Made by a program: the position numbers and the translations under genes. This document shows, one piece after another, positions 1-64,000 of a DNA stretch of 64,000 bases (its first letter is position 1; every line of letters begins with the position of its first letter). Below the pieces are notes generated by a model. That model had not been told where the DNA came from. It ran no database searches and saw nothing but the letters and a program-made list of their open reading frames with translations. This stretch comes from Ylistrum balloti (lineage: Eukaryota): assembly GCF_031769215.1 (NCBI RefSeq), contig NW_026782651.1:186001-250000 (forward strand), in the 5' to 3' direction.

Positions 1-37
1 AATTGTTTAAATGTTTAAACAACTTTGACACCAACTT

Positions 38-876
38 AATAAAGGATGGAGCATCAACACCAAGGATTCCGTAACCGGTAGTTTTATTTGGTTGACATGT
101 TTCGACTAGCTAGGCTAGCTGTCATCAGAACAACGATACAAGTATTGGTATAGCTAAGGTTAAAATTACGGTTCAGTCGTGACGTAATAATGCACTGTCT
201 TGATCACATGATGATAACAATACAGATCCTTACGCTATACAAAGTAAAAGGAACAAAGATTAAAGACTATAGATTATATACATACAAAAATGGCACAGCA
301 ATGCTGTTTATAAATTGAAGTGTTCAGTTACAATGTTCATATATTGGTTGTAAATTCAATGCATTTAGACCAGCTAGGCTAGCCGTCATTGGGAGGCAAT
401 GTCAATAAATGTTTATGATGAAATGTAAATGTTGGTTAAAAAACAGTTCAGCCGTGTCATGCTGAAGTAAAGTATTCCAACGTTCTTTCGGTAGCAATGC
501 ACATACCAGCTCCGCCATTCCTGATTAGAGAAAACATCACACACTTCCAGACTTGTAGCCAGTGTAGGAGGCAAACCGAAAGAACATCGGAATACTTTAC
601 TTGAGCATGACACAGCTGAACTGTAGCATTTTTGTATGTATATAATCTATAGTTAGCTTTGTTCCTTATACTTTGTAAAGCTTACGATCTGTATTGTTAT
701 CATCACATGATCAAGACAATGCATTATTACGTCACGACTGAACTGTAATTTTAACCTTAGCTATGGCAATACTTGTACCGTTGTTCTGATGACAGCTAGC
801 CTAGCTAGTCGAAACATGTCAACCAAATAAAACTACCGATCACGGAATCCTTAGTGTTGATGCTCCATCCTTTATT
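38..876. repeat. Long inverted repeat (foldback), probably a Penelope-like element remnant with hammerhead-like motifs
   Basis: The right arm 575-876 is the reverse complement of 38-298 plus 443-492. The left arm carries a 144-bp insert (299-442), and the loop is 493-574. Each arm contains CTGATGA...GAAACATGTC (plus 786-820; minus 128-94). Confidence 0.8.
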
Positions 877-1019
877 TAGTGGTTAGTACCTATCATCTAT
901 GGAGCTCTGCTAGAATCCTTCTGATCCATCTAGGATTCTTCTACCGATACATCTACCAACTAGTACCACTCACAGGATGTTGGACTCCACCTCTTTTTAT
1001 TTTTCCAACTTTGACACCA

Positions 1020-1211
1020 GTGACCTTGAATATCAGTAAATGTCATTTCTTTTCACAAATTTTATAAGGCTTCATACTAGGAACATACCAGATAAATGTC
1101 AATACCATTGGTCCATTGTTTATTTAGAAGTTGTTCAAAGGGAAAAGTTGACGAAGGACACCATGCCAAGGCATAAGCTCACTTAGCCCCTCAGGTCAGG
1201 TGAGCTAAAAA
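1020..1211. mobile_element. End fragment of a non-autonomous interspersed repeat
   Basis: Ends in ...gcataagctcacttagcccctcaggtcaggtgagctaaaaa, a terminus I recall from abundant bivalve interspersed repeats. This is recognition from memory only. Confidence 0.35.
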
Positions 1212-1283
1212 TTGGAAATCACCATATTTTGCCTGCTAGACAATAAAATCCTTGCAGACCAAATAAGACTGAACACAACTTAC

Positions 1284-4200
1284 ACTAAGACCACTGACAG
1301 GCTGAGTGAGTGTGATTCTGGAGTGGGGTAGAGCACTTCTCATCCCTGCTGTTCCAGCTGAGAGTAGTAGAGATCCCATATCTGTAGCCTGACCCACACA
1401 CCAGGTGGCTATTGGATTCCCAACAAACTGCATGGTGTCATATATACCAAGTGTTGAGGACACTCTCCCACCTACAGGAAATTTAAAACTTATTTTAATT
1501 TTCAATTTGTTATCCATTTATTTCAGTATGCACAGATATAGTGGACATAGTTTCACTTGAAGCAAATATCTATAATGTTTATAATAAAAGGATGTGTATA
1601 AGTTTTACCTGGGGCTGACTGACATAGAGACACATTCATCAGTCAGGCATAGAGTCTAGTAATTTGGTGAGTACATAGTATAGATGGAAGTGAATTGTGG
1701 GTGTATGGGGCAAAGCTCTGTGAGGAGATAGGGGTGGGCATAGATGCCTTAGATGCCTTCATGCTGGAAAGAAATTTGAATAATTTGTCAAATAATTTAT
1801 TTCATATCATCATCATGTATCTGCAGCTACATGCCTGCTGCTGTACATGAACAATGACTGATTTTATTTTAAACTTATTACATGTATTTCCAGTATTTAC
1901 ATTTGCAGTTTTTATACATTATGGTTTTTTTTACAAAACAAAAAAGTTAAAAAAAAAAATGTTTTTCAAACATGTATGTACCTACAAATATCTGATTAGG
2001 TATAGAATTTGATTAACCAAATATTTTGAGTATTTTTCATGATATGTTGTTGATTCAAAACGGTGATTTAGAATGATACGAGACATTATATGCTTCCCTC
2101 TATCCAAGTAAAAATGGTGAGGACAAAAAAAAAGATGTGAAATTTAACACTTTGTAAACTGATACCAGTTTCCCTTTATGCTGCCATCAGAGATTTGGCA
2201 ATATAAAAAAGGTTTGGTGATGTAATGAGGCAGAGTACACAGAAACTGATAGGGGTAGGAATTCCTTGAAACATGTTATTCAGATTTACCTGCACAGTTG
2301 ATATACATGTGGATAGTTTGTTTGGTATTTGCTGCCTGTAAATGTAAAATCTGGGCTATCACACTCCCTGCTACCTCATCACATATCTAAAAAGGAAAGA
2401 AAAATATTCATTTATCAAATACAAGATATTTAGATGTGAACAAAAAATATCCAAGTCTTTTTTCAATAAGGCGGTACAGTTACATTTTTTTCATCTCATT
2501 GTTAAACAAGATAGCATAAATGATTCAAATAGTATTACAACCAGAACAAAATTTAACAAGATGACAATCTGTCATGCGAAAGATTGCAAACAACAAGAGT
2601 TATCTCCCTTGTCCCATTGTCTATCACTTGTTTGCCATTTATTCGAAATGCTAAATGATAAGGCAAAATGTTGAATATGAAATATGAAACACTAAATGTG
2701 ACTTTTTTTTATTGTGAAGCAGTTTCAGTTTATTGACGATTATGAAATAAAACGTTTCACATTCATCAGCATTGAGCAAAATCAATTCACATAAAGTATT
2801 TATCATATGTCGTACTGGTTTTCTATAAATATCTACCACATAACAAAGTGACAATGAGAAATACTGCAATCAGATACAGAAATTCCTTCCCTCACCGTCT
2901 AACATTCTGTTGATGATGAATGTCCTTAATCCATTTTTTGGAATTGATTATTTGTTTTGGTGACTTTCGTGCGATTGGAAGTTAGATCTCTTGTAAACTA
3001 TACTTTCCTTGGTTTACTGATTTCTCAACCAATTCTAATGAAACTAAATGTAATTGTACGTCCAGTACATTAGATAATTGTGTGCATGTCGTTTGTTTCT
3101 TACTGAATAATTTTATTTTCTTACATCCTTTTATGTATAGTATTATGCATTTTATGTAAGCAGAAATTAAGTCTGCAGTTCTTTCACTGTTTTTTTTATT
3201 ATGTGCAATACCCGTATATATATTCCCTACACTATACACACTGTAAATGGTATATTTTACTAATGTTTCAATTTTCTCAGGCATCAGTAATCTTAACACA
3301 TCCCAAAAACAGATCTCGCATTTGGATAAGGAAAAAATCTTACTTATATATTCTGAAAATTGGCATTTTATGTCTAATGGTTTCAGGTTCAATGATTTTT
3401 GAACCAAGTGTTGGTAACTATAGTTTATGTACTAAGTTATACATTGTGTGTGGCCTGTGATAGCTTATAATGAAATATTATATTAATTCATACCACCAGT
3501 AAATCCAATTCATTATTCATTATCAATATTTCTAAATTGATTGATGGAATTTCGTTCAGAATATATTATTTTAATTCTTGTTGAAAAATGATTGGATTGC
3601 AATGATTGGCTTTCTTTTGAAGGTCCTGTTTAATCTGGATATCTTACTGGCTGTACTCACAGGTGTCATGATGCAGATTATTCTTTGTTGGAGTAGGTGG
3701 GCGTAAATGTTGGTTACTGGTTGGTTTTCTTCAACACGATAGTTATTATAGGTTTTTCTATTCATTGTATGGTGGATCAGTCGTGTTTGAATTCTTCTAG
3801 GCACCAAACGCAGACATCTCTGAAAATAAAATTAAGATCATTTCAACATTTTTTAAAGAAATTAACAGCATTACTGTCAGTTCTGTTTAAGATATATTTT
3901 CTAATAAAGAGAAAGTGATGAAGGTTCTTGAGCAATAAACCAGAAATCAAGTGACAAATCAGGAAATTTGGCATTAAGATTGGCTCTTGATCGTCCTGGT
4001 TTGTCAAAACTTTATTTTTCACCAAGCGACACGTAATTCAATTCAGTTTTTATTTTATCTGAATGTTGAAAAACTTTACCGGATCAACATGTTGGAGTTA
4101 ACCGATTACTGAAAGTGGTATCTTTCCCTCAATTGCACAACTAATACCCTTTGAGGGATCGTACCCAATCTGTTCTATATAAAGTTCTTTAAAATGCCAA

Positions 4201-4651
4201 GAAACCTCAAGTCGTTGCATAAGGTGCTTGTCTATATGAGTTAGATACACGTCGCCAGAACACTGGCGTTCCTCGGCGAGACGATACCCGGACAAGGGAG
4301 GAGTCATGAAGACGGAAAACCTGTCAATCACTGAGTTAGATCATGCAAATGATTAACTAATCTGAACATGACCCTGAGGCAAATTCCTGTCTTTATTCGT
4401 AAGTGTTGTCACGGACTGATGTTGCTGCCTATGCAGGTATCCGATTGACCATTCGATTTTAGGTAGATCTGTCCAAATCTAGTACCAGAGTATACACAGA
4501 CACTAAGGTTCTGATTGAACATATTGAGATATCGATGGTTGACACGTTTGCTAAATCGTTTTCCTTAAAGAAAGTCACAAAATGATCAAATATGTTGACT
4601 TGTCATCTATACATGCAGAATAGTTTATAACAGTACCTGCAGCAACGCCAT
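1284..4651 (-). CDS. CLPP: Mitochondrial ClpP-family protein (ClpP-like, catalytic Ser/His replaced); 3' exons lie beyond the left edge of the window
   Basis: Exons 4651-4637 (MALLQ), 3819-3661 ([13 protein letters not shown]...[17 protein letters not shown]), 2386-2290 ([33 protein letters not shown], 97 nt) and 1471-1284 ([62 protein letters not shown], 188 nt). All introns are GT-AG with matching phases. Motifs match ClpP (IYSRLL.ERI, HMYINSPG, IYDTMQ, TWCVGQA.SMGSLLL). The N-terminus is Arg-rich and acid-poor, like a mitochondrial presequence. Confidence 0.9.
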
Positions 4652-5010
4652 TTCGGAAGAAGTTGCGTCAAATTCTGCTTCCGGACATAGGCTAAAATGC
4701 AAATTGAAATAGTTTTTTCCGGATTTATGTAATACAAATTTGGACTGGATGCAAAATCTTAAATGCCGAAAATATTGTCACACCTTTAACGTACTTTTTT
4801 CATAACATATTTGCTTTTTTTCAAACTAATCGACATTAAGTTTCATTGTCATACAATAGATTTTTCTCGCTACCGAATGCATCTCAGGCTTCGGCGTTTT
4901 GGTACGCGGACATAATTCTACTTCCGTTAGAAAACATGGCCGATTCGTAACAACAAAACGACAGAAGTTTTATGTTACTTAAATTTTTGGCCAATTTATG
5001 ACGGATTAGA
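4652..5010. promoter_or_regulatory. Putative bidirectional promoter between the ClpP-like and CARD-TPR genes
   Basis: Only 359 bp separate the divergent ATGs (4651 minus, 5011 plus). The gap holds ETS/GABP-like CTTCCG(G) motifs (4678, 4921) and a YY1-like AAACATGGCCG (~4932), and is CpG-richer than its flanks. Confidence 0.6.
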
Positions 5011-8000
5011 ATGGCAGCTACGATCCGAAAGGATACGTTCGTGTTATCTGAGTAAGTTGTTTCAATGCCTTGTAATAGTTCATCATTCTTGATACTTTAA
5101 TTAAAGCGTTTAACCTGTACGTTTTCGTTGCTAAGGAAGCTGCAGGTGCCCTTCTTCAGTTTCTGTCTGTTAGTTTTCTATTATCGTGGTGTATATCTAT
5201 TTGTAATGAATTTACATCCTTATATAGTTTCTTGCATTTGAAAAGAGAAAAATAACTCTGCTTAAAGCACGAAATAATGTTGAAGTTTACTCTTTCAAAA
5301 CCATGCACAGTTTGTGCAGAAGTTACACTGTTCATTGTAAATGCTGATTGTGGTGAATTATGTGTAAAATTTGTACACGTATTCATATCTACACGTGTTC
5401 ATCTAACATGAATTTAATCTGAGCTACTGTAAATACCATTATTATTTGCAAATTATAAACTATATCAATTTTGCAATGTAAATACTATTAATTATTTGTT
5501 TCTGTATATTTATATTACATGTTTCTTTGTTTGTGTCGTTAATGTTTTGATGAAAAACCTTTAGTTGCTATATTTCACTTTTTAGCAGCCAGAAAAGTAC
5601 AGACAACATGTCGGGAATAGATAGACAGAATGTGATGAGGCTACGTATAAACAGAATAGCTTTGGTCCAGGAACTGAAGGTTGATCATATCATTGGAGCC
5701 CTCATAGAACAAAACTTACTTAACAATTTTGACCAGAGAAAGATTGCGCATGGTACTACACATGCAGACAAAGCCCGTATTCTCATAGACTTACTGCCCT
5801 CAAAAACAAATGTCCCCGATTGGTACAATATATTTCGTGATGCTATGATGAATCCAGATGCTGGCCCAGAGGTCAGGAAGAGGTATAGGTCTTTGGTGGA
5901 GTTCCTTGATAACACTGTCATCCATCGCCCAACCTCACAAACTGCAAAATTTAGTGAAACAATGGACAAAAGGAGGCTACCTCATTACAATCCAGTACCA
6001 CCCATCATCAAGGACAGTAAGAATCAGTCCAAACCTCAAAATGTCCTCAATCTTGATGAGGAAAGACGTGGGGCTCCTCCAGACCAAGAGATGGAAAAAC
6101 AAACCAAAGACATGATACCAGAACGTGGGGACAAATTGACTCCCTGGAATCAAGACAATCAAGAGTCCATGACCCTTGTCAAAGGGTTTTTCCAGCAATG
6201 GGTGCCAACTCCAGATAACTTCAGATCACTTTTACAGGTAAATCTTAAACATTGTACATTCAAAGTTTTATATCAAATAACAATTGTAAATATATACACG
6301 TACTTTCCGCCATACTTCATTATCAGATTTGCTGTATTTGTCAATTGAGAAATGTTTGTGCTGGATTATCAGGCAAGGAAAGCTGCTGGAAATCATTTTC
6401 TTTCTTGAAAAACTTGAAAGGCAATTGAACCAAAGGCAGTTCAGCTACAGAATTTTGTCTTGTTGTTGACTTCTCAGAAACTTAAACATTATGTATTTAT
6501 ATATTATTAATTACTGTATCTTACTTTATCTAGTATAAAATATGTCTGGTAATAAGCCCACCCATATTTATTGCTGTTGTGTCGAGTTACCATCAGCTAC
6601 TATTTCATTGCCTTGTATTAAGCCCAACCCCTGATTCTGAATAAGAAGTTATTTGTGGTGGTTATTACAGTAAACATATGATAAACAGCTTTTATGTAAT
6701 ATATCTTCATAAAAAGGTTCCTGAGGGTCATTTCCAAGCTCTTCAAGAGTCCAATCACCCTGATGACAAAGCACAGCTTGCCTTAGAGACAAAAGCTTTG
6801 GAGAAAATTAGAAAGTTGGAACTAGTTGCTGTTCTGGGAAGGAGAAAGCAGCTTCCTCAGGGTTTTGAACTCTGCATGTGTGATGTGGTACATGAAATTT
6901 TATTTGACTCTGAAAACTATCACCTTTTTTTCAAATACTTTCGAAACCTTCAAGAATCTGAAGTCCATCTACTCAGTGACATTGTGGATTCTTATTCTTC
7001 TGTAATGCAAGCACTGGATCCATCAAAATCAAGTGATGATACCAAACAGGCAATCAAACTGGGTTATCATCTGATAGACTTCCTTGCTGAGTTTGGATAC
7101 TTCAAGGAAGCAGAGCTCATCATGGCGGTCCTTCTGATTGTTCTAAACCAAACTGACAACATCGAGACATGGATGACCAAATACAAAGGTTTTGTGAAGC
7201 TGATGCGGCTGCGAAATATGAATTATAATTTCAGTGGAACATACACTGCCTATTCAATGGCTACTGAGATGATGTGGAAGATAGATAAGATGTCCTTCGG
7301 AAAGGACCTGATACCAAAGGCAGAGTTATACAACGAGATCTGCCAGATGATGTTAGAGCGTGGATCTGTGAATGCTGCTTTTGGCTGGGCACAGAAAGCT
7401 CTTAAGGTAAAAAAAACAGCTTCCTTCACAATCTTGCATCACATAAATTGATTTTGAATAAATGAACCTTGATGAATATTTTTGGAAACTATTTAACTTA
7501 ACACAGAGTTAAATTGAAATTTAAAGCTTTTAAGCCAAGTCATTTTTTCTAAGCTGTAGTCATGGTTAATTCTCAATTTCACTGGTGGGGTGGAGGGATG
7601 GGAGATTTTTAAATGTTCTTCAATCAGAGGCAAAAGATGTCTCATGTGCATGATTTTTAAATTGTTATATGACCAAGGACATGCCTCTCTTGTGAGATAT
7701 CCCACAGGTTTCCAAAAACTGCAATATTAGCCTGAAACTGGTCAATTCCGACATAAGAGGTACCATTGCCAATAGATAACCTTGACTGAAAAAGTAACAG
7801 GGAATTTCCATGACATGAAGTTATCATCACAAATTGATAACCTAGACTGAAAATGAAGTTATAATATGGACATCTTAAATGCCATGTTATATAACAAAAC
7901 AGGAACTTTTTGTGGCCTCAGTCTCGAGTTAACAAATCCTCATATCAACCTGGACAAAGGTTTGCTAATTGTGTAATGTTGCCTTCATACATTTTGTATT

Positions 8001-11000
8001 TGATTGGTTTATAACATGAAACAAATAAAAAGAATATTGAATTAAATATTGGAGAATTAACGAACGTGTAATGCATTTGATGTCCTTACAGTAGACTTTG
8101 TCTTGATTCTTAATCAGTGATATTTCTGAGCTTAATCTGATACAAATTGTACGAAATATATAAAACTTACATACATTTATTGGTAGGAGGTCCAGTAAGG
8201 CAGTAGAGGCACATCTGCTGTGTACTTTGTACATTCATCAGGAGTTTACACCTGAAAACATTACCCTCAAATTGATTTTTAAATTTATATTTTACATTTC
8301 ATTGGTAAAATATAATGTTTCTATGAGTTTTATTGCAGAAGGACTGATATGTATGATTCTTTGTTTGGTAGGAGGTTGGGGAGACTGACTCTGTGAATGT
8401 TATCAATATCCTATGTACAGCTGTGATAGCCTACTGTTCCAAGTGGCAGGTGAAGCGAGCCGAAACACTGGCCATACAGGTCGTTCAGCAGGCCAGGTGA
8501 GTACTCTGAGTTCCTGATAAATTGTTTGAGTGGATGACCTTTGCTACTGACCTTTTAAACCATCTTGCTAAAATTGAGAAAAAAAAAGGTTTAATAATCC
8601 TCTTTCTAATGAAAACACCAATAAAAATCACTTTATACTCAATATTATTGCCAGTTGTGATGAGTATGTGTACAGCATAAGTTGTTACAGTGTACAAGGT
8701 TCTGTTGTGATGAGTATGTGTACAGCATCAGTTGTTACAGTGTACAAGGTTCTGTTGTGATGAGTATGTGTACAGCATCAGTTGTTACAGTGTACAAGGT
8801 TCTGTTGTGATGAGTATGTGTACAGCATCAGTTGTTACAGTGTACAAGGTTCTGTTGTGATGAGTATGTGTACAGCATCAGTTGTTACAGTGTACAAGGT
8901 TCTGTTGTGATGAGTATGTGTACAGCATCAGTTGTTACAGTGTACAAGGTTCTGTTGTGATGAGTATGTGTACAGCATCAGTTGTTACAGTGTACAAGGT
9001 TCTGTTGTGATGAGTATGTGTACAGCATCAGTTGTTACAGTGTACAAGGTTCTGTTGTGATGAGTATGTGTACAGCATCAGTTGTTACAGTGTACAAGGT
9101 TCTGTTGTGATGAGTATGTGTACAGCATCAGTTGTTACAGTGTACAAGGTTCTGTTGTGATGAGTATGTGTACAGCATCAGTTGTTACAGTGTACAAGGT
9201 TCTGTTGTGATGAGTATGTGTACAGCATCAGTTGTTACAGTGTACAAGGTTCTGTTGTGATGAGTATGTGTACAGCATCAGTTGTTACAGTGTACAAGGT
9301 TCTGTTGTGATGAGTATGTGTACAGCATCAGTTGTTACAGTGTACAAGGTTCTGTTGTGATGAGTATGTGTACAGCATCAGTTGTTACAGTGTACAAGGT
9401 TCTGTTGTGATGAGTATGTGTACAGCATCAGTTGTTACAGTGTACAAGGTTCTGTTGTGATGAGTATGTGTACAGCATCAGTTGTTACAGTGTACAAGGT
9501 TCTGTTGTGATGAGTATGTGTACAGCATCAGTTGTTACAGTGTACAAGGTTCTGTTGTGATGAGTATGTGTACAGCATCAGTTGTTACAATGTACAAGGT
9601 TCTGTTGTGATGAGTATGTGTACAGCATCAGTTGTTACAGTGTACAAGGTTCTGTTGTGATGAGTATGTGTACAACATCAGTTGTTACAGTGTACAAGGT
9701 TCTGTTGTGATGAGTATGTGTACAGCATCAGTTGTTACAGTGTACAAGGTTCTGTTGTGATGAGTATGTGTACAGCATCAGTTGTTACAGTGTACAAGGT
9801 TCTGTTGTGATGAGTATGTGTACAACATCAGTTGTTACAGTGTACAAGGTTCTGTTGTGATGAGTATGTGTACAGCATCAGTTGTTACAATGTACAAGGT
9901 TCTGTTGTGATGAGTATGTGTACAGCATCAGTTGTTACAGTGTGCAAGGTTCTGTTGTGATGAGTATGTGTACAGCATCAGTTGTTACAGTGTGCAAGGT
10001 TCTGTTGTGATGAGTATGTGTACAGCATCAGTTGTTACAGTGTACAAGGTTCTGTTGTGATGGGTATGTGTACAGCATCAGTTGTTACAGTGTACAAGGT
10101 TCTGTTGTGATGAGTATGTGTACAACATCAGTTGTTACAGTGTACAAGGTTCTGTTGTGATGAGTATGTGTACAGCATCAGTTGTTACAGTGTACAAGGT
10201 TCTGTTGTGATGAGTATGTGTACAGCATCAGTTGTTACAGTGTACAAGGTTCTGTTGTGATGAGTATGTGTACAGCATCAGTTGTTACAGTGTACAAGGT
10301 TCTGTTGTGATGAGTATGTGTACAGCATCAGTTGTTACATTGTACAAAGTTCTGTTGTGATTGTGATGAGTATGTGTACAGCATCAGTTGTTACAGTGTA
10401 CAAGGTTCTGTTGTGATGAGTATGTGTACAGCATCAGTTGTTACAGTGTACAAGGTTCTGTTGTGATGAGTATGTGTACAACATCAGTTGTTACAGTGTA
10501 CAAGGTTCTGTTGTGATGAGTATGTGTACAGCATCAGTTGTTACAGTGTACAAGGTTCTGTTGTGATGAGTATGTGTACAGCATCAGTTGTTACAATGTA
10601 CAAGGTTCTGTTGTGATGAGTATGTGTACAGCATCAGTTGTTACAGTGTACAAGGTTCTGTTGTGATGAGTATGTGTACAACATCAGTTGTTACAGTGTA
10701 CAAGGTTCTGTTGTGATGAGTATGTGTACAGCATCAGTTGTTACAGTGTACAAGGTTCTGTTGTGATGAGTATGTGTACAGCATCAGTTGTTACAGTGTA
10801 CAAGGTTCTGTTGTGATGAGTATGTGTACAACATCAGTTGTTACAGTGTACAAGGTTCTGTTGTGATGAGTATGTGTACAGCATCAGTTGTTACAATGTA
10901 CAAGGTTCTGTTGTGATGAGTATGTGTACAGCATCAGTTGTTACAGTGTGCAAGGTTCTGTTGTGATGAGTATGTGTACAGCATCAGTTGTTACAGTGTG

Positions 11001-14000
11001 CAAGGTTCTGTTGTGATGAGTATGTGTACAGCATCAGTTGTTACAGTGTACAAGGTTCTGTTGTGATGGGTATGTGTACAGCATCAGTTGTTACAGTGTA
11101 CAAGGTTCTGTTGTGATGAGTATGTGTACAACATCAGTTGTTACAGTGTACAAGGTTCTGTTGTGATGAGTATGTGTACAGCATCAGTTGTTACAGTGTA
11201 CAAGGTTCTGTTGTGATGAGTATGTGTACAGCATCAGTTGTTACAGTGTACAAGGTTCTGTTGTGATGAGTATGTGTACAGCATCAGTTGTTACAGTGTA
11301 CAAGGTTCTGTTGTGATGAGTATGTGTACAGCATCAGTTGTTACATTGTACAAAGTTCTGTTGTGATTGTGATGAGTATGTGTACAGCATCAGTTGTTAC
11401 AGTGTACAAGGTTCTGTTGTGATGAGTATGTGTACAACATCAGTTGTTACAGTGTACAAGGTTCTGTTGTGATGAGTATGTGTACAACATCAGTTGTTAC
11501 GGTGTACAAGGTTCTGTTGTGATGAGTATGTGTACAGCATCAGTTGTTACGGTGTACAAGGTTCTGTTGTGATGAGTATGTGTACAGCATCAGTTGTTAC
11601 AGTGTACAAGGTTCTGTTGTGATGAGTATGTGTACAGCATCAGTTGTTACAGTGTACAAGGTTCTGTTGTGATGAGTATGTGTACAGCATCAGTTGTTAC
11701 AGTGTGCAAGGTTCTGTTGTGATGAGTATGTGTACAGCATCAGTTGTTACAGTGTACAAGGTTCTGTTGTGATGAGTATGTGTACAGCATCAGTTGTTAC
11801 AGTGTACAAGGTTCTGTTGTGATGAGTATGTGTACAGCATCAGTTGTTACAGTGTACAAGGTTCTGTTGTGATGAGTATGTGTACAGCATCAGTTGTTAC
11901 AGTGTACAAGGTTCTGTTGTGATGAGTATGTGTACAACATCAGTTGTTACAGTGTACAAGGTTCTGTTGTGATGAGTATGTGTACAGCATCAGTTGTTAC
12001 AGTGTACAAGGTTCTGTTGTGATGAGTATGTGTACAGCATCAGTTGTTACAGTGTACAAGGTTCTGTTGTGATGAGTATGTGTACAGCATCAGTTGTTAC
12101 AGTGTACAAGGTTCTGTTGTGATGAGTATGTGTACAACATCAGTTGTTACAGTGTACAAGGTTCTGTTGTGATGAGTATGTGTACAGCATCAGTTGTTAC
12201 AGTGTACAAGGTTCTGTTGTGATGGGTATATGTACAGCATCAGTTATAACAGTGTACAAGGTTCTGTTGTGATGAGTATGTGTACAACATCAGTTGTTAC
12301 AGTGTACAAGGTTCTGTTGTGATGAGTATGTGTACAGCATCAGTTGTTACAGTGTACAAGGTTCTGTTGTGATGAATATGTGTACATCATCAGTTTTTAC
12401 AGTGTACAAGGTTCTGTTGTGATGAGTATGTGTACAACATCAGTTGTTACAGTGTGCAAGGTTCTGTTGTGATGAGTATATGTACAACATCAATTGTTAC
12501 AGTGTACAAGGTTCTGTTGTGATGAGTATGTGTACAGCATCGGTTGTTACAGTGTAGTACAAAGTTCTGTTTACAGATGTATAGATTCAAGAACTACACA
12601 TTTTTTTTAAATTACTATTTTCTTGAAAAATAGCCCTCTATCACCCTGGATCTGTGTATTGATTTGGAGGTAATCAGAGAGAGATATTTTCATCAACCAT
12701 TTAATCGTTTGTTATTTTAAAGACACTTGTTGTAAATGCAAATAATCTTTTTAAATGTTATTATGAAATTGCCTTATATTTTTCTGACCAGAACCACGTT
12801 TGGTCCAAGACACCCAATGTACCTGAAAGCTCTCCTTGCGTTCTGCCATTTCTCAAATGAGTTCAAGCAGGATCAAGCTGGTTTAGATGTGGCTCTGGTG
12901 AATATTTTTACAATGTATATTCAAGAACAAATCAATTTATTAATTAAAATAAATAAATAAATGGATAAAATATGAAGAAAAACTTTTTTTTTAAAATAAT
13001 ATTTTACCCTTCCTGATTGTTAGAACAATAACTTGTCACTTGATTCTAATAAAAATACAAAGTGACCGGGCATAAAAATATACATGAAAAAGGAAAATTT
13101 GGACTGTAATTTAACATGACTTTTTGATTTCAATTACATGTTTTGAGATTTTTATGTTACAGTTAGTATAGTTTCGTTTCTTTAGGTTAATAAAACCATG
13201 TATTGGCCTCATCAAAAGGCTGTAATTGTATAATATCAATTTGTTAGTTGAATAAATCTATGGAGAGCTTCGCTGAATCTTGTGTATAAATCATTTATAT
13301 TTAAATACAAGAGAAACTGATGAAGTGTTGGTGTATATTTTGTATTTGGTTTGTTAATATAGATTTATTGGGTCATATGTATCTTGTAATAACTCCATCT
13401 GACCAACTACTGCCACCTTTCTGTTAGTCAAGTTCTGGATGAAAATAACATTTGTTTGTAATTTTACAGAACAGCAGTAGTTATATGTGGGCATATCATG
13501 TACCAAGCACCAGGAGTCCATTCAATATATCTATAAATATGATATTTTTAATATATTAAGTGAGTGACTCAGGAGTTTCCATGATGATCTGTTATTGAAA
13601 TTTACCCCAAAATCATTAACAAGTTTGAGCAATGTATATATTTACTGACAATAAGCCTAGGGTGTCAACTCACAAGTGTCTTATCTTGTGCGTATAAAAG
13701 CTGGTATTTTCATTTTGAAGAAAATCTAAAAGAAAGCTAATGAATGTTGAATGCAGACGTATGTTCATTTCTTACCAGCATGCATTAGAGGTGGCCCATA
13801 AAATCTATGGCTGTGATATGATCATGACTGCCCTGGCCCATCGAGCTGTTTGTAAGGCTATGCTGGTCCTGCAGAAGTTTGATGACTTCAACTATGATGA
13901 GCATGCAAATGAGGGATTGAGGAAAGCACGGATTCTCCTGCGAGACAACCATCCTATGTTGTATCTTTTCCTCCATACTGCAGGTTAGAATTCTCCATAA

Positions 14001-16726
14001 ATCAACAATGACATCCATATGTCCTGTGACATTTAGGAAATTCAGAAGATCTTGATGTTGTATATTGTATTTTTCATACCTACTACAATATGGAAATCCT
14101 TATGTGCAAGTTTTTGATTCTGATGATTATTTTTATAATTTAGAAATTTCTTGAAATTGAGTGTATCTTTTTTATGTGCAATTTCTTTTGCAATCATTTT
14201 TATCAGTTAAAAAGTTATGGTCTGAATTTAAAAAAAAAAGAAAAATCACTTCAAAGCACTAACATAGATGTGTTGGAAATTGATTCATCCCCGTTACTTC
14301 AAGGAAGCGACATATTTCAATTATGTACATTATCTTATGCATTTCCCATTCTGATTGACAAGTTGATAATTTCCAGGAAAATGAAATAACTCTTTATGAG
14401 CTTATTTTTTACAAACAAGTGAAAATTTCAACGTTTTTAAAAGTTTTTACAAATTTCTAAAAAGTGGTCAACCTTTTATTTTGACTAGAATTAAGTGATG
14501 CGTAAATTATCTTTAACTTACTGATAACACCTGCATTCACTTTTCATTTATTTTCCATTAAATATAATTTTTGTCCAATTATAGCCACAGCTCTCCAGTG
14601 GAAAGCCCTTCACTCTTCGAAGGACATGATGAGTGCGACATTGACATTAGCCGAAACAGAGGCAAAGATTGCTATCGGTATAGTTGAAGAATATTACGGC
14701 GATATTAGTGTGAGGGCTGCCCAAATGTATTCCCTTCTCGGGCAGATCTATTCCAAGATGGATAGGTATGCTGCACTTTATGATTGTATCCATTTTTCTG
14801 CTTTCATGGAAAGGCTTTAATGATATTTGTACAAAGATTATGTGAGGATCAAGTTATTTTATGAAGTGAAATTTTAGCATGTATAGGAACCATCTTCTTA
14901 GATAGCCAAGATCAGTAGCCACCTACTGTTTTTCCAGAGAAGTAAATAGGTGGTAACTCTTTGCCAGGGATGGTCAATGCTTGCATTATGCTTGTTCACA
15001 AGTCAAATTCAAATCCTAATTACAAAGTCTGTAGATTGATCAATCACCTTGTTTAGTAAGCATGTTCAAATTTTAGAGGAGAGGAGGATCAGTGTTTGTG
15101 AGAGCCAATTTTTAAGTGATTAAAAACCTGAAATGATTTCTCTATATCTAGCTATATGTATTTAAAAGTCCATCGCTCTCTGGTCTCTGGTGTTATTGTC
15201 TAGACTACAGGATGCTATGGAAATGATTTCTCTATATTTTTACCTGTATATTTCATCAGCCATTGTTTTCTGTTGTTGTTTTGTAGACTACAGGATGCTG
15301 ACAAAATTATTTCTAAATATTTACCTGTATATTTCATCAGCCATTGTTTTCTGTTGTTGTTTTGTAGACTACAGGATGCTGAGAAAATTATTTCTAAATA
15401 TTTACCTGTATATTTCATCAGCCACTGTTTTCTGTTGTTGTTTTGTAGACTACAGGATGCTGACAAAATTATTTCTAAATATTTACCTGTATATTTCATC
15501 AGCCATTGTTTTCTGTTGTTGTTTTGTAGACTACAGGATGCTGAGAAAATTATTTCTAAATATTTACCTGTATATTTCATCAGCCATTGTTTTCTGTTGT
15601 TGTTTTGTAGACTACAGGATGCTGACAAAATTATTTCTAAATATTTACCTGTATATTTCATCAGCCATTGTTTTCTGTTGTTGTTTTGTAGACTACAGGA
15701 TGCTGAGAAAATTATTTCTAAATATTTACCTGTATATTTCATCAGCCATTGTTTTCTGTTGTTGTTTTGTAGACTACAGGATGCTGACAAAATTATTTCT
15801 AAATATTTACCTGTATATTTCATCAGCCATTGTTTTCTGTTGTTGTTTTGTAGACTACAGGATGCTGACAAAATTATTTCTAAATATTTACCTGTATATT
15901 TCATCAGCCATTGTTTTCTGTTGTTGTTTTGTAGACTACAGGATGCTGAGAAAATGCTCTATAAGAGTGCTATGTGCTTCAAGATTTGTCTGAATCCCAA
16001 CAGCAACTTCCGCTTGCTGTCTATGGCTACCCTTGGTACTTTCTATAAGATCTTTGACAAGCCAAAGGAAGCTATCCTCATGTTCAATGACGTCATCACA
16101 AATTTAGGTATTTACAGAATTATATATATATACAATATATACACCTCAAGAAACAGGCTTTATTTGATTCTTTAATAATTTTAGGAAAACTCAAAAAATA
16201 CTTTTTATTGTTTGTCAGTTTTGAATAGAATTATCTGTAGACATCATATTTTTGTCTTTGTGTTTTATTTACGATCAACAGACTTCTGGCATAATTTTTG
16301 AAATACACATAAGAGTACTAGTGAACCCTGTAAGATATTGAAACGTGTCATTATCATCTTATTACAGTTCTTCTATTGTCTCTAATTGTTAACTGGTTTG
16401 ATCTGTTTTCCATTTTAATGAATTAATAAATGATTTAATTCCATTTCTGCTGAACAGAACCCTGTGGTGTATATCTGAAATGGGTTCATGTGTGCTTTGA
16501 GCACCTGATAAGCACACTCCAGTCAATCAACATGAACAAGGAGGCTGACGAGGTCCAGATCAAACTGTCACAGTGGCTGCGGGACCATCCTGTCTATGAG
16601 AGAGTGATCAGTGTTGAAGATCTGCAACAGAAAGCACAGCCTTTCTCTCGCTTCATGGAGGAGTTTGATATCTGGGAAAAACATACAAAGAAGATTTTGG
16701 CGGCAGTATTAAAGAAGGATAAATGA
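5011..16726 (+). CDS. CARD-like death-fold domain plus APPBP2-like TPR protein (~813 aa, 9 exons)
   Basis: Exons 5011-5051, 5586-6237, 6717-7406, 8372-8496, 12792-12897, 13779-13983, 14585-14765, 15935-16107 and 16458-16726. All are GT-AG with consistent phases and total 2442 nt. The N-terminal RLRINRIALVQELKVDHIIGALIEQNLL...DKARILIDLLPSK is CARD-like. The C-terminal segments (LGYHLIDFLAEFGYFKEAE; KAELYNEICQMMLERGSVNAAFGWAQKALKE; TFGPRHPMYLKALL; YYGDISVRAAQMYSLLGQIYSKM) follow, in order, the segments I recall from APPBP2. Confidence 0.85.
8654..12572. repeat. 50-bp tandem repeat (~78 copies) in intron 4 of the CARD-TPR gene
   Basis: Unit gttctgttgtgatgagtatgtgtacagcatcagttgttacagtgtacaag, nearly invariant. 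Variant marks recur at a 1006-bp period. Confidence 0.97.
15204..15955 (+). repeat. 81-bp tandem repeat spanning the intron 7 / exon 8 boundary of the CARD-TPR gene
   Basis: The junction ttttgtag|actacaggatgctga recurs at 15287, 15368, 15449, 15530, 15611, 15692, 15773, 15854 and 15935, with a diverged copy at 15204. Only the last is followed by unique exon sequence. Confidence 0.95.
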
Positions 16727-19700
16727 AGCTCGGGAATTAACAATTCTGAAACTGTCTGTGATGGATTTAAATATCCTCACTAAAAGGATTTAAGATGGCC
16801 AAATTTATATATTTTTTTCTAGGATCAAATACTTCACATTTGTTGTAGTTATTGCATTTTGATAAATTCTCCTGATTTAGATCATGAATAGCATTTGAAA
16901 CTGAAAATTTATTTTCTGTTGAGTATAGTATGCTTAGATGTGAAATAAAAGGTAACATTCAACAATGTTGTGTACAAAATAAACAAAATCTGTGACCTTG
17001 TCCAATGATTGATTTCAGACACTGTATCAAATTCAGGTGTCAAACTTGACAGAATTTAGAATATAAGTGTTACTTTGAAGAAAGGTAAGATATTATATGT
17101 ACAGCTTTATGTTGGTTATATACAGGTGTAATAAACTACTGTAAAATCATATATATTTCTTGGACTCGTATCCTTTGGGATTTTCCATAATTTTTTTTTT
17201 ATATCTTATTTCTTGAATAGATAGAACTCAGGAACACTGATAGTGCAAAGATAATATTATCATTTATCTTTTATCATTTTGTGGTCATTTAAATTCAATT
17301 ATTGAGATTACCCATGAAATCAAAGAAAATAAATATCCCTCAAAAATCAATAATTACACAGCATCTGTTGACCTATTCTCACTCTCATTACCTACATTGA
17401 AAGCAATATGTAAGTAGGGTGTTATCTGTGGAAATGTCAAACCTAGAACAATATTGTTAAAGATTCCTAGAGTTTGTAAACTAACATTGATATATCTTGA
17501 TAAAACAGTAGTACATTATGTTTATGTATAGTCTGTTAAATGGGATATTGCATGAAATATTAAAGAAAAGACAGATAAAAAATAAAAAACATACTTAAAA
17601 AAAATATGGTGAATTCATCTGTATCATTAGAAACGGATGCTTTATTTTAATCTTAACTGACCCTAACTAATTGATCACTGATTTCCATGGAAAAAAATCT
17701 AAAAGGCCTTTATCTTAAACATAAAAAGAGCAAATAATTTGATGATATTTCAACATTCTCAGCATTCCTATACTAAACATTTTAACAATCTTTGTTTATG
17801 ATAATGTGATTTTCATACATTTAGTAAACTTTTTTCTATGTGATATTGATGATGCTGTCTTTGTTATTTGTTTGACAATATTTTGGTGTATTTTTATACA
17901 TATATTAACTTTTATTGGAAGAGTTTCTTCAACATAAATCTCTCTATTTTTGTAAGACTTTATCTATGAATAATTACTTTTGCCAAGCACTGTTACTATT
18001 GATAGATGTATGGATTCTGTAAATGTTGTCAAACTTCTAAGAAATGTTGTTGCTTCTTTGAAGTTTTGATGTCTTTATTTTGTTTGAAATCCTGTTGTTT
18101 TTCTGTGTTTTAGATGATGTTTCCCTACCATGTAACTTTAACATGTTTACATACATATGAAATGTCCTCTTGTCTAATTTAGTGTTCTATATATAAATGT
18201 CGAACAAGGAACATGTATTATATATTCTTAAAATGTAAGCATGCAGTCAGTCTTTCTTGTCTTTAGAAGAAATTGGCGTTCATGAATATTGAAATATTTT
18301 ACATCTTTAAAAGGAGACATACATGCATGTAAAATTACAATGGTTTGCTTTATATAGAATAATGATATATAGATACCAGTGTACACGAGTCTGTAATAGA
18401 AAAGAATTAATTAAGATGAAAATGGGACATGCTGTAATCAGGATGGAGGTTTTGAACAGGTATGGCAATATTTAAACATCATACATGTACATTTGGCAAT
18501 ATGGAGGGTGTATCTACAAAAATGTTGTAGAAGTGTTTATTGCATAATAGAAATTGATTTCAGTGTTATTTCTTTTGTTTGTTTTGTATCTACATGTATA
18601 TATAAGTATAAATCTATGTTGATGTATGTATATAATATCCAGGTGTGACTGTTTGATACAGATTTAAAATAATTATGATCATATGATGGCAAAGTTATTC
18701 ATGTATTCCGTGAAAATGTATTTACCAAAATTTCTAAATTCTACATCTACTGGGCTTGTGCACATGAACATTCTAAAACTTTTTAAATTTTCAACTCACC
18801 ACAACTTCATCCTGTTAATAACACTATCTCATCTGACAACAACAAATGTAGCTACTTCAAAGGATTTTCGTGTATACCATACTTCCACCGTGATCCATAT
18901 AAATGTTTATGTATGACATATATATGTACACTTACTCTAAATAAACTTCCATCATTTCACATCAGACTTGTTGTTAATGATCAGATAACTAAATATTTGT
19001 ATAAGACAGGTACGCCCTCTATAAACGTTGCTATTTCACTATTGTGTTGGTAAATATTTCGATGTAGAATGATATAACTTGTGCTGTTTTTCAGTAAGAA
19101 ATCTTGTAGATCCTAATAATGAACGGTTCTCTCCTGACCTTGACATTATGATCAAACAAACTGCTGTATCTCAATCAAGTGGTACATTGAAATATCTATC
19201 TTACCAAAGGAGATACATTTGTAGCTCACTATCATGATCTGTGATGGATGTGTTAGTTTCATTTTGCTGAATGTGAATTTCCCATTTCTTGGTAGAAACA
19301 TTCTTGTCAATTCATATTCTGGGGATTGTCATCATATCACCAGGGAATTCTAATGTTCTATATCCCCGTGTGGTAGGACATTTGAAGTGTTCGATGTACT
19401 TTAGTTAGCCTTGTGGTTTCTTGCCACTTCGCTGGTCAATTTGGAAAATTTAACACTATTTAACGTGATATACAAACAATAAATTAAACCGCATCATGCA
19501 GCTGTTTGGTCCTTCTAGGACTCACTAATGATGATAATGGCCGAAATATTAGATCCTAAAGGGGACTGAGGAAAATCCCAAGTGATCGAAAGAAAAGTAA
19601 AAATCCTGATTGGAGTGGGGTGCACTTATCCCATTCTTCAGTAATTTTCAAACCTAGTAGTTGTTGTTTGAAAAATGAGGAGCCATGCTATAAAATGATC

Positions 19701-19862
19701 ATCGTGTCCATTTAAAGATCCTTAAAAATATCCAGTGAGTATTTTGAAAATGTTCAGAAATCTTCAGTATCATTTCCCAACAGTAAGCAAGTTACAATGA
19801 ATGAATAAGATAGAAATTGTGACATTTTTATTAGAATTTACGGCATCAAATTTACAATGCCT

Positions 19863-20215
19863 TCACAAAATGCCAAGAAAACGGTGCCCCTTAGATTTTA
19901 ATGCCGACGTCCCCCGAATCGTTGGCACCATGGAGATGTCCCAAACCCGTTCTCCAGCACCACATCCAACCAACGCTTGGTCACGTCCGTGACTGTTGCC
20001 ATGGAGATGTACCATGGCCCTCCAAGACGAGTTGGTAGATTTGTTATCAGACGGGACGGTGATAGCGAATTGGTAAAGACCACGACTAGGACATGTAAAC
20101 TGTCCTCCACTAACATCGTTACCTCCTCCTTGGCTGACTTCGACGTGGTTTACTTTCACCGAGTGTCCGTTTTCTACACTGTAAGTGAGTTGAAGTGGAA
20201 TTCAAAGCCGATGAT
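19863..20215 (-). pseudogene. Degenerate C1q-domain copy (C1qDC-1)
   Basis: IGFEFHF (one frameshift) ...VNHVEVSQGGGNDVSGGQFTCPSRGLYQFAITV...VGCGAGERVW...FLGIL aligns with the neighbouring C1q exons (IGFDA, FTCPQHGIYQFA, CRVGQQVW, FSGHL). No matching upstream exons were confidently found. Confidence 0.6.
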
Positions 20216-22283
20216 ATAGTTAGACGCTTTTCGGCCCGCTTATGATTTATAATAAACAAGCATGTCATATTGCATTCCAGTGTTTTCAAGGTTTAACCGT
20301 TAACCAATATTTAATTGCAATATCACTTAATTATTTTCCAAAATAATTGACATGCACGTTTTAAAAGAAAACAAAATACCAACACAACTTCTCGGTTTCG
20401 TTTTGCTTTTTTTAAGGTAGTTCATCTATAGCACGAACTGCGTTTTGCAAGGCTTGTAAAAATCCTAAAATCTTGTATAAAATAAAAACTCATTACAGAT
20501 CCTATATATGTCACAGTAGGGTTGGTAATGTGCTGTGTATAACATAAATGTATTAACCTGTGAAAGTATGGTGTCATGGGTACACTACAGCAGACAAACA
20601 GAATGCTAGATTTATTTCCTTGTTTTTTACTTATCATATCTTATTGTTCCCATTTAAGGACAAGCCAGTAATATGTTATCGGTAGGTGCATGTATAAGCC
20701 GTGCCGTATCTGTTCGGCCCGTTTAGAACGTGACTTTCTCACTTCTATTTCCGGTGGTAAAGCGGAATTAACTTGAATACTTCGATTTCAAAGTAATGGT
20801 CGTCCAGATTCAACGACTCCTATCTGACTTCCGTAACCTTTGACCTATTTTGAGTTTCTGAATCTCGATCACTAGGGTTTGACGAGTGTTTTCCTTGTCT
20901 ACTTGTCAATATTTTTGTTTCATGTCAGAATTTCCTAATACTAATTAAAATACATTAACTTTTTCCTGGCAATGTAGTTATATTCTGTAATCAGAGGAAA
21001 TGTAAGGGACTGTTAATGACACTTGCCGAGTCATAGATACGGTGATCGACAAACTTGCTGTTCTATTAGACGAATTTCAATAATCTCGGTAAAGATTAAC
21101 ATATTTCAAATCAAATCTAAATTTGTATTAGACATTCAAATGTATGGATAGTATAAATATAAGCAAGTATCTAGCTCAATGTATTTATAGTCGTTATAAA
21201 TGACAAATTGTTGACGACAAGCATGCCGTATTGTACTACAAGCGCTGTATAATATCTGCCTGCTTAGCTGTAGTGTAATGGTTGTCTTAAGCATTAGTTC
21301 CTTCTCTGGAGACAGATCTGTCCTTGTTCTTACCGAGTTTGTATCTCACTGCACTATGACAATTAAGTTAAAGTTATCAAAAATGCATAAATTTCCGTTG
21401 TACTATCAGCATTATCTTTCTATTGTGTACAATTGTACATTGTAATCAGTAAACATCCAACATATTGGTCTTTTCAGTTACTTTTATTGCATGCATATCA
21501 ATACACTGTGTCCTTTAGTACCACAACAGCTAGCCTCTGGCTAAGTTAGCCAAATTACTAGAAATATTTAAACAATGAACTGAAGGGCGCCATTCTATTT
21601 GTCGTCCAGCCGGATTGGCTTCATATCTGCAGTATACACCATGTGGTAACAGTTTATATATATTTCGATCCTCTCAGTAAGTAAAGACATTTTGTTTGTG
21701 ACAGATTCTACCTTTGTAATGTGGACTGTCAGATCGACGTCAACTGTAGCAGACGAAGTTGACAAACTTGGTAATCGAGTGTGCAATTGCGGTTATAATG
21801 CTTTTGTGGTAAAATTACGTATTTGACAATGTTCTGCAATGATTTTATAGCTTTGTAAAGTTACTCTTTTTGTGAAGGCCTTCTTTAAGTCCACATGTCA
21901 GCACACTGTATATTGACACCGAAATGAAAGTGACCGGCGGCCAGTTTTGTTTACCTAGGAGACACTGACCGAATCACTAGAAATTGTAGGATGCTGTCTC
22001 ATATACTACAATAGGTACAGTAATGATATATAGGCAAATACAACACAGAATGTTAAATATTCATATCTACCAGGATTACTTTGTGCGGGACAACTAATCT
22101 TGACCATCGAATATGTATTTATACAATTGACCAGATGGGCGTTCATAACCTGATACACTCCCATCTGGTTTACCTAGAATTAAAACGATAAACTGGTGAC
22201 AGAACAGAAATACGTATATAGTATGCTTTAAATTATGGCCCGATCAACATATAAGTAAGTAGATAGACCATTAGCGAATATCT

Positions 22284-23888
22284 TTATTGCATTGATGCTG
22301 TAAGGTGACCACTGAAACTTGGGGAAGGTTTAGCTGCGGCGAGGGTAGCGTTGTCACTTGCTCCATGAAGATGACGGATCTATACCTGTTGTCCGACACG
22401 ACACTCGACTACCACTACTTGTGTCGCCTGGTCGAAACCTGGCGAGTTGGCTTGGAGACGGCCAATTTGAATGGTGTCCATGGCCATTTCACTGTCTAAG
22501 GTACCACCCAGTTTGGACGAAACGGTTGAGGCAAACTGGAAAATGCCATGTTGTGGACACGTGAACCGGCCGTTCGTGACATTGTAGCCAGCACCTTGGT
22601 TGGTGTGAATGTGATTGAAGATAACTGTCTCCTGGTCGCTAAGTTGGACGTTTGGGCCGTATATCTGGGCATCAAAACCGATGTTTGGATCAGCCGCTCT
22701 TCTAAATGGTAGTACGAGGGATAAATAACTGAAGGAACAGCACTGGAACATTTTTTTTAAATTTGAAATTGGAGTTGACATTGCGATGATGTTAGTCATT
22801 AAACATATATATAACTGGCTTAGATCTACTGAACTATATTTTGCTTTAATATCTAATTCGCTGAGGCATCAGGAATTAGCCATTGGCGCCTGATGTTTAT
22901 AAACAAAGTTTTAACCTTTAACCAAAGAGTAGAGGATCCCCATTGTGATCAATTAAAATGACAACAACCGGTGTATTTTGTAAACATTTCAACATGCTTT
23001 TTCAAAAGGAGTTTGCAATATATCATGAAAACTCTCAACTGTATTATATTGCGTCTTTGAATCTGTTGTTGCTATATATGATAAGTTTTTATTACATAAT
23101 TTACATACATTTAAAGGGTTTTTAAATCGCTCGATATTTTAATGATACTCTGTCCTGCCTTTTTCTATGTCCATCGTTGTATCATCTTGGAGATCGTGAG
23201 CTCGAACCGTTAGTTTTTCCAATTGATCTTCATTAGTGTAAGTAGAAAAAACCACATCGGTAGAGTCTCAAGCAGGACTGGAGAGGACAACGGGACAGAG
23301 ACAGACAAAAGTCATACACGTCCCTTAGTATTGTCAGTAGTGTAAAGAATTTTCTCTTTTGTGTAGTGGATTTCAAAATTTTAGACTAGGAACAAGGTAA
23401 CATTGACATTTTTCGGTTGGAAATCACAGACTGGTGTTTTAGACAATCCAATTATAACTTAATATTTGGATAGATGTTCTGAAGTGCTGATTTTCCCCAG
23501 TGAATTTTGAGCATCAGAAAGATTTTTTTTCTGCCTTAAAACTTTCAACGTTTGATAAACTAAATATTTCTTATGTATCACAGTTGTGAAAACTATCTCC
23601 TCAAAACCTTAGACAAAAATGATGGAATAGCAAAACAGCTGATTATACGAAGAATAGGTCTACATTTTTGTGAGATATTTTAAATATTTACATTTCAAGT
23701 TTTTTTATTTGTACAAAAGGAATTCACAAAAGCCCCCCAATAAATTAGAAATATACATCATTGTGAAGGCACTTGATATAATGAAAAATTAATTACTCTC
23801 CAAGCCGTGTGTGTATTTTATCATCTGCGGTCAGTTGTCCGAGTACACATATTGTGTAAACCAGACCGTAGGTGAAAGAGGACGCCAT
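22284..23888 (-). pseudogene. C1qDC-2 pseudogene (signal peptide, coiled coil and C1q exons)
   Basis: Exon 1 23888-23801 (MASSFTYGLVYTICVLGQLTADDKIHTRL) has its donor changed from gtgagt to gagagt. Exon 2 ~23279-23159 has a frameshift and a GC donor. The C1q exon ~22715-22284 has TGG->TAG at 22382-22380 (GQQV*IRHLHG). Confidence 0.85.
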
Positions 23889-24923
23889 GTTGGTCTTCAC
23901 AAATATAATGTGTAAACTCACTATGAAGAATGTTATCTGTCAATGGGGCGAAGTAGGAGAGCATTGCATAAACTCGGACAAGATAAACCACTCTGTTATT
24001 CCATAACAGTATTCATTTATTCATTGTTCTTTGAGTTTCCATATCTCAGTACAGAATACTTAACAAGGTACTGCCATTTTTTTTATCGTTATCCAAAATC
24101 ATGTGTTTACATATAGGAATCATATAACATAGAATATAAATATAACACAAATAGTTTCTGCTTACTTCTTTTGTGGTTTTCTGAGGATTTTTAAAATTTT
24201 CGTTTGAAGGCCTATGCTATGTAAAAATGTATGTGATAACCTTTTGACGTGATAAATTTGAATGAGTTGTTTCGAAATTGTTGAATGATACATCAACTTT
24301 ATCGTAATATTTGTTTATTTGATGTCTTTTTAAAACAAGTTTTAGTTTTTGTAGTCTCTTCGACTTGACTCGATCCTCAGACAACGTAGAGAACACCAAA
24401 AGTCAACAAATCGTAGCTTAAACTCACTGATTAAAGTAAGGTAAGATATACCCCTGAATGGGGAGAATAAGACCATTTCTCGTGTTTTTAAGTTTTAAGA
24501 AAGTAAATATTCACTGATTCAACATGATAATATCTTCGTGGATTCCATATTTGACACGAAACACTATAACCCGGTATATGGACAGGTGACCTCAGGTTAA
24601 GTTCACATAGAGCAATGCACATCGATGTCAACAATTAAACAATGACATTTCAACAGAGTATTTGTTTAAACTCCAAACCGATGAAACCAAGGCAGCATTT
24701 GACCAAACGACAGATTTCGCTGTAATTTTTTATTAAAAAAAACAATAAAAGCAAAATAAGGTCAGGAATCCGAAAACGTAAAACGTCTTCTGTAGCGTCG
24801 TCATATAGGTCAATTAGGGTATGTAATGTCAAGCTCTCAAAATGAGAGCCAGGTCAACCACAACGACACCAAAACAAATCACAAGTAACATAATACTGAT
24901 CAGCAGCAGATGTTTATTTACAT

Positions 24924-27900
24924 TTATAATAGATTTACAAGATGGCCGCTGAAACTTGGAAACTCTCTCTTTCCACCAAGGAGAATGGTGCCATTAGCTC
25001 CGTGGAGTTGACGGACCCATACTTGTTGTCCAACCTGGCATTCTAACACCACTACCTGCGTCGCCTGGTCCAAACCAGGCGGGTTGGCATGGAAACGTCC
25101 AACTTGAACGAAGTCCATGACCATTTCACAGTCTATAGTATCATTAGATTTGGACGGAATAGTGGAGGCAAATTGGTAGATCCCGTGTTGTGGACACGTG
25201 AAGCGGCCATTACTGACATTGTACCCTGCACCTTGGTTGGTCTGAATGTGGTGGAAGATTACTGTCTGTTGGTCTTGAAGTTGGGTATTTGGTCTAGCCA
25301 CCCGCGCATCAAAACCGATGTCTGGACCAGTTACACGTCTCACTAGCATGAAAAGAGACAACAGTGCAAGAAAGTCTTGGAATAGATAATGAAAGATATT
25401 CAAATTAATAGAAAGACGCAGTTTGGTATTAGTGTTTGTTGTTGTTTGGCAACTGGCACAATTTAGGCAACAAATTGAAATCAGCAAAGTGCTGACCCTT
25501 GTAATTTCTAAATATTGCGAAATCTTTATTGCTTCTACGATTCGATTGACTTATGTGTTGACATAACTCAACATTGTAATGAGATGTAAAAATAAATTGA
25601 AAAAAAAACATACAGTATTGATTAATAGCGCTTATTCATCTCACCTTTGACTTTTGACATAACTTTGAATTCATTAGATGTGCAAATGAAAAGTATGCAA
25701 TATTGATTGATAATGGTGACTTATTTGACCTGTGACCTTTGATGACATAAAGACATATACACATACCTTTGACATAACTTTACATTTTAATGAGACATGT
25801 AATTGAAAGCATATATTATTGACACTGCTGGTAGACTTTAAGTCCCCGGAGTTTGCTTCATCCTGCATGCCACGTTTTAATTCATTCGAATAGGGGCACG
25901 GTTCAGAATATACACATGTACTTGACGCTGTTCTAAAATTATCTGATGAATGAAAGTTACGAAATCTGTTAATTCTGGGACTGTTGTATCACCCTGTCTA
26001 TATTTTGACTTTTCTTTCTATCACTTTGGATTTTCCTCAGTAGCCTCCTAGGCTTCTAACTTTCAAGCATTAGGCCTCCCTTAACATAATGAGTCCTAGT
26101 AGTATGTATATTTGTTACACAATTTTAATTATATAAAATTGACATCCATTGATTACCAATATACCAGTGTCCTTTATAGACTTTTAAAATGCTATTTTTA
26201 ACCCCCATGTAAAACGACTGAATTCTGCTAGTTTTCATATATTGGAGTTTTTCTCTTTCTTTGGAGGAATATTGATATCATCACTTCTGTTTATGTCATA
26301 ATCCTCCCTTGCCTTATCCCCATATTCGTCTGTCTTATCCTCTCTTATATCAGGTCGATTGTCCCATTCTGACATACCTTACCTGGTGTCCATAACTTGT
26401 CACTACGGCTATACGGTATGGAAATGGAAAGATTGGTTTTAACATTAACAAGAATTTATGGATTTTGGTGACTACCTATTGACCTGTATCATACACCTGC
26501 TGTGTAATCATGTGTGGAATTAAATAATTTGATATGCAACCTCCAATGACATATAAAGCTGTGCGAATTAAATGCCATTGCAATATCCACAGCCAATACT
26601 AGTACCAGGATCATAGGAATGGATGTTACGGAGATCTTTACAACAATCAAGAGTAGGCAGGAAAGAAATGATTGATTTATCACACTAAGTATCTGTTTTC
26701 TTATGTAATTATTGCCCGATCTATCGGTCACGTGATTCCGACCGTTTATCCCTATAGGCTCCTTGTTTCCTTTGCGATTCCATGGATCTGACCCTGGAAA
26801 TCGTCAAATCAATTGTATGTTTTTTGGTGCAGAACAAGGATATTTGGTTAGAGGGGTGCATTTTTAAGAACTGTTTTCTGAAATTGTGTCCTGCCCCCAT
26901 CTATTCCCCGGATCTGTAAATGGCTAAGTTTACTCGACGTCCTGAACACTTGTGCTTGCTGTACTTTATGATTTTATGACGAGTCCTACCTCTTTCATTT
27001 TCCAGACTTGCATCAAGTTTGTCTGCTCGAAGCTTGATATCTTCCAGCTGAATTTCATTAGCGTGAGCAGAATAGTCCACATTAGCTGCCAAAGTCTCCA
27101 GAAAGGCTAAAGTTTACATAAAACAACAGAGATACACAACAAGTTACAGGCCATCATATGAGTTGATTTCAGTTTTATTTATTTATGTATTGGTATTGGA
27201 ATAACACATTTTTCATCCATTTTTTTCAATATTCTAAGTACATATAGTTCAATAAGATTGGAAATCTCTTGTTTGCAGTTGCACATAGAATAATTTGTAT
27301 GAAATCTCTTGTTTGCAGTTGCACATAGAATAATTTGTATGCTCAAAGTCTATATATTAATCATAAACTATAAAAAACAGCCTTGACAGAATATGATTTA
27401 GATAAACAAAACAATATCAGAGAATCATTTCCTACACAGCATGATATTGCAGGTTCTACATCAGTTCTAAAACATGTCATCTACAGAGTAACTGTAGACA
27501 CTCAAATTTCAAAAACAAAACCATAATAGTACAGTATGTTAGGTAAGCTTGATTAATACAGTTTGTGGTATCTCAAACCTTATGTGGAAAGTGCAAATGA
27601 GGCATAAGTGGTTTTTCGAACATCTGTAATTATATGGCAGTAAAAATCTATATTATAGGAATTTGAAATGCAGATTTGATTTGTAAGAAATGATAGACAG
27701 GATATTTAATCATTTTCCGTTTATTATCATTGATATTTCACAGTATGACTGAATTTCTATATTTCATAAGCGTGAAAAATGAAGATGTGTTATATTATAC
27801 AAGTAAAATATCTCTGATATTTACATGTAACAGGAACCCATTACTGTTCTTTTCTTCATCTTCTGATGTAATCATGTACATGTGCAAGAATGGATTACAA

Positions 27901-28298
27901 TTATTGTATATGCTATATTATACAAAAGTGGAATGAAGTTATCATGTCCCTTGTGAAAACAGTTGATAAGAGTATTTTTTTATCTCTGTTTTATGTATAG
28001 GTTTTTGTACTCGGCACGTTTCAATTTAACATTATGTGACGTCACAAGAAATCCTGACGTCATCATATGCATGACAAATTGGAAGCACGTCTGTAGAATA
28101 TTTCTGTCTTTGCAATCGCAGTTGTAATGTGTCATCTAATACATTTCAATTAAATATAATATAGATATAAAAAGTTTGGGCGTATATTGCTATGGTTTGC
28201 TCACCAATACGATTGTCGATATCATCTGCTGCTGTCAGCTGTCCATAGCCGAGAATGAATACAGTATAAATTATGCCGAACGTCACAAAGAACGCCAT
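24924..28298 (-). CDS. C1qDC-3: secreted C1q-domain protein (signal peptide, coiled coil, gC1q), 209 aa, intact
   Basis: Exons 28298-28205 (MAFFVTFGIIYTVFILGYGQLTAADDIDNRI), 27106-26990 (AFLETLAANVDYSAHANEIQLEDIKLR...) and 25342-24924 (VRRVTGPDIGFDARV...FTCPQHGIYQFASTI...FSGHLVNLL). Introns are phase 1 and GT-AG; total 630 nt. Confidence 0.85.
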
Positions 28299-29137
28299 GT
28301 TTGTCTGCATAAGATTGATATGTTTACTTGGCGAAACTATCAAGAAGGCTTATCTATATAATCTGTAATGTGTGCGCGCATTGTATGGAATAAGAGAAGA
28401 TAAAGGCATACCAAAGATAGCTAGGTACTGTTACCGTATTGTCTACCAAACGTCTTCGATATTTGTATGTTAACATAAACCAGAAATATAACTTACCACG
28501 GTGTGTTTAAACTTTATATCTATTGGTTGATGGAGGTTAAACATCGAGTGTATAATGTATATTGTACATACAAAATGGGTTTTTAATTTATTAAGACCCG
28601 AGCATTTACGAGTTTGTTTTTTTGTTTTGTTTTTTTTGTTTTTTTTTTTTTCTTGTTTGTTTGAAAATTATGGGTTACTTTTTCTGTCACCACTGTGATT
28701 TCATTGAGAAATCTATCTCTATTTCTTCATGCGATATGAAACTGGGCGTGTTTGATACTCGTTAGTTAATTTGTTGGTTCCATTTTTTATACCTTGTCCT
28801 TATTTCAGAACGTGACATTACTTTCTTGGAGTGTCAAAGATTTGCATGACGGGGATCGTCGTAAATCTTTCTTTTCTTCCTATTTTGCCCTTGTTTTATT
28901 GAATTAGAGTTTGGATTATGCTTATGCTGACAAGTTGACATTTTCTTTTTGTACTTGTTTGTGAAAATGCCACGCTTATATGAAACATATGTCTTTGATC
29001 GATTGATTAGGAACAGCACAATCCATGTTTCTCCAGTATACATGTTGCATTTAGCACCAAGTACAACAGGTATTACCAAATATTCTGACTCGGTCAACAC
29101 AAAATAAAACAAGAAACTGGTTACAGGACAGGTTTTA

Positions 29138-32100
29138 TTACATTAGAGATATAAGATGACCACTAAAACTTGGGAGATAAGTGACTCCAATGAGGGTAGC
29201 AGTGTCGTTAGCCCTATGGAGATGACGGATCCATACCTGTTGTCCGACTCGACACTCAACTACCACTACTTGTGTTGCCTGGTCAACGCCCTTTGTGTTT
29301 GCATGAAGGCGTCCAATCTGGATCCTATCCCTGACCATTTCACAGTCTATGGTACCTAACGCTTTGGATGGAATACTAGTAGTCGAGGCAAACTGATATA
29401 TTCCATGTTGTGGACACGTGAAGCGGCCGGTCGTGACATTGTACCCTGCACCTTGGTTGGTCTGTACGTGGTTGAAGATTACTGTCTGATGATCAGTAAG
29501 TTGGAATTTAGCACCGTGAAATCGAGCATCGAAACCAATATTTGGAACAGCTTGTTGTTTCGCTAGTGATAAAAACCGGTAGGACATACAATGAACAAAA
29601 ACTGAAATTGAATTATCAGAAATAAGAATGCGACATATCTTGAAACAATGACCTTCTTAACAAGACAGAAACATTTAAGTTAAGTGACGAATTTGAAATC
29701 AATACGAAGGAAACCATTACTTTAAATAGCTTTTATATCGTTGACAATAAGGTATCTCGTAGCTTATGTCTACGTTGGTCATCTTGTTCAAGAACAAATA
29801 CGTTAGTTACGTCCTATACAAAATACATGGTCCTGAAACTAGGACTTTTCCACAAACATGAAGCCATTTGTTCAAAGTTATATTGTTAAACGTATCGCTA
29901 TTAAATTTTACAACAGATCGACTGACTCGGATTCAATAAATTGCATGATGTCATTATTTGGCTTTCTTGTGGCTTATACAAAATTGAAATGAAAATGTAC
30001 TACCTTCTTATGTGCCTATTAGGAATTATTTGCAAGAGGAAGACCAGTATCTCTCTATATATCTTTTAGTTTGCAAAATGAATGATTTGCATTTGTTAAA
30101 ACATCAGTTAATTTACTCATTTGTGATGATGTTTTCAGTAAGGCACAATGTATATCTACTGGTTATAAACAAACCTTATCATTCATAAATACCAATTAAT
30201 TAAAATGAATTAGTTTGTAGTATGATAAATGACTTCATTACGTTGCCCCTTCAGGACAATTTTTTCCGAACCTTTTTTTTCGAGGAAGTCTATACTGCTT
30301 TTTGTTGTTTTTTTAATAATGCATCCATTTAAACTTTTACCGTAGATTATGCTAACCAATTTTACCCTTTACTCCATCCAGCCTTGAACTACCTTGCAAT
30401 GTATGTGCTCGTAGCTTCAGTTTTTCCAGCCAAACTTCATTAGAGTTAGTGGAAGATATAACGTTAGCTGCCAATTTCTCAAGATCACCTAAAGTAGATC
30501 AATAGTAAAATAGATCAATAGTAAAATAAATCAATAGTAAATAGATCAATGGTAAAGTAAATCAATTGTAAAATAAATCAATAGTAAAATATATCAATAG
30601 TAAAATAGATCAATAGTAAAATAGATCAATAGTAAATAAATCAATAGTAAAATAAATCAATAGTAAAATAAATCAATAGTAAAATAGATCAATAGTAAAA
30701 TAAATCAATAGTAAAATATATCAATAGTAAAATAGATCAATAGTAAAATAAATCAATAGTAAAATATATCAATAGTAAAATAGATCAATAGTAAAATAAA
30801 TCAATAGTAAAATAGATCAATAGTAAATAAATCAATAGTAAAATAAATCAATAGTAAAATATATCAATAGTAAAATATATCAATAGTTAAATAGATCAAT
30901 AGTAAAATAGATCAATAGTAAAATAAATCAATAGTAAAATAAATCAATAGTAAAATAGATCAATAGTAAAATAAATCAATAGTAAAATATATCAATAGTA
31001 AAATAGATCAATAGTAAAATAAATCAATAGTAAAATATATCAACAGTAAAATAGATCAATAGTAAATAGATCAATAGTAAATAGATCAATAGTAAAACAG
31101 ATCAATAGTAAAATAGATCAATAGTAAATAAATCAATAGTAAAATAAATCAATAGTAAAATAGATCAATAGTAAATAGATCAATAGTAAATAGATCAATA
31201 GTAAAATAGATCAATAGTAAAATAGATCAATAGTAAATAAATCAATAGTAAATAGATCAATGGTAAAGTAAATCAATTGTAAAATAAATCAATAGTAAAA
31301 TATATCAATAGTAAAATAGATCAATAGTAAAATAAATCAATAGTAAAATAGATCAATAGTAAATAAATCAATAGTAAAATAAATCAATAGTAAAATATAT
31401 CAATAGTAAAATATATCAATAGTAAAATAGATCAATAGTAAAATAGATCAATAGTAAAATAAATCAATAGTAAAATAAATCAATAGTAAAATAGATCAAT
31501 AGTAAAATAAATCAATAGTAAAATATATCAATAGTAAAATAGATCAATAGTAAAATAAATCAATAGTAAAATATATCAACAGTAAAATAGATCAATAGTA
31601 AATAGATCAATAGTAAATAGATCAATAGTAAAACAGATCAATAGTAAAATAGATCAATAGTAAATAAATCAATAGTAAAATAAATCAATAGTAAAATAGA
31701 TCAATAGTAAATAGATCAATAGTAAATAGATCAATAGTAAAATAGATCAATAGTAAAATAGATCAATAGTAAAATATATCAATAGTAAATAAATCAATAG
31801 TAAATAGATCAATAGTAAATAGATCAATAGTAAAATAGATCAATAGTAAAATAGATCAATAGTAAATAAATCAATAGTAAAATATATCAATAGTAAAATA
31901 GATCAATAGTAAATAGATCAATAGTAAATAAATCAATAGTAAATAGATCAATAGTAAAATAGATCAATAGTAAAATAAATCAATAGTAAAATATATCAAT
32001 AGTAAAATATATCAATAGTAAATAAATCAATAGTAAATAGATCAATAGTAAATAGATCAATAGTAAAATAGATCAATAGTAAAATAGATCAATAGTAAAT

Positions 32101-33136
32101 AAATCAATAGTAAAATATATCAATAGTAAAATAGATCAATAGTAAATAGATCAATAGTAAATAAATCAATAGTAAATAGATCAATAGTAAAATAGATCAA
32201 TAGTAAAATAAATCAATAGTAAAATATATCAATAGTAAAATAGATCAATAGTAAAATAGATCAATAGTAAAATAAATCAATAGTAAAATAAATCAATAGT
32301 AAATAGATCAATAGTAAAATATATCAATAGTAAAATAGATCAATAGTAAAATAGATCAATAGTAAAATATATCAATAGTAAAATAAATCAATAGTAAAAT
32401 AAATCAATAGTAAAATATATCAATAGTAAAATAGATCAATAGTAAAATAGATCAAAAGTAAAATAAATCAATAGTAAAATAGATCAATGGTAAAATAAAT
32501 CAATAGTAAAATAAATCAATAGTAAATATATCAATAGTTAAATAAATAGGCCAAAATACGATAACTACTCGTCGATCCAGACATTAATATTGATAAAATA
32601 AGTAAGCACTCTCCAATTTGCCAGCCCCGTCCCCTTTTTCGGGTGGATGGGAGGGATCTGATATAACTTGTAACACTTATGGGGATTTCATCATAGGTAA
32701 TCACGATTTTAGGATTGTCTGGACTAAGAATTGTTTTGACTTACATTTATAAACATCGTTAATATGTGCATGTTTACTCTGTCTAGTGCAGAAATAATAC
32801 ATCATACCATTTACTGACAATAGAAACAAATGATAATGCATTTACTTAAAATCATTATATTTGTATTACATACATATTGTTGTAATATAACACAATATTC
32901 GAGCGCAGCATTGACTAGATGACTTATTGTGACGTCACAAGTCACCAATTATGCAACTAGTGATGTATTGATTGATTTATACACTTAACTCTATTGACTA
33001 TATAATATAAAATCGTTTGAGATAATTCTGAGAGTTACTCACCAACGCGAGTGTCTATTTCTCCTTCTGCTGTTACTTGTCAATAGCCGAAAACAAGTAT
33101 TGTATAGAAAATACCACAGGTCAAAGAGAGCGCCAT
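29138..33136 (-). pseudogene. C1qDC-4: paralog of C1qDC-3 with one premature stop in the signal-peptide exon
   Basis: Exon 1 33136-33043 (94 nt, the same length as in C1qDC-3) reads MALSLTCGIFYTILVFGY*QVTAEGEIDTRV, with TGA at 33082-33080 where the paralog has GGA. Exon 2 30488-~30366 (GDLEKLAANVISSTNSNEVWLEKLKLR; the donor could alternatively be at 30393) and C1q exon 29562-29138 are open. Confidence 0.8.
30495..32546. repeat. 15-16-bp AT-rich tandem repeat (AATAGTAAAATAGATC) in intron 1 of C1qDC-4
   Basis: About 2 kb of aatagtaaa(a)ta[g/a/t]atc units with internal block duplications. Confidence 0.97.
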
Positions 33137-34167
33137 GTTTACGTACAAACGTTATATATATGTTGATGTTACTTATCTTTGTATATCCGGTGTTTGTGTC
33201 GCATACACCGTCAGACAAGATAAATATGACATCGTCAAGTATTACTGCTAAACTAAAACCCTTTTATTTCATTTCGATATTTTGAATCACACCTTTGAAC
33301 ACATATTCAGTAAATAGAATAGCGAATAATGAAATGTTGTAAAAGTAGTCATAAACCATAGACCGTTCTATAAATTCTATTATATATGCTTATCACATCA
33401 AGCAATATAATGAAATTTTAACCAAAAAAACAAACTTTAGGTAAATAAGATGAAAAATCAAACGGAAGGCGTTGAATTATTAATGGGGAATTACAGGTTT
33501 GCATTCACACGATTAATAAATGTCGGACCTCGTTATTTCGAAGTCGGCGGGCGCGTAGGGAAAATTATTCGATTAAACGACGTCGAAAATTAGGTGTGAA
33601 GTTCGGCCGGGACTTCGAGTTCGAGACAAGACAAGAACCAGTGTAATGTTATTAATGAGGAGACAGGTAACAATACGATCTATCTAACACGCTGGAAAGA
33701 GAAATACTATGTCAATGTTAAATTGTTTATATAAATAACATTGGAATATAGGATTTCTGCAATGTTTGACAAGAGGTCGTGTTTAGATCGTAGAACTTCA
33801 CCTTAAGTTTGTACAGGTTGTTTGGGCAGTAATTCTAAAGAGGAAATATCACTGGATTTAATTTATTGTTCTAAATGAAAATAATAATTTACGAACTTCG
33901 TGACAAAATGTTACTGCCAATTGCAAATTGCGAAGCCTGTTTGTGTTATCGGGTGTTTATTCCAAGTAACTTGTTAAAACGAAATAACAGTTCACATTCA
34001 TATTTCCCTACAGACAAAATAGTTAGTTCCGACATTAGTTTGGAGTACAGTGTACAGCGAGTTGCATTTTCAGAGGATGTAAGATCGGATGGTATCACTT
34101 AAACAAGAAGTACGTCGATATTAATCTCTTCGCAGAAACCTAGAACCGTAATGAACATCGTTTTGTT

Positions 34168-35137
34168 CTAAAGCAACACTTGTCGCACCAATCCTATAAG
34201 TATACATAGCTGTAACATCTAACTAGGTAGCGACTAAAGCAACACTTGCCGCGCCAATCCTATAAGTATACATAGCTGTAACATCTAACTAGGTAGCGAC
34301 TAAAGCAACACTTGTATCAATCCTATAAGTATACATAGCTGTAACATCTAACTAGGTAGCGACTAAAGCAACACTTGTCGTATCAATCCTATAAGTATAC
34401 ATAGCAGTAACATCTAACTAGGTAGCGACTAAAGCAACACTTGTATCAATCCTATAAGTATACATAGCTGTAACATCTAACTAGGTAGCGACTAAAGCAA
34501 CACTTGTATCAATCCTATAAGTATACATAGCTGTAACATCTAACTAGGTAGCGACTAAAGCAACACTTGTATCAATCCTATAAGTATACATAGCTGTAAC
34601 ATCTAACTAGGTAGCGACTAAAGCAACACTTGTATCAATCCTATAAGTATACATAGCTGTAACATCTAACTAGGTAGCGACTAAAGCAACACTCATCGCA
34701 CCAATCCTATAAGTATACATAGCTGTAACATCTAACTAGGTAGCGACTAAAGCAACACTTGTATCAATCCTATAAGTATACATAGCTGTAACATCTAACT
34801 AGGTAGCGACTAAAGCAACACTTGTATCAATCCTATAAGTATACATAGCTGTAACATCTAACTAGGTAGCGACTAAAGCAACACTTGTATCAATCCTATA
34901 AGTATACATAGCTGTAACATCTAACTAGGTAGCGACTAAAGCAACACTCATCGCACCAATCCTATAAGTATACATAGCTGTAACATCTAACTAGGTAGCG
35001 ACTAAAGCAACACTTGTCGTATCAATCCTATAAGTATACATAGCTGTAACATCTAACTAGGTAGCGACTAAAGCAACACTCATCGCACCAATCCTATAAG
35101 TATACATAGCTGTAACATCTAACTAGGTAGCGACTAC
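34168..35137. repeat. 63/66-bp tandem repeat (~15 copies)
   Basis: Unit actaaagcaacacttgtatcaatcctataagtatacatagctgtaacatctaactaggtagcg, with a variable tgt/tgtcgt/catcgcac segment. Confidence 0.95.
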
Positions 35138-35496
35138 GCATTAGTTTTCAGACTTTCACATGAGTTAAATTCAGCATCCATAACGTACATCCTGTAGAAC
35201 GATTTTGTTGTTGCATAGCTCGTGCAGATATGAGCCATGCGACACTCAGAATTTCCAGAATATATAGAGCGGAATTCTCCTTAACTGGGGGTACGTTCAT
35301 GCGGACGGAATCGACATCCCCTGCCAGTTAATGGTTATATGTGTTTCGCAGATGTAATAGTAAAGTAGATGACAAAAATTTGAATTTGAAACAAAAAAAA
35401 TAGATAAATAAAGCAACATAGAAAAGACCTCGACACAAATTATCAACAATACTTCTCTGTTTTGTTGTTTTATTTTTCGTCTTTTTTACAAAAAAA

Positions 35497-38400
35497 CTAG
35501 TACATTTGAATAAGATGGCCGGAGAATGTACAGAATCCTCCCGGTAGTCCGAAACGAGAGTGTGTAGCCTGTCGGATCAATACACGCTGACCCTTATTGC
35601 AGTGGGCCACAGCCACCTGTGTTCCCATGTCATACTCGTACAGAGTGGCATGGACGTATGCGATTTCGGTAGACTCCATCATCATCTACAAAACATATAT
35701 CATACTATTATAATATGAATTGGCCGATGACCACGTGATCAAGTTGTAGATATATCTTAACAGTGATACAGGTATGAAGCTAAATATTCAACAGCAAGAT
35801 ATCTTCCCTATTGCAAGTGTCGACATCTGAAAAGGTCTGCACAATGCTATTTATCTCAAGACATTCTACTAATTGTTCAAATATAATTTTGGTTTTCTAT
35901 ATTTATCATCTTGAAAACATACTTCATTTTACACTTTTTGTCAAATTTTCAAAATAATTATTTGATCACGATGAAGGTTAGTGGTATAGTTCACACCGTT
36001 TGATGTACTTCTTGACCAGATCATTTGCATAACCTCAGTTTTGACAGAAGATTTTTTATTTGTTAGGTATAATATTTCTGACGTCAATCCCTATAAACCA
36101 TCGACTAATTTACTTGTCCGTATGTCTTCAAATGACGACTTTGAAATTTATTCAAACATTTAACTATAGAAAGTGGATTTCAAACATCAAATGATATTGA
36201 AATGTGTATCAGTACAACAGAAATGTATAAGGTATATATCGTTTACCTGGAAATTGAGATTGTGATGTTCTCCGGCAGATACTATTGTAGTTGCAAACTC
36301 GTATAGTCCGGTGAGGGGGCAAGTAAACACCCCGGTATTATTGTTGTAGGCGTTCTGTACGTTTACAGTGGCATCCTCGAACACTATAGTCTGGTGAAGG
36401 GTTATGCTGGTCAGGTTCTGTTGTCGAGTAGCAAAGAATGCTACGACAGGAGTGGCTGTCACTCTTTTGTCAACTGTTCAAAAATATTAGTGAAATGTCA
36501 GTATTTATCAAGAACATTTAAAAATTGATTTCGAGGTTGAGATACCGGGTGATATTATCAGGCATGCGGAGGTGTACATCTATATATATTTGTCAATACA
36601 GCTGCCGTAATAGAAACGGTTTTGAACAAGTTTGAAAACAACATATTCTTGTTCAAGCTCTTTGTGAGACACATCGGAAGATGAGACATCCCTGATTTGT
36701 TTCTGTGATACAGAGTATTCTCGTGAGATTTTTGTCTTGCTTTTATATATAAAGCCGAGTAAAGAAGATGAGGATAACTGCAGAAGTTCTAATGAACCGT
36801 TCTTCTGATTTGATCTCGCCTTGAACATTTAAATGAAATGCAAAAACTGAACGAATATAATCAATTCATTACAATCATAATAAACATGGTCTGGAACCCA
36901 TTTCATTTACCTGTTAAAGCATTCTTCAGTGTGTCTTCCGAACGTTGCACCGTCTCTAACTGTTGTTTCAGCTTCTGTATGACCTTGTTCTGATGCACGG
37001 TCTTAGTCTGAACCTCCCCAAGCATCTGTTCTAAAGCGTCTGAAAGAATACCACGGACTCGAAGACAAGTATGTACATGTTGTGGTCAAAAATTTGGAAA
37101 TGGAAAAGGGATTCATGAAAAATAGTAGGGAATGGTCCAATATAAGGTTACAAACATAATCTAAATGCTACCTGTGTATAGATCTGTTTGCCATATTACA
37201 ATACAATCATATTTTACAGGAGAATTTCAGAGCATCTTTACATTCGTGTATGAGGAAATTCAAAACTGTTCATTATGTGAAGAAAAATGTTGCAACAAAA
37301 AACTTTTTGTCAGAACTACTAACTGGTATCAGTACGACGAGTGGCATAAACTGGTATCAGTACGACAGTGTTAGAGTGGCATAAACTGGTGATGTTTGAA
37401 CTACAAACTGGTATCAGTACGACGGTGTAAGAGTGGCATAAACTGGTATCAGTACGACGGTGTTATAGTGGCATAAACTGGTGTTGTTAGAACTACAAAC
37501 TGGTATCAGTACGACGGTGTTAGAGTGGCATAAACTGGTGTTGTTAGGACTACAAACTGGTATCAGTACGACGGTGTTAGAGTGGCATAAACTGGTGTTG
37601 TCAGAACTACAAACTGGTATCAGTACGACGGTGTTAGAGTAGCATAAACTGGTATAAGTACGACGGTGTTAGAGTGGCATAAAATGGTGTTCTTAGAACT
37701 ACAAATTGATATCAGTACGACGTTGTTAGAGTGGCATAAACTGGTATCAGTACGACAATGTTAGAGTGGCATAAACTTGTGTTGTTTGAACTACAAACTG
37801 GTATCAGTACGACAGTGTTAGAGTGACATAAACTGGTATCAGTACGACAGTGTTAGAGTGACATAAACTATGTTGTTAGAACTACAAACTGGTATCAGTA
37901 CGACGGTGTTAGAGTGGCATAAACTGGTATCAGTACGACAGTGTTAGAGTGGCATAAACTGGTGTTGTTAGAACTACAAACTGGTATCAGTACGACAGTG
38001 TTAGAGCGGCATAAACTGGTATCAGTACGACAGTGTTAGAGTGGCATAAACTGGTATCAGTACGACAGTGTTAGAGTGGCATAAACTGGTGTTGTTAGAA
38101 CTACAAACTGGTATCAGTACGACGGTGTTAGAGTGGCATAAACTGGCATCAGTACGACAGTGTTAGAGTGGCATAAACTGGTGTTGTTAGAACTACAAAC
38201 TGGTATCAGTACGACAGTGTTAGAGCGGCATAAACTGGTATCAGTACGACAGTGTTAGAGTAGCATAAACTGGTATCAGTACGACAGTGTTAGAGTGGCA
38301 TAAACTGGTGTTGTTAGAACTACAAACTGGTATCAGTACGACGGTGTTAGAGTGGCATAAACTGGTATCAGTACGACAGTGTTAGAGTGGCATAAACTTG

Positions 38401-39705
38401 TGTTGTTTGAACTACAAACTGGTATCAGTACGACAGTGTTAGAGTGACATAAACTGGTATCAGTACGACAGTGTTAGAGTGACATAAACTGTGTTGTTAG
38501 AACTACAAACTGGTATCAGTACGACGGTGTTAGAGTGGCATAAACTGGTATCAGTACGACAGTGTTAGAGTGGCATAAACTGGTGTTGTTAGAACTACAA
38601 ACTGGTATCAGTACGACAGTGTTAGAGCGGCATAAACTGGTATCAGTACGACAGTGTTAGAGTGGCATAAACTGGTATCAGTACGACAGTGTTAGAGTGG
38701 CATAAACTGGTGTTGTTAGAACTACAAACTGGTATCAGTACGACGGTGTTAGAGTGGCATAAACTGGTATCAGTACGACAGTGTTAGAGTGGCATAAACT
38801 GGTGTTGTTAGAACTACAAAATGGTATCAGTACGACGGTGTTAGAGTGGCATAAACTGGTATCAGTAGGACAATGCTAGAGTGGCATAAACTGGTTTTGT
38901 TAGAACTACAATCTGGTATCAGTACGACAGTGTTAGAGTGGCATTAACTGGTGTTGTTAAAGCATGATCATTGCAGAATTGTAATGCTCCATATTTCAAT
39001 ACATGTTTATGAATAGCCATTTGTTATGTTGTACGACATGAGTAGTTATCATATAGATATGAATCGTCATGCTTTCCCGTCGTGGAAAATTCTTGTTGAG
39101 TCAATACTACTGCAGTGAACTTACTTTTATCAAAAGGATGCTGAATATAGTCGGTTCACTTCTGATAGGCAAGGCAGAGATTTAGCATAGACTTCCGGTA
39201 TTTAAACAGTGAATTAATACCAGGCGTATCTATTATTGTATAATAGATATTGAATTATATCTAAGTGAAATAAATTCCAGTATAGATTTTATTTCTGTTT
39301 GGAGGGGGAGGAGGATTAATTGTAATTAAACAGAGATAGGGACACAAGAAACCAAACAATCATTTATTCTCATAGACACCAGAACGGTATTTTGAAGATC
39401 AAGCCAGGTCTTCATGTCTTCCTATCGACAACATATCAATATTGTAAACAAAATGATTTTTTGAAATATCCTCCTTGTAAATCCGATTAATTTACTTCTT
39501 TTTCGAATCTTGTCCTCGTTTTAGCTATTTTTACATGTGGATTGTTCACGCATAAATAATTTCGTTTTCTTTTTTCTCTAATAAGTCAAGAACTAACTCT
39601 CAATAATAAAAAAAACCTGATCAACTGACCCACTCTGCTCTCGTAATCCAGGCAGTTCCCCACAGCAGCAAGAGTCAGTACGATCGCAAAAATCCACATC
39701 TTCAT
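35497..39705 (-). CDS. C1qDC-5: secreted C1q-domain protein, 206 aa, 4 exons
   Basis: Exons 39705-39630 (MKMWIFAIVLTLAAVGNCLDYESRV), 37039-36911 (coiled coil DALEQMLGEVQTKTVHQNKVIQKLKQQLE...), 36473-36247 (VAFFATR...IVFEDATVNVQNAYNNNTGVFTCPLTGLYEFATTI) and 35685-35497 (...FCTFSGHLIQMY). Phases are consistent; total 621 nt. Confidence 0.88.
37313..38960. repeat. Composite tandem repeat of 35-bp and 22-bp subunits in intron 1 of C1qDC-5
   Basis: Subunits aaactggtatcagtacgacagtgttagagtggcat and aaactggtgttgttagaactac alternate in higher-order patterns. Confidence 0.95.
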
Positions 39706-39869
39706 CTTGAAAGTGTAGAGAAACTGTATGAAGAATTATTTGTTCAGACAAGTACGATATAACACCAGATTGTTATACGTCCGTCTTATCAATGGACAGA
39801 GCATGTGTCCCAATTACTTATCATCTGTTCGCTAGATTGACCCATAACAGACCTGGACGAGGTACCATC

Positions 39870-42800
39870 ATGTCGGCGTTGTTCGTATTCGGATTGTTGA
39901 CATTGCTGTCCTTTGCGAGCTGCAACCAACTGGACTTGATTCAGCGCTTGGGTTTGTGTCTCGGAATAGTCTTGATGTATACAAACTGAAACGTTTTGTT
40001 TCCATGATTATGTGAATGCCATTAAGTAATTGTTGTTTCTAACTAGACTTCAGTTCAGTTGTCCTGTTGCCTCTAGCATTACTGACAAGTCATAGTTTAA
40101 TTCATTGATTTTAATTGCCGAATCTAATGAAAATAATAATAATTCACTTTTGTGCCTTTTGTACAATCCTTTTAAGTTTACCAAAACATACTGAGTTTTT
40201 ATTTTATTTACGTATGTTGTGCGATGTTTGTTACACATATATATATGGTACTCGATCTCATTAAACGTTTGTTGTTCGTAAAATTACCGTAACTTTGTTT
40301 CTATTTTTAAGACGATCTTGAAAATGAATGGCGCCAGGCTGAAGCTGTTGTGTCACAGCAGGCTAGTGAAATACAGTCTCTAACAGCCCAACTGCGAACC
40401 AGAGAAATTTCTGTTGGTCAACTCAAACACAGCATATGTAAGTCAGTTGTCACAAGCAATAAGAATGTTTAAACATAGAGAATTATTAGGGAAGCAAAAT
40501 TCAGAAAGTCCGTGGATAAAGCACAAAGCTAAGTAAACAACACATCCCCGGGATTTAGAGACTGGCTATCTATCGACTACACCCGTGTAAGATCAAACTA
40601 AACAACCTAATAACTTTAATTCAATATACGGTTCCAAAAACTTTTAAATGTCATTAACATTCTGACATACCAACAGAATCTCAATTCAAAGTCAAATCAA
40701 TGAAACGAAGGCAAAAACTGAACAGAGAAAAGACCAGAGATTCTCTTGCACAAGAGGCCTTATGGTCCTATATCGCCCATCTCTTCTGCAGCTTATATCT
40801 GTCTTCATAATTTTGAAATTTTGTTTTGGTAAATTTCATGTTGATATCGAACATTATACTGCGGGCTGTATAGGTATATATTGGAGTCTGGAGTAACCTG
40901 ATAGTCCTTCATTTCAGCGTAGAGCTGACCCCATATCATGAACCAGGGCATCTTGGTTATTGAGAAGAAATCATTCAAAGATTTTAATGCATTAATCCGT
41001 GCGACCTTGAAAATCGGCCAAAGTCATTCATTTGAGCAAATCTGGCAGTTCTTCGTTCAACATGTTACTGTTCCTAAATGCCGGCCTAGGATATCTTGGT
41101 TATACAACTGTGATATTAAAGGTGGATCAAGGTCATTCATTCAAACAAATCTGGTAGCAGTTACATGCTACAAGGCCAATATCATGACCTTTTGTATTCT
41201 GTTAATGAAGAGAATTTTGTTATATAGGGAAAGGTGTTCGTCGGACGGGAATGGTTTTTGACAGTCGAGCTAAACAACACATAATATCAAAAATATGTAC
41301 TCTGTAACAGTATTCTACTTCATAAACAACATCCGTCATGTACATCTTGGTTAATGTAAATTACTAATGTCACGTTCTCAAATGTGAACAATATCAAAAA
41401 CAGCGGAACCAACATGCACACTAAAGTCGTCCAAAATTGGAGATACATTCTGTCTCAACAATTTGTGGCACAGAAAGTCGGTAGCTTCGAAAAAAATAAA
41501 TCGAAAAATATTAACAAAGATGTTGGTGTATTATAGAATCAGTAAACGTTTTATGCACACAGAACTTTTACAATCATAACAGGGCTTCAGGTCAAACTTC
41601 CCTATTAAATATACGATTTTCGTTACAATATATGTGTTGAACTATAGAATTCACGGAAGTTAATTGGAGTGATCTCCCTTGGCTTGGTATATATCGTTAC
41701 TGCTGACTAACATTTTCTTTGTACAAGATCAGTGTCTAAAGCTGATATAGATAATTGTTGTAACTTTGAATTATTTTATCAATGTCTTATCGATTATTTT
41801 TCAGGTATTTTCGTCATCAACGGGGAAAAAAATTCGTTTTTTTTTTATGGAGAATTTGAATTATGTTAAAAACTTGTTCTTGTTATGACGTTTCATCACA
41901 TGTTTGCTACGTGGTTATACAGTTTCATTTTCGGAAACACAATAGTTCTCACGTAAATGTCGAGGGGTATCGAAGCAAATAAGTGATGTTTTAAAAATTA
42001 ATTGTAATGTTATTTGATGTAGCAAGACGCCAAGCTACTGACCAAATTTACGGATTCACGGCAAGACTTAGTCAGAAAATTGCCCACTTAAACACTCAAC
42101 AGGCCATTGTGTTTGACCAGGTACTCACCAATGTTGGGGCAGCATATGAGCCATCAACTGGCATTTTCGTATGTCCTTACAGGTAAATTATTTCATCATT
42201 TTTTATATTACTGTATTGTTTTACTTGCATTGATACATTAGAATGAAAAGTCAACTTATCGATCTTGTAAAAAGCAATGTCTAAAATACTGTATTATATG
42301 GTATGAAGAAGTCACCATCAAACCACTGAACGTCTGACAGACTGCATTTGATGTCGATATAAATGAGATATTGTTTTACCAATTAGTGGAATGGCGTCCG
42401 GAGTTAGATTCCTCTTATTTTAGAGAAACATTGTCGTTTTATATCCATAATTAACTATGTTATAACGAATATATAGGACGTTGACATAGAAACCTAAGTT
42501 CATGATTCAACAAACAGTTCATGAGTCATCTCGTGAGACATCCAAGCAGTTGAGTACCGCATCTTATAGTGTCATGTGACCGAGAGAGCATCATAGTCAA
42601 ATGAATGTGACAGAAATAAAAATAGATCGCTCTCTACACCCCTGGACCCATCCTTGATACTCCAGGGGTTATATCACTACCCATCCTCGATACTCCAGGG
42701 GTTACAATAACTTTCTCTCTTTCTACACCCCTGGGCCCATCCTCGATACTCCAGGGGTTACAATCACTTTCTCTCTTTCACACCCCTGGACCCATCCTCG

Positions 42801-44690
42801 ATTCTCCAGGGGTTACAATCACTTTCTTTCTTTCTACACCACTGGACCCATCCTCGATTCTCCAGGGGTTACAATCACTTTTCTCTTTCTACACCTCTGG
42901 ACCGATCCTCGATTCTCCAGAGGTTACAATCACTATCTCTCTGTACACCTCTAGACCCATCCTTGATATTCCAGGGGCTACAATCATTTTCTCTCTTTCT
43001 ACACCCCAGGACCCATCCTCGATTCTCCAGAGTTTACAATCATTTTCTCTCTCTACAACTCTGGAACCATCCTCGATATTGCAGGGGTTACAATCACTTT
43101 CTCTCTCTACACCTCTGGACCCAACCTCGATATTCCAGGGGTTACAATCACTTTCTCTCTTTCTACACCCCTGGACCCATCCTCGATTCTCCAGGGGTTA
43201 CAATAACTTTCTCTCTCTACACCCCTGGACCCATCCTCGATTCTCCAGGGTTTACAATCATTTTCTCTCTCTACACCTCTGGACCCAACCTCGATATTCC
43301 AGGGGTTACAATAACTTTCTCTCTCTACACCCCTGGACCCATCCTCGATACTCCAGGGGTTACAATCACTTTCATTTTCTCTCTCTACACCTCTGGAACC
43401 ATCCTCGATACTCCAGGGGTTACAATAACTTTCTCTCTCTACACCCCTGGACCCATCCTCGATACTACAGGGGTTACAATCACTTTCTCTCTTTACACTC
43501 TTGGAGTCATTCTTTTACTCCAAGACTATCGAGGATGGGTTCAGGGGTGTAAAGCAAAAACTATCATAACCCTTAGTGTATCGAAGAAGGGTCCAAGGAT
43601 GTAGAGCGAATATTATCGTAACTCTTGGGGTATCGACAATGGGTCCAAGGGTGTAGAGAGCGATAGTGGGCGTAACCCCTGGAGTATCGAGGATGGACCC
43701 AAGGGTGTAGAAAGAGAGAAAGTTGTTGTAACCCCTGGAGTATCGAGGATGGGCAAAGGGTGTAGAGAGCGATAGTGGGCGTAACCCCTGGAGTATCGAG
43801 GAAGGGTCCAAGAGTGTAGAAAGCGATAATGGGCGTAACCCCTGGAGTATCGAGGATGGACAAAGGATGTAGAGAGCGATAGTGGGCGTAACCCCTGGAA
43901 TATCGAAGATGGGCAAAGGGTGTAGAGAGTGATATTGGGCGTAACCCCTGGAGTATCGAGGATGGACAAAGGGTGTAGAGAGCGATAATGGGCGTAACCC
44001 CTGGAGAATCGAGGATGGGCAAAGGGTGTAGAGAGCGATAATGGGCGTAACCCCTGGAGTATCGAGGATGGACAAAGGGTGTAGAGAGCGATAGTGGGCG
44101 TAATCCCTGGAATATCGAGGATGGACAAAGGGTGTAGAGAGCGATAATGGGCGTAACCCCTGGAGAGGAGAATCGAGGATGGGCAAAGGGTGTAGAGAGC
44201 GATAATGGGCGTAACCCCTGGAGAATCGATGATAGGCAAAGGGTTTAGAGGGCGATAATGGGCGTAACCTCTGGAGAATCGAGGAAGGGTCCAAGAGGGT
44301 AGAGAGCGATAATGGGCGTAACCCCTGGAGTATCGAGGATGGACAAAGGGTGTAGAGAGCGATAGTGGGCGTAACCCCTGGAATATCGAGGATGGACAAA
44401 GGCATTTCATCGAAGGTTTCTTTATTATTTACAGTGGGTTGTACGAATTTGCAGCAACTATCGTTTCAAATGGTGACCAGAAAAATCTGGACGCTGAAAT
44501 AGTCAAGAACGGAAATCGATTAGCACGCCTTCATTCGACCATCTATGGATTTGACCAGGGGACACAGGTAGTCATCGTCCAATGTGAAGAGGGCCAGCGT
44601 GTCTGGGTACGCCATTTTGGGACTGCTGATACCCCCGTTTTGCCTGGTGGATACAGCACATTTGCCGGCCATCTTATCCACATCGACTAA
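39870..44690 (+). CDS. C1qDC-6: secreted C1q-domain protein, 207 aa, 4 exons, head-to-head with C1qDC-5
   Basis: Exons 39870-39951 (MSALFVFGLLTLLSFASCNQLDLIQRL), 40312-40437 (coiled coil), 42023-42182 (YGFTARLSQ...IVFDQVLTNVGAAYEPSTGIFVCPY) and 44435-44690 (SGLYEFAATIV...YSTFAGHLIHID). GT-AG with consistent phases; total 624 nt. Confidence 0.9.
40745..41270. mobile_element. Decayed non-autonomous interspersed repeat in intron 2 of C1qDC-6
   Basis: Begins caagaggccttatggtcctatatcgcccatctc, resembling the start of a common bivalve repeat as I recall it. Boundaries are approximate. Confidence 0.3.
42626..44402. repeat. Foldback structure: two oppositely oriented arrays of ~53-57-bp units in intron 3 of C1qDC-6
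   Basis: 42626-43510 repeats ctctacacccctggacccatcctcgatactccaggggttacaatcacttt. 43525-44402 repeats gggtgtagagagcgatagtgggcgtaacccctggagtatcgaggatggacaaa, a reverse-complement relative. The centre is a small palindrome, cttggagt...actccaag (43500-43524). Confidence 0.92.
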
Positions 44691-45837
44691 TAGATGTGAC
44701 GTCATTCATGCGTTAAATACATCATGGACCTTCGATATGGTGTTTACATTATTGTATTTACGAGTAAAATGTTTCAGTTATAAGAATGGGATTTGTGTAA
44801 TTATATATCTTTATTCACTTTAGCACGATGACTGATTTACCAAACACAACAAATATCTTGTCCTGGAGAATTTGCACACGAGAAGACAGTTTCAGTAACG
44901 TTCCTTAAAGAGATATTTCCGTCCAAGTTGCAAAATTTTTGGCTGTTCTGTATCTTTTAAAAACTCATTTTAATGACTTTAAAAACTATTGTTAGCATCA
45001 AAATGCATCTCTCCCGTGGTCAGTTTAGACAGGTGATATTGGTGGGAATACTTCTAGTCAAACCGTCTAAATATAGTGCATTGGGTAATCCGGACCTAAA
45101 CGTCACTGGATCATAAATTTTACGCAGAGCGCTTTCCCCTTAAAGTTTCTGCTAAGGTTACAATTTCATCACTTCAATAGGGTTATTTTCAGTTGGTATT
45201 ATATATGTATATATTATACACAAATGTCTGTACGGCTTCCGCAAACCTGTCATGACTCAATCAGGGCAGCGCGAGCGTTTGTAAATCGATCTCGCCAGAT
45301 CTATAGAGAATTTCCGCAAAATAAATACTATGTTTGTTTAAGTGTGCGGTTTCCCTATACATAAATAGATGGTTTTGTACAGTTTTCTTCAAAAGCATCC
45401 TATGGAATCCTAACTTGGTTGTAATGCCTCTCTAACTTGAGGTTCATTTTAAGAGAGCATTACAGATATACATTTAAAATATATTCTTTTACCAGCATTG
45501 CCTTCCTCTTACGAATTCCTATATGTAGCCAAACCATATTGGTATAAATTTGATAAACCTCCATGCGTGTAAAGTAACCTGTGTTGTATAAGGTGGGGTT
45601 ATTTCCCTTTGATTTTCCAGATATTTGGAATACGCTGTCCGAATGGTAATTTAGTAAGAAATAAGATAACAAGAAGGAGACATGTTATAAGTTTGAATGT
45701 CCTATTAATCCTCTCCTGCCAAGCATAACACCAGCTGCTACATAACATGGTGAAAGGGACAATGTTTACTAGATGGTCTGTGGTGGTAATGACGTCAAGT
45801 TAAACCTTAATCTCCCTATCTGCAAAAAGAAAGAAAT

Positions 45838-46537
45838 AAGTTGGAAAATATGCAAAGACGAGCAGCGAAACAAATACCAGGAATGAAAGACCTAAACTAT
45901 GAAAGCAGGCTAAGGATCCTTAAATTAACGAGATTGAGATACAGAAGATTAAGAGGAGATATGATTCAAGTATACAAATTAACACATGGAGGATATGATA
46001 GGGCTGTCGCTGAGGATTTCCTGACACAAAACAGTAACAAGATAACAAGAGGGCACAGTTTTCCACTATTAAAAAGAAGGAGCAGACAAAATCTGAGTAA
46101 GTATTCTTTCTGAGAACGGGTGGTAAACCACTGGAATTCACTTCTTACTGCCGTTTTAATGTCACCAACAATCAAAACTTTTGAATCTCGATCGGATAAA
46201 CATTGGAGGCAAACTGAATGTGTTCATAATCAGTTTTAAGAAATTTTCATGATGACGTCATAATATTACGACGTAGATAGTGGTATTGTCTTTAATTATT
46301 TTTCGAATAATGTTGGCTCTGTTCTCCACCATCTTAGTTGAAATATGATATAATATGTATGTATATTGTAACCCTATATGCTGTTGCATACGGAATAAAA
46401 TAAAATTGTAAAAAAATAATCATGAACTATACAATAACACACTGATCCATATTCGGGATTCTAATTCCTTTTAACTCTGATCTGGATATACAGGCTTAAT
46501 AAGCCTGCGTCCAGTATATTATTATCATTATTATTAT
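45838..46537 (+). mobile_element. CR1/L2-clade LINE 3' fragment
   Basis: LENMQRRAAKQIPGMKDLNYESRLRILKLTRLRYRRLRGDMIQVYK...FS(stop)RVVNHWNSL is the typical CR1 ORF2 C-terminus. It ends in an (ATT)n-like tail near 46517-46537. Confidence 0.85.
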
Positions 46538-46848
46538 CAAGATCTATGCGAAGCGGTGACGGTCAACTTGGCGAAATACTTGGTTTGAATAGGTCTGGTG
46601 AAAAAGTGCATTATTTCTAAACGACTTTCGCTTCGCAGATGTTAAGTGTCTGTCCCCGGTGTTATTGTTCTCAACTCTCGTTTCATGTAAATTGTTACCG
46701 TCTTATGCATTTTTGGTCTATAATCTGTTTACCATCTCGTCACACTATTTTCTACCTTAGTCTACATAGGATTATAGTACCGCCGAAAATGTTGGTCCTT
46801 GTCTTCCTATCTCGAACGTCTGTACTACTAGGACGTTCCACACTTGTT

Positions 46849-46890
46849 TTGTCTGATGAAGTTGACTGTGTAGTCATCGAAACGTCACAC
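46849..46890 (+). ncRNA. Candidate minimal hammerhead ribozyme (type I, palindromic ACGT stem III)
   Basis: CTGATGA 46853-46859; stem II 46861-46878 with one mismatch; GAAA 46879-46882; GTC cleavage triplet 46884-46886; 3-bp stem I (tgt/aca). Confidence 0.5.
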
Positions 46891-48045
46891 ACTAATTTTC
46901 TACTGGTTGTGTTATAAGATGAAGGTGACCGTTTAGTCATCGAAACGTCACACTCTAATCTTCTACTGGTTGTGTTATAAGATGAAGGTGACCGTATAGT
47001 CATCTAAACATCACACTATACTCTCCTACTGGTTGTGTTATAAGATGAAGGTGACAGTGTAGTCATCGAAACGTCACACTCTAATCTTCTACTGGTTGTG
47101 TTATAAGATGAAGATGACTGTGTAGTCATCGAAACGTCACACTCTAATCTTCTACTGGTTGTGTTATAAGATGAAGGTGACCGTGTAGTCATCGAAACAT
47201 CACACTATACTCTCCTACTGGTTGTGTTTTAAGATGAAAGTGACCGTGTAGTTATCGAAACGTCATACTCTAATGTCCTGCTGGTTTTGTTATAAGATGA
47301 AGGTGACCGTGTAGTCATCGAAACATCACACTCTAATCTTCTACTGGTTGTCTTATAAGATGAAGGTGACAGTGTAGTCATCGAAACGTCACACTCTAAT
47401 CTTTTACTGGTTGTGTTATTAGATGAAGGTGACTGTGTAGTCATGGAAACGTCACACTATACTCTCCTATTGGTTGTGTTATAAGATGAAGGTGACCGTT
47501 TAGTCATGGAAACGTCACACTCTACTCTTCTACTGGTTGTGTTATAAGATGAAGGTGACCGTGTAATCATCGAAACGTCACACACTAATCTTCTACTGGT
47601 TTCGTTATAAGAACAATAAGATGACCGTTTAGTCATGGAAACGTCACACTCTACTCTTCTACTGGTTGTGTTATAAGATGAAGGTGACCGTGTAGTCATC
47701 GAAACATCACACTCTAATCTTCTACTGGTTGTCTTATAAGATGAAGTTGACTGTGTAGTCACCGAAACGTCACACTCTACTCTTCTACTGGTTGTGTTAT
47801 AAGAGGAAGGTGATCGTGTAGTCATTGAAACGTCACACTTTAATCTTCTACTGGTTGTGTTATAAGATGAAGTTGACCATGTAGTCATGGAAACATCATA
47901 CTCTAATCTTCTACTGGTTGTGTTATAAGATGAAGGTGACTGTGTAGTCATCGAAACATCACACTATACTCTCCTACTGGTTGTGTTATAAGATGAAGGT
48001 GACAGTGTAGTAATTGAAACGTCACACTCTTACCTTTTTACTGGA
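46849..48045 (+). repeat. 63-bp tandem array (~19 units) derived from a minimal type I hammerhead ribozyme motif
   Basis: The first unit reads ttgt-CTGATGA-a-GTTGAC-tgtgta-GTCATC-GAAA-CGTC-acac. Later units keep stem II (GGTGAC/GTCATC) and GAAACGTC but have AAGATGA in place of CTGATGA. Confidence 0.85.
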
Positions 48046-49722
48046 GGTGTTATAAACGATTCTTTTCAAATGTGTTGTGTTCCTATAATTTTAATCCCAC
48101 TTTCATTAGCAAGGGAAAACGAAGTAAATTCGCTCGGCCGTTTTTACAGGCAATAATTACAGCCACCGTGCTACTAGTAACATCAGTTGTCGACGGTTTA
48201 AATAACAAAAAGTACTGAGCCATATAATTACTTAAAACTTCTGTTCTACGAAAAGTATTTCACTCGATAGACATGTCTTACATCGATCCCTAAATAATCC
48301 CTCCATAATGTGTTAGTTCTATTTATACATTCAATATCATGTAATATTGATGAAAGATAGCAAAATATATATCCTGTCCTAATTTCATAGATAGATCTAT
48401 CTTTCTCAAATGTTTGAGGGCATTTATATTTTCGCTTGTGGAAATGAAATATTTGCCTATAGACGTTTGGTACGTGTTAATGTTCTACAAACGTCGGCCT
48501 TACAGATAGTATACGTCATCAATGGTCACCACTGTATAGAGTGAAATATATATAGCACTTGTTGATAGTTCAATACATGTTTATGACAGGGTGTGGATAT
48601 TTGTGACAATTCATAGGGATCGTGTAAATATCAAGTATTGTTTCAGCGCCGGAGTTCTGATGTACTCATTCAGTGTTAACTGTACATAGTCTGATAGCCA
48701 TGATTAATTCAAGTCATTTTATCACCGCAAACTAATTATATTGATAATTATTGTTTCAAATATTATAACATGTGTTTCATCTCAATGGATGAAAGTAAAT
48801 TACCTCTGCAATGTAGGTTGTAGTTTGTAAATGATATAAAGGTACCACGTGACTTTATTAACTTATGGTTTCGAAAATGATTGTATTTTGCATTTAAGCG
48901 TGGGAATTGGACGTTTGCATTTATGCATTTGTTTTTCTTTTTAATTATCATCATTCAAAAGTTTGAACCTACAGACCTACATCATACATGACATCGAGAT
49001 GCATATTGTACCTCATTTCAACCTTGAAATCTGTCGGCAAAAAACCAAACAAGAAATAGTCCTAGGATTGTTGACCACACCCATCGGCTAACACTGTCTA
49101 CGATCTACCTGCTAACGTCTTCACATGTGACAGACACGTTTTTGTTTACTTTCTGAATCACTTATATCCTGAATTGACCTCTTCACAAACAAATCACAGG
49201 GATTTGGCGCGAATTAACAACCTTCGTTATGTTTTTGCATATCTACACAGAGGTCAGACTTTTTGCAAAGCTCCGGCGGGATATTCGTGGGTTTTTTTTT
49301 TATTGTATTTTTGTGCTGACTCAGCCTTCCCGCCGTAGCGAACTTTGTCACCTCACGTACGCTCTTGTCCCAGCCCACACGATACGTCGTGTTGGTCATA
49401 TTGAAATATTGATATTTCATAAGGGATTTAATTTCCTATATTCTGTATACATATCTTATAAATCCTTAAACTGATAGGCTTAGGATATTAAGCTTATTAT
49501 CAGCACAAACACATGACATAGAATCTCGATTTCTCCTCAAATACATACGAACGAATGTTGAATGCTATATAGGGATGTGTAGTTTCTATAAACCTTTAAA
49601 CTTGGTAAGTTAATCAGGGATTTTACTTCGGTCAAGATGCTATCATGTGTTTCATCGTAACGTCCGTCCGTCCATATGTCACTGTCGTGGACAGACATTA
49701 TAGTTTGTAATTTTGTGTATAG

Positions 49723-50110
49723 ATAGCTCGATATTCAAGAGTTTATTTCAGGGAACATGGGTTTTGCTCAAGCTGTCGACAACTGACAAACAAACTCACA
49801 ACACAGGGTTTTGAGAGATGTAGATTGATAAAAGATTATGTGGAGGTTTCGCTTTCATCATTATGATATCAAAAGGAACTATCCTACTTCTTTATTTGAT
49901 TTAAAGTTGGACGTGTTTGGCGCTTGAGAGAACATCTGTTGGTTCCATTGTAGCTTACACTGTTCTTATTTTGAAACGTGACATCATTTACTTATATTGA
50001 CGAGGATTCACATGGCGAGTGTCGTCCATTTAGCATGAGACGCTAACTCTTCCTGAACACCTGGTCCTATTCTCCTTTACTTGCCCTGAGGTTTACGTTG
50101 TCCTGGTTCG
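49723..50110 (+). mobile_element. Decayed Penelope-like retroelement fragment (RT C-terminal region)
   Basis: IARYSRVYFREHGFCSSCRQLTNKLTTQGFERCRL resembles the PLE-type RT C-terminal motif IRYARACS...RLLTNKLLKQGY. It is followed by gacgctaactcttcctgaacacctggtcc, a 3' motif I recall from such elements. Confidence 0.45.
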
Positions 50111-53100
50111 TTGAGTTTGAGTTATAATTCTGTCCACATGTTGGTATTCCCTTTATTTTTTTTTTATTTATCTGTTACGTACAAATAGTTTCATACCAAA
50201 TTCTATATCTGACTATCTATCGTTAAACAAACTTCCTTTGTTTGCTTATAAAAACCTAGGACTATAAACGAGAGGGTGCACGCATCTACACAGACACTAT
50301 CAAACATGGATTAAAAATATCATATCAAGTCATACCGCACTGGTCTCTTCAGTCTATCAGAGTGTATTACATTCAGTACAAAGAACGTGTGTCCTTGTGT
50401 AGTTAACATAATATATTGTTTTCCGTTTCGGAAGCAGGGAGGAATAAAAAAAAACTTTTAAAGATATCCGGCTCTAAGCAGCATTTCAAGTCACGTGGTG
50501 ATGTGAAATGCACAGTACAGCTTTAAGGCGCAGTATGAATTGTAAAACTGTACAAATGTTTGGGTCAAGAAGTGACGATTTGTTTTATCTCGTGCAGTAA
50601 TCCCCCGTTAGCAGTATTAGCCTGGTGATCGGTGAGGGCCACGCCCAATGTGGATACACACCTACGCGCATATTTCTGCATCAGGCGATCAGCGCCATGT
50701 ACCACGTGCGTGTGACAATTTACAGGATTGGAAAAAGTGTGTGATCTGCCACGCATACGTATGCGAGCTTTATATGTATGAAAACTTTGAGATTGTTTAG
50801 GGTTTTATGAGAAAGTACATTTTCAGATGCACGGTTAACAAGGAGCAGTCAGGAACCGTGTCCGCCATATAAACGTGTGTGTATATCATTTGTGTCGAGA
50901 TTACTGGTGTACGTGTGCTGTGCAAATGGAAGGTTAAAACATTAAATACATCCCACACTTGTGTACTGTGTAAATCATAGACAGACAAGTAAAGGTACCA
51001 AATACAGGTAACATTTAAACACGTATAGATCTATATATTTACAAATATGATTAAAGGTTGGCATTGACCTACTTTCGCCCTTAACGACGGACGCCGTGAC
51101 GGGTTGGACTAACACCAACAGCGTGTATTCACGTGTGGGGCCCATATACCCGGCGTTTACTACGGCACCAGCACATGGTCCACATAAAGTTAGGACGTAA
51201 CCTACTTGTTCTTCTTAATTACAGGTATCCCCAGGGAAAACACGTATATAACGGTGTCCGATAAAGGTAAGCAATACGAGATTTTTTCTATATTGTAATA
51301 TAGATATATATATGTCAATTTCTGCTGTCCGTCATATTTTTATTGACTATCGCTAGGACGCACACCTACCTGGAATATGTTGACATTCACAATTCCTGAA
51401 TCGGGCAAGTATTATTACAATGGGCGATATTGGATATATATTTATTTGTTTGTCTTTTTATTAATTCGTCAAAAATGTTCATTATTCATGTGAATATGAC
51501 CGTGATATCCCCGAATTAAATGTAATTTCCATTTATAAGCAGTGTCTCCGAAAGGCCGTGGCCGTAGTGGGCTACACGTGTACAGTGTTAATTTAATAAA
51601 TGCGTTTGCTATAGATAGTTTACTTAGTCGATAGGAATACATAACAAGTATGATTTAGTGATTTGTGTAAGTTATGAGATCATGTTTCACATTTAAAAAT
51701 GGTAATGAAACACGTAAATTCGTCAATATATATATATATATAAAAATAACAATACTTTCGATTGTTAAAAAAACTCGCATCCAAATTGTCTTCATTGCTT
51801 TATCTAGTCGTTATGTCAGCACAGTGGTATTGATAGTCAACTTCGTTTGAAAAAAAATGTGTGAGAATTTTGTTTCCTTAATTATTGTTTTCCTGTCGTT
51901 AAGAAACGAACAACATCGAAGATCATTGTTAAAGGTTCTGTCCAAGGACAGACTGGTATATTTGTCAGTATACCAAACTAGAACTACACACGTGTGTCGG
52001 CTTGTCATTCCTCCAATACATACCTGTGTGACAAATTAATCGCCTTACTTACAACTGATTACACGTGGAGGTTTCCTGCTTACTGACACGGCAGAGTCAC
52101 GGAATGGTATACAAGAACAATCAGTTGTTTAATAAAGTACAAATCAGGTCTAAATACTTTCATACAAGTCTACTGTTAGTCCGAGATATGAAATCGCTGA
52201 CAATTTAAGTACCACTTAGTGTTCCTAACTTGGTGGAGAAGTTACACGAACAGTAGGACAAATCCCATCCCTTAAAAGAAGATTCTGTAATCAATATTTT
52301 AAAAGTAACCATTCGACCCCACCGTACCGCTCACTGTCGTCCGACATTGATTTTTTTTTGTATTTGTTGATGGCAAACCGTTTCTATTTGTCCAGTATAT
52401 AACCATATTTTCTTGTGTACATGTATGTAGTCCTTGACAATCATAATTGATCGATATCATTGTCAACTGCAGTGCCGCCGCCCTTCATTTTTTTCGGTCC
52501 TCGATACAAACAGTAAGACTTCTTATCGGTATTATGGAAACCATTCTTTCTTTTCATGAATTTAAAAGTTCCCGAAGTGCATACGTCACAATGACGCCTT
52601 AAACATCACCCAAGGTCACACTTTTAATATCTGCTGTCGTAATTAACATGTTAAATCTTGCCGTATGTTTGCCTGTTATGCAGGAGTTCTTTCTGGATTA
52701 CAGACACAAACAATGTTAGTTGGAACGGTTTACCATCTGACATATCATGAGCCATGACTTGTCGGTAATTTAAAAAAAAACCCAAGCTATTCAGTAATTT
52801 GCCGCTCCAGAAGGCCCAAGGCTGGATATAACTCCCGAAACCTTTTTAAATGTTCAACACGCCTTATTTGATGTACTGATTTGTTGTCTGTCCTCGCCAA
52901 ACCCATCAACCATTCATTACTCCAAACTCCAGTTACGACCTTTCTGAACTTGGACGTCTTAACCTCCTACACTATTGCATCGTGTTTAGCATGTAAGGTA
53001 TTTCATTCAAGAAGGACACACTGACATATCTGATCTACCTTTATATATATATACAGAATGTTCACATTTGAGAAAACCTTTCACACAACATCTGTAAATA

Positions 53101-53384
53101 GATCTGTTCAACTCCTGAGAAACACGAGAATTCGTTTAGGCCAATGACCAAACACTGGATATGCTCTGAATTCTAATGTAAATATGTCAACAAACCGTAA
53201 AGCTTTATTTATGAAGTACAGAGGGTATGTAGTCATGCATGACTTTGCGAAGGTTACCACAATTCTGCCTCCCTGTTCTAAGTGTTAAAAGTGTAGTGTT
53301 ATATATAGATATGTGGTATACAGGTGACCATTGAATGTTCGCTTACTATTGATTAAGTATTTTGACTGGCAACAGAAATATCGT

Positions 53385-54200
53385 CTGTATCATACCTGTG
53401 TTACTCAGAAATCTGTAGACATCAGCTAACAGCTGACAATATACCCTATAGGTCGTATACAAATGTATAAATATACCTGTGTTACTCAGAAATCTGTAGA
53501 CATCGGCTAACAATGACAATATACCCTATAGGTCGTATACAAATGTATAAATATACCTGTGTTACTCAGAAATCTGTAGACATCAGCTAACACCTGACAA
53601 CATACCCTATAGGTCGTATACAAATGTATAAATATACCTGTGTTACTCAGAAATCTGTAGACATCGGCTAACACCTGACAATATACCCTATAGGTTGTAT
53701 ACAAATGTATAAATATCATACCTGTGTTACTCAGAAATCTGTAGACACCAGCTAACAGCTGACAATATACCCTATAGGTCGTATACAAATGTGTAAATAT
53801 ACCTGTGTTACTCAGAAATCTGTGGACATCGGCTAACAATGACAATATACCCTATAGGTCGTATACAAATGTATAAATATCATACCTGTGTTACTCAGAA
53901 ATCTGTAGACATCAGCTAACAGCTGACAATATACCCTATAGGTCGTATACAAATGTGTAAATATACCTGTGTTACTCAGAAATCTGTAGACATCGGCTAA
54001 CAATGACAATATACCCTATAGGTCGTATACAAATGTATAAATATACCTGTGTTACTCAGAAATCTGTAGACATCGGCTAACACCTGACAATATACCCTAT
54101 AGGTTGTATACAAAGGTATAAATATCATATCTGTGGTACTCAGAAATTTGTAGACATCGGCTAACACCTGACAATGTACCCAATATATACTCCTATGTCG
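53385..54200. repeat. ~81-bp tandem repeat (~10 copies)
   Basis: Unit atacctgtgttactcagaaatctgtagacatcggctaacacctgacaatataccctataggtcgtatacaaatgtataaat, with small indels. Confidence 0.95.
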
Positions 54201-54644
54201 CATACAAATATATAAATGAAAAGATAGTTTGGTTACACCAATCTATTGCAAGACTGAATGAAACTGTTATAGCTGGTCGTCTGCGCAATCTAGAAATAAA
54301 TAACGTCTGGAGACGGACATTACTCGGTTATCGCCCCTACCTCTATAAATATGTATCAGTCATATTTATGTTTTCATTTCTTAGCATCATTCTCTTGCTT
54401 TTCGATGAAGTCTCCTAACACTTCCACAGTCACTTTAAGTACTTCCGATAGGCTTTTCGCCATGATAAGGAACTATAATCAGGTATATTCTAGGTCGTGG
54501 CCATTCAGTTTTGTGGTATTTTCGTTGTACTTCAGTTTGGTACAGCTAGTAGTCTTTCAACTTAGCGACACGTTTCAAATATTTTTCAGGTTAGTTACCT
54601 TTTCCGAGTAGTGACGTTTCAATGCCGTGGGACATTGATGACGT

Positions 54645-55915
54645 TTGGTTTGGTGACACCTTGGTAACATTTTAGTATGGTGACACATTGGTAACGTTTT
54701 AGTATGGTGACACATTGGTAACGTTTTAGTATGGTGACACATTGGTAACGTTTTAGTATGGTGACACATTGGTAACGTTTTAGTATGGTGACACATTGGT
54801 AACGTTTTAGTATGGTGACACATTGGTAACGTTTTAGTATGGTGACACATTGGTAACGTTTTAGTATGGTGACACATTGGTAACGTTTTAGTATGGTGAC
54901 ACATTGATAACGTTTTAGTATGGTGACACATTGGTAACGTTTAATATGGTGACACATTGGTAACGTTTTAGTATGGTGACACATTTGTAACGTTTTAGTA
55001 TGGTGACACATTTGTAACGTTTTAGTATGGTGACACATTGGTAACGTTTTAGTATGGTGACACCTTGGTAACGTTTTAGTATGGTGACACATTGGTGACG
55101 TTTTAGTATGGTGACACATTGGTAACGTTTTAGTATGGTGACACATTGGTAACGTTTTAGTATGGTGACACATTGGTAACGTTTTAGTATGGTGACACAT
55201 TTGTAACGTTTTAGTATGGTGACACATTTGTAACGTTTTAGTATGGTGACACAATGGTGACGTTTTAGTATGGTGACACATTGGTAACGTTTTAGTATGG
55301 TGACACATTTGTAACGTTTTAGTATGGTGACACATTGGTAACGTTTTAGTATGGTGACACATTGGTAACGTTTTAGTATGGTGACACATTGATAACGTTT
55401 TAGTATGGTGACACATTGGTAACGTTTTAGTATGGTGACACATTGGTAACGTTTTAGTATGGTGACACATTTGTAACGTTTTAGTATGGTGACACATTTG
55501 TAACGTTTTAGTATGGTGACACATTGGTAACGTTTTAGTATGGTGACACCTTGGTAACGTTTTAGTATGGAGACACATTGGTGACGTTTTAGTATGGTGA
55601 CACATTGGTAACGTTTTAGTATGGTGACACATTGGTAACGTTTTAGTATGGTGACACATTTGTAATGTTTTAGTATGGTGACACATTGGTAACGTTTTAG
55701 TATGGTGACACATTGGTAACGTTTTAGTATGGTGACACATTTGTTACCTTTTTAGTATGGTGACACATTTGTGATATTTTTAGAATGGTGACACATTGGT
55801 GACATTTTTAAATATGATGGAACACTTGTGACATTTTCAGAATGGTAACAGCTTTGGACATTTTTAGTATGGTTAGATCTTGCTTGTGTTTTTGATATGG
55901 TGACACATTTGTTTC
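54645..55915. repeat. 27-bp tandem repeat (>40 copies, degenerating rightwards)
   Basis: Unit ggtgacacattggtaacgttttagtat. It is the source of the MCHHTKTLP ORFs. Confidence 0.96.
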
Positions 55916-56779
55916 TTTTTTAGTATGATGACACGTTGTTAACGCTCTCAGTTTTCACCGATGGCTATGAAATATATCACATTTTATGTCCCCTTAATGT
56001 TGTTCTTTTTGTGAAATCTTCTTAAAGGAGGAAATAAAGAGAACAATAATAACCTTTAATTCTTCTAATTGCTTTGTAAAACCTCTAAGCGTTATGTTCT
56101 CAATATTTTCATCATACGTTAGTTATTTCTGTATGTGGCATGTACACGTTATACTTTCAATACTGTTTCAACAGACCGTAAACTATCTGTCTAACGTTCT
56201 ACTTAGTCCTGCTTCGACAGGTGGCTTTCTTAACGAACGTTCGCACTTTCTACCTCGAATCATTGACAATAATTGCTTTGGGATGTTCCAAGATTCGGAT
56301 TGATGGTGAAATACCGAATCAGATAATAATATTGATTTTATTGGTGACATTTGTTACACATTTAAATCCATTGTGTCATTCGATAGAAGTGCAATGTCGT
56401 CTGTGACTTTTGGCGCGCTAATATATGTCCCGATAGAGACGTCTATGCGATGATGGTCTAAAGCGTCAAATAAATCGTCATTTTATCATTTGTGCGGAAT
56501 GTTCATACACTAGATCGTATTTGTATCATTTGTTAGGAGGATGTATAACATCAGCCAGAGGTCGCCCTTGATATCAAACTAATGATGTATCTGATTAAAC
56601 CATACTGCCACACAAAGTCCAGACTTACTATATATCAAAGGTCATTAGCACCAAAATATCATTTCTGTCCTTGCTTTCATATAAAGCTTCAGAGGCGATG
56701 GACACCGTGTTATCAGGGGTGGTTTTTGGCCCGGAACTTTGTTGTAGCCAATGCTGTGAGGTTTTATGTAATTCATTCT

Positions 56780-56930
56780 ATGTACCTGGTATAAGAGTAT
56801 GACACCCGTAGTTCCTTGGTTTGATCCTTTTCGCTTTCGTACATCGGTATAAGGATGTCTTGCTTATAAGATACCTTGGAGTCTACTAGACTCTAAGATG
56901 CCGTTGAGAATATCTGTGGTCAGCGTGACT
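56780..56930 (-). mobile_element. Decayed LINE reverse-transcriptase fragment
   Basis: Frameshifted pieces TDILNGILES, KQDILIPMYESEKDQTK and NY(R)GVILL resemble the LINE RT motif 'FN.IL.SG...WK.G.I.PI.K..D...NYRGISLL'. Confidence 0.4.
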
Positions 56931-58002
56931 GACTGCCGGCTGCCTGCCCTCGTTGAGGTGCAGCTTTCTTCTTGTCCTGTTGCCCGACTTCTGTATAACC
57001 TGATGATTGACGATGGTAGTATCTGGAGGTGATACAAGCTAGTGGGTGTTGCGGTGACTTTAGACTTTCATGTTTCTTGTAGACAGTGTTGGTTAAGCAC
57101 CCAGTTTGGTCGTTCGGCCGAAAAGTAGGTGTGTATATCTGCTTGGTATGTATCGATTGTATGGCTTTGGCCTCCGCTTCCTAGAGGATTGAGGTGCTAT
57201 TTTGGAACACAAAGACGTCAAATATCTTTAGGTAAATCGACCACCATGGACATAGAGTCAGTACATACACGTATATACACGCTGTTTATCGAACTATCGA
57301 TTGTAAGTCATATTTGTTTCTACTTACAACTACAATTTGTAATTCTTTATCTTTGACTTCTCTGAATTATATAGTATTAATAATTATGTTGATGTTGCTT
57401 TTCCTTTTGTTTTGGTGCCCCTATGATCGTCAGAATGATAATGTGATAAGGTTGTGGTAATGTGACAGTTGTGAACCTTGTGTCAAGCTCTTATCAGGTG
57501 ATTAAGGTAGTACCCTCCACTTAATTAAAAACAGTAATTAGTTCACATATTGGTGAGGTGCTTCGTATTATTGCGTATAAAAAGTAATATTGGAAAGGGA
57601 ATCAAACTGTATATATTGTCTTCTGATGATACTTTAAAAAAATGTAAATAAATAAATAAAAACAAGCCGTATTTACCGTACTTACCGTGATGGAATCCCG
57701 CATATTTAACCTCACTGTATATGTTAATACTATATTATTACACTCGATTCTGATATAACACGAATACCATTATTGTGTGCATATTACAGCATGGACCTGT
57801 GACATTATTAACAATGTTATGTCTGACACAGCCTGACAGAACATTTCACACTAAGCAGAAACCGATAATCATCCATTTATACCTACTGTTGTACAAAAGT
57901 GTAGAATTACATACGAGTCAGATAATTAATTGTTTCGTACTTTTAGGACACATCATTCCTGCTTAGGGCTCATATTTTGAAACTTTTCCATGTAAGTCAA
58001 TA

Positions 58003-58937
58003 GTGTAGATCTACATGACATTTTACCTGGTCAATACAGTATAGATCCACATGACATATTACCTCATCAATACAGTGTAGATCTACATGATATTTACCTC
58101 ATCAATACAGTGTAGATCTACATGACATTTTACCTCTTCAGTACAGTGTATATCTACATGACATTTTACCTCATCAGTACAGTATAGATCTACATGACAT
58201 TTTACCTCATCAGTACAGTATAGATCTACATGACATTTATGTCATCAATACAGTGTAGATCTACATTACATTTTACCTCATCAGGACAGTGTAGATCTAC
58301 ATGACATTTACCTCATCAGTACAGTGTAGATCTACATGACATTTTACCTCATCAATACAGTGTAGATCTACATGACATTTTGCCTCATCAATACAGTGTA
58401 GATCTACATGACATTTTACCTCATCAATACAGTGTAGATCTACATGACATTTTACCTCATCAATACAGTGTAGATCTACATGACATTTTACCTCATCAGT
58501 ACAGTGTAGATCTACATGACATTTTACCTCATCAATACAGTGTAGATCTACATGACATTTTACCTCATCAGTACAGTGTAGATCTACATGACATTTTACC
58601 TCATCAGTACAGTGTAGATCTACATGACATTTTACCTCATCAGTACAGTGTAGATCTACATGACATTTTACCTCATCAATACAGTGTAGATCTACATGAC
58701 ATTTTACCTCATCAATACAGTGTAGATCTACATGACATTTTACCTCATCAGTACAGTATAGATCTACATGACATTTTACCTCATCAGTACGGTGTATATT
58801 TACATGACATTTTACCTGGTCAATACAGTATAGATCTACATGACATTTTACCTCATCAATACAGTGTAGATCTACATGACATTTCAGCTCATCAATACAG
58901 TGTAGATCTACATAACATTTTACCTCATCAATACAGT
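58003..58937. repeat. 36-bp tandem repeat (~26 copies) with an internal 12-bp palindrome
   Basis: Unit tacagtgtagatctacatgacattttacctcatcaa, containing the palindrome TGTAGATCTACA. Confidence 0.96.
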
Positions 58938-59871
58938 TCACCAGTGGTTAAAAGTTTGTTTGTTTTTGGGTTTTTTTTCAGAATTGCAATATAGGAAATC
59001 ACTATGACAAATGCCTTGTATTTTCCATAATATAGTTATTGTTAATTAATTATTGTGACGCTAGAAATTATATTTTAAAATCTCGACAAGAAACTTTCCA
59101 TTCAAGATATGTGGTTATATGGTACGCGGTTGATTGAAATCAGTTTGTACATGCATTGCCAATCAATACCCTTTCAACTTGTCGTTATGCCGTCAAAATG
59201 ACAAAAGACAGTAAATGAAAAAGCAACACAGAATGACCTGAGAAGTGAATTAGTTAACGAACAGCCAGCTGACTGTGTATTAACACCAAAGCGAGGCTAT
59301 AGTTGTATACTTTACTCTCACAGACAATTTTAGATGATTCGTCTGGATACCCTGATTGTCATATCAATGATTCCCGACAGGAAATAATCATAGTAAACGT
59401 TTTTGTACGTAACACTCTAACATTTTTTATCAGCCCAAGCTTAAAAGCCATTAAGTGAAACTGCTAATTTTATTGCTGTGTTTATCTCGACATGAACAGA
59501 TAGTGTAATTTTCAGGCTAGGTTTGTTTGTTGTTCACAAAGAGAAACATATAAGAGTCCCGTTCCATATAAAATGTTATACAAAGCAACTATAAGGCGTC
59601 TTGCTGAATGACACAGAACAGACATCACAAGACGAACAGTCACTTGATTTTCAGCATCAATTTTAAGCTTAAAAAAGAACCAATTCTTGTGAATATTAGA
59701 ACTGTTTTCTCTCTTTGAGTTGTGATTTGGTTCTGACATTTAGGTATTTGTGTATATATAACTTTCAAATGATGCAAACTGTGATGTTAAGTGTTATCGT
59801 AGCTCTAGGTATAATACCATGGCATATATGTAGTAATTTTTTCTTTCTCCTTTTTCAGGAAACATCGAACC

Positions 59872-62800
59872 ATGTCGAATCATTCTGTTGTAAACAGCAT
59901 ACTGCTGGCTTATGAAGAGGGGAAGTCAACTCGAGGTAAGATTAACTTCAAAAAATTTATTTGTAAATCAAGGTTTAGAATTCAGATAAAAAATCTCTCC
60001 ATAAAAATAACGTTTCATTACACGATTTGGTAGCATGAGTTTATTTCAGTTGGACAGATTGACCTTTTTTCCTGAACTTCTGTTCTCAGTAGTTTTCGTT
60101 TGGAATATCGTTTAAAAAAAGAACATTTAACGAGGTCTGATTTGATCAAACCACGTTTCTGCAGAACACAAGGAAACTGAAATTTCTGCTTAAAATATGA
60201 AATATTTTACATCTGTGATAAGCAAATCTATGAAATATATACACTACAGGTATGAAATAAATCACTGTAAAAGTCTTCGCATGCTCCAATTTTCGCAATT
60301 CTCGAGGTTGTATTTCAACCACGAAATATAATTCAAGTGAAAATGTGGTGTAATGTAGATAGATATATTTACCATAGCAACGAATTTTATGCTCCATCTA
60401 CATGTACGTACTGATTCTTGGAGTCGTCTTAGTGAGTTAAGGACATTTAAAACTTTCAAATTTAATTAAACGTGCGAATATAATTTTAAACACATGAATT
60501 TCACTTACCTGAGGAGATAAATTTATTAGAACAGAGGAAATTTAGTCCATGATAAATTACTATGACAGAATCATGTACGATAAAATGATAGTAATGTTGT
60601 CTTTGTAGAAAGTACGTGTAGTTTTTGTCCTGTGAACTTGACACAAATAAATGCATAGAAAGAACAATCAGTGAAATGTCATGATAATAATTTAATTTGA
60701 AGGTAACAATGTAACCAATGTTATATACTGAAAGGATCAAGAAACGCAACTTCTTTAATTGTAAAATATTTTGTATTAATTGTATATATCATATATATAT
60801 ATTAATATCGGTCCATTAGGGTCGCTCGCTCGCGTGACAGGAGATTAACTGCGGCCAAAACGGCACGAAACACCATTAAAAACTGAGAAATAAACTGCGG
60901 AAGACAAATTTAGCACACGTCGCCAGTACGTTGGTTTGCAACTGTCACCTCAACGTCGATCACGTTGTATGCGATGATTGACAGCAAATGTGCCCAGACG
61001 TTTCTCTTTGAGACGTTGGAGGTCCATGCTCTTCACGGAAGAATCTCAATTTACGTTATTTCGATCAGATGGCCGTCAACATGTGTACCAGCGTCGTTGA
61101 GAGCGCGTCTTGCAGACACTTGTGTTTTGGATTATGACAGATTTGGGGGTAGATCGGTTATGGTTTGGGGAGGGATTTCCTATGGTTTACAGACACCTTT
61201 AGTGATCATTCACAGGAATTAAACGGCTGTATAATATTGATATGAGGGTCTGAGACATCCTGCTGTGCCTTTCATTATAAGGCACCATTTGACAAACCAG
61301 CATACTAACGCTATGTCACACGTTGCAAGAGTTTGTAGGGACTGTCCTGCAACATTGCCCCTATTGTTTGACCACCATAGAGTCCTATATGTCCCTAGTC
61401 GAATACTTGTGGGATGAATCAGACAGAAGAGTTTTGAATCGGGCAAACATCCCAAATAGCCTCTGCCAATTGGCTAACGCCCTTACCAAGGATGGGATAA
61501 CATTCCTCTACGGAATTCCATGCTACGATGAATTAGAGACGCTATAGTTGTACGGAGAGGGCACACCCGATATTAGGGATCGGTCTGACAACTTCTATTA
61601 TCAAAGTTTTGTGTGCATTAGGGTGCCCTTATTCATGACAGCCAAATGAAATCCTCATTTGTTAAAATGTGAAGACGGATGAGCCAATGTTCGAAGTGGA
61701 CTAATGCATTTCACATTTCGGCACATTGATCCTCAAAATGATTTCCTGAAACCGAAGAGGTAATGTTGCGTTTCTTTTTCTTCTCAGTATGTCAATATCG
61801 TTTATATAACACCATATACAGTATATTATCTCTTGTTTGATAGAAGGAACATCTGCTAATTGTTTATGTCACATGCTCTAATTACAGACCCCCGCACACG
61901 CTATTGGTTTCTACTGGACGATAATCCAATGCATGTTTGGATCCTCACAGCTTTATACGTCGCCTTTGCTATCATCGGTCCGAAAGTAATGAAGGACAGG
62001 AAACCGTTCCATCTGCAAACATTTATGGTCTTGTACAACTTTGGTCTAGTTCTTCTGTCTTTATATTTAATGATTGAGGTAAGAATTACGTAAACAAAAA
62101 ACATTTGACTGCATAATAACCAATATTCTTGGACAAAACGTAAACCCTCCCACCCACCAATAAATAAACATGTAAACAAAACCCAAAAGCAGTTAACCAG
62201 AAATATGCTCTAGACAGAATATGTGAAAAATTCCAAGAATTTTAGGATGTTGAGGTTCCACAATTTATCTTTACTGTGTAAGTTTAAATAAACAAATCGT
62301 GCCACCTGCAGTTTTTTTTAAATGTGATGAAAACATTAATTGATACATATATATATAGAACCTTTATTAAAGCAGTTAGATCGGATTACTTTAATTATGT
62401 ACCATATTAACTTTGCATCACCGTGAACCTGAGACTATTAGTAAGTATAGGCAACAAAAAGGAATATATGTGCAACAGTTTAAACATTCACTATCTTCTT
62501 ATTGATAAGGTGTCCATGTGAGATTTGAAATTGTTATATACCAGTATTAAATAAAGATGTAAACCTGCCTTTTGTTGTAGATATGCATTCCTTTAGATTT
62601 ATAAAATTCTCTGTGGATAATCTATGAATAATTCCAAATGATATCATATCATTTCTTTGCTCTGAATAGATGTGTACTCGTGTGTCAACAAACATTTTAT
62701 ACGGAAATTCCTAAATGTTGTCAGTGTGACATGAAATTGATATTGTCCTAATTTTTGAAACATGAATTCTGTTAGGAAATTTAGTATTACCACTGAAGTA

Positions 62801-63085
62801 AGAAAGGGTTGTACAAAAGACACGCAAGATGTTAATACCTGCGTAAACCTATTCAATGCTAGTTATTTTTTGTTTTAGAAACTCGTAATGAGATACCACA
62901 TTATGATTCAAATCTCTGTCATTTTAATCAGACGAATCGTTATCACCGTATAAATTATGAAAATGGTACTAATGTCTTTCTTTCAGATTATCGCCAGTGC
63001 ATATGATATTGGATATTTTGATAAAGATCCATGGTGCTGCACCTACCACCATCTAAGGACACCAAACAATCCAAAGGAGTTGCGG
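59872..63085 (+). CDS. ELOVL: ELOVL-family very-long-chain fatty acid elongase, 5' part (continues beyond the window)
   Basis: Exons 59872-59935 (MSNHSVVNSILLAYEEGKSTR), 61888-62078 (DPRTRYWFLLDDNP...IGPKVMKDRKPFHLQTFMVLYNFGLVLLSLYLMIE) and 62987-63085 (IIASAYDIGYF...CC...NNPKELR). The DPR, GPK.MKDRKPF and LYN motifs are typical of ELOVL. The HxxHH exon is not in the window, so the subfamily is not assigned. Confidence 0.9.
60726..61789 (+). mobile_element. Decayed Tc1/mariner DNA transposon in the first coding intron of ELOVL
   Basis: Imperfect TIRs tactgaaaggatcaagaaacgcaac (60726-60750) and gttgcgtttctttttcttctcagta (61765-61789) with TA ends. Broken transposase pieces DRFGGRSVMVWGGISYGLQTPLVII and VEYLWDESDRRV are Tc1 DDE-region motifs. 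Confidence 0.85.
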
Positions 63086-64000
63086 GTACGTCATATATCA
63101 TAGATATTTGAAAATCTACACGAAAAGTATTCTATATCCGAAGTCTCGAAATTATCGTTAATTCATTCTGACATCGGTATTGCTTTGACAAATACTATTC
63201 CTTGTAAAGACAAGGATAACGACATTGTCATATACTGTAAAGCTTTTAATCTTCGCGTGCTATTAGTTATCTTGATGGTCAAAGAAACAAAAGACCACGG
63301 ACATACTTTTGAGAGCTGCAATTGTTATATTTACCGCAAAACTGATTAGCATTAACTGAGGACATATGCTGGTTTATGAAAATAAACTAATGTCATGTTC
63401 TATCACTGAATAGAACTCTTTCATCGTAAGAAATTCAAACATCTCCTTTACCTTAACAAGAAACACAAAACATCGCAAGGTGTATGAACATGCATAACGA
63501 GCAAAAAGCCTTTATTGACAAGTTATGAAATATAATCTATGGCGTTAAACGAAAGATAAATGATAAAATGCTGTATGAAAACCTATTGGGCTTTGCTCTA
63601 ATATGCACACATTAGCAATACACACAACCTGCAAGGTACACTGTACATGATGTTTGTATGATAAAACACCTTATCGACTAGAATCAACAAAGGAATGAGT
63701 CATACAGCGGGTCCTTCAGTTAACAAGGTGTTGGCTGTCCTATCGTATGTTTGGTTTATTTCTGTGCAATTCGTGTTAGGATACCGTAATATAGGTGATT
63801 TTTTTTATTGTTATACAGACATATAAATACAGCAAAGTCAAATGTCGAAGAAACCATTGTTTTGGAAATGTTATACTATTTTTTAAATGTACCCCGGGTT
63901 TGTTTAATTTGACATATAACTTTCAATACCAATTTTGTTTGTAGTAGTAAAAAATAATTATTGTATGCGATTTTATCTCAGTCTTGAAAGTTACTGAAGC

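What the first reader, a model, noticed from the sequence alone, without database searches (positions are those of the whole stretch)
1284..4651. Intact but apparently non-catalytic ClpP paralog (ClpR-like pseudoprotease) in an animal
Seen: the ClpP exon 1471-1284 encodes GQATDMG and RITLTQP, where active ClpP has GQAASMG (nucleophilic Ser) and RIMIHQP (catalytic His). Both positions differ (S->D, H->T), INSPGG is INCAGG, and the N-terminal axial-loop segment is replaced. The ORF, splice sites, phases, flanking structural motifs and presequence-like N-terminus are all intact, which does not look like a decaying pseudogene. Known: inactive ClpR subunits co-assemble with ClpP in plastids, cyanobacteria and the Plasmodium apicoplast, while animal mitochondrial ClpP is normally a homo-tetradecamer from one gene. 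Inference: this lineage may build a ClpP/ClpR-like hetero-oligomer or use a regulatory dead subunit in mitochondria.
Basis: partly seen in the sequence, partly recalled or inferred. Interest (0 to 1): 0.82.

Follow-up and report, generated by a model that had tools for sequence, protein, structure and literature searches.

The report
Conserved catalytically dead ClpP in scallops
Scallops carry an intact, transcribed and strongly conserved copy of the mitochondrial protease subunit ClpP in which all three catalytic residues are replaced, an inactive-subunit arrangement so far described for plastids, cyanobacteria and malaria parasites and not found in the animal literature searched here.

Summary
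Minus-strand exons 4651-4637, 3819-3661, 2386-2290 and 1471-1284 encode the first 153 residues of a mitochondrial-type ClpP. It has Asp in place of the nucleophilic Ser (GQATDMG) and Thr in place of the catalytic His (RITLTQP).

The window is 100% identical to a Ylistrum balloti (saucer scallop) contig. Exons 5 and 6 lie 0.5-1.2 kb beyond the window start. They are intact and also replace the triad Asp with His (MQRHRFM).

Full-length six-exon orthologues occur at the same syntenic position (CARD-TPR gene / ClpP-like / SHOC1) in Mizuhopecten, Argopecten and Pecten. All have Asp, Thr or Met, and His at the three triad sites. Across the four species omega is 0.08, with pN 0.04-0.10 against pS 0.45-0.70.

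Seven Argopecten run assemblies hold the perfectly spliced mRNA. This is therefore a functional pseudoprotease and neither a pseudogene nor an assembly error.

The ClpX LGF-loop pocket is kept. The axial N-terminal hairpin and two ring-ring contacts (E225Q, K202L) are remodelled.

Co-assembly with a catalytic ClpP (ClpR-like) is the most likely mechanism but is untested. An earlier scan note reports a second CLPP locus in this genome, and I could not retrieve it. The gene models exist in NCBI. I found no paper describing the loss of the triad.

The parts
4637..4651 (-). Exon 1: start codon and the first 5 codons (MALLQ), followed by a GT donor
   Evidence: The same exon is spliced in Argopecten mRNA, and the ATG context is conserved with Mizuhopecten. 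The NCBI model XP_060082081.1 omits this exon and starts at Met24.
4652..5010 (.). Short promoter/5' UTR region shared head-to-head with the CARD-TPR gene
   Evidence: The region around the start is 84% identical to Mizuhopecten over 117 nt. Argopecten mRNA has a 38-nt 5' UTR. GGAA/CCGGAAG motifs can be read directly in the sequence. Promoter function is inferred.
3661..3819 (-). Exon 2: the rest of the basic presequence, the remodelled and shortened axial-loop segment, and the start of the ClpP core ([17 protein letters not shown])
2290..2386 (-). Exon 3: helix with AQILHLQ and IHMYINCA(G). LGF-pocket residues L104 and Y118 are kept.
1284..1471 (-). Exon 4: GQATDMG (Ser153 to Asp, codon 1382-1380) and RITLTQP (His178 to Thr, codon 1307-1305). 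W146, T145 and C147 are kept; Tyr138 is Phe.
1..1283 (-). Proximal part of intron 4, which continues off the window. Exons 5 and 6 lie at L028 14240-14345 and 14820-14923, that is 475-580 and 1055-1158 nt beyond window position 1.

Best explanation
This is the 5' two thirds of a six-exon gene of the saucer scallop Ylistrum balloti. It encodes a 222-residue ClpP-fold protein that is probably imported into mitochondria. All three catalytic residues are replaced: Ser153 to Asp, His178 to Thr, Asp227 to His (human numbering). The gene arose from a mitochondrial-type ClpP and changed quickly at many otherwise invariant sites. Since then it has been held almost constant across at least four scallop genera, so it has a function that does not need peptide-bond cleavage. 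The most likely function is as a non-catalytic subunit of the mitochondrial ClpXP machine. It would assemble with catalytic ClpP, either inside mixed heptamers or as a dead ring stacked on an active ring. That would change the number of active sites, the axial gate and the ring-ring coupling. Shown here: intact gene, triad loss, conservation, synteny, splicing and transcription in a sister species, and ClpP fold. Inferred: mitochondrial import, lack of proteolytic activity, and partnership with ClpP and/or ClpX.
For: Gene and triad: (the full-length Argopecten orthologue aligns to human ClpP at E 6e-65, with amqrHkfm over amerDrym). The complete intact gene sits on the same contig as the window (window 1-13765 equals L028 13765-1 at 100% identity). 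Orthologues: P0021 Mizuhopecten yessoensis XP_021341332.1, P0168 Argopecten irradians XP_069127260.1, P0417 Pecten maximus XP_033738633.1, P0418 Ylistrum balloti XP_060082081.1. All have six exons with GT-AG introns. All lie between a CARD-TPR gene (head-to-head) and, where the fetched locus extends that far (Mizuhopecten, Argopecten, Pecten), SHOC1. Selection: omega 0.08 (GY+F3X4); pairwise 0.05-0.13, and 0.016-0.078 for the mature part; pN 0.04-0.10 against pS 0.45-0.70, Fisher p 1e-25 to 1e-46. Expression: seven roughly 950-nt contigs (SRR19746220-228) carry an identical uninterrupted 669-nt CDS and align to the genome in six blocks spread over 9 kb. Evolutionary pattern: the four proteins form a 100/100 clade on a very long stem with short crown branches. 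Of 116 columns at least 93% conserved in 29 canonical animal ClpPs, 72 are kept in all four and 36 are changed in all four, nearly always to the same residue. Partnership clues: the residues that contact Phe441 of the human ClpX LGF loop (Y118, W146, Y138, L104; PMC12852852) are Y, W, F, L. R226, E196, Q194 and the handle helix are kept. E225 (oligomerisation sensor) is Gln and K202 is Leu in all four (roles from PMC12852852). Fold: the AlphaFold2 model best matches human ClpP, TM 0.85 normalised to the target. A second CLPP locus in the same genome is noted by the scan (s1-258800). This gene's intron 5 is 474 nt with no tandem array, so that note describes another gene.
Against: The three word searches and the cluster and contig look-ups did not surface one. 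Coexistence therefore rests on an unchecked first-stage note. There is no RNA evidence for Y. balloti itself: the only run found holds low-depth DNA contigs. Mitochondrial import was judged from composition only. Nothing here tests oligomerisation. Loss of the canonical N-terminal hairpin and of E225 and K202 could equally mean that the protein no longer works with ClpX or no longer forms double rings. The AlphaFold model has only moderate confidence (mean pLDDT 67).
Confidence: 0.6

Rival explanations
1. A dead homo-oligomeric ring works on its own with ClpX. It would occupy ClpX as a non-proteolytic cap or decoy, so that ClpX acts as a pure unfoldase/chaperone or is titrated away from active ClpP.
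For: The LGF-pocket residues are kept. ClpX has protease-independent chaperone roles (review PMC12994072). The protein keeps the whole head domain under strong constraint.
Against: The axial N-terminal hairpin, which communicates with ClpX pore-2 loops, is remodelled and three residues shorter. With E225Q and K202L, paralogue-paralogue ring pairs would lose more inter-ring contacts than paralogue-canonical pairs (inference from PMC12852852).
Confidence: 0.2
2. It is the only ClpP of scallops. The lineage would have lost ClpP proteolysis and kept a dead scaffold.
For: No bivalve canonical ClpP appeared among the listed hits of any search here.
Against: Those lists show only the best 120 of about 8000 hits, so absence from them means little. 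The scan's note s1-258800 reports a CLPP gene on another contig of this genome, with a 2.2-kb tandem array in intron 5. That array is not in this gene, whose intron 5 is 474 nt. ClpP is widely present in animals, including gastropods, an annelid and a nemertean in my set.
Confidence: 0.07
3. It is still an enzyme, using new chemistry built on the conserved Asp153/His227 pair.
For: Asp at the Ser site and His at the Asp site are invariant in the four species. The oxyanion-hole Gly123, Gly124 and Met154 are kept.
Against: The middle position varies (Thr, Thr, Thr, Met). S1-pocket and strand residues M176 and G182 are replaced. I know of no precedent for such a mechanism in the S14 family (own knowledge).
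Confidence: 0.05
4. It is an ordinary decaying duplicate (pseudogene), or an assembly or annotation artefact.
For: None remains. The catalytic substitutions on their own would fit this reading.
Against: There are intact six-exon ORFs in four genera, omega is 0.08, synteny is conserved, spliced transcripts exist, and the same substitutions appear in four assemblies.
Confidence: 0.01

Closest known systems
Animal mitochondrial ClpP (human CLPP, MEROPS S14, Pfam PF00574)
   Same: It is the closest relative by sequence (about 58% identity over the core; E 6e-65 for the full-length orthologue) and by predicted fold (TM 0.85). It also shares an N-terminal presequence, the LGF-pocket residues, the oxyanion-hole residues, the handle helix and R226.
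   Different: All three catalytic residues are replaced. The axial hairpin is shortened and its GRGER motif is lost. E225Q, K202L, M176T and G182S are fixed. There is no long C-terminal extension. It scores below the NCBIfam ClpP cut-off (232-236 bits against 249), while a canonical gastropod ClpP scores 304.
ClpR subunits of plastids, cyanobacteria and the Plasmodium apicoplast
   Same: These are ClpP-fold proteins without the catalytic triad that are conserved and expressed. The known ones are structural parts of hetero-oligomeric Clp cores (PMC6508832, PMC7966870; abstract and titles seen).
   Different: The origin is independent: the scallop protein's nearest relatives are animal mitochondrial ClpPs, not ClpR. 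The compartment is presumably the mitochondrion. Co-assembly has not been shown.
Two-ring hetero-tetradecamers such as Mycobacterium ClpP1P2 and Listeria ClpP1/P2
   Same: They are a possible architectural model: two different homo-heptamers stacked through the handle region, with the ATPase docking on one face only (own knowledge; ClpP1P2 is mentioned in PMC12852852).
   Different: In those systems both paralogues keep the catalytic triad.

Membership tests
ClpP / peptidase S14 fold family (Pfam PF00574) | Significant match to the CLP_protease profile and to solved ClpP structures | tested here: met
   Pfam E 1.4e-19 for exon 4 and 2.9e-05 for exon 3. phmmer against human ClpP gives 1e-20 for the exon and 6e-65 for the full orthologue. 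Foldseek places human ClpP first, E 9e-22, TM 0.85.
ClpP / peptidase S14 as an active protease | Ser-His-Asp catalytic triad (human S153, H178, D227) | tested here: not met
   The four scallop orthologues have Asp, Thr/Met and His. All 29 canonical animal ClpPs have S/H/D.
ClpP / peptidase S14 as an active protease | Score above the curated NCBIfam ClpP threshold | tested here: not met
   NF001368 gives 235.6 and 232.4 bits against a cut-off of 249. Haliotis canonical ClpP scores 303.9. The models were trained on prokaryotes, so this is a soft criterion.
ClpR-type non-catalytic Clp core subunit (functional class) | ClpP fold lacking the triad, maintained by purifying selection and expressed | tested here: met
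   Omega is 0.08. Spliced transcripts exist in Argopecten.
ClpR-type non-catalytic Clp core subunit (functional class) | Coexists with a catalytic ClpP paralogue in the same organism and compartment | tested here: inconclusive
   A second CLPP locus in this genome is reported by scan note s1-258800. I showed it cannot be this gene. Its sequence and triad were not seen.
ClpR-type non-catalytic Clp core subunit (functional class) | Physically co-assembles with catalytic subunits in one core complex | not testable with these tools
   This needs co-purification, native mass spectrometry or multimer modelling.
Plastid/cyanobacterial ClpR clade (phylogenetic) | Descent from the ClpR lineage | tested here: not met
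   The nearest relatives are animal mitochondrial ClpPs. In the trees it falls inside bilaterian ClpPs, at an unresolved position.
Pseudogene | Frame disruptions, relaxed constraint (omega near 1), no mature transcript | tested here: not met

The most novel reading that the evidence does not exclude
Scallop mitochondria run a two-component Clp core, with catalytic ClpP plus a dedicated dead subunit. The dead subunit would keep the ClpX docking pocket but alter the axial gate and the inter-ring sensor. This would be the first ClpP/ClpR-type hetero-oligomeric protease in animal mitochondria, evolved independently of the plastid, cyanobacterial and apicoplast ones.
Probability: 0.4. Interest if true: 0.78.

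Novelty: new variant of a known kind. Interest (0 to 1): 0.64.

Why it matters
Animal mitochondrial ClpP is treated as a homo-oligomer from one gene, and it is a drug target and a disease gene (Perrault syndrome). A naturally occurring dead subunit, strongly conserved, that keeps the ClpX pocket but rewrites the gate, the active site and the oligomerisation sensor is a ready-made natural experiment. It bears on how many active sites, which gate contacts and which ring-ring contacts the machine needs. It would also be a fresh case of convergent evolution of ClpR-like pseudoproteases. The scope is narrow so far: one bivalve family. The mechanism is not yet shown.

Tried and rejected
(1) A word search with the 62-residue exon found only canonical Ser/His fragments at 67% identity or less. 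The length window of that tool hid the full-length orthologues, which the exhaustive HMMER search then found.

(2) I tried several routes to a canonical scallop or bivalve ClpP, and none worked. A third word search with P0236, guessed to be molluscan, returned crustacean relatives; it did yield canonical gastropod, annelid and nemertean ClpPs. Cluster look-ups of unnamed mollusc-like transcripts gave no names. Their contigs come from runs I cannot assign to a species. Findings searches by sequence were blank, which means nothing.

(3) Reads: the only run holding the stretch is a low-depth DNA assembly. It covers the intronic repeats, hardly touches the exons, and shows no splice information. 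No RNA run for this species was offered.

(4) I asked whether the scan's other CLPP note could be the tail of this gene. This is rejected: intron 5 here is 474 nt with no tandem array, and the orthologues have none either.

(5) Dating the duplication failed. The free tree joins the paralogues to chordate ClpPs on a very long branch, and a clade with molluscs is not rejected (p-AU 0.30). The origin stays unresolved.

(6) Literature searches found no paper on a triad-less ClpP in animals or on scallop ClpP.

Full report
**Observation.** On the minus strand, four exons with canonical AG/GT boundaries and compatible phases join into a 459-nt open frame of 153 codons. The exons are 4651-4637, 3819-3661, 2386-2290 and 1471-1284.

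- Exon 4 matches Pfam CLP_protease (E 1.4e-19) and exon 3 matches more weakly (2.9e-05).
- The best solved relative of exon 4 is human mitochondrial ClpP (E about 1e-20). In the printed alignment GQAASMG lies over GQATDMG and RIMIHQP over RITLTQP.
- The nucleophilic Ser is therefore Asp (codon 1382-1380) and the catalytic His is Thr (codon 1307-1305).
- INSPGG reads INCAGG.
- The first 33 residues hold eight Lys/Arg and no acidic residue.
- No further ClpP-like exon is present anywhere else in the 64-kb window.

**Whose genome, and the missing exons.** The exhaustive HMMER search with exon 4 returned one protein far above the canonical background: P0021, 90% identical and 222 residues long.

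- A word search with P0021, followed by a cluster look-up, named four proteins:
  - Mizuhopecten yessoensis XP_021341332.1
  - Argopecten irradians XP_069127260.1
  - Pecten maximus XP_033738633.1
  - Ylistrum balloti XP_060082081.1
- The Y. balloti locus (L028, GCA_031769215.1, contig JAUZWB010000010.1) is 100% identical to window 1-13765 in reverse. The window is therefore from the saucer scallop, as earlier notes of the scan had said.
- On that contig, exon 5 (L028 14240-14345) and exon 6 (14820-14923) follow with canonical splice sites. Together with the four window exons they give a 669-nt CDS for a 222-residue protein.
- The C-terminal part reads MQRHRFM where canonical ClpPs have MERDRYM/F, so the triad Asp is His.
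- The NCBI model starts at Met24 and omits exon 1. Exon 1 is supported by the three orthologues and by Argopecten mRNA.

**Is it alive?**

- All four genes have six exons, GT-AG introns and intact frames.
- All four sit head-to-head with an 812-residue CARD-TPR gene. Where the fetched locus reaches that far, SHOC1 follows. The window's CARD-TPR exons are collinear with those of Argopecten and Mizuhopecten at 84-96% amino-acid identity.
- Pairwise dN/dS is 0.05-0.13, and 0.016-0.078 for the mature part, with dS of 0.6-2.
- pN is 0.04-0.10 against pS of 0.45-0.70, with Fisher p between 1e-25 and 1e-46.
- A GY+F3X4 codon model on the four-taxon tree gives omega 0.08.
- The Asp codon varies synonymously (GAT/GAC) and the His codon is CAT in the species where I read it.
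- Seven contigs of about 950 nt from runs SRR19746220-228 carry an identical, uninterrupted CDS. They align to the Argopecten genome in six blocks spread over 9 kb, so they are spliced transcripts.
- A pseudogene and an assembly error are both excluded.

**What changed and what was kept.** In an alignment with 29 canonical animal ClpPs, 116 columns are at least 93% conserved. The four scallop proteins keep 72 of them and differ in all four species at 36, nearly always with the same replacement. The changes cluster as follows.

- Axial N-terminal segment: P60, Q65E, deletion of G67-G69, E70, R71P, Y73T, D74N, R78H, E82Q.
- Active site and substrate strand: S121C, P122A, G129T, S153D, M176T, H178T/M, G182S, D227H.
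- Handle and ring-ring interface: T189S, K202L, E225Q.

Residues kept:

- Oxyanion-hole residues G123, G124 and M154.
- Q179, R226, E196 and Q194.
- The pocket that receives the ClpX LGF loop: L104, Y118 and W146 are identical, and Y138 is Phe.

The roles of these residues come from the human ClpXP cryo-EM study PMC12852852:

- F441 of the LGF loop contacts Y118, W146, Y138 and L104.
- E225 and R226 form inter-ring salt bridges and are needed for activity.
- E196, K202 and Y206 make inter-ring contacts.
- D227 contacts Q194.
- The N-terminal hairpins communicate with ClpX.

In trees the four proteins form a 100/100 clade on a very long stem with short crown branches. That pattern indicates a burst of change followed by tight constraint. 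An AlphaFold2 model of the Argopecten protein (mean pLDDT 67) matches human ClpP best, with TM 0.85. The proteins fall just below the NCBIfam ClpP cut-off, whereas a canonical gastropod ClpP passes it.

**Mechanism.**

- Shown: a conserved, transcribed ClpP-fold protein without any of the three catalytic residues.
- Inferred: it is imported into mitochondria (from its presequence-like N-terminus), it is not a protease, and it works with the ClpXP system.
- I favour co-assembly with catalytic ClpP (ClpR-like), for three reasons. The subunit-subunit core, the LGF pocket and most of the handle are conserved. A dead ring alone would have no obvious output. E225Q with R226 retained would leave one of the two inter-ring salt bridges in a paralogue-canonical pair but none in a paralogue-paralogue pair. 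That last step is my inference from the human structure.
- Whether the architecture is mixed heptamers or a dead ring on an active ring cannot be decided here.
- The remodelled N-terminal hairpin predicts altered gating or ClpX communication on the face that carries this subunit.
- Rivals are a ClpX-binding decoy or cap without ClpP, loss of canonical ClpP in scallops, and new chemistry based on Asp153/His227.

**The main gap.** I could not retrieve a catalytically intact scallop ClpP. The only pointer is scan note s1-258800, which reports a CLPP gene on another contig of this genome whose intron 5 holds a 2.2-kb tandem array. Intron 5 of the present gene is 474 nt without such an array, and the orthologues lack one too. 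That note therefore describes a second ClpP-family locus. I did not see its catalytic residues. There is also no RNA evidence from Y. balloti itself.

**Comparison and novelty.**

- By descent it is a member of the animal mitochondrial ClpP lineage. By function it resembles ClpR subunits of plastids, cyanobacteria and the apicoplast, but it is not related to them.
- The gene models are in NCBI under generic ClpP names, so the sequence is not new.
- Six full-text searches found no paper that mentions a triad-less ClpP in an animal or scallop ClpP at all.
- I rate it a new variant of a known kind. It is known so far from one bivalve family. No orthologue outside Pectinidae stood above the canonical background in the searches, which does not exclude more diverged ones.

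Noticed in passing
window 34-880 (intron 4 of the ClpP-like gene): A large foldback repeat with 195-nt arms (34-228 and 686-880, 94% complementary) and nested shorter inverted repeats. The region 1-1300 is covered at very high summed depth by contigs of the DNA run, so it belongs to a high-copy element. It accounts for intron 4 being about 1.76 kb here against 475 nt in Argopecten.
   Followed up: partly
window 4115-4488 (intron 1): Another high-copy repeat, with summed contig depth of 400-880 against about 0-2 for the flanks in run X1.
   Followed up: no
window 8654-12556: A 50-bp minisatellite of 78 copies, 97% matching, filling most of an intron of the CARD-TPR gene between the exons at about 8357-8503 and 12781-12906.
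   Followed up: partly
window 5011-16726 (+ strand) and L001/L009/L028/L029: The head-to-head neighbour is an 812-residue protein with CARD plus TPR domains. It is conserved at 84-96% identity, and the gene order CARD-TPR / ClpP-like / SHOC1 holds in the three genera (Mizuhopecten, Argopecten, Pecten) whose fetched loci reach SHOC1. In Ylistrum balloti only the CARD-TPR / ClpP-like part was seen. The two genes share an intergenic region of only a few hundred bases.
   Followed up: partly
L028 10001 (= window 3765); NCBI XP_060082081.1: The public gene model for Y. balloti starts at Met24 inside exon 2 and lacks exon 1 (window 4651-4637). It therefore lacks the presequence that the three orthologous models and Argopecten mRNA support.
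   Followed up: yes
protein tree: The scallop paralogues share several states with vertebrate ClpPs rather than with protostome ones (for example NPI and NIYAKHT). The free tree joins them to chordates with high support on a very long branch. This could be long-branch attraction or retention of ancestral states. A clade with molluscs is not rejected (p-AU 0.30).
   Followed up: partly
L001 17609-18794 (Argopecten intron 5): A 157/313-bp tandem repeat of about 7.6 copies sits inside the 4.5-kb intron 5 of the Argopecten orthologue. It is absent from the Mizuhopecten and Ylistrum introns.
   Followed up: no

Follow-up and report, generated by a model that had tools for sequence, protein, structure and literature searches.

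Results

The window analysed here is a 64,000-nucleotide stretch of the Ylistrum balloti genome, in which positions 5011–16726 of the plus strand form one nine-exon gene with introns that are all GT-AG, as determined by sequence reading together with tblastn using family proteins. According to the translation script, the CDS of 2442 nt encodes 813 aa (813 codons), and the frame stays open across the nine exons with 0 internal stops. Except for one residue at a NAGNAG acceptor, the predicted protein is the same as RefSeq XP_060082100.1 of Ylistrum balloti, named "amyloid protein-binding protein 2-like". The exons obtained by sequence reading and tblastn also match exactly the 813-aa, nine-exon model of the first-pass annotation.

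Exon 1 (5011–5051, +) starts with the ATG at 5011, carries the first 13.7 codons (MAATIRKDTFVLS..), and ends at the donor GA/GTAAGT at 5051/5052; it was matched by tblastn to residues 1–14 of a family protein and equals the N-terminus of XP_060082100.1. Exon 2 (5586–6237, +), with a tandem NAGNAG acceptor at 5586/5589 (+), was resolved by Pfam, AF2, family alignments and codon mapping into a CARD (about 5650–5925, +), a linker, a β-hairpin and the start of the APPBP2-homologous region. The linker is disordered and includes a conserved LPxYxPxPxI motif (5977–6009, +), and the APPBP2-homologous region sets in with W-x-P / S-L at 6199–6231 (+). Exon 3 (6717–7406, +) encodes 230 aa that hold the helices equivalent to the VHL box as well as the APPBP2-like solenoid's first TPRs. 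The exons after it are all collinear with family proteins in tblastn. Exon 4 (8372–8496, +; EVGETDSVNVINILCTAV...VVQQA) gives E values down to 8e-8 and 50% identity to an Owenia family member, and exon 5 (12792–12897, +; ..TTFGPRHPMYLKALLAFCHFSNEFKQDQAGLDVAL) gives an E value of 5e-10 and has a splice phase compatible with exon 4. Exon 6 (13779–13983, +) was placed by tblastn and splice-site reading and is followed by exon 7 (14585–14765, +), exon 8 (15935–16107, +) and exon 9 (16458–16726, +), the last of which contains the final TPRs, the C-terminal helices and the TGA stop.

Two introns contain large repeats. A non-coding minisatellite of 78 copies of a 50-bp unit lies in intron 4 (8654–12556, unstranded; TRF score 7397, 97% matches). 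An 81-bp VNTR (15186–15955, unstranded; TRF 9.5 copies, 96% matches) at the end of intron 7 repeats the exon 8 acceptor together with ~20 nt from the beginning of that exon; the family-collinear protein is obtained from the last copy only. The minus strand carries five C1q-domain exons at 19.9–36.5 kb of the window, which confirms the C1qDC cluster noted beside the gene by the first reading, and this adjacency is no evidence on function.

The segment of exon 2 previously described as CARD-like is a true death-fold CARD. Exon 2 matches Pfam CARD PF00619 with an E value of 7.8e-11 and 42.3 bits (cut-off 23.9), and XP_060082100.1 as a whole protein scores 40.3 bits. The AF2 model of exon 2 (pLDDT 85.9) is a six-helix bundle with a kinked H1 (H3-14/H16-22) and five more helices. 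The residues after the CARD, ~80 in number, are disordered in AF2. When the exon 2 model was searched with Foldseek, CARDs accounted for 50/50 top matches with TM up to 0.89. The best CARD structure matches were Apaf-1 (1cy5, TM 0.86, rmsd 2.0; 8xqk, rmsd 1.6 Å), RAIDD and caspase-9, and the best sequence matches, which are weak, were to the same three proteins. The scallop protein thus has in common with the apoptosome-type CARD proteins Apaf-1, caspase-9 and RAIDD/CRADD the Pfam CARD and its structural closeness. Unlike them, it is without NB-ARC/WD40, protease domain or death domain, and its CARD precedes an additional conserved segment (LVEFLDNTVIHRP) and a TPR solenoid.

The end of exon 2 and exons 3–9 together encode a full APPBP2-type TPR solenoid. 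Exon 3 alone retrieves human APPBP2 (8jar/8jaq/8jal) in a phmmer search against the PDB with an E value of 3e-12 over residues 55–234, and has 64 matches in an exhaustive representative search. By hhalign, the family aligns with APPBP2 at probability 100 and E 2e-42 over 526 columns with 24% identity. The structure of the solenoid was examined in an AF2 model of the Argopecten orthologue (88% identical; pLDDT 81.6), which matches 8jal in Foldseek at E 4e-19, with the next fold at E 3e-7. Comparison of this model with 8JAL by VIA gave Z 43.4 and rmsd 3.9 Å for 538/573 residues, the next fold having Z 23.9; residues 205–798 of the model are aligned with 17–579 of APPBP2, and the counterparts of the N-terminal VHL-box helices are included. 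The collinearity of exons 3–9 with APPBP2 proposed in the first-pass annotation therefore extends to homology over the whole length, and the AlphaFold comparison that it called for finds the same fold. The two proteins share an 11-TPR superhelix whose inside forms a deep groove, and N-terminally a W-x-P motif (APPBP2, also PAT1; 8JAL, 8JAQ, 8JAR; PMC10614623). They differ in that the scallop protein has about 210 additional N-terminal residues (CARD and linker) and is only ~24% identical to canonical APPBP2, whereas canonical APPBP2s are ~60% identical from birds to molluscs.

Whether a canonical APPBP2 exists separately had been raised as a check, and one is present: XP_060071001.1 of Ylistrum balloti, 579 aa, is CARD-less and ~60% identical to vertebrate-type APPBP2. 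Canonical APPBP2 (575–596 aa) coexists with the CARD family in Ylistrum, Pecten, Argopecten, Mytilus, Lingula, Tubulanus, Lottia and Physella, among others. In the tree the CARD family and canonical APPBP2 separate with full support (100*), and each group mirrors the species phylogeny. The gene was considered as an APPBP2 orthologue, and this was rejected by the tree split and by XP_060071001.1 being closer to vertebrate APPBP2; the scallop gene is a paralogue of APPBP2. The combination of CARD and APPBP2-like solenoid was found in more than 35 species of five phyla, the named members being all mollusc, annelid, brachiopod, nemertean or flatworm. These comparisons show a family that is old, vertically inherited and kept at roughly one gene per species beside canonical APPBP2.

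Large minisatellites in introns raise the question of an annotation artefact, in which a small CARD gene and a neighbouring APPBP2-like gene were wrongly merged, or of a decaying pseudogene. Transcript continuity in Ylistrum is based on the RefSeq model and on other species, which leaves some room for such a reading. Against it, the frame is open through nine exons, the same end-to-end architecture recurs throughout the species above, and homology to APPBP2 already sets in, with W-x-P / S-L, within the exon that encodes the CARD. In oyster, Logan contigs of ~3 kb, a cDNA size, from two runs contain one unbroken 797-aa ORF with both domains, and comparable contigs were obtained in other species, so the CARD and the solenoid are predicted to lie on one transcript. 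In a second individual (DNA run), 1.3 kb of exons 2–3 has 3 coding SNPs, 2 synonymous and 1 Leu>Phe, versus 23 SNPs and 4 indels across 2.4 kb of non-coding DNA on its flanks. Diversity is lower in the coding sequence than in its flanks, which points to constraint. The gene is real and intact. The merged-gene or pseudogene reading is already contradicted, and we consider it extremely improbable.

The comparison with the CRL2 receptor was made at the residue level between 28 canonical APPBP2 and 27 CARD-family sequences. The R-x-x-G C-degron pocket of APPBP2 is formed by Y345, R380, E387, E388, R437, S441, E469, S479, Y483 and Y515 (PMC10614623). Each of the ten is invariant (28/28) in canonical APPBP2, and 0/10 are identical in the CARD family, which has F (17/27) at Y345, Q (25/27) at R380, a deletion at both E387 and E388, Q (22/27) at R437, K (24/27) at S441, Y/F (25/27) at E469, T (24/27) at S479, a gap at Y483 and V/M at Y515. 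The window protein has F572 in exon 6 as the counterpart of Tyr345; Q611, Q660 and K664 in exon 7 for Arg380, Arg437 and Ser441; F692 and T702 in exon 8 for Glu469 and Ser479; a gap for Tyr483; and V736 in exon 9 for Tyr515. A 7-residue deletion in exon 7 takes out the counterparts of Glu387/Glu388, the acidic pair that grips the degron Arg in APPBP2. The substitute residues are themselves strongly conserved within the CARD family.

The docking signatures are likewise altered. The canonical BC box reads S-L-Y-N-T-A-x-S-A-V, with L in 28/28 and A/S/T at position 6 in 28/28. In a motif-level test with the consensus (S/T/P)-L-x-x-x-(C/S/A)-x-x-x-hydrophobic, the CARD family falls outside it: the S-L is kept, but 22/27 members have Pro at position 6 and AF2 models the segment as non-helical. 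The Cul2 box (consensus L-P-x-x-hydrophobic), canonically LP(E/D)N(V/I)QFD (e.g. LPENVQFD), is replaced in the CARD family, which reads L(E/K/Q)K(I/M)(R/K)KLE with Pro37 replaced, Phe42 changed to Leu and Asp43 to Glu. Neither ligand of the zinc-mediated APPBP2 dimer is found there either, Cys54 being Pro (27/27) and His89 Ser/Ala. All of these APPBP2 signatures, from the BC-box and Cul2-box consensus to the Zn-dimer ligands and the ten pocket residues, have been replaced in the scallop protein. As far as consensus motifs can tell, the CARD family has probably ceased to dock on elongin BC/cullin-2, although a degenerate BC box may persist because the S-L dipeptide and the VHL-box-equivalent helices remain.

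Discussion

One reading of the gene product is a CARD-tagged CRL2 substrate receptor, in which the TPR part docks elongin BC/cullin-2 and senses C-terminal degrons, while the CARD delivers CARD proteins such as caspases for ubiquitination or signals degron binding to a CARD pathway. The whole-length fold identity with APPBP2, including the VHL-box-helix counterparts, is in agreement with it, and so are the W-x-P common to both proteins, the S-L dipeptide at the BC-box position and the conservation of the groove positions in the family, which makes some peptide-binding role likely. However, the Pro at BC-box position 6 in a non-helical segment, the replaced Cul2 box, the substituted Cys54 and His89, and a pocket that has kept none of its R-x-x-G residues and has lost the acidic pair for the degron Arg (roles from PMC10614623) all oppose it, and we regard this reading as unlikely. 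Since the CRL2 and degron signatures are replaced, the proposal of the first-pass annotation that degron sensing or ubiquitination is coupled to the CARD is unsupported.

Alternatively, the protein may be a scaffold outside death and immunity. It would then retain a role other than degron recognition that has been reported for APPBP2/PAT1, as a kinesin-light-chain-like cargo or microtubule adaptor, and use the CARD only to oligomerise or dock. The window protein scores 40.1 bits for TPR_12 repeats of the kinesin-light-chain type (cut-off 30.1), besides TPR_10 at 30.1 bits (cut-off 27.5); the TPRs of KLC1/2 and LGN are the next-best structural matches; and the family is single-copy, slow-changing and housekeeping-like across phyla, with no immune-type expansion. 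Nevertheless, conservation within the family is highest in the CARD (mean majority-residue share 0.67), which argues for a specific CARD partner. Outside death and innate-immune signalling, CARDs are to our knowledge hardly known, which also counts against a non-immune scaffold, and we hold this role to be improbable as well.

The reading that we favour, with moderate confidence, is that the gene product is an enzyme-free CARD adaptor whose peptide-binding solenoid has been re-purposed; the name CARD-APPBP2L was coined for it in this analysis. From domain logic alone we infer that the inner groove of the solenoid would still accommodate a ligand, in all likelihood an extended peptide or protein tail other than an R-x-x-G end. 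Ligand binding or self-association would cluster the CARDs, and the clustered CARDs could then recruit a CARD-bearing partner through homotypic CARD-CARD contact, the likeliest being a caspase-2/9-type initiator caspase and the next a CARD kinase or adaptor. CARD-APPBP2L would in this way couple an intracellular cue to cell-death or innate-immune signalling. RAIDD, BCL10, CARD9/CARMA, MAVS and ASC similarly have a CARD and a second protein-interaction module with no catalytic domain, and we know of no TPR or APPBP2-type solenoid in any of them.

A bolder extension of the CARD-APPBP2L reading comes from the molluscan apoptosome. As of 2017 a CARD-bearing Apaf-1 was unreported in molluscs (PMC5550854), and mollusc Apaf-1 homologues are reported to be without a CARD. 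CARD-APPBP2L might be the missing CARD platform for molluscan, perhaps wider spiralian, initiator-caspase activation, with an Apaf-1-like CARD supplied on an oligomerising, ligand-gated TPR solenoid. We think this doubtful; the idea is unnecessary because some of the phyla with this family may possess a normal Apaf-1.

The architecture itself had been thought possibly undescribed, with wide annotation named as what would speak against that. The gene is XP_060082100.1, and automatic annotation already assigns the architecture to dozens of molluscs, one annelid, one brachiopod and one nemertean, under the RefSeq/UniProt names 'amyloid protein-binding protein 2-like' or 'CARD domain-containing protein'. 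A literature search for the CARD plus APPBP2-like architecture found no paper, and the function of the family is unpublished. The practical value is modest, as the sequences are already public under names that are uninformative or misleading; this analysis adds the recognition of a paralogue that has lost the CRL2/degron signatures, and a testable hypothesis.

APPBP2 is among the most conserved C-degron receptors of animals. Its duplicate has kept the fold, exchanged every known functional signature and gained a CARD, and was then retained at roughly one gene per species in at least five spiralian phyla. It would be a clear-cut case in nature of an E3 substrate receptor turned into the sensor or scaffold of a death-fold adaptor, and provides a concrete candidate for CARD-caspase engagement in molluscs, a group in which no Apaf-1 with a CARD has been found (PMC5550854). 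If the missing-CARD reading were true, a death or immune signalling hub would have been derived from a former ubiquitin-ligase receptor.

Structure of the gene and its surroundings

CARD-APPBP2L is one nine-exon gene on the plus strand, spanning 5011–16726. Its splice sites were read directly and each exon was anchored by tblastn with related proteins. The exons lie at 5011–5051, 5586–6237, 6717–7406, 8372–8496, 12792–12897, 13779–13983, 14585–14765, 15935–16107 and 16458–16726, all introns are GT-AG with compatible phases, and the total of 2442 nt corresponds to 813 codons with no internal stop in the local translation. The nine-exon, 813-aa model of the first-pass annotation is thereby matched exactly. 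A frameshift or pseudogene near 12723–12800 was considered and ruled out, since the small exon 4, located at 8372–8496 by tblastn with family proteins, restores the splice phases.

Apart from a single Ser, the translation is the same as XP_060082100.1, the "amyloid protein-binding protein 2-like" entry of the saucer scallop Ylistrum balloti. This sole mismatch stems from the choice of AG at the exon 2 acceptor, a tandem NAGNAG (ttttAGcAG, plus strand, 5584–5589): a start at 5586 gives 813 aa, and a start at 5589 gives the 812-aa RefSeq form. Database searches and fold models were run with individual exons or with proteins from the databases, and the joined translation served to establish frame and length and for comparisons made locally. 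Two introns carry tandem repeats. Most of intron 4 is a 50-bp minisatellite of about 78 copies with 97% matches (8654–12556), which has a strong GC skew (0.3–0.4) and from which spurious 42-aa ORFs arise by the dozen. Intron 7 ends in an 81-bp VNTR of 9.5 copies (15186–15955), in which the 3′ acceptor is repeated together with the opening ~20 nt of exon 8; its upstream copies are in frame (27 aa each), and the protein that is collinear with the family and with RefSeq uses the last copy only.

Directly downstream, on the minus strand, lies the C1q-domain cluster that had been described as adjoining the gene. It is a tandem array of five exons within 19863–36462 (19863–20159, 22380–22799, 24924–25487, 29138–29587 and 36187–36462), each matching Pfam C1q, with E values from 1.8e-4 to 9e-19.

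A CARD joined to an APPBP2-like solenoid

The CARD-like segment proposed for exon 2 proved to be a true CARD in both profile and fold. Pfam CARD is matched at E 7.8e-11, well over the curated cut-off, and the AF2 model of exon 2 (25 homologues, pLDDT 85.9) shows a bundle of six helices, the first of which is kinked. The best 50 Foldseek matches of this model are all CARDs, those of Apaf-1 (TM up to 0.89, rmsd 1.6–2.2 Å), RAIDD and caspase-9 ranking first, and the best PDB sequence matches, although weak, are to the same proteins. Conservation across the family is highest in the CARD, where the majority residue has a mean share of 0.67, as compared with 0.40 in the linker.

About 80 residues following the CARD are disordered in the AF2 model. 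The linker between CARD and TPRs contains a strongly conserved short motif, (L/F)PxYxP(L/V)PxI, which is LPHYNPVPPII in the window protein (5977–6009). Its Pro and Ile (P151 and I153 in the numbering of the Argopecten orthologue P0090) do not vary among the 27 aligned family sequences, and the LPxY-like motif is possibly a docking site of the WW/SH3 type.

Exons 3–9 had been read as co-linear with APPBP2, and this is borne out at the levels of profile and structure. Exon 3 by itself matches human APPBP2 in the PDB (E 3e-12). The later exons taken singly give no match over a curated Pfam cut-off, and their homology is visible only by PDB sequence search, profiles and folds. Aligned by hhalign, the 27-member family profile and a 28-member canonical APPBP2 profile share 526 columns at 24% identity (probability 100, E 2e-42). 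For the Argopecten orthologue, the AF2 model (pLDDT 81.6) finds the cryo-EM structure of APPBP2, 8JAL, in Foldseek at E 4e-19, and VIA-align superposes residues 205–798 of the model on 17–579 of the 8JAL chain with Z 43.4 and rmsd 3.9 Å over 538 of 573 residues; the next-best fold, LGN, reaches a Z of just 23.9. The homology extends to the extreme N-terminus of APPBP2, where canonical EW(V/I)P(D/E)SL corresponds to QWVPTPDNFRSL, encoded at the 3′ end of exon 2, that is, in the CARD exon.

The evidence that the CARD and the solenoid belong to one transcript is indirect and strong. The start of APPBP2 homology within the CARD exon is one such support. An identical end-to-end architecture is found in more than 35 species, and in two oyster runs contigs of cDNA size (~3 kb) contain one uninterrupted 797-aa ORF holding both CARD and TPRs; comparable contigs of cDNA size occur in further species. 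Polymorphism adds to this support. In a second Ylistrum individual, represented by the only run found, which is a DNA run as judged from even read depth across introns, exons 2–3 show 3 differences in 1.3 kb (2 synonymous, 1 Leu>Phe), as against 23 differing positions plus 4 indels over 2.4 kb of non-coding flanks. A merged-gene artefact, with the two parts belonging to separate genes, or a pseudogene is highly improbable beside these observations.

Distribution and relationship to canonical APPBP2

This is a genuine architecture of old phylogenetic standing. Identity to the window protein is 91% in Pecten maximus, 90% in Mizuhopecten, 88% in Argopecten, 58% in Mytilus, 50–56% in clams and oyster, 40–48% in gastropods, 38% in the annelid Owenia and the brachiopod Lingula, and 31% in the nemertean Tubulanus. 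In the flatworm Macrostomum, a model has the CARD together with a portion of the solenoid. Among the named matches, no family member lies beyond Spiralia. Two individual models differ from the usual form. In Macrostomum lignano, P0058 continues beyond the CARD and APPBP2-like region into a Ras/Roc GTPase domain at the C-terminus (Pfam Ras E 6e-48), through either a merged gene model or an additional fusion. Argopecten irradians has two near-identical copies on the same contig (P0090 and P0247), one labeled LOW QUALITY by NCBI; the pair may stem from a recent duplication in tandem, or one copy may be a haplotig of the assembly.

A separate canonical APPBP2, whose existence the first-pass annotation had left to be checked, is present in the same species. 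A search with the APPBP2 fragment P0056 (610 bits to human APPBP2) recovered ordinary CARD-less APPBP2 of 575–596 aa alongside the CARD form in Ylistrum, Pecten, Argopecten, Mytilus, Mya, Solemya, Lottia, Gigantopelta, Littorina, Physella, Aplysia, Lingula and Tubulanus. The shared domain was also placed in a maximum-likelihood tree (quick search, 51 rows, no outgroup). In it all CARD forms lie beyond one very long branch with support 100, and branching inside both the CARD side and the canonical side tracks the species phylogeny. The CARD clade attaches at the unresolved bilaterian base of the canonical tree, outside the spiralian canonical group, a placement to be read with the long branch and the lack of an outgroup in mind. 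Judged from these sequences, CARD-APPBP2L is a paralogue standing alongside canonical APPBP2.

Exchange of the CRL2 and degron signatures

In CRL2-APPBP2, an N-terminal VHL box binds elongin BC/Cul2, dimers form through a Zn site of Cys54 and His89, and the R-x-x-G degron is held in a TPR6–11 groove by Tyr345, Arg380, Glu387/388, Arg437, Ser441, Glu469, Ser479, Tyr483 and Tyr515 (PMC10614623). Each of these ten groove residues is present in 28 of 28 canonical sequences, from birds to arthropods and molluscs, and none of the ten is kept in the CARD family. Tyr345 is replaced by F (17/27; F572 in the window protein), Arg380 by Q (25/27; Q611), Arg437 by Q (22/27; Q660), Ser441 by K (24/27; K664), Glu469 by Y/F (25/27; F692), Ser479 by T (24/27; T702) and Tyr515 by V/M (V736); Glu387/Glu388 fall in a 7-residue deletion and Tyr483 in a gap, both shared by the window protein.

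Similarly, the Zn-ligand positions are Pro (27/27) and Ser/Ala, and the Cul2 box LPENVQFD is replaced. S-L alone is kept of the BC box, the small residue at its position 6 being Pro in 22/27 and the segment being non-helical in the model. A near-invariant LPQGFELCMC (6852–6880; L and P 27/27) aligns with the canonical RLCQLGxEF that bears the Zn-dimer Cys54, and its pair of conserved Cys might make up another kind of metal site or contact.

At the sequence level, then, every known CRL2 and degron signature is swapped for another conserved set. Since the replacement residues in the groove are highly conserved within the family, we infer that the groove is functional with a different ligand. The first-pass annotation had proposed a CARD-tagged CRL2 receptor; the solenoid is that of such a receptor, its CRL2 and degron residues are exchanged, and we regard this proposal as improbable.

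A possible adaptor function

The domain anatomy would suit an enzyme-free CARD adaptor, a mechanism to which we give slightly better than even confidence. The re-purposed solenoid would bind a peptide-like ligand or partner, and the CARD would then draw in an effector with a CARD of its own, an initiator caspase being the most plausible candidate. A scaffold or cargo adaptor unconnected with cell death could have the same anatomy, and is an unlikely alternative to the same degree as the CRL2 receptor. The adaptor idea is made somewhat more interesting by a report according to which molluscs had no known CARD-bearing homologue of Apaf-1 (PMC5550854). A link between CARD-APPBP2L and the missing molluscan Apaf-1 CARD is speculative and rather doubtful, since the family also occurs in other phyla.

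The architecture had been thought possibly undescribed, which does not hold for the databases: RefSeq and UniProt already list it for dozens of species, under the names "amyloid protein-binding protein 2-like", "CARD domain-containing protein" or "uncharacterized". No publication mentioning this architecture was found among open-access papers and bioRxiv preprints. What is added here is the paralogy to canonical APPBP2, the exchange of the CRL2 and degron signatures, and a testable hypothesis that these proteins may serve as adaptors.
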